The notes beneath the pieces were generated by a model. That model was not told where the DNA came from. It worked only from the letters and a program-made list of their open reading frames with translations, and searched no databases. Below are positions 1 through 64,000 of a stretch of 64,000 nucleotides of DNA, piece after piece. How positions within the stretch are numbered: the first letter of the stretch is position 1; every line of letters starts with the position of its first letter. The position numbers were made by a program, and so were the translations under genes. This DNA is from Emiliania huxleyi CCMP1516. Taxonomy: Eukaryota. The DNA is taken from positions 134,347 through 198,346 of the forward strand of contig NW_005201277.1 in the NCBI RefSeq assembly GCF_000372725.1, given 5' to 3'.

Positions 1-815
1 CCGTCGGAGAGTGCGACGCCCTCGTGGGAAGGCCTCCTCGCCCGCATGGCCAGCCGCATGGCGCAGTCGGTTGGCCAGTCCCTCGCGGAGGCCCTTGAGC
101 TCGACGCGGCAAGCGGCGTGCAGCGGCGGCTGCTGGGGAGCGTCGAGCTCTCAGCCCTGCTCGGAGCCGTCGCCGCCGGCTGCTGCGTCGCCTGCCGCCA
201 CCGCCGGCGGCGGCGGCGAGAGAGGCGGTTCGATCAGCTCGCCGACGAGCCTGACCAGCCGGACCACCAGGAGCTGCACGGCGAGGGGAGGTCCGAGGCT
301 TTTGGCACCGAGCGCAGGAAGAAGCAGGTGGCGCCGCAGCGGGGAGACCGCGTCACAAGCTGCTGTGAACAGCGTCTCTTCACACCTCTAGCTGTGAACA
401 GGTGCCGCAGCGGGGAGACCGCGTCAAGCACGGCAGGCGCGGCGAGGGCACGGTGGCCGAGCTGCTGCCCGACGGCCGCTCGCGCATCGTCTTCGACGAG
501 GAGGAGGAGCACGGCGAGCACCGCTACATCGGGCAGCTGGAGGGGGCAGCGCCGCTCGACTCGCCGCAGCGGCGGCAGGCGACGCGGTCGCACGTCGAAG
601 AGGCGGCACGGCGAGCGAAGCTCGAGGCGAGCGCCGCGGCCGGCAGGCGCGCGCTGAAGGAGCTGCAAAAGGAGCAGGCACGGCAAAAGGAAGCGCAGCA
701 GGAGGCGCAGACCCGCCAGCTGCTGCGGGCGCTGGCGCTCGGCCAGACGCAGCCCAGCCTTGCCCGGAGCCCCAGCCCGGTCCGATCCCGTAGCCGGTCC
801 CTGCCCATCCCGTAG
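1..815 (+). CDS. 3' part of a hypothetical protein (probable TM segment, then coiled coil); intron ~329-401; 5' end may lie outside the window
   Basis: ORF 46.. (LSALLGAVAAGCCVAC hydrophobic stretch) joins ORF 402..815 across an intron ending GCTGTGAACAG at 401. Confidence 0.5.
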
Positions 816-1805
816 CCTCAGCCCTGTCCCTGCCCGGAGCCGCCTCGGGGAGCGAGTCGTGCTCGGCGGGCTCTCGGCCCGCCCCGATCAACGGGCGGCG
901 GGGCGTGGCGCGGAGCTTCGAGGGAGACCGAGACCCAGGCGGCGGCCACTACGTGGTGCATCTCGAGGGCAGCGGCCAAAGCGGGGAGGGGGGGGGTGAG
1001 GTTGTGCGGGTGCGGCCGGAGAATCTGGATGGATTGTGAGTCCGACCCGGCCGCGCTCGCGCGGGCGCCGCCGCACTTTCGCGAGGCGTGGCTCTGAGCA
1101 CCCGTGGGGGGGTGGGGGTGGGAGGGTGGGTGGGTGGTTAATGACTTGAGTAAGGGAAGGCGATTGCGCAGCCGGCACCTCCAGCGCGGCCAACGTTGTT
1201 TCTACTAGACGAGCCTCTGTGGGGAAAAGAATAGATGTTCCGACGTCGACTCGAGTCCGAGAGGAGCGGAGAGAGGATTGGCGAGTGTGGCCCGAGCCGC
1301 GCAGGACGGAGGGGGAGAGCGAGAGGCTGCCGGCGCGCGGGGCGGGAGCGAAAACTCTGCACTCGGCACTGGACTGGCGCGCACTGGCACTAACAGGTAC
1401 ACCACGGGAGCCGCAAAGAATAAAACAAGCTGTAGGTAGGTAGGTAGAAAGGTGAAGAACAGCCAGGCTCGGACTGGACACCAACGCGGTATGGGTGGAC
1501 GCTGGACAGATGATGACGACACGCACGAGCGACACACAGACACAAACAGGCTCACAAGACACACAGCCAGCTGGCTGCCACACACCCTGAGTTGGCGTAC
1601 ACATAACTCAAGGCCACATCCTCCCTGTCGCCCCCCCCAGCACTCCAAGGTGCCAAGAGAAACAAACAAGGGCACAACAAACAACAGACGACAGGAAGTG
1701 ACATGTGAGGCTAGAGCAGCATGCTCCACCTCTAGCAATCTCTCCGGCCGGCAAGCTGTACATAGCTGTACCATACCGCAAAAAGTCCGAACCCTGCAAG
1801 TAAAG

Positions 1806-4800
1806 ATGGCTGGCTCTTGCTCGACGCTGCCGGCGCCGCTCTCCTGGCAGAGCCTCGCGGAGAGCGGGCGGCTCGCCCGCGCGCTTGACAGGGAGAGCTC
1901 GGCCGCGCCACACCTCCGAAAGCTCCGCCTCACCATGGAGCCCAAAGCGGAGCCGCACACGCTGCGGCTCAAAATGCCGTGCGATTGCGGGAGCTGCATC
2001 GTCAAGGCACAGATGAAGGCGGGCGCCTCCTGCCTGGTGCTGGTCTGGAACGAGGAGAAGCAGAAGTGCTCGCTCCGCCTCAAAGAGCTCGCGGACGCCG
2101 CGCCAAGCGAGGGGCCGCCTGCGCCCGCCGCCGGCGTTGCGGCTGCAGAGGCGGACACTCAAGCGGCGGCAAGCACTGCCACTGCCGAGGCGGCGGGCGG
2201 CGAGGGCGGCGCGGGCAGCGAGGGCAGCGAGGGCGGCGAGCGAGGCGAGCGAGGCGACGGCGGCGCGGGCAGCGCGGGCGGCGCGGGCGACGCGGGCGGC
2301 GGCGAGGGCGGAGAGGGCGGAGAGGGCGGAGAGGGCGGTGGGGGCGGCGAGGGCGGCGAGGAGGGTGGCGGCGACGAGGAGGCCGGCGGTGGCGGAGGCG
2401 GCGGCGGCAGCGGTGGCGGTGGCGAGGCTGCGCTGCCGGGAAGCAGCGCAGCGTGTCCGATGGAGCTGGACAGCGACGACGAGCCGGAGCCGGCGGCTGC
2501 TACGGAGCTTGCGGCCTCTGCGGAGGAGAGCGAGCAGAGCCCGCCCCTGCTGGCGCCCGCGGCGCCGGCGGCAGGGGCAGACGAGCCGGCGCCGCTGGAG
2601 GAGGGAGCGGCGGCGGAGGCGCCCGTGGCGGTCGCGGAAGGCTTGCGGCTGCATTTGTCTAGCAGCAGCACGGGATACAAGGGCGTGTACTCGCGAGACG
2701 GCCGCTTCTACGCGGAGCGCAGTGTGGGCGGAAGAAGTGTCCCACTAGGCCGCTTCGACACGGCGGTGGAGGCGGCGGTGGCCTATGCGCGGGCGGTCGG
2801 GGAGTACAAGCCTCCGGCTCCTCCGACAGTGGCGGCAGAGGCGGAGGGGCTGCGGCTGCACCTCTCCAGCAGCACCAGTACCGGCTACAAGGGGGTGACT
2901 ATATCTACGCATCACAGTGGCGGCTTCCGGGCGGAGCACTATGTGCGCGGAAGGCCAGTCCACGTCGGACGCTTCGACACGGCGGTGGAGGCAGCGGTGG
3001 CGTACGCGCGGGTGGTCGGCGAGGCACCGGAAGCGGGCTCGGCGGTGGCGGCAGCAGCAGGGCAGGCGTCGGCGGCACCGCTGGGCGAGACGGCAGAAGG
3101 CGCAGCCGCTGCCGAGCCGGTGGAGGCGGAGGCGGCGGGCGCGGCGGCGGCGGCAGGGGCAGAGCAGCCGGCGCCGCTGGAGGAGGGAGCGGCGGCGGAT
3201 GCGGCAGAGGAGGCGCCCCTGGCGGAGGAGGCGGAGGGCTTGCGTCTGCATTTGTCCAGCAGCAGCAATGCTGGCTACAAGGGGGTGCGCAAGGACTTGC
3301 GACACGGCCGCGTCTACTTCTACGCGCAGCACAGTGTGGGCGGAAGAAATGTCACGCTAGGCCGTTTCGATACAGCGGTGGAGGCGGCGGTGGCGTACGC
3401 GCGGGCGGTCGGCGAGTACCAGCCTCCGGCTCATCCTCCCCCGACGGTGGCGGCGGAGGCGGAGGGTCTGCATCTGCACCTCTCGAGCAGCAACGCCACC
3501 GGTTACAAGGGCGTGTTCAAGCAGCCCTCTGGCCGCTTCCTGGCGCAGCGCACTGTGGACGGAGGGAGGGTCTGGCTCGGCACCTTCGACACGGCGGTGG
3601 AGGCGGCGGTGGCGTATGCGCGGGTGGTCGGCGAGGCGCCGGAAGCGGGCTCGGCGGTGGCGGCAGCAGCAGGGCAGGCGTCGGCGGCACCGCCACCGTT
3701 GGGCGAGGCGGCAGAAGGCGCAGCCGCTGCCGAGCCGGTGGTGGAGGAGGCGGCGGGCGCGGCGGCGGCGGCAGGGGCAGAAGAGCCGGCGCCGCTGGAG
3801 GAGGGAGCGGCGGCGGCGGCAGCGGCAGCGGAGGCGCCTGTGGCGGAGGTAGCGGAGGGGCGTCGGCTGCACCTCTCGAGCAGCAGCGCCACCGGGTACA
3901 AGCACGTGTACTCGCGAGACGGCCGCTTCCAGGCGCGGCGCCGGATGGGCGGCAGGCAGGTCTCGCTCGGCACCTTCGACACGGCGGTGGAGGCGGCGGT
4001 GGCGTACGCGCGAGCAGTCGGCGAGTACCAACCTCCGGCTCAACCTCCTCCGCCTCCTCCGACGGTGGCGACAGAGTTTGAGGGGCTGCGGTTGCACCTC
4101 TCCGGCAGCCACGCCACCGGCTACAAGGGGGTGTCTAAGCATCACAGTGGCCGCTTCCGGGCGCAGCACTGTGTGCGCGGAAGAAAGGTCCAAGTCGGCA
4201 TCTTTGACACGGCGGTGGAGGCCGCGGTGGCGTACGCGCGGGCGGTCGGGCAGGCACCGGACCGCTCCTCCTCTTCCGCCGCCGGTGGCAGCGGCGCCCG
4301 GCCCCGCCCAGCAAAGCGCCCGCTCGAGCCGACCGACGCGCCGCTGCCGAAGCGGCGCTCTAGCCGCGCCGCCGCCGCCGCCCCCTCGGCTGCCTCCTCC
4401 TCCTCCACCCCTCCCGCCGCTTCCTCCTCCTCTTGCTCCTCCTCCACCGCACCCACCGCACCCACCGCACCCACCGCACTGGCCGCGCCCGCCACCGCCG
4501 CCCGCCCCGCCGCCTCCGCCTCCACCTCCACTGCCGCCGCCGCCGCCCCCACCTCCACCGCCGCCCCTGCCGGCCCCTCGCCGCTCTCGAGCCGCCTGTT
4601 CACGACCACACCGGACGGGCGCACCGTGCTGAGGGAGACGCCCCCTCCGCCCACGGGCGGCATGGCGGCCGTCGCCGCGGCGCTGGCGCAGATCAACCTG
4701 CAGGCCTACGCCGCCGCCTTTGACGCCGAGGGCTACGACGACATCTCGTTCTTGCGCGGACTGGACGCCGCCGAGCGGGCGGACGTGGCCAAGGAGACGG

Positions 4801-4856
4801 GGATGAAGCCCGGGCACGCGGGAAGGTTTGTCAAGTTCGGCTTCGAGCCGCCCTGA
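1806..4856 (+). CDS. Intronless protein with six AP2-like DNA-binding domains (three tandem pairs) and a C-terminal SAM-like domain
   Basis: Six copies of LxLHLS..S.GYKGV...GRF.A......G..V.LG.FDTAVEAAVAYAR; C-terminal LAQINLQAYAAAFDAEGYDDISFL...GMKPGH is SAM-like; first ATG of the ORF is at 1806. Confidence 0.85.
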   Translation: MAGSCSTLPAPLSWQSLAESGRLARALDRESSAAPHLRKLRLTMEPKAEPHTLRLKMPCDCGSCIVKAQMKAGASCLVLVWNEEKQKCSLRLKELADAAPSEGPPAPAAGVAAAEADTQAAASTATAEAAGGEGGAGSEGSEGGERGERGDGGAGSAGGAGDAGGGEGGEGGEGGEGGGGGEGGEEGGGDEEAGGGGGGGGSGGGGEAALPGSSAACPMELDSDDEPEPAAATELAASAEESEQSPPLLAPAAPAAGADEPAPLEEGAAAEAPVAVAEGLRLHLSSSSTGYKGVYSRDGRFYAERSVGGRSVPLGRFDTAVEAAVAYARAVGEYKPPAPPTVAAEAEGLRLHLSSSTSTGYKGVTISTHHSGGFRAEHYVRGRPVHVGRFDTAVEAAVAYARVVGEAPEAGSAVAAAAGQASAAPLGETAEGAAAAEPVEAEAAGAAAAAGAEQPAPLEEGAAADAAEEAPLAEEAEGLRLHLSSSSNAGYKGVRKDLRHGRVYFYAQHSVGGRNVTLGRFDTAVEAAVAYARAVGEYQPPAHPPPTVAAEAEGLHLHLSSSNATGYKGVFKQPSGRFLAQRTVDGGRVWLGTFDTAVEAAVAYARVVGEAPEAGSAVAAAAGQASAAPPPLGEAAEGAAAAEPVVEEAAGAAAAAGAEEPAPLEEGAAAAAAAAEAPVAEVAEGRRLHLSSSSATGYKHVYSRDGRFQARRRMGGRQVSLGTFDTAVEAAVAYARAVGEYQPPAQPPPPPPTVATEFEGLRLHLSGSHATGYKGVSKHHSGRFRAQHCVRGRKVQVGIFDTAVEAAVAYARAVGQAPDRSSSSAAGGSGARPRPAKRPLEPTDAPLPKRRSSRAAAAAPSAASSSSTPPAASSSSCSSSTAPTAPTAPTALAAPATAARPAASASTSTAAAAAPTSTAAPAGPSPLSSRLFTTTPDGRTVLRETPPPPTGGMAAVAAALAQINLQAYAAAFDAEGYDDISFLRGLDAAERADVAKETGMKPGHAGRFVKFGFEPP

Positions 4857-5164
4857 GCGAGCCCGCCGCTAGGGGCTCAGCCCTGGATCAGAGTCGGGTC
4901 CCGACAGGAGCTCTGTCCCAGTACATTTCGAAGCCATGGCCTCAGGGAGCGGGGGCGAGGGCGTTGGGAGCAACACGGACAAAAAACATATTAAAATTCA
5001 TCATGTTCACACCACCCGTATTTGCAACTAGTCACATACGTAGAACGTACGACATATCAATCACCCCATGTGTCATGCGCCATGTGAGATGGGTTCCGTG
5101 CAATGCTCGAGTACTCGCTACACGGCGCTCTACCGCCGTACCGCCCGGTCTGACTCCCGGCGCG

Positions 5165-6673
5165 TCACCTCAGTGTGGCCGAGTGCTCGCCTAGCTGGGC
5201 CGTCTCCTCCTTGGACGGCACGCACCGTAGCCAGCAACGCCGCCGATCCTCGCCGCCGCCCTTGCCGTCCGCCTCGATGTCTCGGGCGCCGGCAGCGCGC
5301 AAGCGAAGCACAACGTCGTTGTGTCCCGCCATTGCAGCCAGAGCGAGGGCCGTTCGCCCGCGAGCGTTCTTTAGGTCCGGGTCCGCGCGGCGCGTGAGGA
5401 GCAAGTCGACGGCCCCGAGGTTGCCCGTCAGAGCTGCGAAATGCAGTGGCGCCGCGCCCGGCATGTTGTCAAAGAGCTCGAAGAATGGGGGGGCCATCCT
5501 CGAAAGCCAGTCGAACACCAAGCAGACAGCGCGGCTGATGAGCATTAGGGGGGGGGTTGCTGCCGTCGAAGAGCTGGAACAGAGCGCCCGCGGCGTGCGC
5601 CGGTTGACGTCGCAGCCCTGGCTGATGCAAAAGTCGAGCGTCTCGACGTCGCCGACGCCGAGGGAGAGGTTCACCGTGAGAAGGCAAGCGCCGAAGCCGT
5701 CAACTGACTGCAGGCTGGCGAAGACGGCCTCCCGCTGCTCGGGCGCGGCGTCGCGCAAATAGCACTGGATGCCGTCCTTGCGGCCAAACAAGGCGGCGAT
5801 GCCCACCGGCAAATCGCCGAAAGCGGTGACGGAGCGCAGCATGGCGCCGCCGCAGCGCTCCATCAGGACACGGATGTTGCCGGCGTGGCCGCCAGCGAGG
5901 GCGGTGTGGAGCGGGGTCGCACCAACTTCCTTATCGTGCCGCGTCGGGTCCGCGCCAGCGTCGAGGAGCATACTGACCAGCTCGGGCGCATCGCGAAAGC
6001 GGCACAGCCGGTACAGAATGGTCTCGCCTCGGATAAAGTCGAACGAGGGGTGCCCTTGCGCGAGTGGGGCTTCGACGTCTGCGCCCGCCGCAATCAGCTC
6101 GCTGGCGAGGTCGCCGCGGCGTGCCAGGACTGCGAAGCGAAGCGGCGTCAGTCCGGAACGGCGCCCGTCGGTGGGCGAGGAAAACTGCATGCGGTGCAGC
6201 CAGGCGTCGAGTGGCTCACTCTGCTGAGGGAGGTCCACCTCGCTGCCCGTGCCCGCGAGGATGGCCTCGGCGAGCGCCTGCGCGCCCGAGCAGCTCAGCT
6301 TGCACGGAACTGTGAGGCAGCAGATACAATGCGCATAGCAGCTACGTTTGCACGGATTTGTGGGTTGGCCGACGCGTTGCTACGCCGGTGGCTCGACACC
6401 GACTTTGAAAGGGTTGATGCTGCGCCGAACTGCGCTAGGCCTCGTACCGTGAGCACGCGGTACCAGAGAAGCTCGCCGGTGGAGAGGGCGTGCGCCGCGC
6501 GCGTGTTGAGCAGCTCGAGGATCCGCGGGCCCAGGATCTCCTAAGGTGCGGTGCGGTGCAAACTTCTCCACACACACAGAGTGGTGGGGCAAGGGCCGGG
6601 CGTCGCGACTCCACGTCTAGACGACAGGAGCCCCACGGCATCAAATGTGCAAGGCCCGGTGCGCGTGGGTGAG

Positions 6674-6752
<79 letters not shown>

Positions 6753-7580
6753 TCGTGTGTGTCCTCCTTGTCGCTCTCGACGGTGAAATCGCCGTGGCCG
6801 ACTGGAGTCGCGAGCCAGTTGCTGGCCATCTGCCCGCAGCCGCCGTAGGTGAAGACGGAAGAGGAGGACTGGGCGACGATCTGCCACTTTGGCATCGGCG
6901 AGAGAGCATTCGCAAGCTGCTCGAGCCGGCACCACCCTACAAGTTCAAGGGCGTGCGTGCGAACGCCGCAGCTCTTACACCCAGCCCGCGGAGGCGGTGG
7001 CCTCACCGCGACGACTCCAGGCCCGATAGTCGCGAGGCGCGCCGCCCTCGTGCCGCCACGCGCCCGCGAGTACGACGAAGAGCGAGCACGAGGTGATGTA
7101 GGTCCCGATGCTGCTGATGGCGTCGAGGCGCGCCTCGACGTTTTCAGCCGCTTGCGGTATCGAGCAGTAGTCAATCCAAAGGTAGCCGTCGGCAAGGTGC
7201 TCGGCGAGGTGCTTGGCCGAGATGTGCATCTCGCCCCACACGAGCCGCTGCAGTGGCCACTCGTGGATGTCCAGCTTCCCGTTGAGCCCGTCCATGAGCA
7301 GTCCGCGCAGAAGGCGGAGCTTGCAGCCGTCCGGGTCCGGATGGGAGCTGCCGAGCCATGTGTGGCTCACAAAGAGCACGCACTCATCGTCCTCCGTGAT
7401 TTCGTGCAGCAGGCCGCGCGCGGCCAGATCCTCGTGCCGTGCCAAATGTTTGTCGGGAAGCGCGATGAGGTCGCGCACGCGCAGCGCCCAGAGCGGGAAG
7501 CGGCGAGACATCGAGAAGCGCGCGTACTTACTGTTCTTCTCGGAACCGCGCAGGCTCGGTGGGGCGGCCCGCCATGGCAT
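5165..7580 (-). CDS. HET-like domain + ankyrin repeat protein (about 4 exons)
   Basis: FVSHTW..HPDP, LWIDYCSIPQ and RG|WCRLE motifs in exons 1-2; TPLRFA, TPLHTA, APLHFAA, TALALAA ankyrin motifs in 5165-6238. Confidence 0.75.
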
Positions 7581-7914
7581 CGCCGTTGCTGCTGTGTCAC
7601 AATCAGCTGCTGTGTCTTCACCCTGGTACTACAACGAGTATCCTAGTGGGTTCGCTCGCGAGGCGGCCTCGGTGCGAGAATCACAATGCCAACCCCGAGG
7701 CGGCCGCGCGCAACCTTCGTTAGATCTACAATGCCAACCGCGCGCGGCCGTCGACCGGCAAGCACACGCCTCGACTCGGACACTGTGTTCCGAGCGAGGG
7801 CAAGGGAGAGGGGCTGGCTCCTAGCCCGAGAGGGGAGCTTCCGAGACCCACTACAAGACCACGCACGCATCATCCCGCGGCCTGGCGGTCGGCGGGATTG
7901 CAACCAGTCTTCGC

Positions 7915-9120
7915 GTGCCGCCTGTCGTTCGCTCGGGCGCCTTGGGCGTCGGGGTGGCGAGCAGGGGACGCAGCTCTGAGCGCCCAGCGCTCGCGCTCTG
8001 CGAGCGCGTGCTGCCCGACAAGACGCTGCGCAGCGCAGAGGCCGCAGCAGCAGCACTCGCAGCTGCCTTTGCCTCGCTCTCCGTCGCCGGCCCGCCTGGG
8101 CCTGCGGCTGGCGCGCAGGCGAGCGGCGGCGCGGCCGCCGCTGGCGGGCGCGGCCTCGGCGCCTTGCGCGGCGGCGAGGCTTACACCTCCGACGAGGAGG
8201 AGGCAGCAGCTGCTGCTGCTTCCCTCTCTGAGGAGCAGCTTGGACCCCGCCTCCCCACCGCCAGCGCTGGTACGAGCGCGGCGGTGGTGGACGGCGAGGA
8301 GGGGCGGCGGCTGGCGGCGGAGGCCGCGGCGGCGACCGCACCCTGCGCGCGGAGCGCGGCGCCTGCGGGGGCGCAGGCCGCGGAGGCGGGTCTGACCATT
8401 GGGTCAGACCCAATGGAGGAGGAATTCCCCGGCGGCGCGGCGCCGGCGGAGGGGGAGGAGAGCGGCGCCGTGTCGCCCGATTGTTCCCGAGAGGTCCACG
8501 TAGCCTCCCTTTTCGAAGGTGAGGCCTCCATGACCGCCCGCACTGAGCCGCGCGGCATAATAATACAGGTATATGAGCTGGTGCTTCGCCGTTGTATCTC
8601 TCCCTGTCCGGCGTGGTGGCTCTCTCGCTCGTGTCCCGTTCTCGTGCCGGCTGGTCCCCAGTTCGAGTTGGTGGGGGGGAGGGGGGGGCCTTCTGGGCCT
8701 TCTGCGCCTTCTGCGCCTTCTGCGCCTTCTGCGCCTTCTCGCCTTCTCGCCTTCTCGCCTTCTCGCCTTCTTGCCGCGCGAGCCGCGGGCGTCGCCCGTG
8801 TTTTTGCTCGCCGAGCGGCCCACACGCCGTCGTGTCTCGTGCTTCCTCGCGTGCGCGGGCCTCGGCGGGCAGCACCTCGTCTGGTGCTCTGGTGGTCGCT
8901 AAATGTGGTGCTGTTTGGCGCCTTGTGGCAGGGCTACTGGCACGCGGAGCTGGGGTATCCACCCGTCTCAGCTCGCTGCCGATCTCTACTACTACCTCCC
9001 GCGTGGCGTGCACGGGAGGCGTCGGGTATCCCGTGTGCCCGGCGGGCGGGGCGCGCACCATGCTGCTTGAGGGTGATCGTCGAGCAAATCAAACGCCCAA
9101 CCACACAGGGACTCCTGTGA
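7915..9120 (+). CDS. Possible hypothetical protein or degenerate gene
   Basis: Ala/Glu-rich open frame with a hydrophobic stretch near 8880-8950 and an internal (CCTTCTGCG)n tract; no recognisable domain. Confidence 0.25.
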   Translation: MPPVVRSGALGVGVASRGRSSERPALALCERVLPDKTLRSAEAAAAALAAAFASLSVAGPPGPAAGAQASGGAAAAGGRGLGALRGGEAYTSDEEEAAAAAASLSEEQLGPRLPTASAGTSAAVVDGEEGRRLAAEAAAATAPCARSAAPAGAQAAEAGLTIGSDPMEEEFPGGAAPAEGEESGAVSPDCSREVHVASLFEGEASMTARTEPRGIIIQVYELVLRRCISPCPAWWLSRSCPVLVPAGPQFELVGGRGGPSGPSAPSAPSAPSAPSRLLAFSPSRLLAARAAGVARVFARRAAHTPSCLVLPRVRGPRRAAPRLVLWWSLNVVLFGALWQGYWHAELGYPPVSARCRSLLLPPAWRAREASGIPCARRAGRAPCCLRVIVEQIKRPTTQGLL

Positions 9121-9194
9121 GAGATTTTGTTTAACCCGGGCTCAAATTCTTTTCTTCGCTAGGCGGGCTCAAATTCTTTTCTTCGCTAGGCAGC

Positions 9195-9605
9195 ATGCGC
9201 GCCGCGACGACCCGATGCCATCGGAGCCTGCTGTGCCGGCCGCTGTGGCAGTCGCTGGATGGCCGCCTCGCCAGCGCCTCGCCCAGGCGGCACTTGGCCA
9301 GCGGTGCGCCAAAGGCTGCGCGCCGCCGCGGCCCGGGCGATCCTGTGCTGGTGCCGGAGCTGTGCAGCGCTGGCAGGCTCGCCGGCTTGCTCGGCATGTC
9401 TCCGGAAGGGCTGCTGGCGCTGGCAGAGTCGCTGGGCGAGCCGCTCGCGTCGGAGAGCGCGCCGGTCGGCCGCGAGCTCATCGAGCTCGTCGCCCTCGAG
9501 ACCGGCCGCTCCGTCTCGCTGCAGCAAGTCGACGCCGTCCCGCGGCCGGCGCCGTCCGCAGCAGAGCTCGCCGAGCTGCCGCTTCGCCCGCCGGTGGTGA
9601 CGCTG

Positions 9606-9647
<42 letters not shown>

Positions 9648-12600
9648 CTGCGTGGCTCCTCCATCGCCGCGGGCGAGGCCGGAGGCATCACGCAGGCAAC
9701 CTCTCGGCCGTCGCCGATTTCTCGCGTAGGACGCACTGCTGTTTGTTTGAGAATGCCTCTGTTGAGCTCACGCGCAGGCCATCTCTGCCTTTTCGGTCGG
9801 CGCGTCGGGAGGGAGGGAGCTCGGCGCCACCTTCATCGACACGCCGGGCCACGAGCTGTTTGCTGCGATGCGCGAACGCGGTGCGCACGTGCCCCGGGCC
9901 AGTGCTTGCACTTTGAATGCCGTGCCAGCTCCTGCCCGTGGCCGGGCGTGGGGATGCGAGGGACTAGCCTGGCCCTTGCCCCACCACCTTGTGTGTGTGG
10001 AGAAGTGTCCCGTACCCTTACCTTAGGCGCACACGCGACGGATCTGATAGTGCTCGTGGTGGCGCTTGACGCGGGCGTGCAGGCACGGCTCGCGCTGCGC
10101 CACTCCCAACATCTCCCCATATCTCCCCATATCTCCCCATCTCTCGCGCAGGCACGGCTCGCGCTGCGTCACTCCCTATATCTCCCCATATCTCCCCATC
10201 TCTCCCCATCTCTCCCCATATCTCCCCATATCTCCCCATCTCTCGCGCAGGCACGGCTCGCGCTGCGTCACTCCCCATATCTCCCCATATCTCCCCATAT
10301 CTCCCCATATCTCCCCATATCTCGCGCAGGCACGGCTCGCGCTGCGCCACTCCCAACATCTCCCCATATCTCCCCATCTCTCCCCATCTCTCCCCATCTC
10401 TCCCCATCTCTCCCCATCTCTCGCGCAGGACACGACGCGAGAGGCGATTCGGTATGCGAAGGAGGTGCAGTGCCCTCTGGTGGTCGCCGCCAACAAGGTG
10501 GATAGACCTGGCGGACCCGAGGCGGTGGCGAAGCTGTCGCAGCAGCTGCTGGAGGAGCAGGTCGTGCTGGAGGCGTACGGCGGCGAGGTGCCGGGAGATA
10601 TGGGGAGATATGGGGAGATGTTGGGAGAGATGGAGGCGTACGGCGGCGAGGTGCCGGGAGAGATGGGGAGAGATGGGGAGATGTTGGGAGAGATGGAGGC
10701 GTACGGCGGCGAGGTGCCGCTCATGCCACGAGGGGAGATCACCCGAGATGACCGGAGATTGCCCGAGGTTAGGGGAGATCGCCCGAGATGACCCGAGATT
10801 GCGTGAGGTTAGGTGCCGCTCGTGCCAGTCTCCGCGACTAAGCGGGTTGGGCTGGAAGAGCTTCTCGACAGCATAGCGCTGCAGGCCGATGATAGGAATA
10901 AGAATGAGAATAACAATGATGCAGGCGGAGATGCTCGAGCTGCATCTCCCCCATATCTCCCCCACATCTCCCCCATATCTCCCCCATCTCGCCACATCTC
11001 ACCTTGCAGGCGGAGATGCTCGAGCTGCATCTCCCCCATATCTCCCCCACATCTCCCCCATATCTCCCCCCCATCTCCCCCATATCTCCCCCACATCTCC
11101 CCCATATCTCCCCCATCTCCCCCATATCTCCCCCATCTCCCCCATATCTCCCCCATCTCCCCACATCTCACCTTGCAGGCGGAGATGCTCGAGCTGCATC
11201 TCCCCCATATCTCCCCACATCTCCCCCATATCTCCCCATATCTCCCCCCCATCCCCCCCATCTCCCCACATCTCACCTTGCAGGCGGAGATGCTCGAGCT
11301 GCGCGCGGCGCCCGACGGACCCGCGGAAGGGACGGTCCTCGCCGAGATATGGGGAGATATGGGGAGATATGGGGAGATATGGGGAGATATGGGGAGATAT
11401 GGGGAGATATGGGGACGGTCCTCGCCGAGATGCTATGCTCTCTTCATTCTCAGCCGATCACCTCCGGTGCCGCGTCTACGCTACCCCGCGCTTCCTCCCC
11501 GCCACGCGCTGATCAACTGCCGCACGGCCGTGCAGGCCATATCTCCCCATATCTCCCCATATCTCCCCACACGGCCGTGCAGGCTATCTCGTGAGCCTGC
11601 GGGCAGCACAGACAACACATGCGCCATAGGTCCTCGAGTCGGTGATGAGCAAGGGTCTCGGGATCCTCAGCACGGTGCCACCCGCCGCCGCGCGTCTCTC
11701 CCCTCTCCCTAGAAGCAACTCCGGCGCAGCAGATGCTGCCGGGTCGCAGTTGTTGGTTCGGGACGTATTCACAGCAGTATGGCGGGGCCCCCTGCCCCTG
11801 GAGTGTGTTTAGGTCGCAGATGCGGCGCCACACACACACACGGGCAGCAGAAGGCCCTGCGCCCCGTTGCCCATTGCTTTTCAGTGCTGCCGAGCCGGCC
11901 GAGTGTAGATCGTAGTCCCTCGCGCTCTGCCCATCCAGCCAGCCGCGCGTCATCCGCCTCTCTCGTGTATGCGCCCTCCATATTTTGTCCTGCCCTGCCC
12001 CTGCCCTGCCCTGCCGCACTACACTGCCCGCACACTGCCGCACAACTGGCCTGCCCGATCCCCTACCTGCCCCGGGTGTGAAACCCACACTGCCCACCCC
12101 TGCCCATCCCACACTGCCCAGCTGTGAATAACCGCCCGCTCGCGAGGTCTCGGAGAAACTTAGGGTATATCAAGGGAGCACCAGGGTGATGAGCGCGCCC
12201 CATATCTCCCCATATCTCCCCATATCTCCCCATATCTCGGATTACGGACACACTTCTCCCCCGCGCCTGTGCACGCGCCAGGTGCTGGTGCAGCGCGGCG
12301 CTCTCCGGCAGGGCGACCATGTTGTCGCCGGCCAGAGCTGGGGCAAGGTGCGGCCGCTGCTGGGCGAGGAGGGGGCATATCTCCCCACAGCTCCCCATCC
12401 ATTCCCCCCGCACCTGAGGTGCGGCTGCTGCTGGATGAGGAGGGGGCGCAGCTGTCGGAGGCGGGTCCGGCCGTGCCGGTGCGCGTGAGCGGCGTGCGAG
12501 AGATGCCGCGAGCTGGCGACGAGCTGCTGGTGGTGGGGCCGTCGGTGTCTCGTCTCTCCCCCCCTTGCAGCGGCGCCTCTTATATAGGCGACGAGCTGCT

Positions 12601-14274
12601 GCGTGGGGCCGTCGGTGTCTCGTCTCTCCCCCCCTTGCAGCGGCGCCTCTTATATAGGCGACGAGCTGCTGGTGGTGCCGTCCGAGGCGCGCGCCAAGGA
12701 GGTTGTCGAGTTCCGGCTGTTGCGTGCCGAGGCGCAGGCGGGCGCACCCCCTACCCCCACGGTACCCGAACCCATTCCCTACCCCCACGGTACCCGAACC
12801 CATCCTCTACCCCCACGGTACCCGACCCACCCCCCCCCCCCCCCCACCCCCACACACACACGCGCGCTGCCCTTCTCCCTGGGAAGCGTGCACACGACGC
12901 CTCCCTCCTGTGTGCCGACGCGCAGGCGCTCGCCGCCGCAGCGCCGCGGCGCGGGAGAAAGGGGGGAGGTGCAAAGCTGCTGCCGGCGCTGCTCAAGGCG
13001 GAGTCGTTTGGCTCGCTCGAGGCCGCGCGGGGGAGGGTGTCGCCCCACTCCCCTGTTCACAGCTACACGGGGCCGACAGCTGTGAACAGGCCGCGCGGGA
13101 GGGCCTGTCCCACTTCCCGAGCGCGCGTGTCGAGCTCAAGCTGGTGGCGGGGGAGGGTGGGGCCGGTCGGCACCCCTCCCCTACCTCCACAGTACCCAAA
13201 CCCACCCCCCTAGGTGCGGGAGGGGGTGGGGCCGGTCACAGAGTCGGACGTGCAGCTGGCGCAGAGCGTCGGCGCGCAGGCGGTCGCCTGAGGAGCCTCG
13301 CGGCAGCGTCGAGAGTAGCGCTGCAGACCAGAGATGGTCCCGCAGGTGATCGCCTTCAACGTGCCTCTGGAGAGCAAGGCCGCCGGCCTCGCCGCCACGC
13401 TGCAGGTGCCCGTCCACTCGCACAGCATCATCTACGCCCTCGTCGACGCTGCCAAGGAGATGCTGGAGGCCCCGGCCGTCGACCCGCGCGGCGGGGGCGG
13501 AGATTGGGCGGAGATTGGGCGGAGATTGAGCCGAGGTTGGGGCCGGGACTAGGCGGCGATCGAGCCCGTGGTGGAGGCGCGGGAGACGGGGGAGGCAGAC
13601 GTGCTCGAGGTCTTCACGCTCACACTCAACCGCAAGGACCGCGCCGTCGGCATGTCCAAGCACACCGCCGTCGCCGGCTCTCGCGTGACGGCCGGCCAGG
13701 CTTCGGCGGGCAGCGCGGTGCGGGTGGTGCGGGGCGGCGAGGTGACGCATGAGGGGGGGGCGTCCTCTCGGGTCGTCTCGGGTCGTCTCGGGTCGTCTCG
13801 GGTCGTCTCGGGTCGTCTCGGGTCGTCTCGGGTCATCTCGGGTCCTCTCGGGTCCTCTCGGGTCCTCTCGGGTCCTCTCGGGTACCTCGGGTCCTCTCGG
13901 GTCCTCTCGGGTCCTCTCGGGTACCTCGGGTCATCTCGGGTCCTCTCGGCACCAGGTGATCCACGAGGGGGACGTCATCTCGCTCAAGCACTTCAAGCAG
14001 GAGGTGCGGGACGGCCTTGCACCTTGAATGCCGTGCGGCTCCCGTCGTCTAGACGTGGAGTCGCGAGGGTCGCCCGGCCCTTGCCCCACCACCTTGTGTG
14101 TGTGGAGACGTTAACCTTGCGTGACCTTACCAGGTGCGGACGATGAAGAAGGGGTCCGAGTGTGGGCTCATCCTCCGCGACTACGCCGACCTGCAGAGCG
14201 GCGACACCATCCAGTTCTACGAGCTCATCTCGCGCCGGCCGTCGCTGTACGAGGAGCAAGGGTCGGCCAAGTGA
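9195..14274 (+). CDS. infB: Translation initiation factor IF-2, organellar (probably mitochondrial); many GC-AG/GT-AG introns
   Basis: [42 protein letters not shown] motifs; C-terminal SLKHFK..V..G.ECGL; Arg-rich N-terminal presequence; TGA at 14272-14274. Confidence 0.93.
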
Positions 14275-14521
14275 TACACGCCTTCAGTTTTGTTATCGAG
14301 AGCGGCGCATCCGCTATGGCCTATGCATCTAGTGTCGTCATCCATTCCAGCTGTGAGAGAACCTGATCGAGGTACGGCTGTGTCCAAAATAATGGTTAAT
14401 GCTGTTTTTTAGCACTTTTAAGTTTTATCTTGCGACGGCCAGTTTTGCGACGGTGTATCATTCACAATTTCACTTTACGTGGCTGGGTTCACAGCGATTG
14501 TAGGTAAGTGGAGGGACCAAT

Positions 14522-17500
14522 GTGTATCGCGCGCCTTGCAGAGGGATCGCACGAATGGAAGAAGCTTACAAAGACCAATCATCCCCGGCGATCACCCGAA
14601 GGATGGCCAAACTACACGAAAGATACGCGGAAGCCTTAGCGAAAAGAAAAGCCAACGCCGAGACCGAGAGACGCAAGGCCGAGCTCAAACAACGTCCCAC
14701 GAAGAGCTTCTTTCGAAAGCTCCAGCCGGGGCACGCGTCGAGAACCATCTCCTCCCTACACCGCACACCCGACTGGGACAAGCCAGATGAGAAAAACGGG
14801 GTCACGACGGACCCAGACGAGATATGCGACGAACTAGCGAGGTACTATCAATGGCTGTTCGGACCAAAACAAACCATAAAACAAAAACGAGACATCTTAC
14901 TGACAAAACTGGAGGAAGGACAGCGCTTCTCGGACGCTGACGCCACAGACATGGGCAAACCTTTCAACAAACACGAGGTCCGCGACGCGATCAATCTCAT
15001 GAAAGAGGGGAAATCACCAGGCCCCGACCGACTCTCACCAACTTTCTACAAGATGTTCCAGAGAATTCTCATACCCCACCTAGTCGACCTCTTCAACGAG
15101 GCCGCGAAGACCGGACACCTCCCCGAGTGCCTCACACAAGGAGACATCATATGCCTCTATAAAAAGGGCGATCCGAGAGAAATTAGAAACTACAGGCCAC
15201 TCACCATGCTCCAAGTGGGCTACAAGGTCTATGCCCGCATACTAGTCAACAGGCTCAAGACTAGGATCACCAAGGTGATCTCCCCAGCCCAGCTGGGATT
15301 CGTCCCGGGTAGAATAATTAACGAGGCCTCTCACCTCCTGAAACTCATCCAAGCATACACAGACGAGATGGACCAAGAAGGAATCATTTTAGCGCTCGAC
15401 TGGGAAAAAGCCTTCGACAGAGTCAGCTGGGAATACATGCACGAGGCGATGCACGCTCTAAACATGGGCGAAGAAGCCATCGCCAAGATGGGCCTACTAT
15501 CAAACACAAAATTCCCCCCCACAAGACGAGTCAAGGCGAATGGTAAAAAGAGTAACCCCTTTGACATCAGATCCGGAGTCCCACAAGGATGCCCATTCTC
15601 TCCCCTAGCATTCCTCCTCGTAGCCGAGGCACTGACAAGGATGCTCGAAGAGGGAGTCGATATAGACGGCCAACACGTACGACCAGAAGGTATCCAGATT
15701 ACCGACCCAGATGATAGATCTCTCCTAGTTGAGTTAGTAGCGTCTCTCTTCGCAGATGACACCCAGGCACTACTCAAAGACTACGCCCAAATTGACAAGC
15801 TGTGGATAATACTACAGATTTATGAGGAAGCCACAGGGATGAGAGCTAACCCCAACAAGTTCGAAGGGATACGACTGGGACCACTGAAGCACCAACCGCC
15901 GCCGACACTAAACGGGAGGAGCAGACTCATCAAATGGCTAGAGAGAGGGAGCTACACTAAAATACTAGGAATACCATACTACCTCGAAGAGACCCAAGAA
16001 GAGTCCAATAAATTCTGGGAAGAACTCTACACCAAAATCAAGGTTTCAATGGCGAGCCTAAGAGGACTCAAAGACATGAAGATCACAGGAAGAGCGCTAG
16101 TCGCCAATTTTAAAATCTTCTCTCGTCCCAGATACTGGGCGTTCACGATGGACCCACCCGAGTGGTTCAACGAACAGCTCATCACGGACGTAAACCACCT
16201 TATGTGGGACAAGCACCCCGCCCTGGACCCCGAAGAGGAAGGGTCATACGAGGACCTAGACAGAGCCCCGTGGATTAAGAACCCACATGCCCCGAGAAGA
16301 CTAGAGTGGAGCGCTGGCGGGGGCACCCCCCCCAAACACGAGCTCATAGGCCTAGGAGTCGCCCTTTGCGACTGGGAGCAACACGTCAAAGCCATACGAG
16401 CAAAAGCACTTCTCAGATACCTAGACGCAAGCAGAGGCCAGTATAAGACCCTCCTCGACTTGTGGCTCGCCAGAGCCGAGATAGGACGATCCTCAGTACT
16501 AACCTCATGCAAGGCCTACGACCTCACCAGATGCCTCGACCCGGGGGCGCAACGAAGGGATGCCCCCTCCAAGCTGCCGTCATTCTGGATCAAGGCCATA
16601 AATGATATAAGAGAGCTCCAACTAAAATATTTAGGATCAGACAACCCGCTCGAGGCGCGCTCCACACCAATCTTTAACAACCCTACCCTCCCCCTCCCCC
16701 CCTCAATAACGAAATTTCACAATCTCTTCAACACAGCCCAACTACTCACAGTCACGAACTACTTCACATCGGACGATACCGCATACCTCGCCACCTCCAT
16801 CGACCCATACATCAATTTCCGCTACCCCAGATCGACAGATGAACAGATAATCGTGCCGCTAACAGGAGGCAAATGGCACACCACGGACCGAGCGAAAGTG
16901 TACTACGCCTGGCACGAGCTAGGTATAATCCTCAACAAAGGGGGGTTCAACCCTGCGCACAGGAAGGCCAACCTCCTAAAAAGGGAAATCTGGCACGGCT
17001 ACGACCGCAGCCTGAAAATGCTACAAAGACCGCCAGTAGCAGCCAAGCTCCGAACTCTCTCCACGAAGGTCAAACTAGAGCTCAGAGTCAAATTATTGAA
17101 CCTACACGACGGCCCAGTAGTCACGAACAAAGGCAGACACCCTCGACAAACAACAACGGGCCCAGCCCCATCGCCAAAGGAAAAATTCGAACCAGCACGA
17201 GTCTACACCTACCTTGACGTAGAGGACACAGTAGCAAACAACCACAAGTACCTGGTACGAACCCTCAAAAAGAGAGCCGGACATTGGCACGAGGAATACT
17301 GGCTAGCCGAACAAGACGCCAAAGGAATAGTCCACCCAGGAACGAAAATAACTAAGGACGAATTCCTCAGACTGAACCCACTACCCGCCCTACAGTGGGG
17401 ACAAGGCTACAAAGAGAGCGAGGAGGTGGCCTGGCCACACCCTGCGACATACACATTCGACGGGATCGACAAACCACTCGATCAGATAAGCGTCGGCGAC

Positions 17501-18385
17501 ATCACAAAGTACCTGAGCAGGAAGAATATGACCCAACCCAAGATCTTCAAAAACTGGGAGAAGGACCTCCTACAAAGCCCAGGGTGGATAAGAGAGGCAG
17601 GAAGAGACTCATGGGCGCGAGTACCGCGACCCGACCGACCGCACGACAGCTCGTCAAGATTCCGCCACAAAGTTGAGACAAGCAACAAAGTAGTCCACCC
17701 CCAGGATTGGATTCACGCGGCAAGAGCAATACACAGCACGCTAGTTCCGCCCACAATCACCGACAACTATTGCCGACACATCCTCTACAGGAAGCTGGTC
17801 CTTCGGAAACAGCTCAAGGCGTACGGACTAGACACCACAACACACACGAGGTGCAGGCTTTGTAACAGAACCTCCGAAACGCTGCGACACCTCGACGTAT
17901 GCCCAGTCGTCCGGGCGGTCTTTGCACAAGGAGAGTCACTAGACATACAACCGCCGAGATTACTCACCATCATCGGAACCTCGGCAGACACGCCTGAGGT
18001 CCACAACGCACTTCACCTACACATGTGGAATCAAATAATAGTCTCCTTCTACGAGGAGGAAGACATCAAACCCGAACAAACCTGGAAGGCGGTCTTGAAC
18101 CTATTAGTGAGAAACATGCAAGCGTACTCGGGAGAGGCCAAAACTAGGCTCCGACGAATAAGACGCAAGAGCGACCGAGTCAGCGATTCGACCATGAAAG
18201 AAATCAGCGACAAAGTAGAACCCATGGGGACGATTGACTACTACGGCAGACTACGACTGAGCAGGCGAGTGAATGAAGAACTAAGGAGAGTGGGACTCGA
18301 CCACCTCACCACAGAAGAGGCGACGACTCACGCACGAGAGATCAAGTTTGTCAAGGCCTCACAAGCTAGCACATCGAACACCTAA
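14522..18385 (+). CDS. ORF2-like reverse transcriptase with C-terminal zinc knuckle (zf-RVT-like)
   Basis: KSPGPD, NYRPLT, QLGFVPGR, LDWEKAFDRV, GVPQGCPFSP, LFADD, KILG; CRLC...ETLRHL..CP near the C-terminus. Confidence 0.92.
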   Translation: MYRAPCRGIARMEEAYKDQSSPAITRRMAKLHERYAEALAKRKANAETERRKAELKQRPTKSFFRKLQPGHASRTISSLHRTPDWDKPDEKNGVTTDPDEICDELARYYQWLFGPKQTIKQKRDILLTKLEEGQRFSDADATDMGKPFNKHEVRDAINLMKEGKSPGPDRLSPTFYKMFQRILIPHLVDLFNEAAKTGHLPECLTQGDIICLYKKGDPREIRNYRPLTMLQVGYKVYARILVNRLKTRITKVISPAQLGFVPGRIINEASHLLKLIQAYTDEMDQEGIILALDWEKAFDRVSWEYMHEAMHALNMGEEAIAKMGLLSNTKFPPTRRVKANGKKSNPFDIRSGVPQGCPFSPLAFLLVAEALTRMLEEGVDIDGQHVRPEGIQITDPDDRSLLVELVASLFADDTQALLKDYAQIDKLWIILQIYEEATGMRANPNKFEGIRLGPLKHQPPPTLNGRSRLIKWLERGSYTKILGIPYYLEETQEESNKFWEELYTKIKVSMASLRGLKDMKITGRALVANFKIFSRPRYWAFTMDPPEWFNEQLITDVNHLMWDKHPALDPEEEGSYEDLDRAPWIKNPHAPRRLEWSAGGGTPPKHELIGLGVALCDWEQHVKAIRAKALLRYLDASRGQYKTLLDLWLARAEIGRSSVLTSCKAYDLTRCLDPGAQRRDAPSKLPSFWIKAINDIRELQLKYLGSDNPLEARSTPIFNNPTLPLPPSITKFHNLFNTAQLLTVTNYFTSDDTAYLATSIDPYINFRYPRSTDEQIIVPLTGGKWHTTDRAKVYYAWHELGIILNKGGFNPAHRKANLLKREIWHGYDRSLKMLQRPPVAAKLRTLSTKVKLELRVKLLNLHDGPVVTNKGRHPRQTTTGPAPSPKEKFEPARVYTYLDVEDTVANNHKYLVRTLKKRAGHWHEEYWLAEQDAKGIVHPGTKITKDEFLRLNPLPALQWGQGYKESEEVAWPHPATYTFDGIDKPLDQISVGDITKYLSRKNMTQPKIFKNWEKDLLQSPGWIREAGRDSWARVPRPDRPHDSSSRFRHKVETSNKVVHPQDWIHAARAIHSTLVPPTITDNYCRHILYRKLVLRKQLKAYGLDTTTHTRCRLCNRTSETLRHLDVCPVVRAVFAQGESLDIQPPRLLTIIGTSADTPEVHNALHLHMWNQIIVSFYEEEDIKPEQTWKAVLNLLVRNMQAYSGEAKTRLRRIRRKSDRVSDSTMKEISDKVEPMGTIDYYGRLRLSRRVNEELRRVGLDHLTTEEATTHAREIKFVKASQASTSNT

Positions 18386-18740
18386 AGACTTAAAGGCATC
18401 ACACTACAAGGAACGCGGCTGAGCTGACTCCCTGTAGGGGGCACCTCGGTGAACCAGGGACTAGGATCTCGCGCAGACGACACAGGGCGTGCTGCGCCTC
18501 GCGCGATCCCTGGCGCAGAGGAGGCTGAGCCGCCGAACTTAGGATGCCTGCAAAGGCTGGCGAAAGCCGAAAAGAGGAACCTCTTAGCGCCATCGCCACG
18601 GAGGGCCGCCCTTATCACCGGCCCGCCGCACACCAACCTTCCATGGTGCATTTCCGCATTCATCAGCCAGATCATGTCATGGGGAGAGCTTTATGCACTG
18701 ACGTTACTGGAGAAGGGAGGGGGGAGGTAAAATTCTAGGC
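14540..18740 (+). mobile_element. 5'-truncated non-LTR retrotransposon (L1/Tx1-like); ends approximate
   Basis: Abrupt shift to A-rich composition; uninterrupted RT ORF; no APE endonuclease; no TSD identified. Confidence 0.85.
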
Positions 18741-19246
18741 GAATGCGAAGAGTTAATATCTAGCCCGACTGCTCTCGCCGTCGGCCGATCTTTTCGTACT
18801 GCGAAGGGCGCGCGGCAGCCCGGATGATCAGCACCGATGGCGACATTGAGCAGCGGGGCGGGCGGAAGGGCATGTTGCAATTTTGCGACGCAGCAGGTTC
18901 CAACACCACAGCTCACACAGGAAGAGCACTGTATCACTCTTCACTCTGGATGCGACAAGACTAGCCCGAAAATTATCAAGCCCCCGGCTAGGACTACGTA
19001 AAAGCAACACACGCAATAATGGACAGTGCCGCGGGGAAATCGAGTGTAGAGAGAGTATGAACGGGAATCGGGTGACGGGTTTCGAGGACTTCATGCTCTC
19101 GAGGACCGCGCCAACGAAGTAGTGGACAACGGGGCGAGGGATGTGTGCGCCCTCTGCTGAGTTGACTTGTGTTCGCCGCCGCCCAGGCAACGGGAGTTCT
19201 CCTGCTTCTGACAAGGGACAGCGCCAGGCACGCAGCGCGATTTGAA

Positions 19247-20740
19247 ATGGTCTGCGCTCTCGAAATTCTTTTCTTCGCGAAGTCCACCCCGCCGCGCCGC
19301 TCGCGCCGCTCGCGCAGCATCGCCGCCGCCGCCTCCACCGCCGCCACCTATCCAGACACGCCGCCACCCGCCTGTCTCCTCGACCTCCCGACGGAGCTCC
19401 TCGTGCGCGCCCTCTCTCGCTGCAACAACCCCGCCGACATCGCTCGCGTCGCGGCCGTCTCGCTTCTCTTTCACGCCTCGCTTGTGGTGGAGGGCATCCG
19501 CTTGTGGGCGCGAGAGCGCGGCTTCGAGCTGCCGGCGCAGCCAGAGAACGAGGGCTGCGCCGTGCGGTGGCTGTGCTGTTCTGCGTTGCTGCGCGAGTCC
19601 AACCCGCCCGCGAGGGCGGCGGCAGGAATGCAGCACAGCGTTTTCATCGACGGGGAGGGGCGGCTCTCATCGTGCGGCTCAGCGCCGAATCAACGCCACC
19701 TCGGCCAAAGTCCAGGGCCACTTGGCCATGGTGAGGGCGTGACGCTGCTCAACACGCCGACCCTCCTCCCGTCGCCGCTGGGCGGCGAGCGCGCTGTGAG
19801 CGTGTCGGCCGCATCCGAGCACAACCTCGCCCTCGCCGCCGACGGCAGTGTCTGGAGCTGGGGCGTAGGAAGCGAGGGCAAGCTGGGCCACGGCGACGAG
19901 CAGCGCCAGCTGCTGCCCAAGAAGGTCGATACCTTGGCGGGGCAGCGCGTCGTCGCTGTGTCGGCGGGACTGCACCATTGCCTTGCCGTCACCGCCGACG
20001 GCGCCGTCTGGAGCTGGGGCTATGGAAACGACGGCCGTTTGGGCCACGGCGACGAGCAGCGCCAGCCGCTGCCGAAGAAGGTCGAGGCCTTGGTGGGTCA
20101 GCACGTCGTCGCCGTGTCGGGAGGAGTTTTCCACACCCTCGCCATCACTACCGACGGAGCCGTCTGGAGCTGGGGCGGTGGAAGCGATGGCCAGCTTGGC
20201 CACGGCAACCAGCAGCGCCAGCTGCTGCCGAGGAGGGTCGAGACCTTGGCTGGCCAACGCGTTGTCGCCGTGTCGGCTGGAGGCAACCACAGCCTCGTCA
20301 TCACCGCCAGCGGCGCTGTCTGGAGCTGGGGTTGGGGAGGCTATGGCCAGTTGGGCCACGGCGTCGTGCAGTACCAGCTGCTGCCACCAACGAAGGTCGA
20401 GGCCTTTGCTGGGCGGCGTGTCGTCGCCGTATCGGCTGGAGGCGATCACAGCCTCGCCCTCACTGCCGATGGCGCCGTCTGGAGCTGGGGCAATGGACGC
20501 TTTGGCCGGTTGGGCCACGGCGACGAGCGGCACGCTGAGCTGCTGCCGAGCAAGGTCGAGGCTTTGGCTGGGCAGCGCGTTGTCGCCGCGTCGGCTGGAC
20601 TGCACCACAGCCTCGCCCGCACCGCCGACGGCGCCGTCTTCACGTGGGGCAAGGGCGAAGACGGCCGCCTAGGCCACGGAGAGGACCTGTCGAACCAGCT
20701 GCAGCCCAAGAAGATCGAGGTGTGGGCGCCAGGGCAGTGA
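19247..20740 (+). CDS. F-box + RCC1-repeat (UVR8/HERC-like) protein, intronless
   Basis: LLDLPTELLVRAL F-box motif; about 7 repeats of VSAG..HSLA.T.DG.VWSWG....G.LGHG. Confidence 0.88.
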   Translation: MVCALEILFFAKSTPPRRSRRSRSIAAAASTAATYPDTPPPACLLDLPTELLVRALSRCNNPADIARVAAVSLLFHASLVVEGIRLWARERGFELPAQPENEGCAVRWLCCSALLRESNPPARAAAGMQHSVFIDGEGRLSSCGSAPNQRHLGQSPGPLGHGEGVTLLNTPTLLPSPLGGERAVSVSAASEHNLALAADGSVWSWGVGSEGKLGHGDEQRQLLPKKVDTLAGQRVVAVSAGLHHCLAVTADGAVWSWGYGNDGRLGHGDEQRQPLPKKVEALVGQHVVAVSGGVFHTLAITTDGAVWSWGGGSDGQLGHGNQQRQLLPRRVETLAGQRVVAVSAGGNHSLVITASGAVWSWGWGGYGQLGHGVVQYQLLPPTKVEAFAGRRVVAVSAGGDHSLALTADGAVWSWGNGRFGRLGHGDERHAELLPSKVEALAGQRVVAASAGLHHSLARTADGAVFTWGKGEDGRLGHGEDLSNQLQPKKIEVWAPGQ

Positions 20741-21446
20741 GGTATATCGGGGCTCAGGGTGTCCCACGGCAGTACCTCGGCGGCCGCCCCGAGGACAGCG
20801 AGAGAGCGAGAAGGGCGGTCGCCCACCCACTGAGGGTGGGCTGTCGCGAGAGAGATGATGCTATGCTTAGCGCTAAGCCGTCGATGGAAGGGCGCTGCCG
20901 GTGGACGGGCTATATCGGTGTGTCTCTAGGTATGTAAAGTCAGGTATGTAAAGTTCAGTTTTTAAATAAATAAATAAATAAATAAATAAAACGGACATCC
21001 CAAGCTAGGGCTGGGTCGAGGACAGACACGTCCCCACCTTTGCAGGATTTTGCAAAAGCGAGGGGGGAGGGCGCATCGCGGCGCGGAGAGGGCTGGGCAC
21101 GGGCACTGCCACAGGGGATCTCTCTCGCATAGGATACGCACTCGGCGGCACGAGGGCAAGGCTGGGCGTCCTATTTGTGCTCCCCTCCGTATCCCTCGCT
21201 CTCGGGCACTATTCATCTGACCACTCATCAGAGGGGCTTCTAGGCGATCGGCCGCGCTCCGGGGCAGGGCTGGGTAGGATGGGCTCGGGCCACTCGCCTG
21301 TGCGGGTGTATCCCCGCATGAGCCGGATGGAGGCCTCGACTGTCCCTCGCGGCAGGCTCTCGAGCAGCTTTTTAAATTCTTTTTCAGGCTTGCGCGCGAA
21401 GAATTCTTTTTCAGGCTTGCCAGTGGCGCTCTGTGGCGCTCTGAAC

Positions 21447-21988
21447 ATGAGCCCACTCTACCGGCTGCTCCTGCTCACGTTCCCGCTTGCCGGCCAAGCC
21501 GAGGTGTCCTGCTTGACCGCCGAGCAGTGTCAGAAGGGCCCCGAGGGCGGCTCTCCGGAGCACGGATCAAGCATCTGCGAGGAGCTCATGCAGAACAAAA
21601 TGTGCGCGAAGCCCGAGAGCGGCGGGCTTTGCTGCTCGGATGCGTCGATGGCGGAGGCGCAGGAGGCGGCGCGCCTCGCCGACGACGGCGCTCCGGCGGC
21701 GGACGCCGACGCGGAGGAGGAGGTGAATGTCCAGGACGCTGCGGAGGAGGGCGCTGCGGAGGAGGCCGAGGCGGCTGCTGGAGGGCAAGGGGAGGAGTGT
21801 GCGGGCGGCGGCGCGCGCAGAGGTCGCGCGCCGGCCTCTCGAAGGTTCCTTCTTGAGCCTTGCCTCGCATATTCATAGGCGAATCCCCTCCGGAGGCAGA
21901 GTGTCGGCAGTGCAGCTCCAGGGCCCGCCGCATTCTGAACCGCCTCCGCCGCGTCTTCGCGAAGAAGTCGCCTCCGTGCTGCGCCTGA
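21447..21988 (+). CDS. Small secreted Cys-rich protein (~157 aa; exons 21447-21810, 21879-21988)
   Basis: Signal-peptide-like MSPLYRLLLLTFPLAGQA, Cys cluster, acidic linker; predicted GC-AG intron gives C-terminus ECRQCSSRARRILNRLRRVFAKKSPPCCA*. Confidence 0.6.
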
Positions 21989-22842
21989 GAGACGGCGCCT
22001 GGGCGGCGTGAGGCTGTGGTCTATTGTTGGTGGCAAACCCGGCTGGGGGGCGGCCGCTCCCCTGCTTCCTCCCGAAAGGCGTCGCTGTATAAAGCGAGAG
22101 CGAGGGGCGAGCAGCGGCCCAACTCTGGCGGTCCCCATTTCTGTCGAATATAATATTTGCCTGCATTTTTTTAATGCTGGACGACAGCCCAGGTCGTTCC
22201 AACTTTTTCCGGGGTAGTATGGTATGGTGAGTATTGTGTGTGAGTGTGTGCTGATCCCACTCGTAAAACCAACTAACTCTCAGGTGGGCAGTGTACCAGT
22301 AGGTGTGTGCACGCAGCTGCGCAGTGACCAGTGTGGGGGGGCGAGAGCTTCACGCGCTCATCTATCTCGATCGACAAGGCGTCGCTACGCGCGGTCTTCT
22401 GCGGGGGGAGCTTCGTCGACGGGTGCGGGACCGCGGCGCAGCCAGCGTTGCGGCGATGCCTCCGGCTGTTGCGGCGAGTGGTTTGCTGCGGTCGATGCGA
22501 TGGCGAAAAACTCGCGTCTCGTCGCACACCAACGCAAGTCCAACGGAGCTTACGCTCTGTCGAGACGTGAGGCGCTTGCGCCCGGGAGGGGAGGGTGCAT
22601 GCGTAACGACGCTGCTAGAGATGCCTTTCGGGGCCGCCCAGAGATAAAACTTCTGATGCCATGCGTGACCTAGTAGTGTCCCCAGCTATGGGCGTGTCCA
22701 CGTTGGAGCCAGGTGTGGTGTGGACGCGAGAATAGCTCCGCCGTTCATGGAGGCAACCGATGCGAGTATAATGTCGTCGTGGTTTTGTATCAAGAATACT
22801 CACTCATGGTACTTCTCGCGGCCCAAAGGGGTCTGAGCCCTG

Positions 22843-23040
22843 GTCTGACAGCCTGACAGCGCTGACAGCACTTTCTCTGACAGTCTGACAGCACGTATCT
22901 GACAGCCTGACAGCAGAGCCTGACAGGCGAGGCGACCCGTCGCTGTCAGGCCCTAAAACGTGACAGCCTGACAGCTGCCTGACAGCCCGACAGCACACAG
23001 TGGCCTGACAGCAGCACTGACAGCCCGACAGCAGCACAGA
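22843..23040. repeat. Degenerate (CTGACAG)n tandem array
   Basis: More than 15 copies of CTGACAG/CCGACAG. Confidence 0.85.
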
Positions 23041-23056
23041 CCGTACACAGACCCCA

Positions 23057-25693
23057 TAGGAAGGGGCAACCAGTATGTGGTGTGAAAACCCCTATTTGGT
23101 GCGACGGCGCAGAGTGCGCCGAATCGGCGCAGAAATCGGCGCACTTCTGCGCCGGCGCCCGAGCGCATGATCTGCAGCCGGCAGACCGGTCGCACATTCT
23201 TGCGCCGTGTGCCGGCGCACTTTGCTGCCGCCGGACTGTCACTGTTGCTGTCACGCCAGTGCGCACTGTTGCGCCGTAAGCCGGCTGCACTTTTTGCACC
23301 ACATAGGGGTTGCCACCACACTGGTGCGCACTCGCATCTCATGCTCTGCTGCCAGACTGATTGATGCCCCGCTGCCAGCGTGGCAGACACATTGCTCGGA
23401 CCGCAGTCAGGCTGTGAGTCGGCGCCGCCGCCTCTGCTTGTTTTCCGCGGACCGAAACGCCGCCGACGAGGACACTCGCATGACGAGGACACTCGCCGAC
23501 GACAGTGGCGCCTGAGGGCGTGGGCTGCACGGCCCTTCGGGGCGGCCCGCGGGGCAACGGGAGGGAGCTCTCCCGCCGTCGTGGCGCACTACATGTTCCG
23601 GCCTCTCTACAGTCGCCTTTTGGCATCTCCTCTCGCCGCCGAGTTAGACCCCGCCGCACCGACATCACCGCCAGCGCCCTTCCCAAGCACCTTCCCGGCG
23701 GGCAGCGCTCCGTAGCGGCGCTGGCGGCCCCTGCGAGCCGGCCGTCACCGCGAGTGCGTACTCGAAGGCGCGCGCGTCCCCTCCCTCCCCGGCCCGCCGC
23801 GTCCCTCTGACCACCCCTCCGCCCTCCCCCTCCCGGGCCAGGCGTGCCTCGGGGGCGTACAAAATGGGCGCGGAGCGCATACCCGGCGACGGTCTCTCTT
23901 GTGCCTGAGCGCTGCCCCCCTCTCGGGCGCTGCGAGCTGCGTCATGCGCGTCCCTTCCGCCGCTCGGCCGCGCCCCTGCCCGACTCACCCTCCGACTCGG
24001 CCGCAAGACCATAGCACCGGCACTGCTGGCGACACAGGACGACCGCCAAGAGCGCTGCACCAACCCCCCCTGGGGGGGGGGGCAGCGGCCCTCAAGCAGT
24101 AGCACGGCTACCGTGTGAAAGTGTGACACCCCAAAACCGTAAATAGCACGACAAAATACGTACTGGCTGGTGGATCACCATGGAGCGATCATGCACATGC
24201 GATATGGCATGTTTTGCGAGTATATGGGACACGATGTCTCAAATATGAGGGGTTTTGACTCCTACCGGCTCCTGACGCTATTCCTGGCAGCTCTTATGAC
24301 CAGGATCAGTAGTGCTATGATACAGGGTGCCCATGCTAGCGCAGGAGCTGCCACACTCGCCCGGACCGTCCCCTTCTGGGCCCGGTTCCGCAGCCCGCGA
24401 GAGCCGACAGCGGGGCCGTGCCGCGGGTGCCTACTGCCGAGTGCCACAAACACTGCGCCGTCCCGCCATCACCTACAGGCTGTCTTGTGTGATGGTTGGG
24501 ATGTCCAAACGCCACCATCTTGGCTCTTGCGACCTCAAACCCGCGAGCTGTATGGGTGGTCCTGACGTCGACAGACGCCCGATGACCACGGTGAAGCTGA
24601 GCTGGAACGAGTCGACAAGTCTCGTCTGAGCCCGTGGCGGTCGCCGGCTGGGTCGCTGTGCACGGGCCGGTACCTCAGGCGTCACCTCCGCAGCCTCAGG
24701 TCTCACACTCCATCACCTCCGCCGGGACGCCGTCGGTGGCACGCTCGGCGGCGACTTTGTGGCAGCCCCACAGCGAGCGCGGCATCGAGCCTACTCGGTC
24801 TGGTCGGTCGGCCGCACTCCCTGGGTGCCAGGGAGTGCGGCCGACACGCGAGCGGTGCTTCCTGGCAGCGCGCGCCGGCTGTGGGGCTGCCACAAACTCG
24901 AGACACGCTTTTTTGGGACATTTTCGACGCTTTTGTCCCATATACTCGCAAAACATGCCATATATGCCTTATGCGTCATGGACGATGGACGGCAGAGCTC
25001 TCTCGTCTCTCACGGAGACACAGGGACGTACACGCTAGCGTCGTGGTACACCCCTCACTAGACAGCGGTGCCGCGGTGGAGGCACCCGCGGGCCTCTCCG
25101 CCCCTTGGGCGGGAGGCGGCGGCTGCTGCGGCGGCGGCGGCTGCTGCGGCGTCGGCGGCGGCGTCGGCGGCGGCGGCGACGGCGGCGGCGGCGGTGGCGG
25201 AGGGCTCCAGGAGGGGTGCCCGCGTGGTTGGGTTGGTCGGATGGCTTTTTGCCGCGCAGAGAGGCGCTGCAGATCGGCCAGCGAGAGACTCATGAGCGTC
25301 TGGGTTGAGCGTGTGGGGCCCCAAATCTGCGCCGGCGGCGCACATCTGCGCCGGCCGGCGCAGAGTGCGCCGGCGGCGCAGAGTGCGCCGGCGGCGCAAA
25401 GTGCGCCGTTTGGCGGCGCAGATCTGCGCCGGCGCCGGCGCAGATCTGCGCCGGCACCGGCGCAGAAGTGCGGCCGGATCCGGCGCAGAAAACGGCGCAC
25501 TTTTGCCCGCACCACATACGCGTTTTGCATGGTTTTACGCGCCCCACCGCCGGCCCAGACCGCCGCCCGGCCCGCCCGTCCGCCCGCCGCCTACGGTGCC
25601 CACCCCGCGCCCCCGGAGCCCGAAAACGGGGCGCCGCGAGCTCGCAACCGAGTTTTCCTCGAAATCACACCACATACTGGTTGCCCCTTCCTA
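23057..25693. mobile_element. Non-autonomous TIR DNA element (~2.6 kb)
   Basis: Exact 29-bp inverted repeat TAGGAAGGGGCAACCAGTATGTGGTGTGA at 23057-23085 and 25665-25693 (outer TA may be the TSD); subterminal TGCGCCGGCG arrays at both ends; no transposase. Confidence 0.8.
24202..24963. mobile_element. MITE-like element nested in the TIR element
   Basis: Exact 30-bp inverted repeat ATATGGCATGTTTTGCGAGTATATGGGACA at 24202-24231 and 24934-24963. Confidence 0.65.
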
Positions 25694-25773
25694 GGCCGTG
25701 GGCCTGTGGGCTTGCTTGGGGCGCACCCCACCCCGCCCACGGTGAGGCACCTGGACAAGCCTGACAGAAAGGG

Positions 25774-27036
25774 GTGGGCCACGCCGTTTCCCGCGTGGCG
25801 TGGCAGCGCGGCGCGGCCTCGTGCTGCTCGATGGGGCGGCCACACCCGTACCTTGAGCGCCTGCCATACCTGCCTGGCCAGTGCTGGACGGTGCCATGCC
25901 CGTACGGCGGCGGGCGGTGTCTCCCGCGTGCGACGTCCAACCAGCGCTTCGTCATCAATGTTGGGCACCAAACGCTTGAGCTGACGTATCCTTTGCTCGC
26001 AGCGAGCATGGCTGCCGGATCGGCGCCGGAATCAATCTGGTGGCAGTTTGATGCGCTGCCCCTCACCCGCGAGCTGCTCGCACTCGCCTTTCCGAGCACG
26101 CGGCTTCACTTTGGACCAGCCGACGGCCCGCGAGGCTGCCTCACGACCAAGTCCTTCCGGCCGTCAACGCGAGGGATGGACGTGCATCAAGCGGGCGCGC
26201 TGCGCCGCCTCGTCTGGAGCAAGTGCGGCATCGCTTCGCGGCCTCCTTCCGCACCGCTCCGCGTGCGCGTCCTCGACCGGCCTCGCAGCGGAGGAGGGTC
26301 AAAGAACCAGTGCCGGCTGCCCGGTCCGCACGCGGGAGGACGCCGCCTCTCCAACGCAACCGTCGCCGCCCTGCGGTCGCAGCTTCCCGTCGCTCTGCTC
26401 TCGGCGGGCGTGGCTGACGCTCCCCTCGAGGTGGTCTACCTGCCGGATCGGCCGGACTCGCTCTGCGATCAGGCACGAGACGCCCGTTCCGCCCCTCGCC
26501 TCCCGCGCCAACGCGCTGACGGCGCGCCTAGTCCCGCCCCCCAGGCGCGCAGGTTCGGCGAGGCGGATGTGCTCATCTCACCGCACGGCGCCCACCTGGT
26601 CCACATCCCGCAACTCTCGCCCGCCGCCGTCTTCGTCGAGGTGACGCCGTGGGCGGCCGCCTGGCTCGGCCCCTTCGCCTCGGTTGCGGCCTCCATTCGC
26701 CTGCGCAGGCTGCAGCTCTGCAGCCTGCGGCCGCCAGGCGAGAGGAGCGGGCTCGCCGAGGCGCAGTGCGGCAGAGACCAAAGGCGCGACGTGGGCTGTC
26801 TCTACAACGCGATGAACTGCTACGAGCAGGAGGTCGTGTCACGAAATGGCACGTCGCCGTGTGCGAAAGGGCAGGGCCGCTGCCGGTGCATCGGGCCAGC
26901 GCTGCGCCAGGCGGTGGCGTGGGCCAAGGAGGCCAGGGTGGCGTTGGGCGCTGCGGGGATTGCTGAGCAGCGCACGAGCGGCCGGCCGCTGCCGCGCCGC
27001 TCTGCCCTTGCTCGACCGTGGGTTAGGTCGTCCTGA
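25774..27036 (+). CDS. Glycosyltransferase family 61 (DUF563)-like protein; 5' end uncertain; in-frame GC-AG intron 26473-26544
   Basis: VLDR...RRLSN, SLCDQARRFGEADVLISPHGAHL, VFVEVTP motifs. Confidence 0.7.
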   Translation: MGHAVSRVAWQRGAASCCSMGRPHPYLERLPYLPGQCWTVPCPYGGGRCLPRATSNQRFVINVGHQTLELTYPLLAASMAAGSAPESIWWQFDALPLTRELLALAFPSTRLHFGPADGPRGCLTTKSFRPSTRGMDVHQAGALRRLVWSKCGIASRPPSAPLRVRVLDRPRSGGGSKNQCRLPGPHAGGRRLSNATVAALRSQLPVALLSAGVADAPLEVVYLPDRPDSLCDQARDARSAPRLPRQRADGAPSPAPQARRFGEADVLISPHGAHLVHIPQLSPAAVFVEVTPWAAAWLGPFASVAASIRLRRLQLCSLRPPGERSGLAEAQCGRDQRRDVGCLYNAMNCYEQEVVSRNGTSPCAKGQGRCRCIGPALRQAVAWAKEARVALGAAGIAEQRTSGRPLPRRSALARPWVRSS

Positions 27037-27109
27037 GCTTTTTTTAGAGATTTTACGTTGAAAGAAAACAAACAAACAACAGCCAACACACGGACTCTCG
27101 AAGAAAAGT

Positions 27110-27680
27110 CCAAGATGGCGGGAGGCGGCTCGCGCCCCCAGCCGTGCACCAGCATGCCTCTCTAGTCCCGCCTGCCACCCAGATACCGAGAGCTGGGCGC
27201 ACTCTTCGACTTGGGCTATTATCTGGCCTCGGGAGGGCGGCGGCGGCGGCGTAGAGGCGGCGGCGAGCTCCCGGTTGCAAATACTCGCCTCACGGTCCAA
27301 GATGGCGGCTCGCGCCCCCGGCCGTGCTCTGGCGTGCCTGTCTAGTCCACCGCCTGCCACCCAGATACCGAGGGCGGGGGGCGCACTCTTCGACTTGGGC
27401 TATTATCTGGCCTCGGGAGGGCGGCGGCGGCGGCGTAGAGGCGGCGGCGAGCTCCCGGTGGCAAATACTCGCCTCACAGTCCAAGATGGCGGCTCGCGCC
27501 CCCGGCCGTGCTCTGGCGTGCCTCTCTAGTCCTGCCTGCCACCCAGATACCGAGGGCGGGGCGCACTCTTCGACTTGGGCTATTATCTGGCCTCGGGAGG
27601 GCGGCGGCGGCGGCATAGGGGCGGCGGCGAGCTCCCGGTTGCAAATACTCGCCTCACCACACGGTCCAAGATGGCGGCTC
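27110..27680. repeat. ~185-bp tandem repeat, 3 copies plus a partial
   Basis: Units start CCAAGATGGCGG at 27110, 27297, 27481, 27666. Confidence 0.9.
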
Positions 27681-27773
27681 ACACGCCCAACCATGCTCTG
27701 GTGCGTCGATTGGGTCGCGTCTGCTCACTGCTGCCCGTGTCTCTGTCTTATCGGCGCGACGACAACAAGCTAC

Positions 27774-28020
27774 CCCTAACCCTGTAACCCTAACCCTAAC
27801 CCTAACAACCCTAACCCTAACCCTAACCCTAACCCTAACCCGAAGAACTCGGAGCATTCACCGAGAGCTCGCGTCAACGGACCGCTGCCTGGTTCCTCCA
27901 TTCCGACCCGAAGCGGCCCGTTCTTAGGAGCTGCACAACGGCTTGAACTCTCTGACCCTAACCCTAACCCTAACCCTAACCCTAACCCTAACCCTAACCC
28001 TAACCCTAACCCTAACCCTA
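27774..28020 (-). repeat. Interstitial telomeric (CCCTAA)n tracts (27774-27840, 27955-28020)
   Basis: Direct reading of the sequence. Confidence 0.95.
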
Positions 28021-28475
28021 GCCGAGGCGCGCGCGCGAGGCTGGGTGCTTTGCTACCTTGCTTGTGTCTCCCGTGGCCGGAGGGTTGGTTGGGTGGTGGG
28101 GATGGGTCGGTCGGTGTGGGTGGGTTTCCTCGCCTCACTCATCAGCCGGGTGGGCCGTGCGTGAGGTGGGTGGGGGTGGGTGGGTGGTGCCAAGCCTCAG
28201 CCGGGCCGTGAGGTCGGTGGGGTGGGTGGGTGGCTCCAAGCCCCAGCCGGGCCGTGAGGTCGATGGGCCGGATTTCGCTTGACTTGGTCGGTTTGAGAAC
28301 TTTAGTGCGGGAGGGTCGGCGAGCACTCACTCACTAGGGCGGCGCCGCAGGGCCGGCCGGGCGCCCAGGGAGTTTGGCTCCCAGATTGCTCGGCTTGCGA
28401 AAATTTTGAAGAAATTTGCGGCCGGGCCTGATTTTCAACAATATCTTTCAAATTTGCGGTGTGGAGTTGGGGGGT

Positions 28476-28770
28476 GGGTTAGGTTAGGGTTATTAGGGTT
28501 AGAGGGTTTGGGTTAGGGTTAGGGTTAGGGTCAGGGTTAGTCTTGTTGTGTCTGTATATGCCAGCGTTGCAGGGGTCTGCGCTGGGATCTGGCCCCACAG
28601 CGCCGACGACTGAGACTCAGCCCCGCACGCTGACGTAGGGTTAGGGTTAGGGTTAGGGTTAGGGTTAGGGTTAGGGTTAGTCTTCTTGTGTTTGTATGCC
28701 AGTGTTGCAGAGTTCTGCGCTGGGATCTGGCCCCAGCGCCGACGAGTAAGACTCAGCACCGCACGCTGAC
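28476..28770 (+). repeat. Interstitial (TTAGGG)n tracts, each followed by a ~95-bp duplicated unit
   Basis: TTAGGG runs at 28478-28540 and 28638-28680; unit GTCTT.TTGTGT...CTGGGATCTGGCCCC...CGCACGCTGAC occurs twice. Confidence 0.9.
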
Positions 28771-29964
28771 CCCACCAAATGCCGCCTCAGGGCGCCAGGC
28801 CGCCAGCCACCTCTTACACGCGGCCGGCGCCCTCTCGCGGCAAAAGCCAAAAGGGTCGAGCGAGCGGGCAGAGTCGCGATGTCCCTGCGCACCTGGGTGT
28901 TCGCCGCCTATATGCTCTATCCTGTGCCACGACGGACACGTTTTGACAATCAAAATCTACCTCAAAATTTGCGGCCGCCCCTCGAAATTTGCTGATCAAA
29001 ATTTGCGGTGGCCCGGATCGAAACCTGTACTTTGGCCAACTGCCAAAAAGCACCTTTGGCGGCTATTGCTCAAAACCCTGGGAGAGAAGGCCTACATAGT
29101 ATTACTGCATCCATGCGTCTGGTGCATGAGGGCTGTGGGTCGGGACATTTCACGGTCGGTGGCGCCGATATTGACCTCCGGAAAGCCCTCGCAATCGCTC
29201 GGCACGGGGTCACCGGCCACCGGGAGTGCTCTCGAGCCCTACACCGGAGCATCACGAGCCGGTGCGAGCTTGAAGACCCGAGATAAGTGCGGTCTGGGAC
29301 AGCTCAGGGTTGCTACTGATGGGCTAGGCCAGGAGAGCGACAGAGAAGGCGAGGTGGTGAGCTGGTAATCCATCGCAAGCGACCCGGAGCGCGCAACCGC
29401 GCATCTCGCCGCCGCGGGGCTCCGACTGGTTATCTAGACCTTCCTTCTTCCTCCCTGTTCCTTCCTTTCCCCTTCCCATCTCTTCCCGGCCTCCCGGCCG
29501 GCGCCTGCGGCGCCGTTCTTTTTTTTCCTTTTCTTAAAGAAAGAAAGAAAGAAAACAGACAACCCAAGGGAGGGATGGGAGGACGGCACGCCGCCACCAC
29601 ACAGGGATTTTAAGGAGAGGTGTGTGGTGCGCTAGCCGTCGCCCACCCTAGGGAGTCTGCCTCTTCCTATCTCTCTTCGCAGTCTCTCGCCGCTTCTCGC
29701 TGCATTCCTTTTCTTGCCACCATAGCTGCCTTGATTCCTTCGGACCACTAAACCGCTCTACCTATCCCATCCATTACCGTGCCCCATGTTTCAAGTGCGG
29801 TCGTTTTACCAGGCGCCCAACCGACGGCCGCGCCGCGATTTTTTTTTGCCTGCCCCGTCTTCGCCGTCGCGCGACGACCACGCCGGTGTCAAAACTTCGC
29901 CTTTTCTTTTTTCCGCCCTTCTCTTTTATACCTGGTAAAACGCATGCCAAATTCTTTGTTCACG

Positions 29965-31101
29965 ATGGTGCCCGCCTCGACGCCCTCTGCGCCGCCGCCA
30001 AGCGGCGCCGCGCCGCCTCCCGGCTCCGAGACTTTGGACCTTGGTCGCTGGCAGGTCGTCATCGCCGATGGGCACGCGGTGCTGCCCGAAGGCATGACGC
30101 ACTTGCCGGACGGGGCGTTTCGCGGCCGCACCTCTCTCGTCTCGGTCGCCTTCCCGCGCAGCCTCGCCTCCATCGGCAGCGGCGCCTTCGAGGGCTGCTC
30201 CTCGCTCGTCTCCATCGACCTCCCCGCCAGCCTCGTCTCCATCGGCAACCAGGCCTTTTACAGCTGTTCCTCCTTCATCTCCATAGACCTCCCTGCCAGC
30301 CTCACCTCCATCAGCGACTTCGCCTTCCGCGACTGCTCCGCCCTCTCCTCCGTCACCTTCCCCGCCACCCTCACCTCCATCGGCCGCAACGCCTTCGAGG
30401 GCTGCTCCGCCCTCGTCTCCGCCGCCTTCCCCGCCGGCCTCACCTCCATCGGCATCTGCGCCTTCGCCTTCTGCTCCTCCCTCGTCTCCGTCACCCTCCC
30501 CGCCGGCCTCACCTCCATCGGCATGTACGCCTTCAACAGCTGCGAGGCCCTCTCCTCCGTCACCTTCCCCGCCGGCCTTACATCCATCGACCACGGCGCC
30601 TTATACGGCTGCTCCGCCCTCTCCTCCGTCACCTTCCCCGCTGGCCTCACCTCCATCGGCAACAGCGCCTTCAACGGCTGCGAGGCCCTCGGCTCCGTCA
30701 CCTTCCCCGCCGGCCTCACCTCCATCGGCATCTTCGCCTTCTCCCGCTGCTCCGCCCTCTCCTCCGTCACCTTCACCGCCAGCCTCACCTCCATCGGCGG
30801 CTACGCCTTCTGCGGCTGCTCCTCCCTGACCCGCGTCACCGTGCCAGACACCGCCACGATCGGCGACGAGGCTTTCGAACCTGAGACCACCGTCCTCCGC
30901 CTCCCTCCCAAGAGAATGCGCGACCTGCAGCGCTGGTACGAGGCGGTGGCTTTTGTTCTGGCCTACAAACGCTGCCGCCCCCTCCTCTACGGCTGGCTAG
31001 AGCGGGCCCAGACCAGGCTCGGCTCTTACGGCCCGGACGGCGCGGCGCGCCAGCGCGACCTCGAGGAGTTCGAGGGCGATTTTGGGCTGCTTGTAGAGTG
31101 A
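29965..31101 (+). CDS. BspA-type (LRR_5/TpLRR) leucine-rich repeat protein, intronless
   Basis: About 11-12 repeats of 23 aa, FPAGLTSIGxxAFxxCSALSSVT. Confidence 0.9.
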   Translation: MVPASTPSAPPPSGAAPPPGSETLDLGRWQVVIADGHAVLPEGMTHLPDGAFRGRTSLVSVAFPRSLASIGSGAFEGCSSLVSIDLPASLVSIGNQAFYSCSSFISIDLPASLTSISDFAFRDCSALSSVTFPATLTSIGRNAFEGCSALVSAAFPAGLTSIGICAFAFCSSLVSVTLPAGLTSIGMYAFNSCEALSSVTFPAGLTSIDHGALYGCSALSSVTFPAGLTSIGNSAFNGCEALGSVTFPAGLTSIGIFAFSRCSALSSVTFTASLTSIGGYAFCGCSSLTRVTVPDTATIGDEAFEPETTVLRLPPKRMRDLQRWYEAVAFVLAYKRCRPLLYGWLERAQTRLGSYGPDGAARQRDLEEFEGDFGLLVE

Positions 31102-31245
31102 CAGGCGTGATTGAAACCGCCGGCGCTGCGGCTGGAGCTCCTCCTCCTGTTAGTCCTGAGGAGGAGCGTGTACGAGACCCGCCAGCTGCTGCTTCCTTCA
31201 GCCAGACGGCCGGGCCTGCGCAGCACGACCGCTCCATGCAGACAG

Positions 31246-32694
31246 CAGACTGACATCCCTGCGGCGAGGCTTGTTGCGGGCGCGCGCAGCCAGAGGGCGG
31301 CGCGGGGAGTGGCGGCGTGCGCGTGGTCCCGAGGCGGAGGCGGTGTGCTGCAGGCGAGCGGGAGAAGCTGCTGCAGATGGAGGCGACGCTCGCGCGGTCC
31401 GTCATCGGGCAGGACGAGGCGCTCGCCGTCGTGTCGAACGCGGTGCGAGTCTCGCGCGCGGGGCTGCAGTCGTCCGAGCGCCCGCTCGGCGCGCCCCTGC
31501 TGGTGTGGCCGACCGGCTCGCTCTGCCTGCCGCGAGCCCTCCCGGAGCCTTGCCTGCGCAGGCACCTTCATGCTGGTCGGGCCGACCGGCGTGGGCAAGA
31601 CGCGCCTCTGCAAGGTTCCTCTTCGACTCGGCCGACGCGGTCACGCGGCTCGACATGTCCGAGTTCAGCGAGAAGCACGCCGTCTCTCGCCTCGTCGGCG
31701 CGCCGCCCGGCTACGTCGGGTACGACGAGGGCGGCCAGCTGACCGAGGCGGTGCGGCGGCGGCCGTACTCGGTGCTGCTCCTCGACGAGTTCGAGAAGGC
31801 GCACCGCGAGGTTGCGACGCTGCTGCTGCAGGTCCTCGACGAGGGCCGCCTCACCGACTCGCAGGGCAGACGGTCGACTTCCGCAACACGATCATCATCA
31901 TGACGTCCAATTTGGGCGCAGAGGCAGCTCGCGTCGCTGCCGGAGGGGGCCGCCTCCTCCAAGGCGCGGCCCGAAGTGCTCAAGGCGATCGCGGACGCCT
32001 TCCCGCCCGGGTTCGTCAACCGGCTCGACGAGATTGTGGGCCCCGTAGCCGAGATTGTGAGCCCCGTAGCCGAGGTTGTGGGCCCCGTAGCCGAGACGCG
32101 GCGCGAGGGGGGGCCGAGAGGGTTCGCCGTCGAGTTCCGGCTTCGCCCCCCCTCCCCCCCTCCCCCCGGCGGCCTGCTCACCGGCGGCGCCGCGAGCAGG
32201 TCCTCTTCGAGCGGCTCACCCGCGAGCGCATCGCCGCCATCTGCGCTGTCGAGGTGCAGCTGCGGGAGCGCCTCTCTGCGCGCGGTGTCCGCCTGCGCCT
32301 CTCCCCGGACGCCCTGCTCCGGCTGGCGGAGGCCGGGTACGACCCGGCGTACGGCGCGCGGCCGGTGCGGCGCGCCATCCGCCACCACCTGCTCGACCCG
32401 CTCTCCCGGCTGCTGATCGGAGACCAGGAGGCGCAGGACGGCGCGACCGTCCTCGTCGACACGAAGGACACCGGCGCGGGCGCGGGCGGCGGCGCGGCGC
32501 AGCCCTCCATCGTGCCGCCGCTGCCGGGCGTGCCTTTCGCCACGGGGCTGTTTGGCGCCGGCGGCGCCGCCGCGGCGGTGCCGCCGAGCGACATGGCCGC
32601 CGCTGTGCGCATCCGATTGCTGGCTCCGGGTGCGCCGCTTCCGCCAGAGGACACGGGGGTCGACTGGGACGAGGGGCCGGAGTCGGCAGCGTAG
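31246..32694 (+). pseudogene. clpB: ClpB/Hsp78/Hsp101 C-terminal (NBD2) fragment with frameshifts
   Basis: [81 protein letters not shown]; frame breaks near 31615 and 31870; NBD1 absent. Confidence 0.8.
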
Positions 32695-32771
32695 CCGTAG
32701 GTGTGCCTGATACTTTATGTGTTTCAACTAAAAACATCAAAAAGGCAAAACATCCAACTGCAACTAAATCT

Positions 32772-35700
32772 TCATACAAACGTCGGCATGACCCGGATCT
32801 CGTAATACACCACCTTTGGCTTATTCGGCTTGCCCTCCACAGACTCCTCCTTGTACTCGCGCAGCTGGTTGGCAAGCTCCTCCGTGGAGCTCGCCTTGGC
32901 TCTGGATGGCCCCGGCTTTCCGCCGCTGCCGGACGGGGCGCCCGCTAGCACCGCTTCGGTCGAGAAACGCGAGTTGGTCTTTTGCTTTGTGGCCTTCCAT
33001 GCCGCCTTTTTGTCTTCTGCTGTCACTGCAGGCGAGTCCTTCTGCTCGAGAACCTGCAGCATGGTGCACGGCGGGAAGAGCACCTCCTCCTCGCCGGCAA
33101 ACTGCGAGAGCAGCGAGATGTCGGCGCCGTGGTGGAAGCCCGTGTCTCCCTCGCATGACGGGCGGAGGCTCCACAGCACGTTCGGGCCATTCTCGTCCAT
33201 GTACATCAAAGGCGTCGCGCGGTTGCGGGAAGTGGACATGAAGGCGGTGTCCGTGGCACAGACCATGCCGAGCTCGCCCCGCACCCAAAACGAGTATGGC
33301 AGCTCGCCGCGCACGCCACGGTAGAGAGGCTTTTCCGCCTCCTCTGGCAGCGTGATGGCGGAGAGCTTGCGGATGGCGCGGCAGAGGTGCGCCACAGTGG
33401 CGGTGAAGGTCGCCGCCGGGTGCGTCGCAATGAGCCGGCGGAAGCCGCCGGAATTGTTGCCGATCTCGCGCAGGAAGCGGTTTATGGGCTGGTAGGCTGG
33501 GCCAGTGTACAGCCGCACCGCGAGCACCTCCTCGCGCGTCAGGAAGGCGTTGGCCTCGCTCGGCATCGGCGTGTCCGGGCTTATCTGCTTCAGCTTCTCG
33601 CGCCGCTCTGCAATGCGCGCGTTCATGCGATCGCAAAACTGCACCACGGACATGCCGCCGTTTTTCTCGTCGCGCGTGCCGCGCGTCTTGTCAGCGGCGG
33701 GGACGGCTTCCCCGTTGACGTACTCCCACTCCTCGCGCAGCGTGTACATGACGTCCTTGAAGTCCGTCCAGGAGTAGTCTCGCATAAACTCCTGCTCGAG
33801 CGTGAGCAGCGGCCGCTCGATGATGTCGTCGAGGCCCTTGACAAACGCCTTGCGCGACGACGCGTACTGCAAAGAGACGGGCAGCTCCGCCATCTTGCCG
33901 CCTCCGGAGCCGCTCGAGCCGCCAAGCCGCTTCGGCGCCCTAAAGGTCGCCGTGACGACGAGAAGGTCGACCTTCGGCCTCGTCACGCCGTCTGGCGCGA
34001 GCCAGCTGCCGGCGCGCTTGGTCTCCTTGAGTCGGAACAGCGTGTTGGGCGGGAAGGCCCCCGAAGTCTGCTTCCGGGAAGTCGGCTTCAACGCCCCGCC
34101 GCCCTTCGATGCGGTGGGCGCGATCGTCTTCTTGATGACGATTGGTGCGTGGTCGCCGTGGTCGTCGCTCGCCGCCGCCTCGAAGCAGACAATGGGACCG
34201 CTGACAGGCTTCAAGCCCCCGTCGTCAAAGACCATGAAGCCCTCCTCGCTAAAGCAGTCGAGGCGGTCGTTTGCCTGAGGTGGGGGATGGAGAGCGCTGA
34301 GATGCGGGCTGCGCGGAGATGCTCAGCAGCCCGGGTGTGGGGTGCGGGGCGCGCGCACCATGACCATCACCTCGGAGACGAGCCCTCGGACGCCCGCCTC
34401 GTCGGGCGTGCGGATGCTGCTCCACTGCGAGTAGTCCGACGCCAGCCCAAACTTGCCCTCGAGGTTCTTGTACAGCGACGGCGGAAGCGCAAATTTCTTC
34501 TGCAGGTCGTACTCAGAGCTGAGAGCCTCGGAGAGGGCGTACGTGGAGCAGACGTAGTCCTTCCGGCCCTCCCGCATCGCGGCTGCCAGCGAGCCCCTCA
34601 CCGACTGCAGGGCGTAATAGATCTCCGCGTGCTTCGGATCCATGCCGCTATCGACGCTCTCCTTGATCCCGCGAGCAAACTTTTTGAGCACGCTGTCGAG
34701 GGACTTGTTTTCCCTCACATACTCCTCGGTGCCCTTGTCCTTGTCCGCCAGGTCGTCAGAACGCAAGTACTCCTCGGTCCGCAGCTTCACCCACTCCTCC
34801 CGCCACTTCTCCATGCAATCGTCCGGAGGCGGCCCAACGCAGTCTCGCAGCGAGCGCAAGTAGCCAGTGCGGCTGGTCGGGTTGCCCGGCGGAGTGAGCT
34901 CCGCCACTCGCGTGCGCGCTGCGAGGAGCGAACTCCCCGCCGCAAGCACCTGCTCGCGCGCTTCGCAGAGCTGCACGTCGGAGAGGTACTTCCCCAGAGG
35001 CCAAGTCAGCTTGGGCCGTGGCGCCGTGCCCTCGGGCGGCGGCGGCGGCGTGTTGGCGAAATAGAGCCGCGCCGAAGGGCGGAAGAGGCCGGGGCGGGTG
35101 AGCAGGACGGAGAGGCGGAGCAGGCCGGCCGCGCCGATCGACCAGAGGCGTTCTGGGAACTCTGCCCAGAACCGGTGCTTGCCCCACTTCTCGACGGCCC
35201 TGTCCCAGCCGGCGCCCTTCTGCTTCAGCAGCTCGTCGAGCGTCTTGTCCACCAGCGGCGTGAGCTCCTCCACCGAGATCCACCGCTCCGAGAAGCCGAG
35301 CTGAGCGATGTCCGCAAAGCCGGATATGGCCAGCACCCCGCCGCGTATCGGCACGTGGGCACGCAAGTGCGGCCAGCTGGCGTCGACCACGCGCTCGAGG
35401 CTCTGCCGCGACCGCTCGAGCGACGGCCACTCTCCGGCTGCTGCTGCCGCGTCCGCCTTGAAAGCGTCCTGCACCTCGCCCACGCTGAGCGGCATAGAGA
35501 CGGGAGACACCCCGCCCTCGGCGGTTGACATGCCGCGGATGCCCACCTGCACCGACGAGCCGCCGCCGGCGAGCAGCTGCACGCCGCCGTCATGCCCCGC
35601 GTCCTCAAAGGCCGCATGGAAGAGCGCCTTCGCCGCCGTCCACTCCCACCGCACCTCGTCGAGGCCCTCGACGACGCGGAAGGTGACATTCGGGTGCTCG

Positions 35701-38700
35701 CATCGGCAGAAGCGCGCGAACTGGTCAACCTTGCGCGCGCCCTCGTCGCTGTCCCGAATCTTGCGCACGCCGCCGGTGGCGCCGATGAAGATGCCCCGCT
35801 CCAGGTCGGCGTCGAAGTCGGCGAGCGTATCAGAGAGCAGCTTGAAGAAGAGTTCAAAGGTCTCATCGCCGCCGTCGTTGATGGCGTCGCCCAGTGTCAT
35901 GAAGCTCTTGTCGTCGCGCCGCAGCTTGGCGCTGTGGAGGATCACCGGCATGCCGTCTGGTCCCTGGTCGTACGCGAAAACCTCGGTGTGCCGCGAGCCG
36001 GCGTCGACCACAAAGGCCCTCGGCATCGAGACGCGCGCGGCGAACTTGACGGGAGCGACGCGTCGTGGAGAGGGACGCTCGAAGGAGCGGTGCTTGGAGA
36101 GGGAGACCTTGCCGTGGAGGTCTGGCGACGCGTCAGGGACGCTCACGCTTGCGAGAGAGCCGTCGCGGCTTTTGCCATCGAAGGTGACCGATTTGCGCGG
36201 CGACGGCGACCTTGGGCCCACCGACGGCTGATGTTTGGAGCTACAGGCACCTCCGAAGCAGCCACCAAAGCAGCCACCGCGCCCGATATCGACCACCTCG
36301 ACAGGGCTGTCGTGCTTATTTGCACCCGCTCGCTGCGTCGAGTGGTTCACGGCTGGCTCTGCCTGCTGCTCTGTACCTGCATCGGCCTCCTTCCTCTTCC
36401 GGAAGAGCTCTGCTCCCGGAAGTATCTCGTGCGCACTTGCCATCAGGCGGTCCTGCTCATCGACAGTCTCTCCCTTCAACCGCAGCGTCAACTCAACCAG
36501 TTGCGCGACGCGCTCATCGGAGTGGACGCCAAGCGGCAGCTTGAGTGCAATGTCGCCCGCGTACACTGTCTTGATGCTGGTGCTGGAGCTGAGATCGGCG
36601 GCAAGGAGCATGCTGTCCTCCTGGCTAAGGCTCTGGTCGGGCAAGTCAACCTCCCCGGACCGAAACCCGCAGAGCGTTTGCAGAGTCTGGTGCTGCTTGA
36701 AGACAGCCACGAGCTGCTGAGCCACCACGAGGGGAATGCTGTTGCCGAGGAGGTTGACCGTGATCAGCGAGCGGCTGGCTGCGAGGCCCTTGGCAATCGC
36801 AAGCACGCCAGTGGCGTCGACCAGTTTTAGTTTGGTCACGACAACGTCCTTCCTTGCAACCTCAACCTTCATCGACCGGCCGTCGAGGTCGTTGCCGTTG
36901 AGCTCGGTGGCCGCGTCCGCGGCGTGGGCGGAGGCGAACTGGAGGTAGCCGGAGCCCTCGATATTGCCAGAGTCCGCGTGCGTGAGCCACTCGATCTTCG
37001 TGATCTCGCCGCACTTGGCAAAAACCTCCTTGATCTGCTCATCGGTGACCGACCACGGGAGGTTGCCCAGGAAGACGCGGCCGCTGACTACTTTTTTCTC
37101 AGTGAAGTCCTTCGCCTCAAACACAATCAAATTGCGGTCCTGGTAGACCACCTCGGCCCCGACCTCCTTCGACTCACCCGAGAACAGCATGCCGATGCCC
37201 TTGCACAGCTGCTCTGCGCCAGCCGCCACGGCCGCAAGCGCCGCTTCGCGCGTGGCGAAGCGAACGATCGCAGGAGCTATGTGCAGCTCGCAAGTCTCGA
37301 TCCGCCCAAAGCTGCCAAGCGTCGCGAGGATCGCCTGCTCTTCGATGCCTCTCTTCAAGTCGAAGAGGCAGACGGAGCGCTCACCCTTAGTTGCGTCGAC
37401 GTAGTCGGTCACCTGGCAAATGCCACTGGAGGAGAGGTCGAGGGTGGTCAGCGTCTGGCTGAGCTTCAGAACGCCGGCGAGCAGGGTTGCAGCCGCCGGG
37501 CCAATCGGGTTGGACTTGACGACGAGGGACTGAGCACCCGCAGGCAAATCAAAGGCATCGCACTTGAGGGCTCCCAGCTTGCTCGCGCTGCTGCTGAGGA
37601 GCGACGCGCCAATGTTTCGCATGCCCGAATCGGTGATCGAGTTGGAGCTCACGTCGAGGTAGGACAAAGTAGAGTTCACGGCGAGAGCCCTGGCGAATGC
37701 GGCGGCGCCGTTGGGGCCAAGCTCATTGCCGCTGAGGTCGAGAGTGGCCAGCATCTTGTTGCACTTGAGCGCCTCGGCGAGAGCAGCGGCGCCCTCGTCG
37801 GCGAGCTCGTTGCCGCCGAGGCGTAGGTTAAGCAGCGAACGGTTGAAACGAAGATCGGCGGCGATGAGGATGCCGTCGGCCGGTCTGAGCTCCGACCCTG
37901 AGAGATCGGCCTCCGACTGGCCGGGCTGAAACCCGCAGAGCGTTTGCAGAGTCTGGTGCTGCTCGAAGAGGACGGTAAGCTTCTCGGCCGCCGCAGTGCC
38001 GATTTTATTCTCAAGCAGATTGACGCCGGCCGCCACATTGCCTTTCAATAGCAACGCGATCACCATGCCCGAGGCGACGCCAAAGCCCCTGTTAGAGAGG
38101 TCGAGAATCTCCGCGAGGGTCGGCGCGTCATTGCGGAGCTGCAACAGGTTGAAGTTCGAATCGTCGAGCTTCAAGTCTGTCAGACTCGTCTTAGTCTTGA
38201 TCGCGAGCGCCTCGCAGATGGCAGCGGCACCGTTAGGACCGATGTCTATGTAGCGCAAGTCGAGGCTGGTCAAGGTGCAGTTGCTCGCCAGCGCCTTGGC
38301 GATTGCAACGACACCGGAGTCGCTGATGTCGTTCTCGGAGAGGGTCAGAGTGGCCAACGTCTCATTGGCGGCGAGGGCCTTGGCGATCGAAGTGGCCCCC
38401 TCTGTGCTGATCTTGTTGTTGCGGAGGTCAATCACCTCCAGCGACGTGTTGACCTCGAGGGCGTTTGCTATCGCTGAAGCGCCGCGGTCTCCCAGTTCGT
38501 TTCCGGAGAGGGACAGGCTGGTCAGGGTCGGGTTGTCCTCAAGCAACGACGCGATCACGATGCCGGAGGCGACGCCGAGGCCCTTGCGGGAAAGGTCGAG
38601 GGACGTCACCGGCTCAATGCCACGTAGCTGCGACAGATTGAGCTTGAACCCGTCGAGGCTCAACTCGGATAGCACCGTGTTGATCTTGAGCACCGCGAGC

Positions 38701-41484
38701 GACTTCAGCGCGCCAGCAATCCGTTCGCCCTCGCGCGGGCCTAGCCGAGCATCTTCTACATCCAACGTCGCCAGCCGTGAAGCTGAGGCAAAGAGCAGCG
38801 CCGCTAGCCCGGAGCCGCGTCCCTTGGCCTTCGCGCCCAAGTTTAGCTCCTCCGACTCCAACAAGCGCGGCTCCGCCTCGCACAACGCCTTGAGCTGCTG
38901 CGGCCAGTCCTCAACGCAACTCGACGCAAGCACCGCGCTGTCAATCGCGCCGCCGAGCGCGGCATCGTCGTTGTAGAACGTGGCCTCGCGTGACGAAACT
39001 GAGTCTAGCCAGGCCTGGAGGAAGCGCGCAACGTCCTCGCGCGTCGTGCCCGTCGACTGAAAGAAGCCGTCCCACCCCTGCTCCACGCTCGTCTGGTTGG
39101 TCATCTTGTTGGTCAGCCCAAGCTGAAGCTGCTCGCTCATGTCCTGCACCACCTTACGCCGCTTCGACACGACCTGGTCCAGCGTGAGCGCGAGGAGGTT
39201 AAGACTGAGCCGCGCGTCGACGACGAGGGTGCCGCCCTCCACGCGCGTGCCGAGCGCCTCGATGCCGGTGAGCGGCGGCAGCAGCACCTCCTTCTCGTGC
39301 GGGTACTGTGACAGCCACGCGATGTCTGCGCCGCGGTCGACCATGCCCATCTGCATCTCGAAGATGGTCGAAGCGGCGCCCTGCGCGTACTGCATAGCCT
39401 GCGACTCGGTGGTGGTCGTTGAGGCGAAGGCGAACTCGACGCCGCCGCACGTGCCGAAAGAATTCGGCTCCCAGAAGGACGGCGGGAGCTTGGCGGACGA
39501 GAATCCGCGGTACACCTTGGTCGCCTTGGTGAGCTTGCTCAGCTTGATCACGCACGAGTTGATGCCGTGGATGGTCGTCGGGAAGTCGTTGTCGCCGTTG
39601 AGATCCTTTTGCTTCTGCTCGAGGCGAGGGTTGCCGCTCTTGGCGCGGAGCACCGCGTTGTAGAGCTCGTAGCATGGCCCCGTGTACAGCCGGCCGGCGA
39701 CGACCTCCTCCTCGACGAGGGCCGTGTGGCCGTGCGTCTTGAGCTCCTCGTTCTTGGTCTGCATCATCTCGAGCAGCTCCTCGTACGGCACGGGCTTGCG
39801 GCACAGCGACGGGCGCTCCTCGCGAAAGCCCTCGCGCTCCGCATAGACGCGAGCCGAGTTGGGCTCCGCGACAAACTCCCACTCGCCGGCCGGCGTGGTG
39901 GTCATGCCGTTGGAGGAGGTGAAGGCGACGTGCGACCGGTCGCGCAAGCAGTGCTCCTCCTGCATTCCCTTGAGCAGCGACTTGTTGACCATGCGCGGCG
40001 GCCCGATGAGTCCCTCGAGGCCTGCACGCGCACAAGGGCGGGTGGAGCGAGACGAGAGGTACAGGGCACAAGCACATGAGCGCTGCACCTCCGTAGAAGA
40101 GATCGACGTTGCCGTAGCTCATCTCAAAGGAAGCCTCCTGCTTGAACTTGTCGTTGAGCTCCGCGCCCGTCGCCGCCTTCTGGCCGCGCAGCTCCTCGAG
40201 GGCCTTCCAGATGGGCGTCGCCAGCCCGCCCAACTGCGCTGCCTGCAGCATGCCGTCGAGCCTCTCGCGCGACAGCGAGCACAGGTATGCAAAGGGGTCG
40301 TCGCCGGACGGGTCCTGCAGCGCCTCGCCGACGATGTCAAGGAGGTTGAGGGAGCGCAGCCAGCCGAGCACGCTCCAACCCGAGTCGTGCGCCGCACCGC
40401 TTCCCTCGAGCCACTCAAAGAGCTCGAGCCGCCGTGCCGCCCGCTCGATGAGACTGCGGTGGCCTCCGTACAGCTCACGCCACGCCTGCGACGCCCTGCC
40501 TTGCTCGTCCACGTGCAGCCACTTGACCGCCTGCGCATCGTCGCCCGAGGCGAGACGCAGCTTGTTTCCGAGCTCCTTTGAGCAATGGAAGTGGACGGCA
40601 GTCGTCTCGGTCCAGGCGTTGTCGGTGTTTCGCGGGTCGTCGGTGTAGCCGCGGTAGACTTGGCGGCCGCCGGCGAAGAGCTCCTTCATCTGCTTCTCGA
40701 AGAGCTCCTTCGCCTCGCCCTCGAGGTTGCCCGCCTCCTCCTTAAACTCGCGCTTGACCGCATCTGAGAGCGACTCCCCCTCGTCCACCATGCCGCCTGG
40801 CAGCGCCCACTGCTTGGTGTCGCACCGCTGGATCACAATCACCTGCAGCCGCCCGGCGTCGTCGTACCGTGTGACGATTGGGTCGGCGGCGTGGTTTGGC
40901 CCCCACTTGCCGAGCAGCCCGCGGCCGCACAGGCCGGTGCGCCCCATCGGGTTGAGCGGTCGGTCGCCGTCGAAGAGCAGCGCCTTGCCCACCGCCTCAG
41001 TCTGTCCATCAAAGGCATACGTCTTGCGGTCGGCCAGCTTGGCGCGGCTGACACGAGGCGGGTCGGCCCACCTGTCGCCGGTGTGCAGCTCGCGGCTATT
41101 GGCGAATACGGCATCGTCGGTCCACTCAGTCGGCGAGTAGCCAGCGAAAGGCACCTCCCACCGCACCTCGCCGTCCTCCACCGCCTGCCGCTGCGGGTAG
41201 GAGCTGTTCTCCTGGCTTCGCGACTTGACGTGCGGTGACTGCGTTGCGTCGAGCTCTGGTGCTCGCTGCGAATAGGCCTCGGGCGGTGCATCGGCGCGGA
41301 GCACAGGAGCCGAAGCGGTGCCAGCCCCGAGCGGATGCGGCGCCGGCTTCGACACGATCTCCTCGGCTCTCTCGCTGCTCTGAAGGCCCTTAGCGTTCGC
41401 ACTTGAAATGTGTGATGCACTGACTTCGGACTCTATCGCCGCACTCCGCTGTGGCCTAGCTAACTTCGACCCGGAGGAGCCCAT
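32772..41484 (-). CDS. Giant multidomain protein (~2,853 aa): myristoylation motif - NUDT9-like - ART - LRR (with 2 RRM) - GDA1/CD39-like NTPDase - degenerate ART - ART; exons 41484-40089, 40021-34359, 34274-32772
   Basis: Two in-phase GT-AG introns (40022-40088, 34275-34358) join three long ORFs; motifs NPMGRTG..GRGLLGKWGPNH, GGMVDEGE..REFKEEAG, VYRG/STT/EKEVLL, DAGSRHT/GATGGVR/GGSSVQ/WPLG, LYRG/STS/EEEVLF. Confidence 0.85.
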
Positions 41485-41584
41485 GAGAGCGGCGTGAGGA
41501 GCCCAAGGAACGCCCGCGACGTCTCATGTTATTGCGGTCGACCAGCCTGCAATTTTTCTTACTTTTTGGACGACCCAGAAGGGG

Positions 41585-41745
41585 AATCTCGGGTGATCTC
41601 GGGTAATATCGAACTCGTGTATTCGGGTTGCCTGCCCCGACACATCATTAGTGATCTCGGGTAGTCTCGGGTAATCGCGGGTTATCTCGGGTTATCTCGG
41701 GTAACCTCGGGTCATGTCGGGTCATCTCGGGTCATATTGGATCTC
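41585..41745. repeat. 10-bp (ATCTCGGGTN)n microsatellite-like array
   Basis: Direct reading of the sequence. Confidence 0.8.
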
Positions 41746-41841
41746 GCGTAGTCGGTACACACACACTCACATACACACACACGTTTGTACCGCGTCCTGT
41801 GCCCCCGAGTTCATTTAATAAATTAAACACACACACACACT

Positions 41842-41899
<58 letters not shown>

Positions 41900-42720
41900 A
41901 AACAAACAACGCCCACAACCCCGACTTCGCCCTCGACGAGGGAGGTGCGTCCAAGTACCCCACCATCGCCGCAGCCATCGCCACCTACGAGTACGCCCTC
42001 TCGGACTGGAAGGAGGTGTGCGAGAAGCGCGCCGCCCGCGACAAAACCAAGTACCACACCGTCCGCGGCGGCTACCTGACTGAGTTCTACCCCAAGAGCG
42101 TCCCGCTCCCCGAGCCCGAGTCCCTTCCAGCTACCGACGCGATTCTCAATGGCACTTGCAAATCCACGTACCCGCGGCCGCGGGCGCTCGCTGCCATCAA
42201 GAATCACAAGGACTGGTTCGCGCACCAGGAGCTCGTCAAGGCGCGGGACGTGCACGTCAAGAACAACCCGTCCCTCGGAGACAGCGCCGTCAACAACCGC
42301 GAAGCCTCGCGCTTCGTCTCCGCCTCAACGCCTTTCGCCGGCAAAGCCCTCGATGTCCGTGTCGACGGCACGTACGCCACCGCCCTCTCCTCCGACGCCC
42401 TCCAGGACGAGCTCCAGCGGAAGCTCGGCCTTTGGCTCTCCGTGGCGCTTCCCACCCTTCGGGTCGCGCTCGAGCGGGGCATGCCAGTCGATTTCTTTGG
42501 CGACTACCTTTACAACAAGGCCCACCACCGGCGGCCCCACGACGGCGTCCTCGCCGCCTGGGCGGACGCGATGCGCGCCCCGGCCAACGCGCCGGTCGTG
42601 CACGGTGACAAGGAGAAACCAGAGCTCACCCGGCAGTACAACGAGGGGTACAAGGTCGACCTCGCGGAACCCCACGCTGGCCCGGGAGGATGCGATGAGG
42701 TGAACGGCTCTTCTGTGTGC
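41900..42720 (+). mobile_element. Fragment resembling the post-RT C-terminal region of a CRE/R2-like (RLE) non-LTR element, abutting a (CA)n tract
   Basis: SRFVSAS..FAGKALD, LSSDALQDELQRKLGL, DFFGD..HHRRPHD, VDLAE spacing recalls CRE-clade C-termini; RT not present. Confidence 0.4.
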
Positions 42721-43325
42721 CGGCACAGAGCTCCGTGCAAGCCTTCCAGCGTGATAGGAACGAGTGTATCGCTTTGACGGATCGACCGTGCTTGTTATCC
42801 ACATCGATGTGACGCACACAGTGACACTTCAGACGACACACATTCTCCCACCCGCCGGGACGCAAAACGCTCTCGACGAGAGCCACAAGAAGGCGGCCAC
42901 ACAGCAAGCCGCTCGGTCGATCACGTTGCTCGCTCGATGCCGGCGAGCGCATGGCGCACGCCTTGGACGGTGGCGAAGCCAAAAACACCGGCAGTGGCCG
43001 TCCGCTGGCGTGAGCGGCGGCGGTCGAGACCTCACCCTTCGCGCCGACGACCCAACCTCACGCGGAACAACCCAACCCTTGCACAACCCTACCCAACACG
43101 AAACAACCCAACACAAAGCACGATTCTCAAGTTGCGCCCTCATGGTCTAAACTGGTTCGCTTGGTACCCTCATAATGTGGTCGCTCGCTGGTCCTCTCGG
43201 CTCGGCCACGCGTCGGACCAGCTCACACGAGCTCCAGACAGCCACCGGTCGCCACTGCACCAGTACCATACCCCGCAAAAAGTTGGAACCCTGCCCGCAT
43301 ACAACACACACACACACGTGTATAT

Positions 43326-45237
43326 ATGCTTCTTGCGGCGCTTCTCGCGTGCCGCGCCTTCACCGCGGCGCTGTCGCCCGCGCGTGCGCCGCTGCTACTC
43401 TCGTCGCCGCGTGTTGCGGCGGCGGCCGTGTCGGGTGGCCGCACACTTGCGCCTCGCCTGACGGGCGCAGCTGTGGCCCGCGGCGAGGATGTCGCCGGGA
43501 GCCGTCCCCAGATTGTCGCGGAGGAGGACGTCCTCGCCTACGTCGACTCGGTCCTCGCCGCCGACGCCGCCATCAACCACCCGCTCATCCCTGACAAGGT
43601 CGAGCGGCGGATGTACGGATTGGTCGTGCGGGTGGTGCTGCGCTCGCTCTCGATCGGGCTAGGCGCGCTGGACGAGAGCGTGCTGCTCGGCCGCGTGCTG
43701 CGCGTCCGCCTCGAGCCGAGTGAGCAGAGCCGGTGCCGGTGGCCTCTCCTCTCCACGCCTCTCTCCTCACACAAAAGCACAGCCGCACAAAAGCACAAAA
43801 ACACACAACCCCGGGCCCAAGATCGCACATGCACAGACAGTCGAGAAGGGAGAGACAGCGTCGACAGCCAGAAGGCAGCACTGGGTCCCAGGAAGGCGAA
43901 TGCGAAGCCGGCAGTCCGACCTCAGAGAAGAGTTCTCAAATGACACGCCTCCCTCACAGCACACCGGCACGACGAGGGCGCGGACTGGCGCGGACTGGCA
44001 CACACACCGGTACACCACGAGAGCCGCCTAAGCGACTCCGTTGAGAACGGCAAGGCACTTTGCACACTGCCGCTCCCCCCGCACGCTAGCTCGTTCACCG
44101 TCTGCCCCGCCTCCCTTGCCCAGGCCGGTCCGCGACCCCGACCTCGCGCTCGGCAGCTCTGTGCTCGAGGCGAGAGCGAAGTCATGATTGGACGCCATAA
44201 ACCGGCTATCTTGATGAATGAGGTAGAGAAGTAACTGCGCGCGACGCCGCTATGCTCGAGGCGGTGGCGGCGCAGGCGGCGGCGCGGCAGCCCGTGCTGG
44301 ACAAGGTGCTCGACCGCGTCCTCGACACTTCCGAGACACTTCCTCGACACTTCCGAGACACTTCCGAGACACTTCCGAGACACTTCCGAGACACTTCCGA
44401 GTGCTCAACAAGGTGCTGGACCGCGTCCTCTACGCCAACGTCGTGCGTTTCGCGCTGCGGCTGCTCTCGGACATGCTCCTCTCCACCTCGGTGAGTCTGC
44501 TGGGAAGTGTCTCGGAAGTGTCTCGGAAGTGTCTTCTAGGACATGCTCCTCTCCACCTCGGTGAGTCTGCTGGGCCTCACATTGAGGCTGACTGTCCTAG
44601 AAGCCGAATGGCGCATTCCTGTCTCCACAACCCGCGCTGAGCCGACACGTGTTCAGCTGTACTCGGCCTGTCTTGCGCTGTAGTTGGTACGCACCCCTCG
44701 TACCCACGCGGAGCTCTGAACGCGCTGCACAAGGCCGTACTCCCGCCCTGATGTGTCGGCGTACTCTCAGCGCAGGCTGAGCGTGGAGGGTTCCCTCGAC
44801 GAGTCGGCCGTGCGTTCTCCGGCAAGCGAGCCGCCCGCGGCGTGGGATGAGGCGAGGGGACGCCTCCGAGACACACCCGAGACACCCCCGAGGCACTTCG
44901 GAGACACACTTCAAGGACACTCCCGAGACACTTCCGAGACACTTCCGAGAGACGCCTCCGAGACACTCCCGAGGCACCCCTTGCGTCACTCCCGAGACGC
45001 GCCCGAGACGTCGCGACGCTGCCCCATCGTTCCAAGGACGAGGTGGAGAAGACCTTCGGCCCGCTCGTCGACGAGCTGCTACGAGACGACCGGATCAACC
45101 TGCGTCTCGTCGCCGACGGCCTCGAGCGCTCCACGTACTTGGGCGTCGTGCGCGCGCTGCTTGGGGTGGGGGCCGCCGTCGCGGGACAGGCGAGGGTGGA
45201 CGCGTTCGGCCTCGCCGTGAGCGCGTCGCTGCGATGA
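43326..45237 (+). CDS. Hypothetical protein, possibly plastid-targeted, with repeated VD.LL.D..IN..L.PD..ER..Y motif; multi-exon
   Basis: Signal peptide ..CRA-F bipartite-like N-terminus; related motif in first and last exons. Confidence 0.55.
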
Positions 45238-45665
45238 CGGATGAAGATCCAGGCCGCGTGCTTACTGTGCTCGTCGTGAAAAAATACTATATATTTTGGA
45301 CGCTAAGTACACGGCGTCAAAAAAGTTGTCACCCTTGTCACCCGAGGTCTGCGGCGGCGTGCGCGTGGTCTCAGGTCCGGGGGCGCGTCTTGGGACTCCC
45401 GCTCGTGTGACCCGGGTCCCTGCGGATTGCGAGTCTGCGAGGCGCATGCGGCGGATACAGGTCAGCGCCCCCCCCCCCCCACACCCACCCACCCACCACC
45501 ACTGCCTCTGCAGGACTCCAGCTGGTGGCACAGGGTGTCAGGCCACGGGGCTTCTTCACCACCCCTGCCCCCCCCCCCTCCCCTCCCACACGCGACACGG
45601 TACTTTGCGCCCCCGCCGGCCCGAGACGTGCCAAAAGGTGCCGCGGCTTGGCTCAGTAGACCAGC

Positions 45666-47008
45666 CTAGAAGCTGGAAGTGAGCGGGATGCCGCGCTCCT
45701 TGCACACGGCCACCAGCTCTGGCTGCTTCTCATTGTCCACGACCAGCTCCTGCACGCGAGGGGAGGTGCGATGGGCATTGGGCGGGGGAGGGGCGTGTGG
45801 CGAGGGGGGGCGTCTCGCGCCTTCAAGCTCGGGGCGGCCCCCTCCTTGAGGGCGGCGGCCAGCGCCTTGCAGCCCTCGTCGCCAATCTTGTTTTGGAAGA
45901 GAGCGAGCTCCTCGAGCCGCGGCGCTGCCCCCTCCTTGAGGGCGGCGGCCAGCGCCTTGCAGCCCTCATCGCCAATCTCGTTCTGCAAGAGATACAGCTT
46001 CTCGAGCCGCGGCGCTGCCCCGCTCGCGAGGACCTCCGCCAGCTGCGCCGCTTCCGCGTCGCCCCAGCCGAGTTCGATGTAGAACAGCTCGGTCGCCTTG
46101 CCAAACTGCTCCTCGAAGGCGCCCTCGTACAGCCCCTTCACCAGCGGCTTGTCGTCCTTGCCGTTGGTGAAGCTCTTCTTCTCCAGCTCCGCCGCGAACG
46201 CAGACGGCAGCAGCGGGGGGCGCCGGCCGCCGCTCTTGACGCAGTCGTCTCGGAGGCTGTCGTAGTCGTACTCCACGCCGGCGCGCATCTTGCCGAGGTC
46301 GAGCGAGAGGGTCCAGTTCTTGGTCAGGCTCGCCCAGCTGTTCTCGACGAAGCACCAGCCGCGGTCAAAGTACTTGGCCACGTTGGTGCCCTCGGCCTGG
46401 TCCTCCGCCTTGTGGCCGTCTGGGAAGGAGGTCAGCCGCAGCACGGTCGTTTTAGGGTGGGAGTAGAGCGTGCCGAGGCAGCCCAGCCCCTGCTTGAAGA
46501 GCGCGTTCTCCTCCTCGGTGCGCATGACGTCGTTGGCCGGGTCGGGGTGCTGGTGCAGCGAGCCGAAGTCCCAAAAGACGCCGAGCCGCGATATGTACGG
46601 ATCGCTGAGCAGAGCCTTGAGCGCCCTTGCGACGCGGGACAGGTTGGCTCCGATCGGGTCGGGGTGGTCCTTGGTCAGCCATGGGTAGGAGAGCGCGGCG
46701 ATGGGAAGGTGAGCCCCGTGATACTCAAGGTAGGCGAACGCCTCGACGAGGTCGGCGAGGGAGAGAAAGGCCTCTTTGGGCAGCGCCTGGCGATGGGTGA
46801 GGACGCCGCCCGCCTCGGCGTGGACGATGATCCAGTGCGCGTCAAGGAGGGCGACGGCGCCGCTCGCGAGGACCGGCTCCAGGTCGCCGCCGCCGAGCCT
46901 GCGCCACAGCTCCAGCTTCTTCTCGTACCGCTCCAGCTTCTCCTCGAAGGTCCTCGGACGCACCCACGAGTCGTAGGTCCGGCCCGGCTTGCTTTTTCCG
47001 CAGCCCAT
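45666..47008 (-). CDS. Myristoylated HET-like domain + RI-like LRR protein (GC-AG intron 45750-45820)
   Basis: MGCGKSK; ALSYPW...HPDP, VFWDFGSLHQ, YFDRGWCFVE, FTNG; LEKLYL.QNEIGDEGCKALA repeats. Confidence 0.8.
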
Positions 47009-47046
47009 GGCTGAACCGATTTGCTTTGCAAAAAAGCGCGCCGCCC

Positions 47047-47215
47047 CAGGGTTCGGACTTTCTGCGGGGTATGGTATGGTTGCCCATACCCCCCCGCATG
47101 TTGACAGACCTGCTCGGGTATGGTATGGCTAGTCTTGGGCGGTCAGGACCATACCCTCCCACCCCTTTGGGCCGTGATGGTACCATACCATACCCCGGAA
47201 AAAGTTGGAACCCAG
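47047..47215. mobile_element. Small MITE with hAT-like CAGGG termini; related single ends at ~22190-22230 and ~43261-43293
   Basis: Imperfect inverted repeat CAGGGTTC..ACTTT.T.CGGGGTATGGTATGGT. Confidence 0.6.
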
Positions 47216-47472
47216 GATAGGGTCCCCTGCACGAGCGGGATCTTTAGGGGAACGGTGGAGGTGAGAGAGGCAGAGAGAGCCCTCTGAGCGGAACGGAACT
47301 GTCTCTGGACGACGGCAGTGGAGCAAGTGAGAGCGAATGAAGTGTGGTACAGGGCCGCCGGAATGCGGAAAGGGCCGGGGCAGGCAGGGGGCGGTCGGCG
47401 GGGGCGCACGCAGCGGCACACAACATGCACATGCACATGCACATGCACATGCACATGCGCACTGTTCATGTC

Positions 47473-49324
47473 TCACATGAGCAGTCGGAGCGCCGTGAGG
47501 CCGAGGCCGGTGAGGGCCGCCATTGTGCCGACCGAGTAGCGCAGCAGGTCTCCCTTCTCCTGCTCGAGAGGAGGGGACAGGTTGGTGGGGGAGCCTTGCA
47601 CTTTGAATGCCGCGCCAGCTCCTGCCTACCTGGGTGTGGAGATGCAAGGGCTAGCCTGGCCTTGCCCTTGTGTGTGTGTGCGTGTGTGTGGAGAAACCTA
47701 CCTCCCTGCCCTACCTCTCCTAGGGTGAGGGAGGGAGAGAGAGCGAGTTAGCATCCCAAGCCCCTTGGGCCCATACCTTGGATACCTTCGCCCCGCTCAG
47801 CCGCCAGGCGTCGGCGAGGGGTGTCGCGTCTTCTCAACGAGACGCTCACTCCTCCTCCTCTCTCCCTACTCCACTACTACTCTCACTCCTCCTCCTCTCT
47901 CACTCCTCCACTACTACTCTCCCTACTCCACTACTACTCTCACTCCTCCTCCTCTCTCACTCCTCCACTACTACTCTCCCTCCTCCTCCTCTCCTGCTCG
48001 ATCTTGGAGCGGATCGCGCTGGCCTCGCGGTCGATCCTGAAGGAGCACGGGGGCCGTCCCTCAGCCGCGCGGGCCTTGGGACGGAGCCGCTGCGCGCTCG
48101 CCCTCGGATTGCTCCTGGCAAACGCCTCCGTCGTGCGCTCGTGCGTCTTTGCGTGCTCCTCTCGCATACGCCCCTTCACGGCAAGGGCGTGGAACGAGTG
48201 GGGCAGCCTCGGGCGCGTCTCGGGCGCGTCTCGGGCGCGTCTCGGGCGCGTCTCGGGAGTGACGCAAGGGGTGCCTCGGGAGTGTCTCGGAGGCGTCTCT
48301 CGGAAGTGCCTCGGAAGTGTCTCGGAAACGTCCCTCACCTGGAACAAGTTGAGGTCGAGCCGGCTCGCAGCCTGCGTCCGCTCGATCTCGTACCGCGTGT
48401 CGGTCCGCTCCTGTTCACAGCCGCAGCTGTGAAGAGACGCCGTTCACACCAGGTGCCGCGTACCGCGCGTGTCGGTCCGCTCCTTGTCTCGCTCGTGCCT
48501 GAGAGGAACAGCGGCGGCGTCACGGAACCCCGACAACCCTTCGTTGCTACGTCCGTCCCGCCGCGCCGCAGTCTGCGCCGCCCAGGCGAATCTCGGGGAA
48601 TCTCGGGCCATCTCGGGGAATCTCGGGCCATCCCGTCCAATCTCGGCCAATCTCGTCTCATCTCGATCTCGCGCCGCAGCTCCAGCCGCAACTTCTCGAG
48701 GTCATTGCGCAGTCGCTCCTATATGGCTCATGGCGCCGCGGCTCGCGCAACGAAGCCACCCGGCGCAGCCCGCTTCGCTGCCGGAGGTCTCCATCTCCCT
48801 CTGAAGCGACGCGTGCTGGCTCTCGAGCGTCACCTGCAGGAAGGCAGTCCCGGGAGCGCTCAGACGAGGTTCGGGCACAGAGAGAAGGAGGTGCGGCCCT
48901 CGAGAGGTCCTCGAGCTTTGTGCGCGCGCTCTCGTGCCGCGTCTCCTGCTGCGACGTGATGAAGGTCAGCTCGGACCGTCCCACGTACTTTGCCTACGCG
49001 TTCCGAGAGGAGGAGAAAGAAGGCTCACGGACTGCGGCTGACTTGCTGAGACAGACGACAAGATTGCCTTGCCTTGGACCGAGACTCCTGCTCCGCCAGC
49101 GACCGCAGCAACAGCCGCGCCAGCACCTCGGCGGTCGGCGGAGGCAGGCCGCCCGCGCGTAGCTCGTGCACCATGCTGAGAGAGTCCAGCGGCGCCGCAG
49201 CCTTCCTCTTTGCGCCTTCCGCTTTCGTGCAGAGGCCGGCGGGGCGCAGCGCTTGCGGTAGCCTGCGCTGGTGCACAGCTCGGCGCGCGCATACGGAGGA
49301 GGCGGCTGCTCGCCACTTCGGCAT
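47473..49324 (-). CDS. DUF1640 / CCDC90-MCUR1-Fmp32-like mitochondrial coiled-coil protein, multi-exon
   Basis: LDSLSMVHEL..GGL....AE, ERLRNDLEKLR.EL, YEIERTQAASRLDLNL, GRMREE, IDRE; C-terminal TM DLLRYSVGTMAALTGLGLTALRLLM*. Confidence 0.8.
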
Positions 49325-49449
49325 CAGTGTTTTGAGCGGGCAGCTTCGGGCACCGATCGGTCCAATGCCAGTCTCCGCGCAGTCGGGCGACGGTCGGCTA
49401 GCTCGCGAGTAGAGGCCCCGCCCACCCAGGGTACCCCTCAAAAGACGAC

Positions 49450-49765
49450 GAACTCGAACGTCGCGTTGACCCGCCCGCCGCCGTCGAGCCAAATCAGCAC
49501 CGCCGCCTCCTCGCCTCGCCAAGCCGCTGCCACAACCTCCTCTGGCACCACCCCGCTGCTCGGCTCGGCCTCCGTGCCTCCCTCGCCGCTCGAAGCAGAG
49601 GCCGCGGCACTCGCACCCACCGCCGCGTCTCCGCCGCCTGCCTCGGCCGACGGTGCCTTGCTCCGGCTCGCAGCCACCTCCCCGAGATGCGTCCTGCGTC
49701 CTGAAGGCCTCGACGCACTCGGCGTGGCCCTTCTCCTTGGCCCAGTGCAGCGCCGTCTTGCCGAA
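49450..49765 (-). pseudogene. Ankyrin-repeat gene fragment with frameshift
   Basis: TALHWAKEKGHAECVEAFR then, in another frame, VVAAAWRGEEAAVLIWLDGGGRVNAT. Confidence 0.55.
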
Positions 49766-50274
49766 CACGCAGTTGATTGATGGGAAGGCGAAACACAGTC
49801 CGACCAACGACTGGGACACCAACGCGGTATGGGTGGACGTGTTGTGCGACGGAGTTTTGTTGTAAAATTCTTTTTTCGCATAACAGGAGCATTTGAGCCC
49901 GAAGGACATCCCGCATACCCGACTGACGTACCTGACGGATACCTGGACGGCATGGGCAGGACGGGTGCTAGGACGGGGCTGTGCTCACTGCTCAAGCCTC
50001 CAGGGATAAAAAAAAGGGTGGCTGGGCTCGTGGCCCAAGATGTACACAATCGTTGTCAGTACTGTTATGTATATGCACTCTGCCCCCTATGCACCAGCTT
50101 CGCATCGTGATATGCATCCTTACCGATCCATAACCCTAGGGCGTATACATTTACGTATTTGCAAAATACGTCGCCCTCTCCCACCCTCGCGCGTCGCGGC
50201 GCGTGAATGCACAACACAGATACATAATACATAGGCGAATGGATGCGCATTACGACCGAGTGTCACATAACTCC

Positions 50275-50505
50275 TATGAATTATGTATTATGCATTTGCA
50301 TTACGCACTGGGAGTCCACATCGTGTGTTATGTATTATGTATTATTATGTATTATGTATTATGTATTATGTATTATGCACTGCCACTGGAAGTCCACATC
50401 GTCTGTTATGTATTATGTATTACGTATTACGTATTACGTATTACGCACTGGGAGTCCACATCGTATGTTATGTATTATGCATTATGTATTATGCATTATG
50501 TATGA
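50275..50505. repeat. AT-rich (TATGTAT)n array with three CACTGG.AGTCCACATCGT units
   Basis: Direct reading of the sequence. Confidence 0.8.
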
Positions 50506-50822
50506 TGTAGACCGGCGAGATGGGGCGCAGCCCCAGCGAGCTCGTTTTTAGAGCGAGCGCAGCGAGCCGATAGAATAGAAAAGGTAGGGTTAGTGTTAAC
50601 CCGGTCGGTGATAAGCCCGGAAATATATGTGACAAGAAGATCCCCAGCGAGCTCCGCTGTTGCCAGTGCACATACAACCCTAGCCAACTTATGGCAGCCC
50701 TAGCGGCAGCGCGAAGTTAGGGTCTGGGCCGGGGGGGGGGGGGGGTTGTTAGGGCTGCATGCTGCGGAGCGGACTCCCCCCCAGCTCTCACACACAACCC
50801 GGCGGAGGGTTGCGGCGCTTGA

Positions 50823-51213
50823 ATACATAATACGGATACGTAATACGTAGTACATAGCCCTCTCCGGCGGGCTTTCGGCGCTTGACACATAATACGGATA
50901 CGTAATGCGTAGTACATAGCCCTCTCCGGCGGGCTTTCGGCGCTTGATGCATAATACGGATACGTAATACGTAGTACATAGCCCTCTCCGGCGGGCTTTC
51001 GGCGCTTGATACATAATACGGATACGTAATGCGTAGTACATAGCTCTCTCCGGCGGGCTTTCGGCGCTTGATACATAATGCGGATACGTAATGCGTAGTA
51101 CATAGCCCTCTCCGGCGGGCTTTCGGTGCTTGATACATAATGCGGATACGTAATGCGTAGTCCATAGCCCTCCCACGTGCAGGCGCCGCTGAGTGATGCA
51201 TAATACGGATACG
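50823..51213. repeat. 62-bp tandem repeat, ~6 copies
   Basis: Units start at 50823, 50885, 50947, 51009, 51071, 51133. Confidence 0.92.
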
Positions 51214-51351
51214 TAAGGTAAGGTAAGGTAAGGTAAACTTCTCCACACACACGAGGTGGTGGGGCAAGGGGGGGCAACCCTCGCGTCTCCACGTCTGACG
51301 ACAGGAGCCCCACGGCATTCAAAGTGCAAGGCCCAGTGCGCGTGGGTGAGC

Positions 51352-51423
<72 letters not shown>

Positions 51424-52510
51424 TCACGTCACTGCATCCTCCGCCGGTTCCTCCCGTCGCCTCTTCTTTGTTCGAATGTTTTTCAATCCATCCTTCACGA
51501 AGCCCTCCCATGTAGCTAGCGTTCTTGGCGAATGTCTCGAAATGGCCAGCAGGCGCTGTCTGCTCGCGGTCTGTGCGGGCCGCTCGTCCTCCTCGCCCTT
51601 CTTTCGTCCTCCCGTCCCACCCCTCCACCATGGCCTTCTCGGCACTTCTTTCTCCATCCGCCTCGCCCTGCCTTTTCGCATCGTGCCGTTCGCCCTCCAT
51701 TCGGTGACCTCCATGGCTGTCCGCCCCTTTTTGGGTGGCGCTCTCGATACGGTTGCGTCAACCTCGACGTCGCTGTCGCCCTCCCCGTCCCCGCCGGCGT
51801 CCGTGCCTCGGTTCGCGTCATCGGTAGCGTCTCCGTTGTTCCCTCGTGCCCCGCCGTCGCCCTCTCTGCTCGGGCCGTTAGCGATTTCGCTCCTCCTGCG
51901 TGTCGCCCCTCCGTCCCCTCCCCTTTCTTCGTCGTCATCGTCGCTGTCGCGAAAGCCCTCCGGTCCCTCGATTCCCTCGCCTATCCCCTCCGCTGCGTCG
52001 TCCCAGTTTATATCCTCATCCTCTGCGCACGTCGCGTTGGCTTCCTCTTTCCCCCTTTCCTCCCTGCCCCTCTCGCTGTCTGGTGTTAATGGACCCCCTT
52101 CCTCTCCCTCGCCACCGTCACCGTCTCCATCCCCGTCGCTACTGCCCTCCATGCCCGCCGCCCTTTGTTTCACACTCGTCTCTGCCATGTCCGCCGTCGC
52201 CGCCGTCCTGTCTGCTGCGCTCTGTGCTCCGTGGTACAGTCGCTTATTGTTGCTCAGGATTAGCTCACGCACCAGGACAGCCTCCTGCTCGTTATTTTGG
52301 CTTGCCGATATGCATCCAAAGTTCCACGCTAGCTCCTCCTTCGTCACGTCTATCTTTTTGCAGTATCTCGCGAATGCCGTCCGCGCTTGCTGGGGTGTTA
52401 TTGCGTTCGGATCCGCCCTGGTCCCCGCCCTGTATCCCATCTCCTTGCGGTGGCTCCTGTATGAGTCCCCATATGACCATGTGATTTCTTGGCCTTCGGA
52501 TACGTAATGT
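51424..52510 (-). pseudogene. Gene fragment beginning with a SET-domain C-terminal motif, followed by an acidic low-complexity region
   Basis: EGQEITWSYGDSY matches the GEE(L/I)T.xY motif; upstream SET motifs absent. Confidence 0.4.
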
Positions 52511-52805
52511 GCATAGCTCATAGCGCCAATGCGACATCGGCAGCGCTGCACTGTTTGCTGAGACATAAAGGCGAAAACATCGTACGTATTGCATAAGACA
52601 CGCTATGGACTATGCATTCGCGCGACGTCTGACCCTGCCAATGCATAGGCAGGACACACGGGTGCATATAGGGCCGGTACGTATGCATAGCAGTACTGAC
52701 AACGTCTCGATGTACAAAGAGGGACAGGCACCAATGCGGCCGCCCAAGCTCACAGATAGCCCCCTTGGGTGGCGGCGGCGGGCACGCGCCATATTGCCGC
52801 AGGCA

Positions 52806-54973
52806 TCAATGCGGCCGCCCAAGCTCACAGGTGGCCCCCTTGGGTGGCGGCGGCGGGCACGTGCCATTGCCGCACGCCAGGCAGCCGCAGCGATCGACGG
52901 CCGCCCACGCTCGCGCGTCCATGTAGTGGATTGCCAGGCTGGTCGCATCGCACCACCGCTGCAGTCCACCGCGGCCGCTGATGTCGTGGAAGCGCTCGTC
53001 GTCGAAATGTCGGATGTCGAGCGCCGCTGTCCACAGTCCGGCGGTGGCGTCGGCGGGCCAGATACGACGAAATGGCAGGCGGCTGTGCGCCACCCATTCG
53101 GCCACATCACGAGAGTAGACCCACCCGAGGCCCGACGGGTAGGGCAGGAAGAGAAAGAGGCCCTCGGCGAAGCTCGGGCGGAGCGATTTGGGCAGCATGC
53201 AGAGCCACAACGACTCGTTGCGCTTCAGCCCGCCCGCACGCAGCCTCTGCACGTCGTCATTACGGCACCCGCGCACGAACCGACCCCAGATGAGGTGCGA
53301 TGTCGGGATCGGCTCGGCGCGGATCGCGCGGAGCAGCGCGTGCACCCGCACGTACGTGTCGTCGTGGATGCGCATGATATAGCCCGCACGCGGGTGCGCC
53401 TCAATCGCCCAGCGGAGCAGTGCGAGCAGCTTGCTGGCCTCGGGGTCCGAACGGCTGCGCGCGGGCACCGCGCCCCCCGGGACAAAGCCGTCGGAGTCGC
53501 TACAGTTGGCCACCAGTATGTCGCCGTGACGCCGCATCTCGGCCCTCACGGAGCGGCGCAGGAGCGCGCTTGCGGCGGAAGAGCCGCCACCACCGCTGCC
53601 GCCGCCGCCGCCGCCGCCGTGGCCGCCGCCGCCGCCACCACCACCATTGCCACCCATGCCCAGCGCATCTGCACCGAGGACGAACGCGAGCGCAACGCGC
53701 TTTGCTAGGTGGTACGACGGGTAGGCGAATGTGAGTGTGTGCAGACCGTGGCGGATCGCGTCGCGGCGCTCCACGTGCGCTGCGCGTCCAAGCACGCCGA
53801 TGACGAGCTCCACGCGAGATGTCGCGGCGGTGGTGTGGGAGGCAGTGGGCGCAGTGGGCAGGGGCTTGGTGCCGTCGTCGTCGTTAGCGGGTGCAATGCG
53901 GCGTGTCGCGGGCCCCGCAGCCCGCAGCGGTGACATGGCCGCGCGACGCATCGGCCACTCCGCCCAAACCCTGCCGCGCAGCGAGCGGTTCGACGCCGCC
54001 TCGGCGGCACGGCACGCGACGCGCGGCAACTCGCATGGCGCCATTGCTGCATAGCGGGCATGCTCGACGGCGTGCGGCGCGCCGGCGTCGACTGCGCGAC
54101 CGCCGGTGTTCCCAGGGAAGCTCCAGGCCGAGCCGTGCAGCAACTTGGCGCCCGAAGTGAGCGAGGCGGCGGACCCATCGTAAAGCGAACCGCACGGCAG
54201 CACCAGCTGCGCGCGCTTCGGCAGAAACCGCAGCGCCGACAACTGAATATTCCACGTGCACGGCAGCTTTGCCACCATGGCTGGATGGCGCGCGAACGCC
54301 GCATTGAACCAGTCCTGGTCGCCAAACTCGAGGCGCGCGGATGGGCCAGCTGCGCCGAGCGCGCGCCACACCGCGTGGCTACTCACGTTGAGCCAATGCT
54401 GGCTGCGCGCGCGGGCGAGGTCCATCAGGACGAGGCCGCCATTGTACGGTGCCGCGGCGTACGGCCTCAACCAATACTGCGGCTTCCACTTGCGCAGACG
54501 GATTGCGTCGAGCGCCATGCCGAAGGCGATTGCTGACGAGGCGGCGCGCGCAGTCTCAAAGACGGCCCATAGTTCCGCCACGTCGGCTCGCCACAGAACG
54601 TCGGCGTCGACGGCGACAAGCGAGATCACGTCCGCTGGCAGCACGTGCGGCAGCGCCACCTTGACAAGGGTTGAAAAGTCGAGAGCGCTGCGCTGAAGTA
54701 GGGCTGAAGCTGAGGCCGGCATCAGCTGCGCCACCGTCTGGAAGACCATTGCGCGCGTGTGAAGCTTGCAGCGCAGCCACGCGCCACCGCATGCGCTCGC
54801 GAGAAACTCTGCAAGAGTGGTATCGCTGGCCTCATCCGCCATCACGTGGATTTGAAGAGGCGACGGCCAGCTGTAGTGGTGGAGCAGCGACTTTATCATG
54901 ACGATTGCCTGCGCGGCGGAGGCGTTGCCGCAGCCAGCGGTCCAAACGTGGAGCGGCGTTCCTCTCGCGTGAT
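52806..54973 (-). CDS. Bifunctional glycosyltransferase: GT8 (LARGE/GXYLT-like) + GT31 (beta-1,3-GalT-like); 5' end lost in the gap
   Basis: MIKSLL, VDADVL, YNGGLVLMDL, GDQDWFN, LPCTWNIQL, LLHG; then ERRDAIR, AEMRRHGDIL, IHDDTYV, YPSGLGWVYSRD. Confidence 0.85.
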
Positions 54974-55073
54974 NNNNNNNNNNNNNNNNNNNNNNNNNNN
55001 NNNNNNNNNNNNNNNNNNNNNNNNNNNNNNNNNNNNNNNNNNNNNNNNNNNNNNNNNNNNNNNNNNNNNNNNN
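54974..55073. other. Assembly gap (N run)
   Basis: N bases. Confidence 1.
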
Positions 55074-55117
55074 TATCCCCTGACTTACCTTCCACGAACC
55101 TTCCGCGAGCCCTCTAG

Positions 55118-55759
55118 GCGCCGTCGTCGTCTTTGGAGGGTGGAGGATGGGCGCGATGGGGCAAGACGTGCTCCTCGGCGATACGTCGCTCCTGCTAGAT
55201 GCGACCCGCCGACACTTCCGAGAGACACTTCCGCGACACTTCCGATACGTCGCTCCTGCTAGATGCGACCCGCCGACGCTGAGAGACACTTCCGAGAGAC
55301 ACTTCCGAGAGACACTTCCGAGAGAGCTCGACCCGCGACACTTCGACGAACCTTACACGAACTGCCTCCGAGACACTTCCGAGAGGCGTCTCCGAACCTG
55401 CCTCAAGCCTGCCAGCCCCGAGCGTGCCTCGTGAGCCTTCCGGGACCCTTCCGGGACCCTTCCGGGACCCTTCCGGGACCCTTCCGGGACCCTTCCCACG
55501 CAGGTACGTGCTCGACCTCGACGCGCCGCAGGTGCACCCGCCCTCGCCCAGCAGCGCTCGCGAGCGGGCCAGCCGCGCGTGGGCCGCCCGTGGTGCGCGG
55601 TCTCCAGGACACGTGGGCGCACGCACGCGGTGGCGCGCGAGGGTCGCGGCGGCCGCCGCGCCGCAGCGTGGCCGATGGGCGTGGATCGCCGCGGGGTGTG
55701 CGGCGGCGCTGCCTCTCCTCGCCCGCGTGGCTCACTCTGGCCTCCGCTGCCTCTGGTAG
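55118..55759 (+). CDS. 3' exons of a Kelch-repeat protein with C-terminal hydrophobic segment
   Basis: Spliced GAVVVFGGW...VLLGDT|YVLDLD; WAWIAAGCAAALPLL near the stop. Confidence 0.55.
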
Positions 55760-56872
55760 CGTGCCGGCGCGGCGCAGGATCCCGGCGGGGCGGCGGGCGG
55801 AGAGGAGGGGGGCGGCGCGAGCGGAAGCGACGGGAGCGGAAGCGACGGGAGCGGAAGCGACGGGCCGCCCTCTGAGCCGACGGGCGGGTGGACGGCGGTC
55901 GGCACCACGCCTAGAAACCACCGCCCCCTACCCCACCGTACCCGAACCCACCCTCCCCTACCCCACGGTACCCGAACCCATGGACGGCGATCGGCCACTA
56001 GGCCTAGAAGAAGACGCGTTCTTGCCTTCCGACTAGGGCTCGACTAGGGCTCGAGTGTGTTCCCCTGTATTCGACCAGTATTCGACCGTATTCATGCTTC
56101 CCCCGAATTCACGCGGTGCTCTGAAAACTTGACACAACACCGTCGTCCCGCCCTGAGGTTGGCGTATTCAGCGCGTAGGCCACCACCCCGTCCTCGGCCC
56201 GCTCGTCGACTACCACGGGCAAGTGGTGCCTCTGCTGGCGCTGATGCAGCACCTCGGGGGCAGCGCGCACGTCGCGCAGGCGGGCGCCAGCGGGAGCGAG
56301 AGCGAGGGCGGGGAGGGGAGCGGGAGCGAGGGCGGGGAGGGACAGGAGGAGAGCGGGAGCGAGGGCGAGCAGGGCGAGGAGTGATCTGGCAGGGCATGGA
56401 CCATGGTCGCAGTGTCGTCTTGGCTTTTGCGGACCCTTTGCCCGCACCACTGCTCCCCAGCACCCAGGGTCGGCGGGGAGGCTGGCCGTGCATGCGAGAG
56501 ACGGTTTGATGAGAGACTGTGGTGCGGTGTGTGCTGCGAGGGTCTCGGTCCTGCCCTCTTGCCGTGCCATCCTCAGGGAATCGCGGCTCAAGCGGGAGGG
56601 AGCGGAGACAGTGGGCACCGAGCGAGGTCTGGGTGAGCGTCGTGTGAGACCTTGATGATTGCTTCTCCGTGCTCCGTCCGACTGAGGTCGGGCGGGCTTC
56701 AGGGGCGCGCTTCTTGCCGGGGGTTGCCGCAGCGGGAGTGGGCGCGAAACATAAGGTTATTTCCATCAAGTTGCGGGCCCGCTCACTTAGGGCGGACTTA
56801 CGCACGTCCCCTCGTCTCCTCGATCGCGATTGCATGGCAGTGTGAGCCCCCTCTTCGCGGCAACTTACACAC

Positions 56873-58359
56873 ATGCCCAGCCTGCTCCGCCATCGACTCG
56901 GATCGCTCGGATCGCGCTCGCTCTCCACACTCCTGCCAACCTCGCAGCGAGCTCAGGATGCTGCCGACGCGTTTGTGCACGCCTGGGTCTCCGGCGAGCC
57001 GCTCTCTTCGGAGCGCTTTCCTGCAGCGCCCGCGTCGGTGGACGAAATGTACCAGACGCACCTCGCCATCCAGCAGCATCCTCTCGTCTCGACAAAGCTG
57101 GGAGGCCTCGGCGACACACGCCGGGCGCCGAGCAGGCAACTCTGTCAACCTTTGCCGATGACATTCATTCCGCTCCTTCTCCAGGCGGGTACAAGCTGGG
57201 CGCCATTGGCGGCGCTGGGCAGCCCTGCATCTACGCGCCGCTCTTCAGAAACTACCTGGTGGAGGCACCGAGACGCCTCCATGGCACAAGAATCCTCCCG
57301 TCGCTTAGGCGCCACTAAGCACCCTGCCGCCGCCTGCGTCGTCCCCGCTGCTTAGGCGCCTGGCGCCGCGTTGTCGGCCGCCGCGATCCGACTCTGGCAA
57401 GTGGAGCCCGAGTTCGCTATAGTACTTGGGCGAGACCTCCCCACGCAGCCTGACGGCCGGCCACACAGCGTCAGCGACGCTTGGGCTGCGGTGCACCAGG
57501 CGTGTGTCCGCATCCCCACTCGGAGGGTAGTCTTGCAGCCTCGCGCATCTCGCTCCACGCCACTCCTCTCGCATGGGATGGCGTGGCGGCGTGCGCGTAT
57601 CCCGTCCCCAGGGTCGAGGGGTTGACGCTGGCGCTCCCCTTGCAGGTGGTGCTGTGTATCGAGTGCTGCGGCGCGAGACACGGCGAGCCCAGCGCGTGAG
57701 AGAGAGCGCCCGCTCGTCACGCCCTTGTCTGTGACCAGGCAAGCGCGGCAGGCCGGAGGCGTACGAGGCGTCGACCAAGCTCGGGTCATACTCGGACACG
57801 CTCAGTTCCGGCGACAACTTGCCCCGCGCGCTTTGCGCGAACCGAGGTGAGGCGCCAATGCATGCGTGTGCGAACAGGCGGCGTCGTCCTCGGCCCGCGG
57901 CTAGACGCGTCTGCGCTGAGGATAGACGATTTGCGCGGGGCGGCGACCCTCTCGGTCAACGGCGCCCCCGCTGCGCAGGGATCGGGGGCGGCAGCTCCAG
58001 AGGGAGGGCCTGTAGAGGTGCGTCGGTAGAGCGTTCGGAGCAGCGACGTGTAGCATTAGGGGCGAGAAGGCTCTCGAGAGGGGCCGTACTAGGGGCCGTA
58101 CTGAGGTGGAGCTCGCAAGCGACTGAGCCCCAAGAGCATGCTGCGCCGTGGCGCACGGGAGAAGATCACAAATTGCCCCGACGAGAGCTAGGCGCTCGCG
58201 TGGCTCGCCAACCACCTCAACGGACGCGGGCTGGAGCTGCGCGCGGGCCAGCTGGTCGCCACGGGTCAGACGTGCAGCACCAAGGCCGTGCGCGCGGGCG
58301 ACCGTCTGAGGGCGGACTTTGGACGGCTAGGCAGCCTCGAGATGACGGTCGCCCCGTAA
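56873..58359 (+). CDS. Fumarylacetoacetate hydrolase superfamily, 2-keto-4-pentenoate hydratase (MhpD)-like; multi-exon, probable mitochondrial presequence
   Basis: GYKLG, VEPEFAIVLGRDL, GVVLG, ALAWLANHL..RG..LRAGQLVATG, ADFGRLG. Confidence 0.85.
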
Positions 58360-59654
58360 TTCCCGTAGAAGCCTCGAGGTGAAGCGGCTATGACTCGCAC
58401 ACGCGGCCACGTGGAGAGTTGGCTATGACACATTTTTCTCTTGTGTCTTTGGGCCCGCCCCCGGGGCGCCCCGCGCCCGCCGCGGGCCCCCCGGGGTGAT
58501 GCTCCGATAAACCCTCCGGATCTTCGACAAAAGTTGGATATTTCTTTTTTAAAATTGCAAGGTGTGAGTAAGAGGTTTATGATAGGGCTACTACGACGAA
58601 CTATGCGGCAATCGACTGGGGGGCAGCCCCCCAGCATATCGTCCCGCCTCGGCGGCACACACTCGACGAGGACAGTCCGGCCGCCGAGATCGTGTCGCGC
58701 GCCGGCGACGATTGCGGCGTGGTCGTTTTGAAGCGAAGATGGCACGACCACCGCCCTGCTTCGCAGACCGGGCGAGGAGGGGCCTGCTCCCGTCCCGCGA
58801 GGAACAGGAGGTCTCCCCCCCTCACCCGGCCTGAGCAGCGGCGGATGGACGGCAGCCCCTTGAGTCGAGGGCGGCGCGACCATTGCCGAGCTCCAGCGAC
58901 CAAAGGCCCGGGCGTCTGCTGATGGTCTCGCCGCCCCGCTCCGCGCCGCCCGCCGCCGCGCCGCGCCGCCGCCCGATGATTATTAAGTAATAATTAATTA
59001 CCAAATAAGTAATTATACCACCAGCAGCCGCGCCGCCCCGCCCTGCATCGCCCGCTGCCTCGCCGCACCGCCGCCTCGCGCCGCCCGCCGCCGCGCCGCG
59101 CCGCCGCTTGCACGCGTAAAGCGAGGCGTATGCGTGACGCATCACTGAGCCTCCACCCGGCTTGACACGGCACCAAAATACACGACGTCTCAGCGACGTC
59201 CTACGAACCGTGGGCATGGATGTGCATAAGGTGGCCGACAATTGCATTAGTGGCTCTTACATATCCATAGCGGGACTAATAACCTCCCACACACACACAC
59301 ACACACACACAGTGTGGTGCGAGGGAGTTTGGTTGTAAAATCTTTTTGTGTGCTGTGAGCCGGCGTTATTTTTTTTTTTGAGCTTAGCCTTCGATGTTAT
59401 GAAACAACGCAAGGCGGACATGGCATATCGCTCTCGGGCTCACAGACATCCCTCACACCCGCCGCACACCCGCGCCCCCGCGCGCGCCCCACCTCGGCCG
59501 GGAGAAAGGGGAGTGACAGTTTGGGATGAAAGCCCGAGTATGTTGAGTCCTGGCTCAACAACGCAGATAACAAGAGGGGGTGGTCCGGCTCCCAAGTCCG
59601 CGTGATTTTTTCTTTTGCTTTTTGGCGCGCCGCTTTTGGAGTCCTTGCCCTCGC

Positions 59655-62222
59655 ATGCGCCGCGCCGTGAGTGCGGCTAGGCACCTGCTGCAGAGCGTTG
59701 CCGTGGTGCTCTTCTGCTTCCTGCCGCTGCTGCCGTTGCTCCTGCTATTCTTCGCCATTATCTTTCCGCCACTAGCCATCGCCGGCTCGCTTGTCTCCGG
59801 CGACGATATCGGCCTGCCACCTGCCTGGCATCGCTGGCGCCGGCTGCCTCTGCTCGTCCGGCTACCGTTCGTCCTTTTCGTGCACCTCCCGATCGGCATG
59901 TACTGGCTCCTCGGGTTTATTGTCGAGGGCTTCCTTCTGAAGCCGGCAGCTCTCCTCGCCTACGAGCTCTTAGCCCGCGGCCCTCCTCGGTCCACAGAGC
60001 CCTGCGAGTCGGATGTCGAGTCCAACGAACCCAGCTCTCGGCGTCCGGCGCCGGCCAGCGAGGACGGAGGACGCTATCGGGAGCACGACTCAGTTTGGGC
60101 GGCGCTCGAGGGCGACGGGGACAAAGTCATACGCGGCGATGTGCGGTTGCTTAGCCTCTCGTGGCTGATGGGGCTGGCCGACCAGAATGGGGTGCTGCCG
60201 CGCCGGCAGGAGCTGCCCGAGGAGGCGTTTCTGGACGCGGCGCGGCTGAAGCGGATAGAGGCCGGCGATGCAGCCCAGCCCTCCCCTGTTTGTGGGGCGA
60301 GTGTCCGGAACCTCCTGTGAACCTGCCTCTAGGCGGGCGCGAGGCGCAGCCTCGATGTGCGCCGGTTCGAGCGCGTCTTCGCCGCCTGGAGCAAGGGCGG
60401 CGGCGGCCTCTCCCCCTTCCTCGGCTTCATGGCGACCCCGCTGCACAGCAGGCGCAACGCCGACGGGCTCCTTCCGATCGTCTCCGTCTCTAGAAGCGGA
60501 ACACGTGTCCATGGGTAGTCCAACTAGGGCTCGAGAGGACGCGTACTCCGCTGTATTGGGCCGTGAGTACTCACTGTAGCACCCCTCGTCGTCACACGGT
60601 GCTCTGAAGACTCTGCACAGTACCGCCTTCCCGCCCTGAGGCTGGTGCATTCACCGGGCAGGTCTCCATCTCCTACTGCTGGCTCGAGGCCGCGCATCCG
60701 GATCGGGAGGGCCGCCAGCTGCAGCTGCTCTGCCGCAAGCTGCGGAGTCTGTACGGCGGGCGCGGCCTGCTCGGCGCGTGCCGCGAATACGGCTTCTCCG
60801 ACATGGTGAGCTGCCTCCCGCGCCTTGCCCACCGCCACTCCCACTCCCTTCCTCACCGCCAGCCCCTTCCTGGCTCGCGGAGGGCGTCTTCCTCGACTGG
60901 TCCTCGGGCTACCAGAAGGACCCGGCGCTGTGGAGAGGGTGGATGGCGGACCAGGCGCTGTACGCCAAGAGCGACGGCGCGCTCAGTGAGCAGCAAGCCG
61001 CCGACCGGCGCGCGTACGAGGCGAGCCGAACCGCGGAGCAGAAGGCCGCCTTTGATCGCATGCTGAGCAACACGATGGATCTGTGGTACGCGCACTCCGC
61101 CATCACCGTGGTGCTGCTCACGCAGCTGCCCGACGAGCTTCCCGCCGGCTTCGACCCGAGCCGGACCTACGACAGCCGCGGATGGACGACCTTCGAACGG
61201 TGCTCCGCCGAGTTAGCAAAGATCAGCTCTTTGCAGTCGGCTCGGTGGAGCCTTGTCATCGACGTCTCTGACGAGGGCGGCGGCGCGGAGCGGCGCCTTC
61301 CGACGACGCCGCAGCGCATGGCGAAGCTGCTCGCCGGCTGCCGCTTCACCAACGGAGCAGACTCCTCCCTTGTGCTGCAGCTGTACGCGAAGACGGCGGC
61401 CGCGGTGCTGGGGACGGTGAGTGTCCTCGGGCACTCTCCCGTCCTCTCACACGTTCATAGTGCACTCACTTTCCCTCAAGCTCGTCACACTCACACGTTC
61501 ATAGCGCACTCACTTTCCCTGTCCACATAACTCACTCTTCACACTCTCCCTCCTAGGTGAGAGAACTCAGCTACGTAGGGCTGCCGCTCGTGCGCGGCGA
61601 CGAGTGGACCTCGCCGACGCGCCTCGCAGAGGCCCTCAACTATTGCGAGCGACTGCAGGAGCTGGCAGTCTGCGGCGCTCGTCTGGACGACGAGGGAGCG
61701 AGAGAACTCGCGGCCGGGATCGACCATGGCGCGCTGCCTGAGTTAGACATACTGTCGCTCAACGGCAGCCGCTTTGGCGCAAGGGGCGTCGCGGCCGTCT
61801 GCAGTGTCTTCGAGCGGGGCGTGGCGCGGAGGCTGACGCTCCTCACGCTGATGGGCACGCCCATCGGCGACGAAGGGGCGGCGGCGCTGGCCTCGGCGCT
61901 GGAGACACGGATGCTGCCTCCGAAGCTCGCGCTCTCCGTCTCCCTTTGCGATGTCGGCGATACGGGTGCGAAGGCGATCGCCGCTGCGCTGCGCCGCGCA
62001 GGCCCGGGAAGCCGCTGTCGCGTCTTTTGCTACTGGAACAGGATCGGACTCGCCGGCCGGTCGGCGCTCCTTGGGGCGCTCGAGGCCCAGCACGGGCCGG
62101 CGTTTGACCACTTGCTTGCAGGGACGCAGCACACTTGGCTGCTTGGGTCGGCGGCGTTCGTGCGCGCGATGGCGAGGGGGTTGCGCAGCGCTAGCGAGAG
62201 CGGTACCTTTCTGCCCACGTGA
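59655..62222 (+). CDS. Membrane-anchored HET-like domain + RI-like LRR protein, multi-exon
   Basis: Two N-terminal hydrophobic helices; LPRRQELPEEAF, SISYCW...HPD, VFLDWSS.YQ, YDSRGWTTFE, FTNG; L.L.G..IGDEGAAALA repeats. Confidence 0.78.
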
Positions 62223-62519
62223 GGCACAATCGTCTGTCAGTGTGTTTAAAGAAAGAAAGAAAGAAAAGCGGGGCCTAAGCGAGCACTTGGAGCACTTGGA
62301 GTGCAGTTGGTAGCCTCACACATCCAACAGGGCCAGGGAGCTAAGGTGCTAAGCGGAAGCGCACCCAGCGGGCCGGATGATCGGGATCGGGTGTTGCGGG
62401 CAAGAGAGCCCTAGCCCTGGGGGTGCGCGTTCGCAGGGAAAGGGCCGTAAAGTAAACACGGGTCCCCGAGGGTTAGCTCTGCGCTCCGGGTTTCCCCTAG
62501 CAGCGGAACGCCCCCTCTA

Positions 62520-62865
62520 CTAGAGCTGTTTAACATTAACTTTGGGCCTAACAGTTGCGCTAGTGTTGGCTGAAAAATCCTTAACGTTGTTCAAGTGTTC
62601 ACCCCAGCCCATGCTGTTACTGTTTGTTACTGTTGTTACTGTTGTTACTGTTGTTCAGCGGTCAGCAAGCAGAAAATGCCAAAAAACCCGGGTAAAACCC
62701 GAAAATACCTGGCTTTTCCCGGGTATTTTCGGGTATTACCCGCACTGGACGCTGGATGGAGATCGTCGTGGGTCACTGCCAGGCCTTCCTTATTGTTGTT
62801 CAGCCGGCCTAACGTTAGCTACTGTTGTTGGGGAGCCCCACTGTTGTTCTGTTGTTACTGTTAAA
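62520..62865. repeat. AT-richer block with (TGTTAC)n and ACCCG/CGGGT inverted motifs, possibly a DNA-transposon terminus
   Basis: Direct reading; no partner end seen in the window. Confidence 0.4.
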
Positions 62866-64000
62866 GGCCAAGGTAGGCCGCCTATTGAAATCGAACAGAG
62901 CGCTAGCGCTCTCTTCGCGCAAGCTCGCACGGCCTCTCACGCTCCGCTGCTGCCCTCTTGGCGGCTCTCCGCCCGCCAGCTCGACCAACTCGACCGCCGA
63001 GAGGCTGGGATTGGCCGGCGGCGCGACGCGTGGCCTCTGCTGCGGCCATCTCGGACGCTCAAGCGGCGCCAGCCAGCGGCTCGGCCGCGCATCCTTCACA
63101 CACGCCGCCACGACCAAGATGAGCGGGCCCGGTGTCGAGTCATGGTGCGAGATGCATGTCAGGGGCGGCCGTGGCGACAGCAGGTCCACCAGACGGGCGT
63201 CAAAGCTTGCCGTCGGCGTGCTGTCGTGGCGAGAGCCGAGACCGCTGCAGAGGAGCCGAGTGCAGTGGCGAGCCAGAGGCTACCAGGGTCACCAGGTGGT
63301 AGCCCTTGCCCATTCTGAGCAGGGATGTGCTTTGATGGGGTTGTGCTTGAGCGTGTGTGAAGTGGGAGTGCGTGCCGGCGGTGTCTGTGGCTGAAACGGG
63401 CGTGTGTGAGGCTGCAGAGCCGTGGTATGAGCCAGAGTGAGCTTCATCACCCAAGATAAGTGCGGTTTGGGACGGCTCAGACTTGCTGCTGATGGGCCTG
63501 GGCCAGATACCGACAAAGCGGCTTCCCGGTGAGGCGGAGCAGTCGCGCAGGGCGAGACGAGGGAGGGAGCAGGACGTTGCGGAGATCAGCAGGAGGATGT
63601 ACGAAGAGATTAGGAGCAGCAGGGACCCGAGGGACCATGTGGAAGACGGCTAGTGCTAGTCCCCCATCGGGAGGACGACCCCGGCTAGCCGCCGACCACA
63701 CCCACAAAGAACCCTGCACAAAGACCGCAGGGCGGGGACCTGTTCCTTTTTACCCATCTCCTAGTAGAGGTGTCCGTTTTATTTATTTATTTACTAGCAA
63801 CACTAGCATCTCGAGGACGTGCGTCGCCGACGCGGGAAATGGTGCCGAGACCGACCCAGCGCGTCGGCGGGCTCAGAGTCCTCGCCTACGAGAACCGCGA
63901 GAACGCCAGCTTCCACCGCATGGTGAGCGAGACGGCCGCGGCCACCGGCCTGCCCGTCACGATCGGCGCGATCGCGCCCGCCTCGCGACGCAACCTCATG

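Follow-up and report, generated by a model that had tools for sequence, protein, structure and literature searches.

Introners, the repeats that give rise to spliceosomal introns, include non-LTR elements, which make up about 5% of the classified introners in the available text of Gozashti et al. 2025 (PMC12130899). The part of its table at hand has 14 non-LTR rows, one of them a haptophyte, with examples in Pavlovales CCMP2436 (fam1), Symbiodinium CCMP2456 (fam3) and Strongylocentrotus (fam1), and calls three E. huxleyi families unknown or LTR. Five introner families of 37-70 nt are given for strain CCMP1516 in a table of 2022 (available part of PMC9860276). On transposon insertion at an AGGT protosplice site, both splice sites are co-opted from the duplicate (PMC3443670), and the class 14 introners of Polarella show an AGGH duplication (10.1101/2020.10.14.339549), according to the accessible portions of these sources. 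E. huxleyi accepts GT, GC and GA donors, its hand-curated junctions being 56% GC, 40% GT and 4% GA in the available part of PMC4028052.

The window analysed here is a stretch of 64,000 nucleotides of Emiliania huxleyi CCMP1516 (contig NW_005201277.1, positions 134,347 to 198,346) with a GC content of about 65%. It contains a repeat that likely turns some insertions into new introns in Emiliania/Gephyrocapsa huxleyi, and that can best be regarded as the 3' end of a LINE-type element, with introns arising as a by-product. As in the non-LTR introners described by Gozashti et al. in the available text, an element of non-LTR type yields spliceosomal introns whose splice sites are borrowed from the target. 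Unlike those introners, the copies are ragged 3' pieces that give introns of 70-235 nt with duplications of 5-16 nt, and it is likely the repeat tail that serves as branch point and pyrimidine tract. From the E. huxleyi families in the accessible tables the repeat is set apart by class and length only, and it may equal a 70-nt family. With the AGGT and AGGH cases, as far as their available descriptions go, it shares a duplicated AG|GH that gives both splice sites, an unchanged coding sequence and the use of GC and GA donors; those cases have short duplications of fixed length and fixed ends, whereas here the length varies, insertion is seemingly untargeted and a minority of copies are introns.

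The family is not described in the available text of PMC11282704, PMC3488318, PMC2784329, PMC13508280, PMC5963040, PMC11347168 or 10.1101/2024.05.26.595999. A literature search gave no paper on it or on a tail-based route to introns; the family may be catalogued in Repbase or in the 2013 genome paper. Non-LTR introners being already known, the apparently new part is the family and the tail-based route.

Anatomy of the repeat family

An initial annotation of the window had reported five copies of a SINE/introner-like element of ~130 bp. BLAST of these stretches against the window found all five again, at the claimed places and on the claimed strands:

6541-6675, minus strand: copy A1
~9886-10026, plus strand: copy A2
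~14013-14133, plus strand: copy A3
~47594-47724, plus strand: copy A4
~51217-51352, minus strand: copy A5

The pairwise identity of the copies is 72-88% (BLAST and alignment), and BLAST of the five against the window gave no sixth copy of comparable length. Two independent motifs have five matches each in the window, where 0.11 and 0.01 are expected (100 shuffles). Rfam and ARAGORN returned zero matches on the window.

A metagenome scan with one exact 25-mer gave at least 121 loci (numbered with L), mostly from three assemblies, whose species is assumed from the common element; the same 25-mer gave no match among viral and prokaryote contigs. Window and metagenome together hold at least 127 copies, and 117 sites (112 metagenomic) are left after removal of six copies without downstream flank and four duplicates. 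Every copy ends at one common 3' end, formed by a fixed module of ~100 nt and a (CTTAC)n tail. The 5' ends are ragged, and the element part ranges from 26 to more than 300 nt (61 metagenome copies with upstream flank, among the matches listed). The same module is preceded by at least three different upstream bodies. A target-site duplication score of at least 7 is reached at 28 of 60 sites with both flanks, against 5.8% of 400 swapped-flank controls (among the matches listed; this count excludes three reference loci and both window copies on the minus strand). The duplications are ~5-16 nt long and diverse in sequence (among the matches listed). A clear duplication is absent at the other 32 sites, and the repeats of A1 and A2 are short or degenerate. 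Summed over the module, the depth in contigs of runs X1, X10 and X2 reaches ~2,000-14,000 times that of a flanking exon, a ratio that is not a copy number; the genomic copies likely number thousands.

A fixed 3' end, a short-repeat tail, truncation and variable duplications are marks of target-primed reverse transcription, and the 3' ends of LINEs can be common to SINEs or other non-autonomous partners. Of the LINE marks, a fixed 3' end, a simple-repeat tail, 5' truncation and target-site duplications of variable length are present here. As in LINE and SINE pairs that share 3' ends, a single module, in which stem-loops are predicted and which a tail of short repeats follows, stands behind at least three upstream bodies; unlike in those pairs, Rfam found no head derived from tRNA, 5S or 7SL. 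The stem-loops are three hairpins in an RNAalifold prediction of weak support, in which the double change in one of 25 pairs equals a subfamily difference. The SINE label is not supported: no tRNA head was found, the copies have ragged 5' ends, and a long ORF adjoins the shared part in one subfamily. On the seven loci with the longest copies Rfam gave four chance-level matches and no tRNA, 5S or 7SL head at E<=1; for two subfamilies the true 5' end may fall beyond these loci. The ragged 5' ends and the duplications of ~5-16 nt do not fit a MITE or another DNA transposon with terminal inverted repeats.

Some copies stand in tandem, inserted beside or within older ones (L053, L020, L107, L121), and in L002 one subfamily is nested within another in opposite orientation. 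Two further bodies, in L038 and in the upstream parts of L022, L047 and L108, carry the same module. L038 has at 3-848 (plus strand) an ORF of at least 281 aa, with no Pfam match, that stops ~190 nt upstream of the shared part.

The long element and the search for a reverse transcriptase

A5 had been taken for one of the ~130-bp copies; it is instead the 3' end of a 1.28-kb insertion, 52496-51217. The features concerned are:

51217..52496, minus strand: A5, 5'-truncated long element, 93-99% identical to the metagenome locus L079
52497..52507, minus strand: 5' copy of the 11-nt target-site duplication of A5, identical to 51206-51216
51206..51216, minus strand: 3' copy of this duplication, its first letters common with the tail
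14504-18385, plus strand: reverse transcriptase element with a 1293-aa ORF (Pfam RVT_1), 230 nt past the IF-2 stop

A5 reads, in order, the end of an ORF (weak SET-like motif, acidic tail), a stop at 51424, (CA)n, the module and a perfect (CTTAC)n tail. That A1 and A5 adjoin (CA)n had been noted correctly; the (CA)n is part of the element and stands at the same place in L079. A5 landed in the edge of a 62-bp tandem repeat (50761-51234), in which the 11-mer of its duplication is also present.

The ORF of L079 is 5'-open, has 954 aa and stops just before the (CA)n and the module, its start lying beyond the locus. The fraction of A at its third codon positions is 0.26, against 0.31 in the reverse transcriptase ORF of the window and 0.05-0.15 in six host ORFs. 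The E. huxleyi CCMP1516 protein XP_005781469.1 belongs to the 90%-identity cluster of the element ORF. Along the ORF (L079 1612-4476, minus strand; window 51424-52496, minus strand) a SET-like motif, a coiled-coil and acidic stretches are observed. Pfam gave a weak SET-like match only (E 0.06-0.14), and an Atlas search led to SET-like clusters (0.89-0.91) and to nothing for the N-terminal part. A PDB sequence search returned weak matches, and the single-sequence fold has a pLDDT of 33. If the SET-like motif of these weak Pfam and Atlas matches is real, a SET domain would be an uncommon feature in a retroelement. An origin of the A5 ORF in a host SET gene was rejected, since the ORF is cut at the target duplication and recurs at other sites.

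Pfam and protein searches with the ORF part at hand linked no reverse transcriptase or endonuclease to the family: the search for longer proteins gave 0 and that for proteins of near length gave three near-identical pieces without Pfam domains. The reverse transcriptase element at 14504-18385, which we take by its motifs to be L1/Tx1-like, was rejected as the parent; its 3' end differs, lacking the module, and there is no protein likeness.

Copies as observed and predicted introns

The genes and introns of the window that bear on splicing are:

9195..14274, plus strand: IF-2-like translation initiation factor gene, host of A2 and A3 (weak Pfam GTP_EFTU and IF2_N; RNA contigs)
9881..10026, plus strand: A2 as a 146-nt GT..AG intron (RNA contigs)
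14004..14133, plus strand: A3 as a 130-nt GT..AG intron (RNA contigs)
9696..9777, plus strand: control, 82-nt GC..AG intron without the element, 7-nt boundary repeat (RNA joint 9690-9773, seven letters fitting both sides)
13742..13955, plus strand: element-free control intron occupied by a 10-bp repeat (RNA contigs X12 and X13 place its ends loosely)
5165..7580, minus strand: HET-like/ankyrin gene, host of A1 (Pfam Ank strong, HET weak at E=0.029; exon limits away from A1 approximate)
6541..6766, minus strand: A1 as a predicted 226-nt GA..AG intron (sequence and protein homology)
47594..47724, plus strand: A4, the most diverged copy, ending in CTAG|G (BLAST and alignment)
47560-47993, minus strand: predicted GA..AG intron of a minus-strand gene with an exact 12-nt boundary repeat (reading frames)

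The host of A2 and A3 is presumably an IF-2 gene, a name taken from the weak Pfam matches and from sequence motifs. A2 is skipped in the RNA contigs of two of two RNA runs and in none of two DNA runs; A3 is skipped in those of three of three RNA runs and not in run X2, whose type is unrecorded. The joints of both lead to open IF-2 reading frames. In the DNA runs X1 and X10 and in run X2 no intron-less allele was found, the element being present at the A2 and A3 sites examined. The A2 intron begins with a degenerate copy of the start of the next exon, and the remainder is element. In A3 both splice sites lie within an exact 8-nt repeat, AG|GTGCGG.

The HET/ankyrin gene has a homologue (P0001) of 40% identity, with which the exons that flank A1 are colinear and gapless once 6766-6541 is removed. 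A1 is thus predicted to be spliced out as a GA..AG intron; it is composed of a donor within the 5-nt repeat AG|GAG, (CA)n at 6676-6750, the module and a decayed tail. The annotated coincidence of tail end and acceptor in three copies was confirmed, the acceptors of A2 and A3 being RNA-supported and that of A1 placed by protein homology only. The position and strand of A4 stood as well; its antisense placement within the predicted intron 47993-47560, read from reading frames, is likely. Pfam gave no name to the host gene of A4 (0 of 4 pieces above the cut-off), which in our view resembles a CCDC90/DUF1640 protein. Elsewhere in the window, a 1931-aa ORF (34323-40118, minus strand) has LRR, RRM and ADP-ribosyltransferase-like Pfam matches.

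Eleven introns were modelled, three from the window and eight from the metagenome, the latter picked for a donor near the 5' end of the element. Their donors are 5 GC, 4 GT and 2 GA. In 10 of the 11 an AG also precedes the donor, and the splice sites are therefore mostly derived from the target. The claim that the element supplies 3' splice sites was thus half right: A1, A2 and A3 do end at acceptors, but in those ten the AG comes from the duplicated target, and only in A2 does the tail supply the A of the acceptor. What the element contributes is likely the branch point and the pyrimidine tract. Among the nine introns of the metagenome and A1, homology extends over the junction in L055, L062 and A1 only. 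In L055 a Peptidase_M3 domain continues over the element (model position 124, then 127), which forms a 70-nt insert with a perfect 12-nt repeat; in L062 a NeuB domain does so (137, then 143). Kinesin, FtsH-like M41, nitrite reductase and FAD-binding domains begin past the tail in L080, L006, L089 and L104, respectively, and 20 of the 29 metagenome pieces scanned have no Pfam match.

The introns of A2, A3, L055, L088 and L018 consist, end to end, of element and duplication, with 0-10 nt left over. In the kinesin case L080/L023 the duplicated AG|GTGTAC is preceded by non-coding sequence, and therefore an existing acceptor was duplicated. The proposal of a mobile element that creates or remodels introns is supported by A2 and A3, which RNA splicing removes exactly and whose introns are element plus target duplication, and by the remodelled acceptor of L080/L023. 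A leftover AG|GT stays inside the kinesin intron (L080 283-459, L023 155-324), where recursive splicing is possible. As in introners, a repeated sequence forms spliceosomal introns in unrelated genes (RNA for A2 and A3, Pfam for L055 and L062, homology for A1) and the coding sequence is restored on splicing (IF-2 joints). The likeness of whole introns from end to end that marks classical introners was not found, the 5' ends being ragged and just the 3' part common.

An AG|G within 13 nt past the tail is present at 29 of 112 metagenome sites, against a background of 11% from flank windows and joins of tail and random flank (among the matches listed). By linker, it stands at the tail end of 14 of 22 diverged and 15 of 85 young copies, five being unclassed (among the matches listed); in the young copies the enrichment is not significant (p=0.08). 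A target preference for AG|G is not supported by these young copies or by the diverse duplications. Most copies, 83 of 112 among the matches listed, have no AG|G at their end and are not introns. A codon model detects coding-like sequence past the tail at 15 of 114 sites, a share not above that of random stretches (16%), but 13 of these 15 are sense and two antisense (among the matches listed). CTGAC is the usual branch-point consensus. TGAC occurs in the tail of 8 of 29 acceptor-ending copies against 2 of 83 others (p=3e-4, among the matches listed), in a test made after the pattern had been noticed and which age or subfamily may confound. Of the tail units, which are not independent within a tail, 13 of 67 read CTGAC in acceptor-ending copies against 1 of 201 in the others (among the matches listed). 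Near-random insertion followed by selection fits these counts.

Origin of the introns and its meaning

The preferred reading, held at a probability of about 0.7, is that the repeat is the 3' end of a LINE-type element, and that its sense copies at AG|G(T/C/A) are spliced out (by RNA for A2 and A3, by prediction for the others) and would hence be newly gained introns. Target-primed reverse transcription would begin at the (CTTAC)n tail and stop early, leaving a 3' piece of 30-300 nt; the target is duplicated, over ~5-16 nt. Where the duplicate contains AG|GH, its first copy would serve as donor and its second as acceptor, as seen in A3 and modelled for nine more, so that splicing would restore the reading frame. 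The tail would provide the pyrimidine tract and the branch A. Insertion may be near random, unspliceable exonic copies would be purged, and the survivors would drift towards a CTGAC branch point.

The strongest competing account of the same splice sites, itself unlikely, is that the introns are old and that the element only landed on or close to acceptors already there and took their place. The duplicated old acceptor of the kinesin case is of this kind, and since boundary repeats are found at element-free introns as well, the repeats at A1-A3 alone are no proof of recent gain. Five more element-free introns have such repeats, a count biased by the choice of donors by best match. The element-free introns 9696-9777, 12738-12925, 13280-13345 and 13742-13955 start with a near-copy of the start of the next exon (13 of the first 18 nt in the last), a feature that could mark intron birth in this alga generally. 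The stronger case for gain is made by A2, A3, L055, L088 and L018, which hold almost only element and duplication and leave 0-10 nt for an older intron; L055 moreover lies within a Pfam domain. Element-free introns of the IF-2 gene are often filled with 10-11-bp repeats. At 10075-10430, 10572-10720 and 10920-11290 of the same gene, exon end and intron recur in several tandem rounds, by real slippage or as an assembly artefact.

Other accounts concern the agent of insertion. A Penelope-like element of the Naiad/Chlamys type in place of a LINE, with the same route to introns, is rather improbable. Most copies are single in spite of the four tandem loci, the (CA)n belongs to the element (L079, A1, A5) and not to the target, and clear variable duplications with a short-repeat tail suit LINEs. 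The 5' truncation, head-to-tail copies, (CA)n and non-autonomous partners with common 3' ends that the available part of PMC8557442 reports for Chlamys have their likeness in the truncated copies, the tandem loci and the three upstream bodies found here; unlike in those elements, Pfam shows no GIY-YIG or Penelope-like reverse transcriptase domain in the available ORF part, and the duplications are clear. Very improbable is the capture of abundant RNA or cDNA pieces as filler at double-strand-break repair, with repeats made by gap filling. Repeat length does vary, there is microhomology at the junctions, no reverse transcriptase was found and the available text of PMC3443670 recognises such repair as a route of intron gain; on the other hand, one 3' end and tail are common to all copies, and A5 and L079 run into a multi-copy ORF of retroelement-like composition. 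A classical introner, either a DNA transposon of fixed length or a reverse-spliced intron, is scarcely credible: similar sequence is indeed present in several introns, whose splice sites, like those of dinoflagellate introners (10.1101/2020.10.14.339549, available part), stem from target duplications, but the 5' end is not fixed, no terminal inverted repeats are seen, the duplication length is variable and the 83 copies without AG|G (among the matches listed) are the majority.

A wider extension of the LINE-type reading, that E. huxleyi obtains its introns mainly by target-duplicating retrotransposition, with the tail of this family as a ready-made 3' intron end, is doubtful at present. If true, births by duplicated GC-rich exonic AG|GN would explain the majority of GC donors and the GA donors, and hundreds of intron births would be datable and possibly still polymorphic, with branch points improving after insertion. 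Scans for introners that depend on annotation would tend to miss the family, because its copies are ragged and reference models favour GT donors (available part of PMC4028052).

The origin of new spliceosomal introns is an open question, and why some transposon insertions get spliced is not understood, as stated in the accessible part of a review (PMC3443670). The copies described here suggest an answer, in which the splice sites derive from the duplication, the branch region likely comes from the tail, the relaxed GT, GC and GA donors widen the target and selection filters the outcome. This cultured alga, for which many strain genomes exist, carries young and old copies side by side, some of them intronic and others not, and each of these steps can therefore be counted and tested.

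What the first reader, a model, noticed from the sequence alone, without database searches (positions are those of the whole stretch)
32772..41484. Giant membrane-anchored ADP-ribose protein: NUDT9 + ART + LRR/RRM + apyrase-like + ART in one chain
Seen: three long ORFs joined by two short in-phase GT-AG introns give ~2,853 aa starting MGSSGSK (N-myristoylation consensus). The chain carries an intact Nudix box in a NUDT9-type domain (~41230-40430), an ART with R/STT/ExE (~39730-39200), RI-like LRRs, a domain with motifs matching apyrase conserved regions (~36020-34985), a degenerate ART-like stretch and a second ART with R/STS/ExE (~33540-33050). Known: R-S-E ARTs with ExE are typically Arg-specific transferases or NADases, NUDT9 hydrolyses ADP-ribose to AMP + ribose-5-P, and GDA1/CD39 enzymes hydrolyse NTP/NDP. 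Inference: an LRR-gated sensor-effector that both makes and destroys NAD-derived nucleotides, a candidate algal immune or cell-death machine. I know of no characterised protein with this architecture.
Basis: partly seen in the sequence, partly recalled or inferred. Interest (0 to 1): 0.9.

Follow-up and report, generated by a model that had tools for sequence, protein, structure and literature searches.

The report
Shuffled giant algal ADP-ribose enzyme chain
An algal gene, spliced in RNA data, encodes one 2,853-residue protein that strings together two ADP-ribosyltransferases, an ADP-ribose hydrolase and an undescribed apyrase-like enzyme; it likely arose by fusing two genes and likely acts as an NAD-consuming defence or stress switch.

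Summary
The three exons give 2,853 aa without a stop, and both introns are spliced in RNA contigs. NUDT9 has an intact REFKEE box. Both ARTs keep R-S-ExE, near-invariant in relatives. The apyrase-like domain has the NTPDase/Ppx fold, but the ACR4 Asp is absent in 26 of 26 relatives covering that column, so it is an undescribed branch of unknown substrate. The degenerate stretch is a probable dead duplicate of ART2.

The protein is a mosaic. Its 3' half also exists at the same locus as a free-standing gene with its own ATG (MGGACCSK, L001). A relative has the enzyme string without LRR/RRM (P0001). Both RRMs are recent inserts copied from other genes and are missing from other alleles. LRR gating is therefore not a conserved core. 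The ART belongs to a large shuffled algal family. In a published haptophyte-virus time course, 4 of 4 ART-annotated regulated genes fall in the 0.5 h response cluster. No activity is shown. A defence role is likely but inferred.

The parts
40089..41484 (-). Exon 1 (aa 1-465); starts MGSSGSK, predicted N-myristoylation
   Evidence: RNA contigs reach 41528 (X2) and 41505 (X3), 5' of the ATG
40399..41232 (-). NUDT9-type ADP-ribose pyrophosphatase domain, Nudix box REFKEE at aa 245-250 (40752-40735)
   Evidence: NUDT9 E 1e-52, TRPM2 NUDT9-H E 8e-55; box consensus REUXEE from PMC6461439 passages
40022..40088 (-). Intron 1, 67 nt, GT-AG
   Evidence: skipped in X2 and X8 contigs
34359..40021 (-). Exon 2 (aa 466-2353)
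39183..39722 (-). ART1, R-S-E type (R637, S666, E708-x-E710), preceded by a helical and pre-ART region shared by the algal family
   Evidence: Pfam ART 26 bits; nearest solved structure HopU1 E 2e-5; triad conservation
36528..38780 (-). Ribonuclease-inhibitor-like LRR region; variable cassette, absent in P0001
37184..37389 (-). RRM1 insert; absent in frame (net 201 nt) from other alleles; near-identical copies with unrelated flanks elsewhere
36853..37093 (-). RRM2 insert; absent in frame (net 210 or 198 nt) from other alleles; copied from another expressed gene; RNP1 decayed relative to the donor
36234..36257 (-). Fusion point: FGGACSSK, matching the N-terminus MGGACCSK of the free-standing 3' gene in L001/P0165
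34992..36020 (-). ASKHA phosphohydrolase, NTPDase/Ppx-like: ACR1 D1805, ACR2 T1881, ACR3 E1921 and ACR5 W2139 kept; ACR4 Asp replaced (A1950); extra invariant E1925
33939..34877 (-). Probable pseudo-ART: degenerate tandem copy of the pre-ART+ART2 module, lacking R, STS and ExE (spans intron 2)
   Evidence: HHalign prob 49.8, E 1.7e-4, 218 columns, score 37.9 against a maximum of 24.2 in 60 shuffles
34275..34358 (-). Intron 2, 84 nt, GT-AG, contains an in-frame stop
   Evidence: skipped in X2, X3, X8; 80-nt equivalent in L001
33039..33860 (-). Pre-ART2 + ART2, R-S-E type (R2672, S2700, E2748-x-E2750), a different subfamily from ART1
   Evidence: Pfam ART 40.4 bits
32772..34274 (-). Exon 3 (aa 2354-2853, stop)

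Best explanation
This is one spliced gene encoding a NUDT9-ART-LRR/RRM-ASKHA-pseudoART-ART chain, likely built by fusing a NUDT9-ART-LRR gene to a once free-standing ASKHA-pseudoART-ART gene, and predicted to act as a lipid-anchored, NAD-consuming ADP-ribosylation switch in defence or acute stress. Shown: gene structure, splicing, intact catalytic motifs, the free-standing 3' allele, the LRR-less relative and the RRM inserts. Inferred steps: (1) the myristoylated N-terminus holds it on a membrane. (2) When triggered, the two ExE-type ARTs transfer ADP-ribose from NAD to arginines of target proteins and release some free ADP-ribose. (3) The NUDT9 domain splits free ADP-ribose into AMP and ribose-5-phosphate, limiting the signal or making the NAD loss one-way. 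(4) The ASKHA domain removes phosphate from a nucleotide or polyphosphate-like substrate that is not yet known. (5) The dead ART copy is an adaptor or brake for ART2. (6) The LRR/RRM block is an exchangeable target- or trigger-binding cassette, not an obligatory gate.
For: Splicing of both introns. The fusion point at 36257 is bridged by contigs in X2 and X3 and in X7 and X8, 4 of the 5 runs laid and four study codes; the three large indels in X8's long form keep the frame (net 87, 198, 201 nt). ART triad among 123 domains from 120 relatives: R 123, S 122, E(-2) 122, catalytic E 121. ART2-type, 40 domains: R 40, S 39, both E 38 with 2 gaps. pN/pS window vs L001 is 0.38 overall, 0.19 in ART2 and 0.35 in ASKHA. 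L001 is 96.3% identical over 36254-32163, including the neighbouring gene, and starts with ATG-MGGACCSK; P0165 starts the same way and has 48 cluster members. P0001 is 87% identical over the first 795 aligned aa but 55-63% over the 3' part, and has no LRR. Nudix+ART occurs in 3 of 120 listed relatives on at least 2 branches; Nudix+ASKHA in 3 of 34 scanned; HAD phosphatase+pseudoART in 1 of 35 scanned, so ART and nucleotide-phosphohydrolase domains are paired repeatedly. In PMC12489294 Table S2 (2,174 regulated genes), 4 of 4 PF01129 rows lie in the early 0.5 h virus-response cluster of 548 genes, log2FC 1.8-3.4, p about 0.004 by my count.
Against: No activity, substrate, localisation or knock-down data. 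The four induced ART genes were not shown to be this gene or this family (no sequences seen), the number of unregulated ART genes is unknown, and the 0.5 h point may reflect the inoculum rather than infection. Family partners include EF-hand, Dpy-30 and ligand-gated-channel segments, which fit ordinary signalling. No contig spans the full transcript; contig overlaps along the 5' half are only 11-30 nt, and the long 3' contigs are a roughly 3% divergent form. The ASKHA domain lacks the metal-binding ACR4 Asp that PMC12489842 lists as general to productive NTPDase complexes, so it could be a binder. pN/pS is 0.71 in the C-terminal part of the pseudo-ART (aa 2291-2470) and 0.87 in pre-ART2, on few changes. 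The pseudo-ART call is only moderate, and its structure model failed (pLDDT 40).
Confidence: 0.5

Rival explanations
1. It is a routine signalling writer with built-in clean-up. It ADP-ribosylates arginines on host proteins under Ca2+ or kinase control and removes its own nucleotide by-products, with no special link to defence.
For: Many family members carry EF-hands, ankyrins, Dpy-30 or channel segments. The 3' module is assembled at high contig depth in RNA runs of several studies (depth cannot rank expression). Eukaryotes have repeatedly recruited toxin-derived ARTs as ordinary protein modifiers (PMC3417536 passage).
Against: Extreme domain shuffling, allele-specific inserts and a relic N-terminus point to fast turnover more typical of conflict genes (inference). 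4 of 4 regulated ART genes are in the early virus-response cluster.
Confidence: 0.25
2. The long form is a tolerated chimera from a recombination-prone locus. The working units are the short myristoylated ASKHA-pseudoART-ART gene and a NUDT9-ART-LRR gene, and the join adds nothing.
For: The free-standing 3' allele exists at the same locus. High-depth 3' contigs end at 36539 (X7) and 36186 (X8). RRM2 differs from its donor at 10 listed sites, 8 non-synonymous, about what neutral decay gives. In the listed X8 differences across the linker, 11 of 15 are non-synonymous. A high-copy repeat lies just upstream.
Against: The fused frame is kept through three in-frame indels in a second organism code (X8). 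The same enzyme order recurs in P0001, whose halves diverge unequally from the window, suggesting an independent fusion or recombinant (inference).
Confidence: 0.17
3. It is a write-and-trim machine. ART adds ADP-ribose to a protein, NUDT9 cuts it to phosphoribose, and the ASKHA domain removes the phosphate, leaving a mark that ordinary erasers cannot reverse.
For: All three activities sit in one chain. Nudix enzymes can convert protein ADP-ribose to phosphoribose in vitro (PMC10789625 passage). ART/Nudix/phosphatase pairings recur.
Against: NUDT9-type enzymes are described acting on free ADP-ribose (PMC6461439 passages). That NUDT9 is poor on protein-linked ADP-ribose is recalled, not from a call. 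ASKHA enzymes of this clade cleave phosphoanhydrides, not phosphomonoesters (established knowledge).
Confidence: 0.08

Closest known systems
TRPM2 chanzyme / NUDT9 (PDB 6co7, 8sr7, 1q33)
   Same: NUDT9-type domain with a canonical Nudix box fused into a larger ADP-ribose-linked protein
   Different: Here NUDT9 is N-terminal and joined to ADP-ribose writers, not to a channel; no transmembrane segment
Arg-specific ARTC enzymes: HopU1 (3u0j), SpvB (2gwm), vertebrate ecto-ARTC1-5
   Same: R-S-E fold with ExE; HopU1 is the nearest solved structure for both ARTs (E 2e-5 and 3.5e-6)
   Different: Host-encoded, apparently cytosolic and multi-domain, with two subfamilies of ART in one chain; vertebrate ARTCs are GPI-anchored or secreted; substrate untested
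GDA1/CD39 NTPDases and Ppx/GppA (5u7p, 4br9, 3zx0, 6pbz, 1t6d)
   Same: ASKHA two-lobe fold, Z 19.2-18.7, rmsd 3.8-4.5 A over 272-314 residues; ACR1, 2, 3 and 5 kept
   Different: ACR4 DXG Asp replaced by S/A in 26 of 26, with a new invariant Glu four residues after the catalytic Glu; 12-17% identity; tie between the two families
Binary-toxin enzymatic chains with a dead N-terminal ART copy before the active ART (C2I/Ia/VIP2; recalled)
   Same: Degenerate ART-like duplicate directly upstream of an active ExE ART
   Different: No sequence hit to those structures; here the duplicate includes the pre-ART region and the protein is not a delivered toxin
Plant NLRs with integrated decoy domains (recalled concept)
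   Same: Recent capture of a host RNA-binding domain inside an LRR region, allele-specific, with a decayed RNP1
   Different: No NB-ARC/NACHT domain; output domains are enzymes in cis; the decay is also compatible with neutrality

Membership tests
NUDT9-type ADP-ribose pyrophosphatase | NUDT9 cap+core similarity | tested here: met
   E 1e-52 to human NUDT9 over query 4-281
NUDT9-type ADP-ribose pyrophosphatase | Canonical Nudix box REUXEE | tested here: met
   REFKEE aa 245-250
NUDT9-type ADP-ribose pyrophosphatase | Mg-dependent ADP-ribose hydrolysis | not testable with these tools
   needs an assay
ARTC (R-S-E) mono-ADP-ribosyltransferase | ART profile above the curated cut-off | tested here: met
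   PF01129 26.0 and 40.4 bits against 22.3
ARTC (R-S-E) mono-ADP-ribosyltransferase | R, S-T-S/T and ExE in register | tested here: met
   R637/S666/E708/E710 and R2672/S2700/E2748/E2750; conserved in relatives
ARTC (R-S-E) mono-ADP-ribosyltransferase | Arginine as acceptor; transferase versus NADase | not testable with these tools
   ExE-to-Arg link is recalled knowledge; needs an assay
GDA1/CD39 NTPDase | ASKHA fold and profile similarity | tested here: met
   profile E 2e-12; Z 19.2; 2 of 34 relatives pass the PF01150 cut-off, the window domain itself does not
GDA1/CD39 NTPDase | ACR1 DXG, ACR2 T, ACR3 catalytic E, ACR5 W | tested here: met
   D 23/23, T 24/24, E 26/26, W 27/27 of ungapped rows among 29
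GDA1/CD39 NTPDase | ACR4 DXG aspartate (second metal-site Asp) | tested here: not met
   A in the window; S 21, A 5, D 0 of 26 ungapped rows; feature per PMC12489842 passage
Ppx/GppA phosphatase | Fold closer to Ppx than to NTPDase | tested here: inconclusive
   Foldseek ranks Ppx first, VIA ranks NTPDase first, Z within 1; sequence profile favours NTPDase (E 2e-12 vs 0.4)
Pseudo-ART (duplicate of ART2 module) | Homology to pre-ART+ART with loss of R, STS, ExE | tested here: inconclusive
   prob 49.8, E 1.7e-4, above 60 of 60 shuffles; against the ART1-type profile only prob 2-3; fold model failed
N-myristoylated protein | MG-x-x-x-S consensus at the true N-terminus | tested here: met
   pattern match; first in-frame ATG after the upstream stop; the modification itself is untested
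NLR / NLR-ID immune receptor | NB-ARC or NACHT NTPase | tested here: not met
   none in Pfam scans of the three exons

The most novel reading that the evidence does not exclude
Marine algae run a polymorphic, host-encoded ADP-ribosylation immune system. Myristoylated enzyme cassettes (ARTC writers, NUDT9, and a new Asp-less NTPDase/Ppx family) are recombined with repeat scaffolds that capture host RNA-binding domains as decoys, and they fire within minutes of giant-virus contact to modify targets and drain NAD and adenine nucleotides.
Probability: 0.22. Interest if true: 0.92.

Novelty: new variant of a known kind. Interest (0 to 1): 0.72.

Why it matters
Antiviral mechanisms of bloom-forming algae are barely known, and the haptophyte study read here discusses TIR proteins without mentioning ADP-ribosyltransferases in its main text (0 hits for 'ADP-ribos'). 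This locus points to a large, shuffled family of intact toxin-type ARTs in algae and to an undescribed apyrase/Ppx-like enzyme family with an altered metal site. It also offers natural variants (short, LRR-less, RRM-less, full) that make the role of each module directly testable. It is also a clear case of gene fusion and domain capture segregating among alleles.

Tried and rejected
No whole genome is held, so copy number and the RRM donor genes could not be read directly. Direct phmmer and Pfam searches of the ASKHA domain found nothing. The ESM Atlas gave no answer. The AlphaFold model of the pseudoART-ART2 part (on P0161, 12 rows) had pLDDT 40 and was not used. The first HHalign of the degenerate stretch against ART1-type domains was not significant (score 20.1; 2 of 40 shuffles higher). 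The idea that the fusion arose by a small deletion removing the ATG was rejected: the similarity of L001's 44 upstream bases to the window is matched by 541 of 3,000 random windows. No relative of ART1 was found in viral contigs (0 of 20 pattern matches confirmed; close relatives only). The metagenome scan gave 1 locus from 71 candidates. Contig depth differences between the halves were not used to rank expression. The tree is the quick method on 70 rows (51 of 120 ART1-search proteins plus 14 ART2-type); a single origin of Nudix-ART was not formally tested. Four look-ups of earlier scan findings returned nothing. Literature: of 10 searches, those aimed at this architecture listed no paper describing it, judged from titles and abstract starts; one search returned 0 papers. 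Two Aravind-group works on ART natural history, recalled as possibly covering algal ART expansions, are not held, so the family expansion itself may be noted in print.


Full report
1. Gene model. The minus strand holds three long ORFs. Joining 41484-40089, 40021-34359 and 34274-32772 across GT-AG introns of 67 and 84 nt gives 2,853 aa with GC3 of 0.73-0.92 along its length. Of 4 runs laid on 31000-43000, contigs skip intron 1 in X2 and X8 and intron 2 in X2, X3 and X8; X1 skips neither. Thirteen runs hold part of the stretch, 6 of them half or more of its words; 5 were laid. The nearest named relatives are mostly haptophyte proteins (taxid 156173 is Haptolina), so the source is inferred to be a haptophyte. 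No contig spans the gene.

2. Domains. NUDT9: E 1e-52 to human NUDT9 and 8e-55 to a TRPM2 NUDT9-H, box REFKEE, canonical by the REUXEE consensus (PMC6461439, passages). ART1 and ART2 pass the Pfam ART cut-off, are 33% identical and fall in separate subfamilies, each at 100 SH-aLRT in a quick tree. The triad is near-invariant: R 123, S 122, E 122 and E 121 of 123 domains; in 40 ART2-type domains R 40, S 39, both E 38. The nearest solved structure for both is HopU1. The LRRs are RI-like. There are two RRMs, one strong and one below cut-off. No clear transmembrane helix was found.

3. The apyrase-like domain. It has no direct hit but 40 relatives among 1.84 billion representatives. Two of 34 scanned pass the GDA1_CD39 cut-off. 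A 30-row profile hits NTPDase1/2, Legionella NTPDase and plant apyrases at E 2e-12 to 7e-8, and Ppx only at 0.4. The model has pLDDT 93.8 and matches NTPDase and Ppx/GppA equally. ACR1 D, ACR2 T, ACR3 E and ACR5 W are invariant among ungapped rows. The ACR4 Asp is S or A in 26 of 26, and a Glu four residues after the catalytic Glu is invariant in 26 of 26. PMC12489842 (passages) lists both DXG aspartates as general to productive NTPDase complexes. It therefore works like an ASKHA phosphoanhydrolase but is not filed as a GDA1/CD39 member. Free-standing relatives often begin MG (9 of 37 starting with Met), and 3 of 34 carry a Nudix domain.

4. The degenerate stretch. It is a conserved module: 53 hits, and 40 of 56 proteins examined also carry a long ART2-type match. 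Profile comparison aligns it end to end with pre-ART2+ART2 over 218 columns (prob 49.8, E 1.7e-4, score 37.9; best of 60 shuffles 24.2; reversed 14.4), without R, STS or ExE. This is moderate support for a dead tandem duplicate. The fold model failed.

5. Mosaic origin. (a) L001, a metagenome contig 96.3% identical over 36254-32163 and running into the same neighbouring gene, begins the ASKHA-pseudoART-ART2 unit with its own ATG, MGGACCSK, where the window reads FGGACSSK. Only 41 bases lie upstream of that ATG on the contig and they are open in frame, so a longer form is not strictly excluded. P0165 has the same start. pN/pS against L001 is 0.38 (49 synonymous, 58 non-synonymous changes). (b) P0001, with two near-identical records on ~6.4 kb contigs, reads NUDT9-ART1-ASKHA-pseudoART-ART2 as one ORF through both intron positions, without LRR or RRM; its DNA was not seen. 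Its halves are 87% and 55-63% identical to the window, suggesting separate histories (inference). (c) X1, X2 and X3 hold a form lacking both RRMs in frame (net 210 and 201 nt), X8 a similar one (198, 201). X2 also holds window-identical contigs across both inserts. Other transcripts match each RRM at about 92-94% with unrelated flanks starting at or within about 10 bases of the insert borders. Against its donor, RRM2 differs at 10 listed sites (of 12-15), 8 non-synonymous and clustered at RNP1, including K to E at its first position; this fits either a decoy or neutral decay. (d) The fusion point is bridged by contigs in X2, X3, X7 and X8, though a contig across two genes does not prove one transcript.

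6. Family. The ART1 module found 146 proteins of 1,037-3,301 aa among 2,991 candidates, 120 listed. They are fused to ankyrin, EF-hand, LRR, HEAT, WD40, TPR, channel, PARP and Nudix domains, with named members from Prymnesium, Chrysochromulina, Emiliania, Prorocentrum, Chaetoceros and Guillardia. Only P0001 among the 120 shares the ASKHA part, and only P0001 and P0022 share NUDT9. The exact architecture is rare; the shuffling is general.

7. Function. The inferred mechanism is given under Best explanation. The only external link to defence is my reading of PMC12489294 (passages and supplementary file 1 rows): 4 of 4 PF01129 rows among 2,174 regulated genes are in cluster 2 (548 genes; immediate, transient up-regulation 0.5 h after virus addition), log2FC 1.8-3.4, hypergeometric p 0.004. 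These are not shown to be this gene. Regulatory partner domains and the existence of a short allele keep the signalling and tolerated-chimera rivals alive.

8. What was seen of the literature: passages of PMC9503650 (nothing on this family), PMC12489842, PMC3417536, PMC6461439, PMC10789625 and PMC12489294 (with supplement rows); search listings only for the rest, including the HopU1/GRP7 papers. That HopU1 modifies an RRM arginine, the binary-toxin architecture and integrated decoys are recalled. No listing described this architecture; three look-ups for two possibly relevant works failed.

9. Verdict. The gene is real and transcribed, with intact catalytic motifs and an architecture not found in the searches made. 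It is a new variant built from known enzyme kinds plus one undescribed ASKHA branch. Interest 0.72.

Noticed in passing
window 45653-47128 (-): ORF with an MGCGKSK start (predicted myristoylation), an N-terminal domain with no Pfam hit at E 10 and LRR_6 repeats. Its SYPWL/WDF/RGWC motifs recall HET/TIR-like algal proteins (recalled, untested). It lies about 4 kb upstream on the same strand.
   Followed up: partly
window 37184-37386: The RRM1 segment has about ten-fold contig depth in X1, and its flanks in other contigs read like the RGW-motif family of the neighbour above, so the same RRM may be inserted in a multi-copy second family (only 30 flanking letters seen).
   Followed up: no
window 29752-31101 (+): BspA-type LRR_5 protein. 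BspA-LRR genes are listed among those up-regulated in virus-resistant cells in PMC12489294 Table 1.
   Followed up: no
window 31111-32694 (+): ClpB-like AAA_2 gene fragment, convergent with the finding, spliced in RNA contigs; all four runs show small indels relative to the window (e.g. a 1-base insertion at 31867), so the window copy may carry frameshifts or errors.
   Followed up: no
window 41550-43000: ACCCGAGAT-type and TG microsatellites followed by a high-copy repeat (X1 summed depth 1,600-5,400 against about 10 in the gene) directly upstream of the ATG; a possible recombination substrate.
   Followed up: no
P0130, P0133, P0146, P0101: A different Nudix type (not NUDT9-like for P0101) is fused to the ASKHA family or to ART+ankyrin, an independent pairing of the same activities.
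   Followed up: partly
P0223: HAD-family phosphatase fused upstream of the pseudo-ART module, in the place the ASKHA domain occupies here.
   Followed up: no
window 14504-18385 (+), 19166-20740 (+), 5165-6379 (-), 52806-55352 (-): Reverse transcriptase ORF, F-box-like/RCC1 protein, ankyrin protein, and a GT8+galactosyltransferase fusion.
   Followed up: no

Follow-up and report, generated by a model that had tools for sequence, protein, structure and literature searches.

Organization of the locus and of the host gene

The window, meaning the whole 64,000-nucleotide stretch of Emiliania huxleyi CCMP1516 DNA analyzed here, is GC-rich, eukaryotic, and rich in repeat-domain genes; its closest named protein relatives come from E. 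huxleyi. It carries ankyrin repeats (5165-6379, minus strand), RCC1 repeats (19166-20740, plus strand) and a BspA-type LRR gene (29752-31101, plus strand), together with an AP2 domain (1440-4856, plus strand), a reverse transcriptase ORF (14504-18385, plus strand), a ClpB piece (31111-32694, plus strand) and glycosyltransferases (52806-55352, minus strand).

The gene studied here lies on the minus strand and has three exons, whose joined translation, with the start codon assumed, comprises 2,853 amino acids with no internal stop (Table 1). The encoded protein contains, in order, a NUDT9-type Nudix domain, an ADP-ribosyltransferase (ART) domain, ribonuclease-inhibitor-type LRRs with an insert, a domain with putative apyrase-like motifs, and a second ART domain. 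The LRR region matches Pfam LRR_6 with an E value of 1.9e-35, and the LRR fold upstream of the insert matches the LRRs of RanGAP1, NOD2 and NLRP proteins (Z 12-15). A Pfam scan of all three coding pieces returned NUDIX, ART, LRR and RRM only, with neither NB-ARC nor NACHT. The domain in the C-terminal half (35103-36026) gave no match in searches of PDB, Pfam and NCBIfam, and we take its motifs to recall apyrase/ASKHA proteins. The assumed N-terminus (41464-41484) fits the N-myristoylation pattern M-G-x-x-x-S, presumably a hint of membrane attachment.

Table 1. Features of the host gene and of the insert in its LRR region. Positions are those of the window.
Feature	Position	Strand	Basis or remark
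Exon 1	40089..41484	-	Start codon assumed; low-complexity N-terminus, then NUDT9-type Nudix domain
NUDT9-type Nudix domain	about 41232-40399	-	Pfam NUDIX E 3.7e-15; PDB ADP-ribose pyrophosphatase 1q33 E 1.6e-52
Intron, 67 nt, GT-AG	40022..40088	-	Skipped in contigs of RNA runs X2, X8; ends checked
ART domain 1	39228..39722	-	Pfam ART E 6.9e-06, above cut-off; R, S-T-T, E-x-E motifs by eye
Ribonuclease-inhibitor-type LRRs before insert	37455..38534	-	Pfam LRR_6; 28-residue spacing
Interrupted LRR unit, first half (strand)	37416..37454	-	Aligned to empty form P0034 and L001
Older small loop insert, first piece	37385..37415	-	Alignment with P0034, L001
Inserted RRM-fold domain 1	37184..37384	-	Net 201 nt, in frame; without RNP aromatics
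Older small insert, middle piece	37084..37183	-	Continuous in P0034, L001
Inserted RRM 2	36853..37083	-	Replaces about 10 codons; Pfam RRM_1
Older small insert, last piece	36819..36852	-	Alignment with P0034, L001
Interrupted LRR unit, second half (helix), and final LRR unit	36660..36818	-	Alignment, spacing, models
Apyrase/ASKHA-like-motif domain	35103..36026	-	Motifs by eye in translation
Intron, 84 nt, GT-AG	34275..34358	-	Skipped in contigs of 4/4 RNA runs checked; ends checked
Last exon with stop codon	32772..34274	-	Carries ART domain 2
ART domain 2	about 33617-33039	-	Pfam ART E 2.8e-10

Two RRMs within one LRR unit

A first-pass annotation had proposed that one LRR unit opens, is interrupted by two RRM segments and then resumes, and this description was borne out. 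The whole interrupted LRR region is held by a stop-free minus-strand ORF (34323-40118), and every motif quoted in the annotation sits in one stop-free frame: the LRR strand (37454-37416), the first RRM-like segment (from 37376), the spacer (37178-37134), RNP2 of the second RRM, hereafter RRM2 (37079-37044), the LRR helix (36818-36783) and the next LRR strand (from 36776). Intact LRR units are 28 residues apart, and the strands flanking the insert are 228 apart, that is, a unit of 29 plus an insert of 199 residues. The helix and strand that follow the insert appear in both models with low to moderate confidence.

RRM2 is readily recognized: it matches Pfam RRM_1 at E 3.8e-17, and a search of PDB gave 82 sequences with E values of 1e-6 or lower. 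The first RRM segment taken alone gives a weak sequence match (best PDB E 0.84); the profile of its family matches solved RRMs (best E 8.9e-07), and the segment models as a full beta-alpha-beta-beta-alpha-beta domain with pLDDT 96-98, matching solved RRMs with Z 10-11 and rmsd 1.6-3.5 Å over 65-80 residues. In the same model (pTM 0.37, no alignment used) RRM2 is poorly modeled, and the packing of the parts is not shown.

The segment between the two RRMs, previously called a short spacer, is present but is not a linker; it belongs to an older small insert, split by the RRMs, of which it forms the middle part. Other RNA contigs match the spacer (37139-37179) and then run on into sequence of the small-insert family. 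The small insert has no confident fold (pLDDT 20-28). Judged from the alignments with RRM-less proteins, the order of nesting is an LRR loop, the older small insert within it, and then the two RRMs at sites 100 nt apart.

Copies without the RRMs

A search with the first RRM and the spacer against 1.84 billion representative sequences gave 60 matches. One of them, P0034, is a named E. huxleyi protein (EMIHUDRAFT_259973) with the same LRR block and without either RRM; its alignment with the window shows two clean gaps, one per RRM, within a continuous small insert of ~65 residues. An unrelated metagenome LRR protein, L001, carries a shorter form of this small insert and no cargo. The homologues found lack the RRMs altogether and do not have them between independent LRR domains. 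In a survey for the small insert, only 1 of 207 candidates matched, the query itself, and one metagenome locus was found; viral contigs held no relatives, and the Atlas only short clusters with a weak score.

Contigs from six of 15 listed runs were compared with the window, the two true introns serving as splicing controls. Since at least one true intron is skipped in each of them, runs X2, X3, X7 and X8 hold spliced RNA. RRM-less contigs occurred in four of the six runs (X1, X2, X3 and X8), with joints from 37183 to 37390/37392 at the first RRM and from 36852 to 37083/37094 at RRM2. In place of the first RRM these empty contigs have 5-7 different letters and in place of RRM2 31-32, and their net length differences are in frame (201 nt at the first site, 198 or 210 nt at the second). 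Those from X1 and X2 show 15 further differences in 159 aligned bases. Both filled and empty forms are present in X1 and X2; among the matches listed, the filled form was found only in organism A. Because RRM-less copies exist, in the E. huxleyi protein and in four of six runs, the RRMs are regarded as insertions and not as introns.

It is highly improbable that the RRM segments are spliced out as introns or mis-joined in the assembly. GT/GC-AG pairs do lie near the borders, as expected by chance, and contigs that skip both RRMs occur, but none of the six runs contains a clean GT/GC-AG skip over the RRMs, and the skipping contigs represent another copy rather than a splice form, since they differ from the window DNA at the joints and at 15 of 159 aligned bases. 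The empty form is, moreover, also a genome-derived protein. Contigs of X2 and X7 cross the junction of the LRR with the first RRM without any difference, and contigs of X1, X2 and X4 cross that of RRM2 with the LRR with 0-1 differences. Each inner junction is covered by one record in X1 and one in X2, again with 0 differences, albeit with a short side of 29-30 letters, which falls just below our threshold of 31 letters per side. In X2 the filled pieces have a depth of 18-25, close to that of the spliced upstream contig (21).

The surrounding region may also vary in copy. An internal repeat (37852-37969 and 36592-36703, 76% identical) brackets a block of ~420 codons that includes the insert, and P0034 passes from its empty insert into an LRR block of the upstream type, which suggests that the block may be tandemly repeated. 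Contig depth, which is a poor measure, was about twice as high in the shared LRR block as in the unique parts in X2, X3 and X4, with no doubling in X1 (13.8 vs 10-12.5 and 12.3). RNA contigs of the C-terminal half (32500-36691) diverge from the window by ~3-4%, include several indels, and reach ~10 times the depth of the N-terminal half in X2 and X3; a second copy sharing this half, either a paralogue or an allele, is therefore likely. A second variable spot lies at 36129-36253, where a contig of organism B has 36 other bases in place of 123 of a low-complexity linker.

Donor families and direction of transfer

RRM2 shares 88% identity with the first RRM of a stand-alone, K/E-rich, nucleolin/NSR1-like protein with three RRMs (P0009/P0016) from the E. 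huxleyi cluster UniRef100_A0A7S3W903, and its DNA is ~93% identical to a high-depth RNA contig. Chromista nucleolins are described as having two RRMs plus RGG (available text of bioRxiv 2025.03.02.641111); as the donor is without this layout, "nucleolin-like" denotes resemblance only.

Identity of the first RRM to its best relatives is 64-81%, and an X7 contig agrees with it completely over 85 nt before continuing as donor-type sequence. For the family count, 55 of the 60 matches were kept, after removal of P0034 (empty form), P0045, P0075, P0084 (bacterial Ig-like repeats) and P0049 (ordinary multi-RRM). A flank motif of one uncharacterized host domain, within which the RRM of this family lies, was present in 53 of these 55, the LRR motif in none. 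Donor-family proteins showed NACHT matches in 5 of 23 cases, all below the Pfam cut-off, and ankyrin repeats in 2 of 23. We presume a likeness of this host domain to HET/TIR domains; neither HET nor TIR was found with Pfam to E 5 in 15 donor-family proteins, or with PADLOC. The window itself contains a gene with the same domain (45656-47128, minus strand; probability 98.9), followed by LRRs. At the place of the donors' RRM this gene has just a short loop, so that it represents the empty site of the donor family, and the first RRM was already an insert there. A weaker match to the domain (probability 71), followed by LRR-like repeats, lies at 60640-62222 on the plus strand.

The borders of empty and donor-type sequences coincide. 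In organism B (X8) the empty form, which joins the unique downstream part of the gene, breaks at 37083, and contigs of the RRM2 donor type have their borders at 37084 and 36856. At the first RRM the break in the empty form is at 37183, next to 37184, where one border of the donor-type contigs lies; their other border is at 37381-37386. This coincidence favors insertion over deletion. The RRMs probably arrived recently and in separate events, each as a copy from a different gene of the same organism. Exon shuffling was considered and rejected, as coding sequence continues across the borders in the donor-type contigs.

RNA-binding residues

Aligned with hnRNP C, the first RRM carries C, P and I where a canonical RRM has its three RNP aromatics (RNP2 position 2, RNP1 positions 3 and 5). 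Its family likewise has no RNP aromatics, and Cys occupies RNP2 position 2 in 16 of 20 relatives. RRM2 differs from its donor at 9 of 76 residues (K40N, F41I, K42E, A44S, F46Y, A53H, K60E, A70S and I75V), and residues 1-39 are identical. All seven donor-cluster proteins that hold the full RRM have the donor residue at all nine sites, and the changes must thus have arisen in the copy. At loop 3/RNP1, a stretch of seven residues holds five of these changes; the chance of this is about 0.006, with the stretch chosen post hoc. The net charge changes from -1 to -6, with three lysines lost, among them the RNP1 lysine, which is now glutamate. On the other hand, RRM2 retains two aromatics, the RNP2 Phe and one at RNP1 position 5, and position 3 was non-aromatic already in the donor. 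At the DNA level there are 10 non-synonymous changes (8 listed, 2 inferred from the protein) vs 2-5 synonymous ones, a ratio with no departure from neutrality (p 0.36-0.75).

As far as sequence can tell, the RNA-binding residues are worn in both RRMs, and RRM2 is predicted to bind RNA more weakly than its donor. The earlier suggestion that the RRMs make the enzymatic output RNA-responsive is weakened accordingly by the missing aromatics in the first RRM and by the K-to-N and K-to-E changes and charge of -6 in RRM2.

Comparison with known systems

Island domains of BRI1-type LRR receptor kinases and receptor-like proteins also interrupt a solenoid with a non-LRR segment, after which the repeats resume. 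They are extracellular, fixed, ligand-binding inserts, whereas the insert described here is intracellular, occurs in some copies and not in others, and consists of entire domains taken from other genes.

The insert had also been likened to the integrated domains of plant NLRs (NLR-IDs). The analogy stands in that both RRMs are recent copies of other genes' domains and are absent from close homologues; it fails in that NB-ARC/NACHT is missing, and for lack of a nucleotide-binding domain the host protein is not an NLR-ID. As in RRS1-WRKY, Pik-1 and RGA5 HMA (PMC9528084, available text), a host-domain copy sits in an LRR protein with a likely defense role, a close donor gene exists, and the copy differs from it on the functional face. 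Unlike these, the host protein carries its output domains, the ARTs and NUDT9, in its own chain, and the cargo lies in an older insert inside a single repeat. The integrated domains in Table 1 of PMC9528084 do not include RRM, and the term has no match in the main text of PMC12787737, whose supplementary lists may include it.

In brown algae, ROCO and NB-ARC-TPR proteins are candidate immune receptors with rapidly remodeled repeats, each repeat being a shuffled exon (PMC3341825, available text). In contrast, the LRRs here lie in one 5.7-kb exon, with no introns at the insert borders. The family of the host protein is not described in the available parts of PMC2939053, PMC13109558 or bioRxiv 2025.03.02.641111, and no paper on a haptophyte or Emiliania ADP-ribosyltransferase-LRR family was found in a search that left most subscription literature outside its scope.

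Interpretation

Two whole, in-frame RRMs are transcribed within one loop and are absent from near-identical copies. Our preferred, still tentative reading, to which we would give slightly less than an even chance, is that the two domains, captured separately and recently, are displayed as bait for a parasite factor directed against the donor proteins. Copying would have occurred by illegitimate or templated recombination, as the donor sequence continues as coding sequence past both borders. The insert loop would point away from the LRR solenoid, and cargo would therefore be tolerated there. Binding or modification of an RRM by a parasite factor would alter the restraint of the LRRs on the ART domains; the released ARTs would modify a target with NAD+ as their substrate, and ADP-ribose would be removed by NUDT9. 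In line with such a bait, the gaps in P0034 fall exactly at both RRMs, the empty joints in four of six runs are all in frame, donor contig ends meet the empty-site borders, and both captures, from unrelated donors, are whole domains 100 nt apart. The RRM2 changes cluster at loop 3/RNP1 and all lead away from the donor-cluster residues, and the host protein pairs a repeat solenoid with two ARTs and an ADP-ribose hydrolase. Plant receptors integrate copies of effector targets (PMC9528084, available text), and an RRM protein is known as an effector target, GRP7 of HopU1 (PMC9157115, available text). Against a bait, the parasite, ligand and activity of the protein are hypothetical, and even its immune role is putative, being proposed from its architecture. 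The RRM2 substitutions are compatible with neutral drift, the two retained aromatics mean that RRM2 may still bind RNA, and the model does not resolve the packing. The RRMs are also dispensable, since empty copies are transcribed too and the named genome protein is empty; the filled form is confined to organism A among the matches listed, and L001, the unrelated small-insert carrier fetched, is cargo-free.

That the RRMs are tolerated passengers is somewhat unlikely. Here a permissive loop in a recombining family would have received accidental copies that serve no function and now drift, those not whole or out of frame having broken the protein. The neutral-like substitution ratio of RRM2 would fit, as would changes in conserved small-insert residues of the filled copy (differences at 37131-37138), the joint presence of filled and empty forms in X1 and X2, and the regional turnover seen in the internal repeat, the diverged high-depth C-terminal copy and the reverse transcriptase ORF of the window. 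Two independent captures of an RRM fold within 100 nt from unrelated donors would, however, be a large coincidence, and the changes in RRM2 gather on its RNA-binding face while residues 1-39 are untouched. A role in RNA sensing or targeting, with RRM2 binding RNA and thereby triggering the ARTs or bringing them to RNA or RNP substrates, we consider improbable. RRM2 is canonical, comes from a likely RNA-binding housekeeping protein and keeps two aromatics, and its changes could retune specificity rather than abolish binding; an ART that modifies mRNA in antiviral defense is known in CmdT (PMC11618068, available text). Yet glutamate has replaced the RNP1 lysine, two further lysines are gone and the net charge is -6, and neither the first RRM nor its family has RNP aromatics. 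RNA input would in any case not be a family trait, because empty copies work without any RRM.

The bait reading can be extended to a haptophyte LRR landing-pad loop that repeatedly takes up whole domains, giving non-NLR decoys wired to ARTs and observed here with filled and empty copies side by side. Its baits would mimic a nucleolar RNA-binding protein and a module of algal NACHT receptors and so guard a housekeeping target as well as a second immune protein; this extension is unlikely to hold. If the RRMs are baits, integrated decoys, which are established in land-plant NLRs, would extend to an alga, with enzyme outputs instead of a nucleotide-binding switch, and the baits would name host proteins attacked by viruses or bacteria of a bloom-forming type of alga. 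Even as passengers, the two RRMs constitute an unusually clean record of domain capture, in which one can see the empty site, the two donor families and the borders, and the availability of filled and empty copies makes mechanism and selection directly testable.
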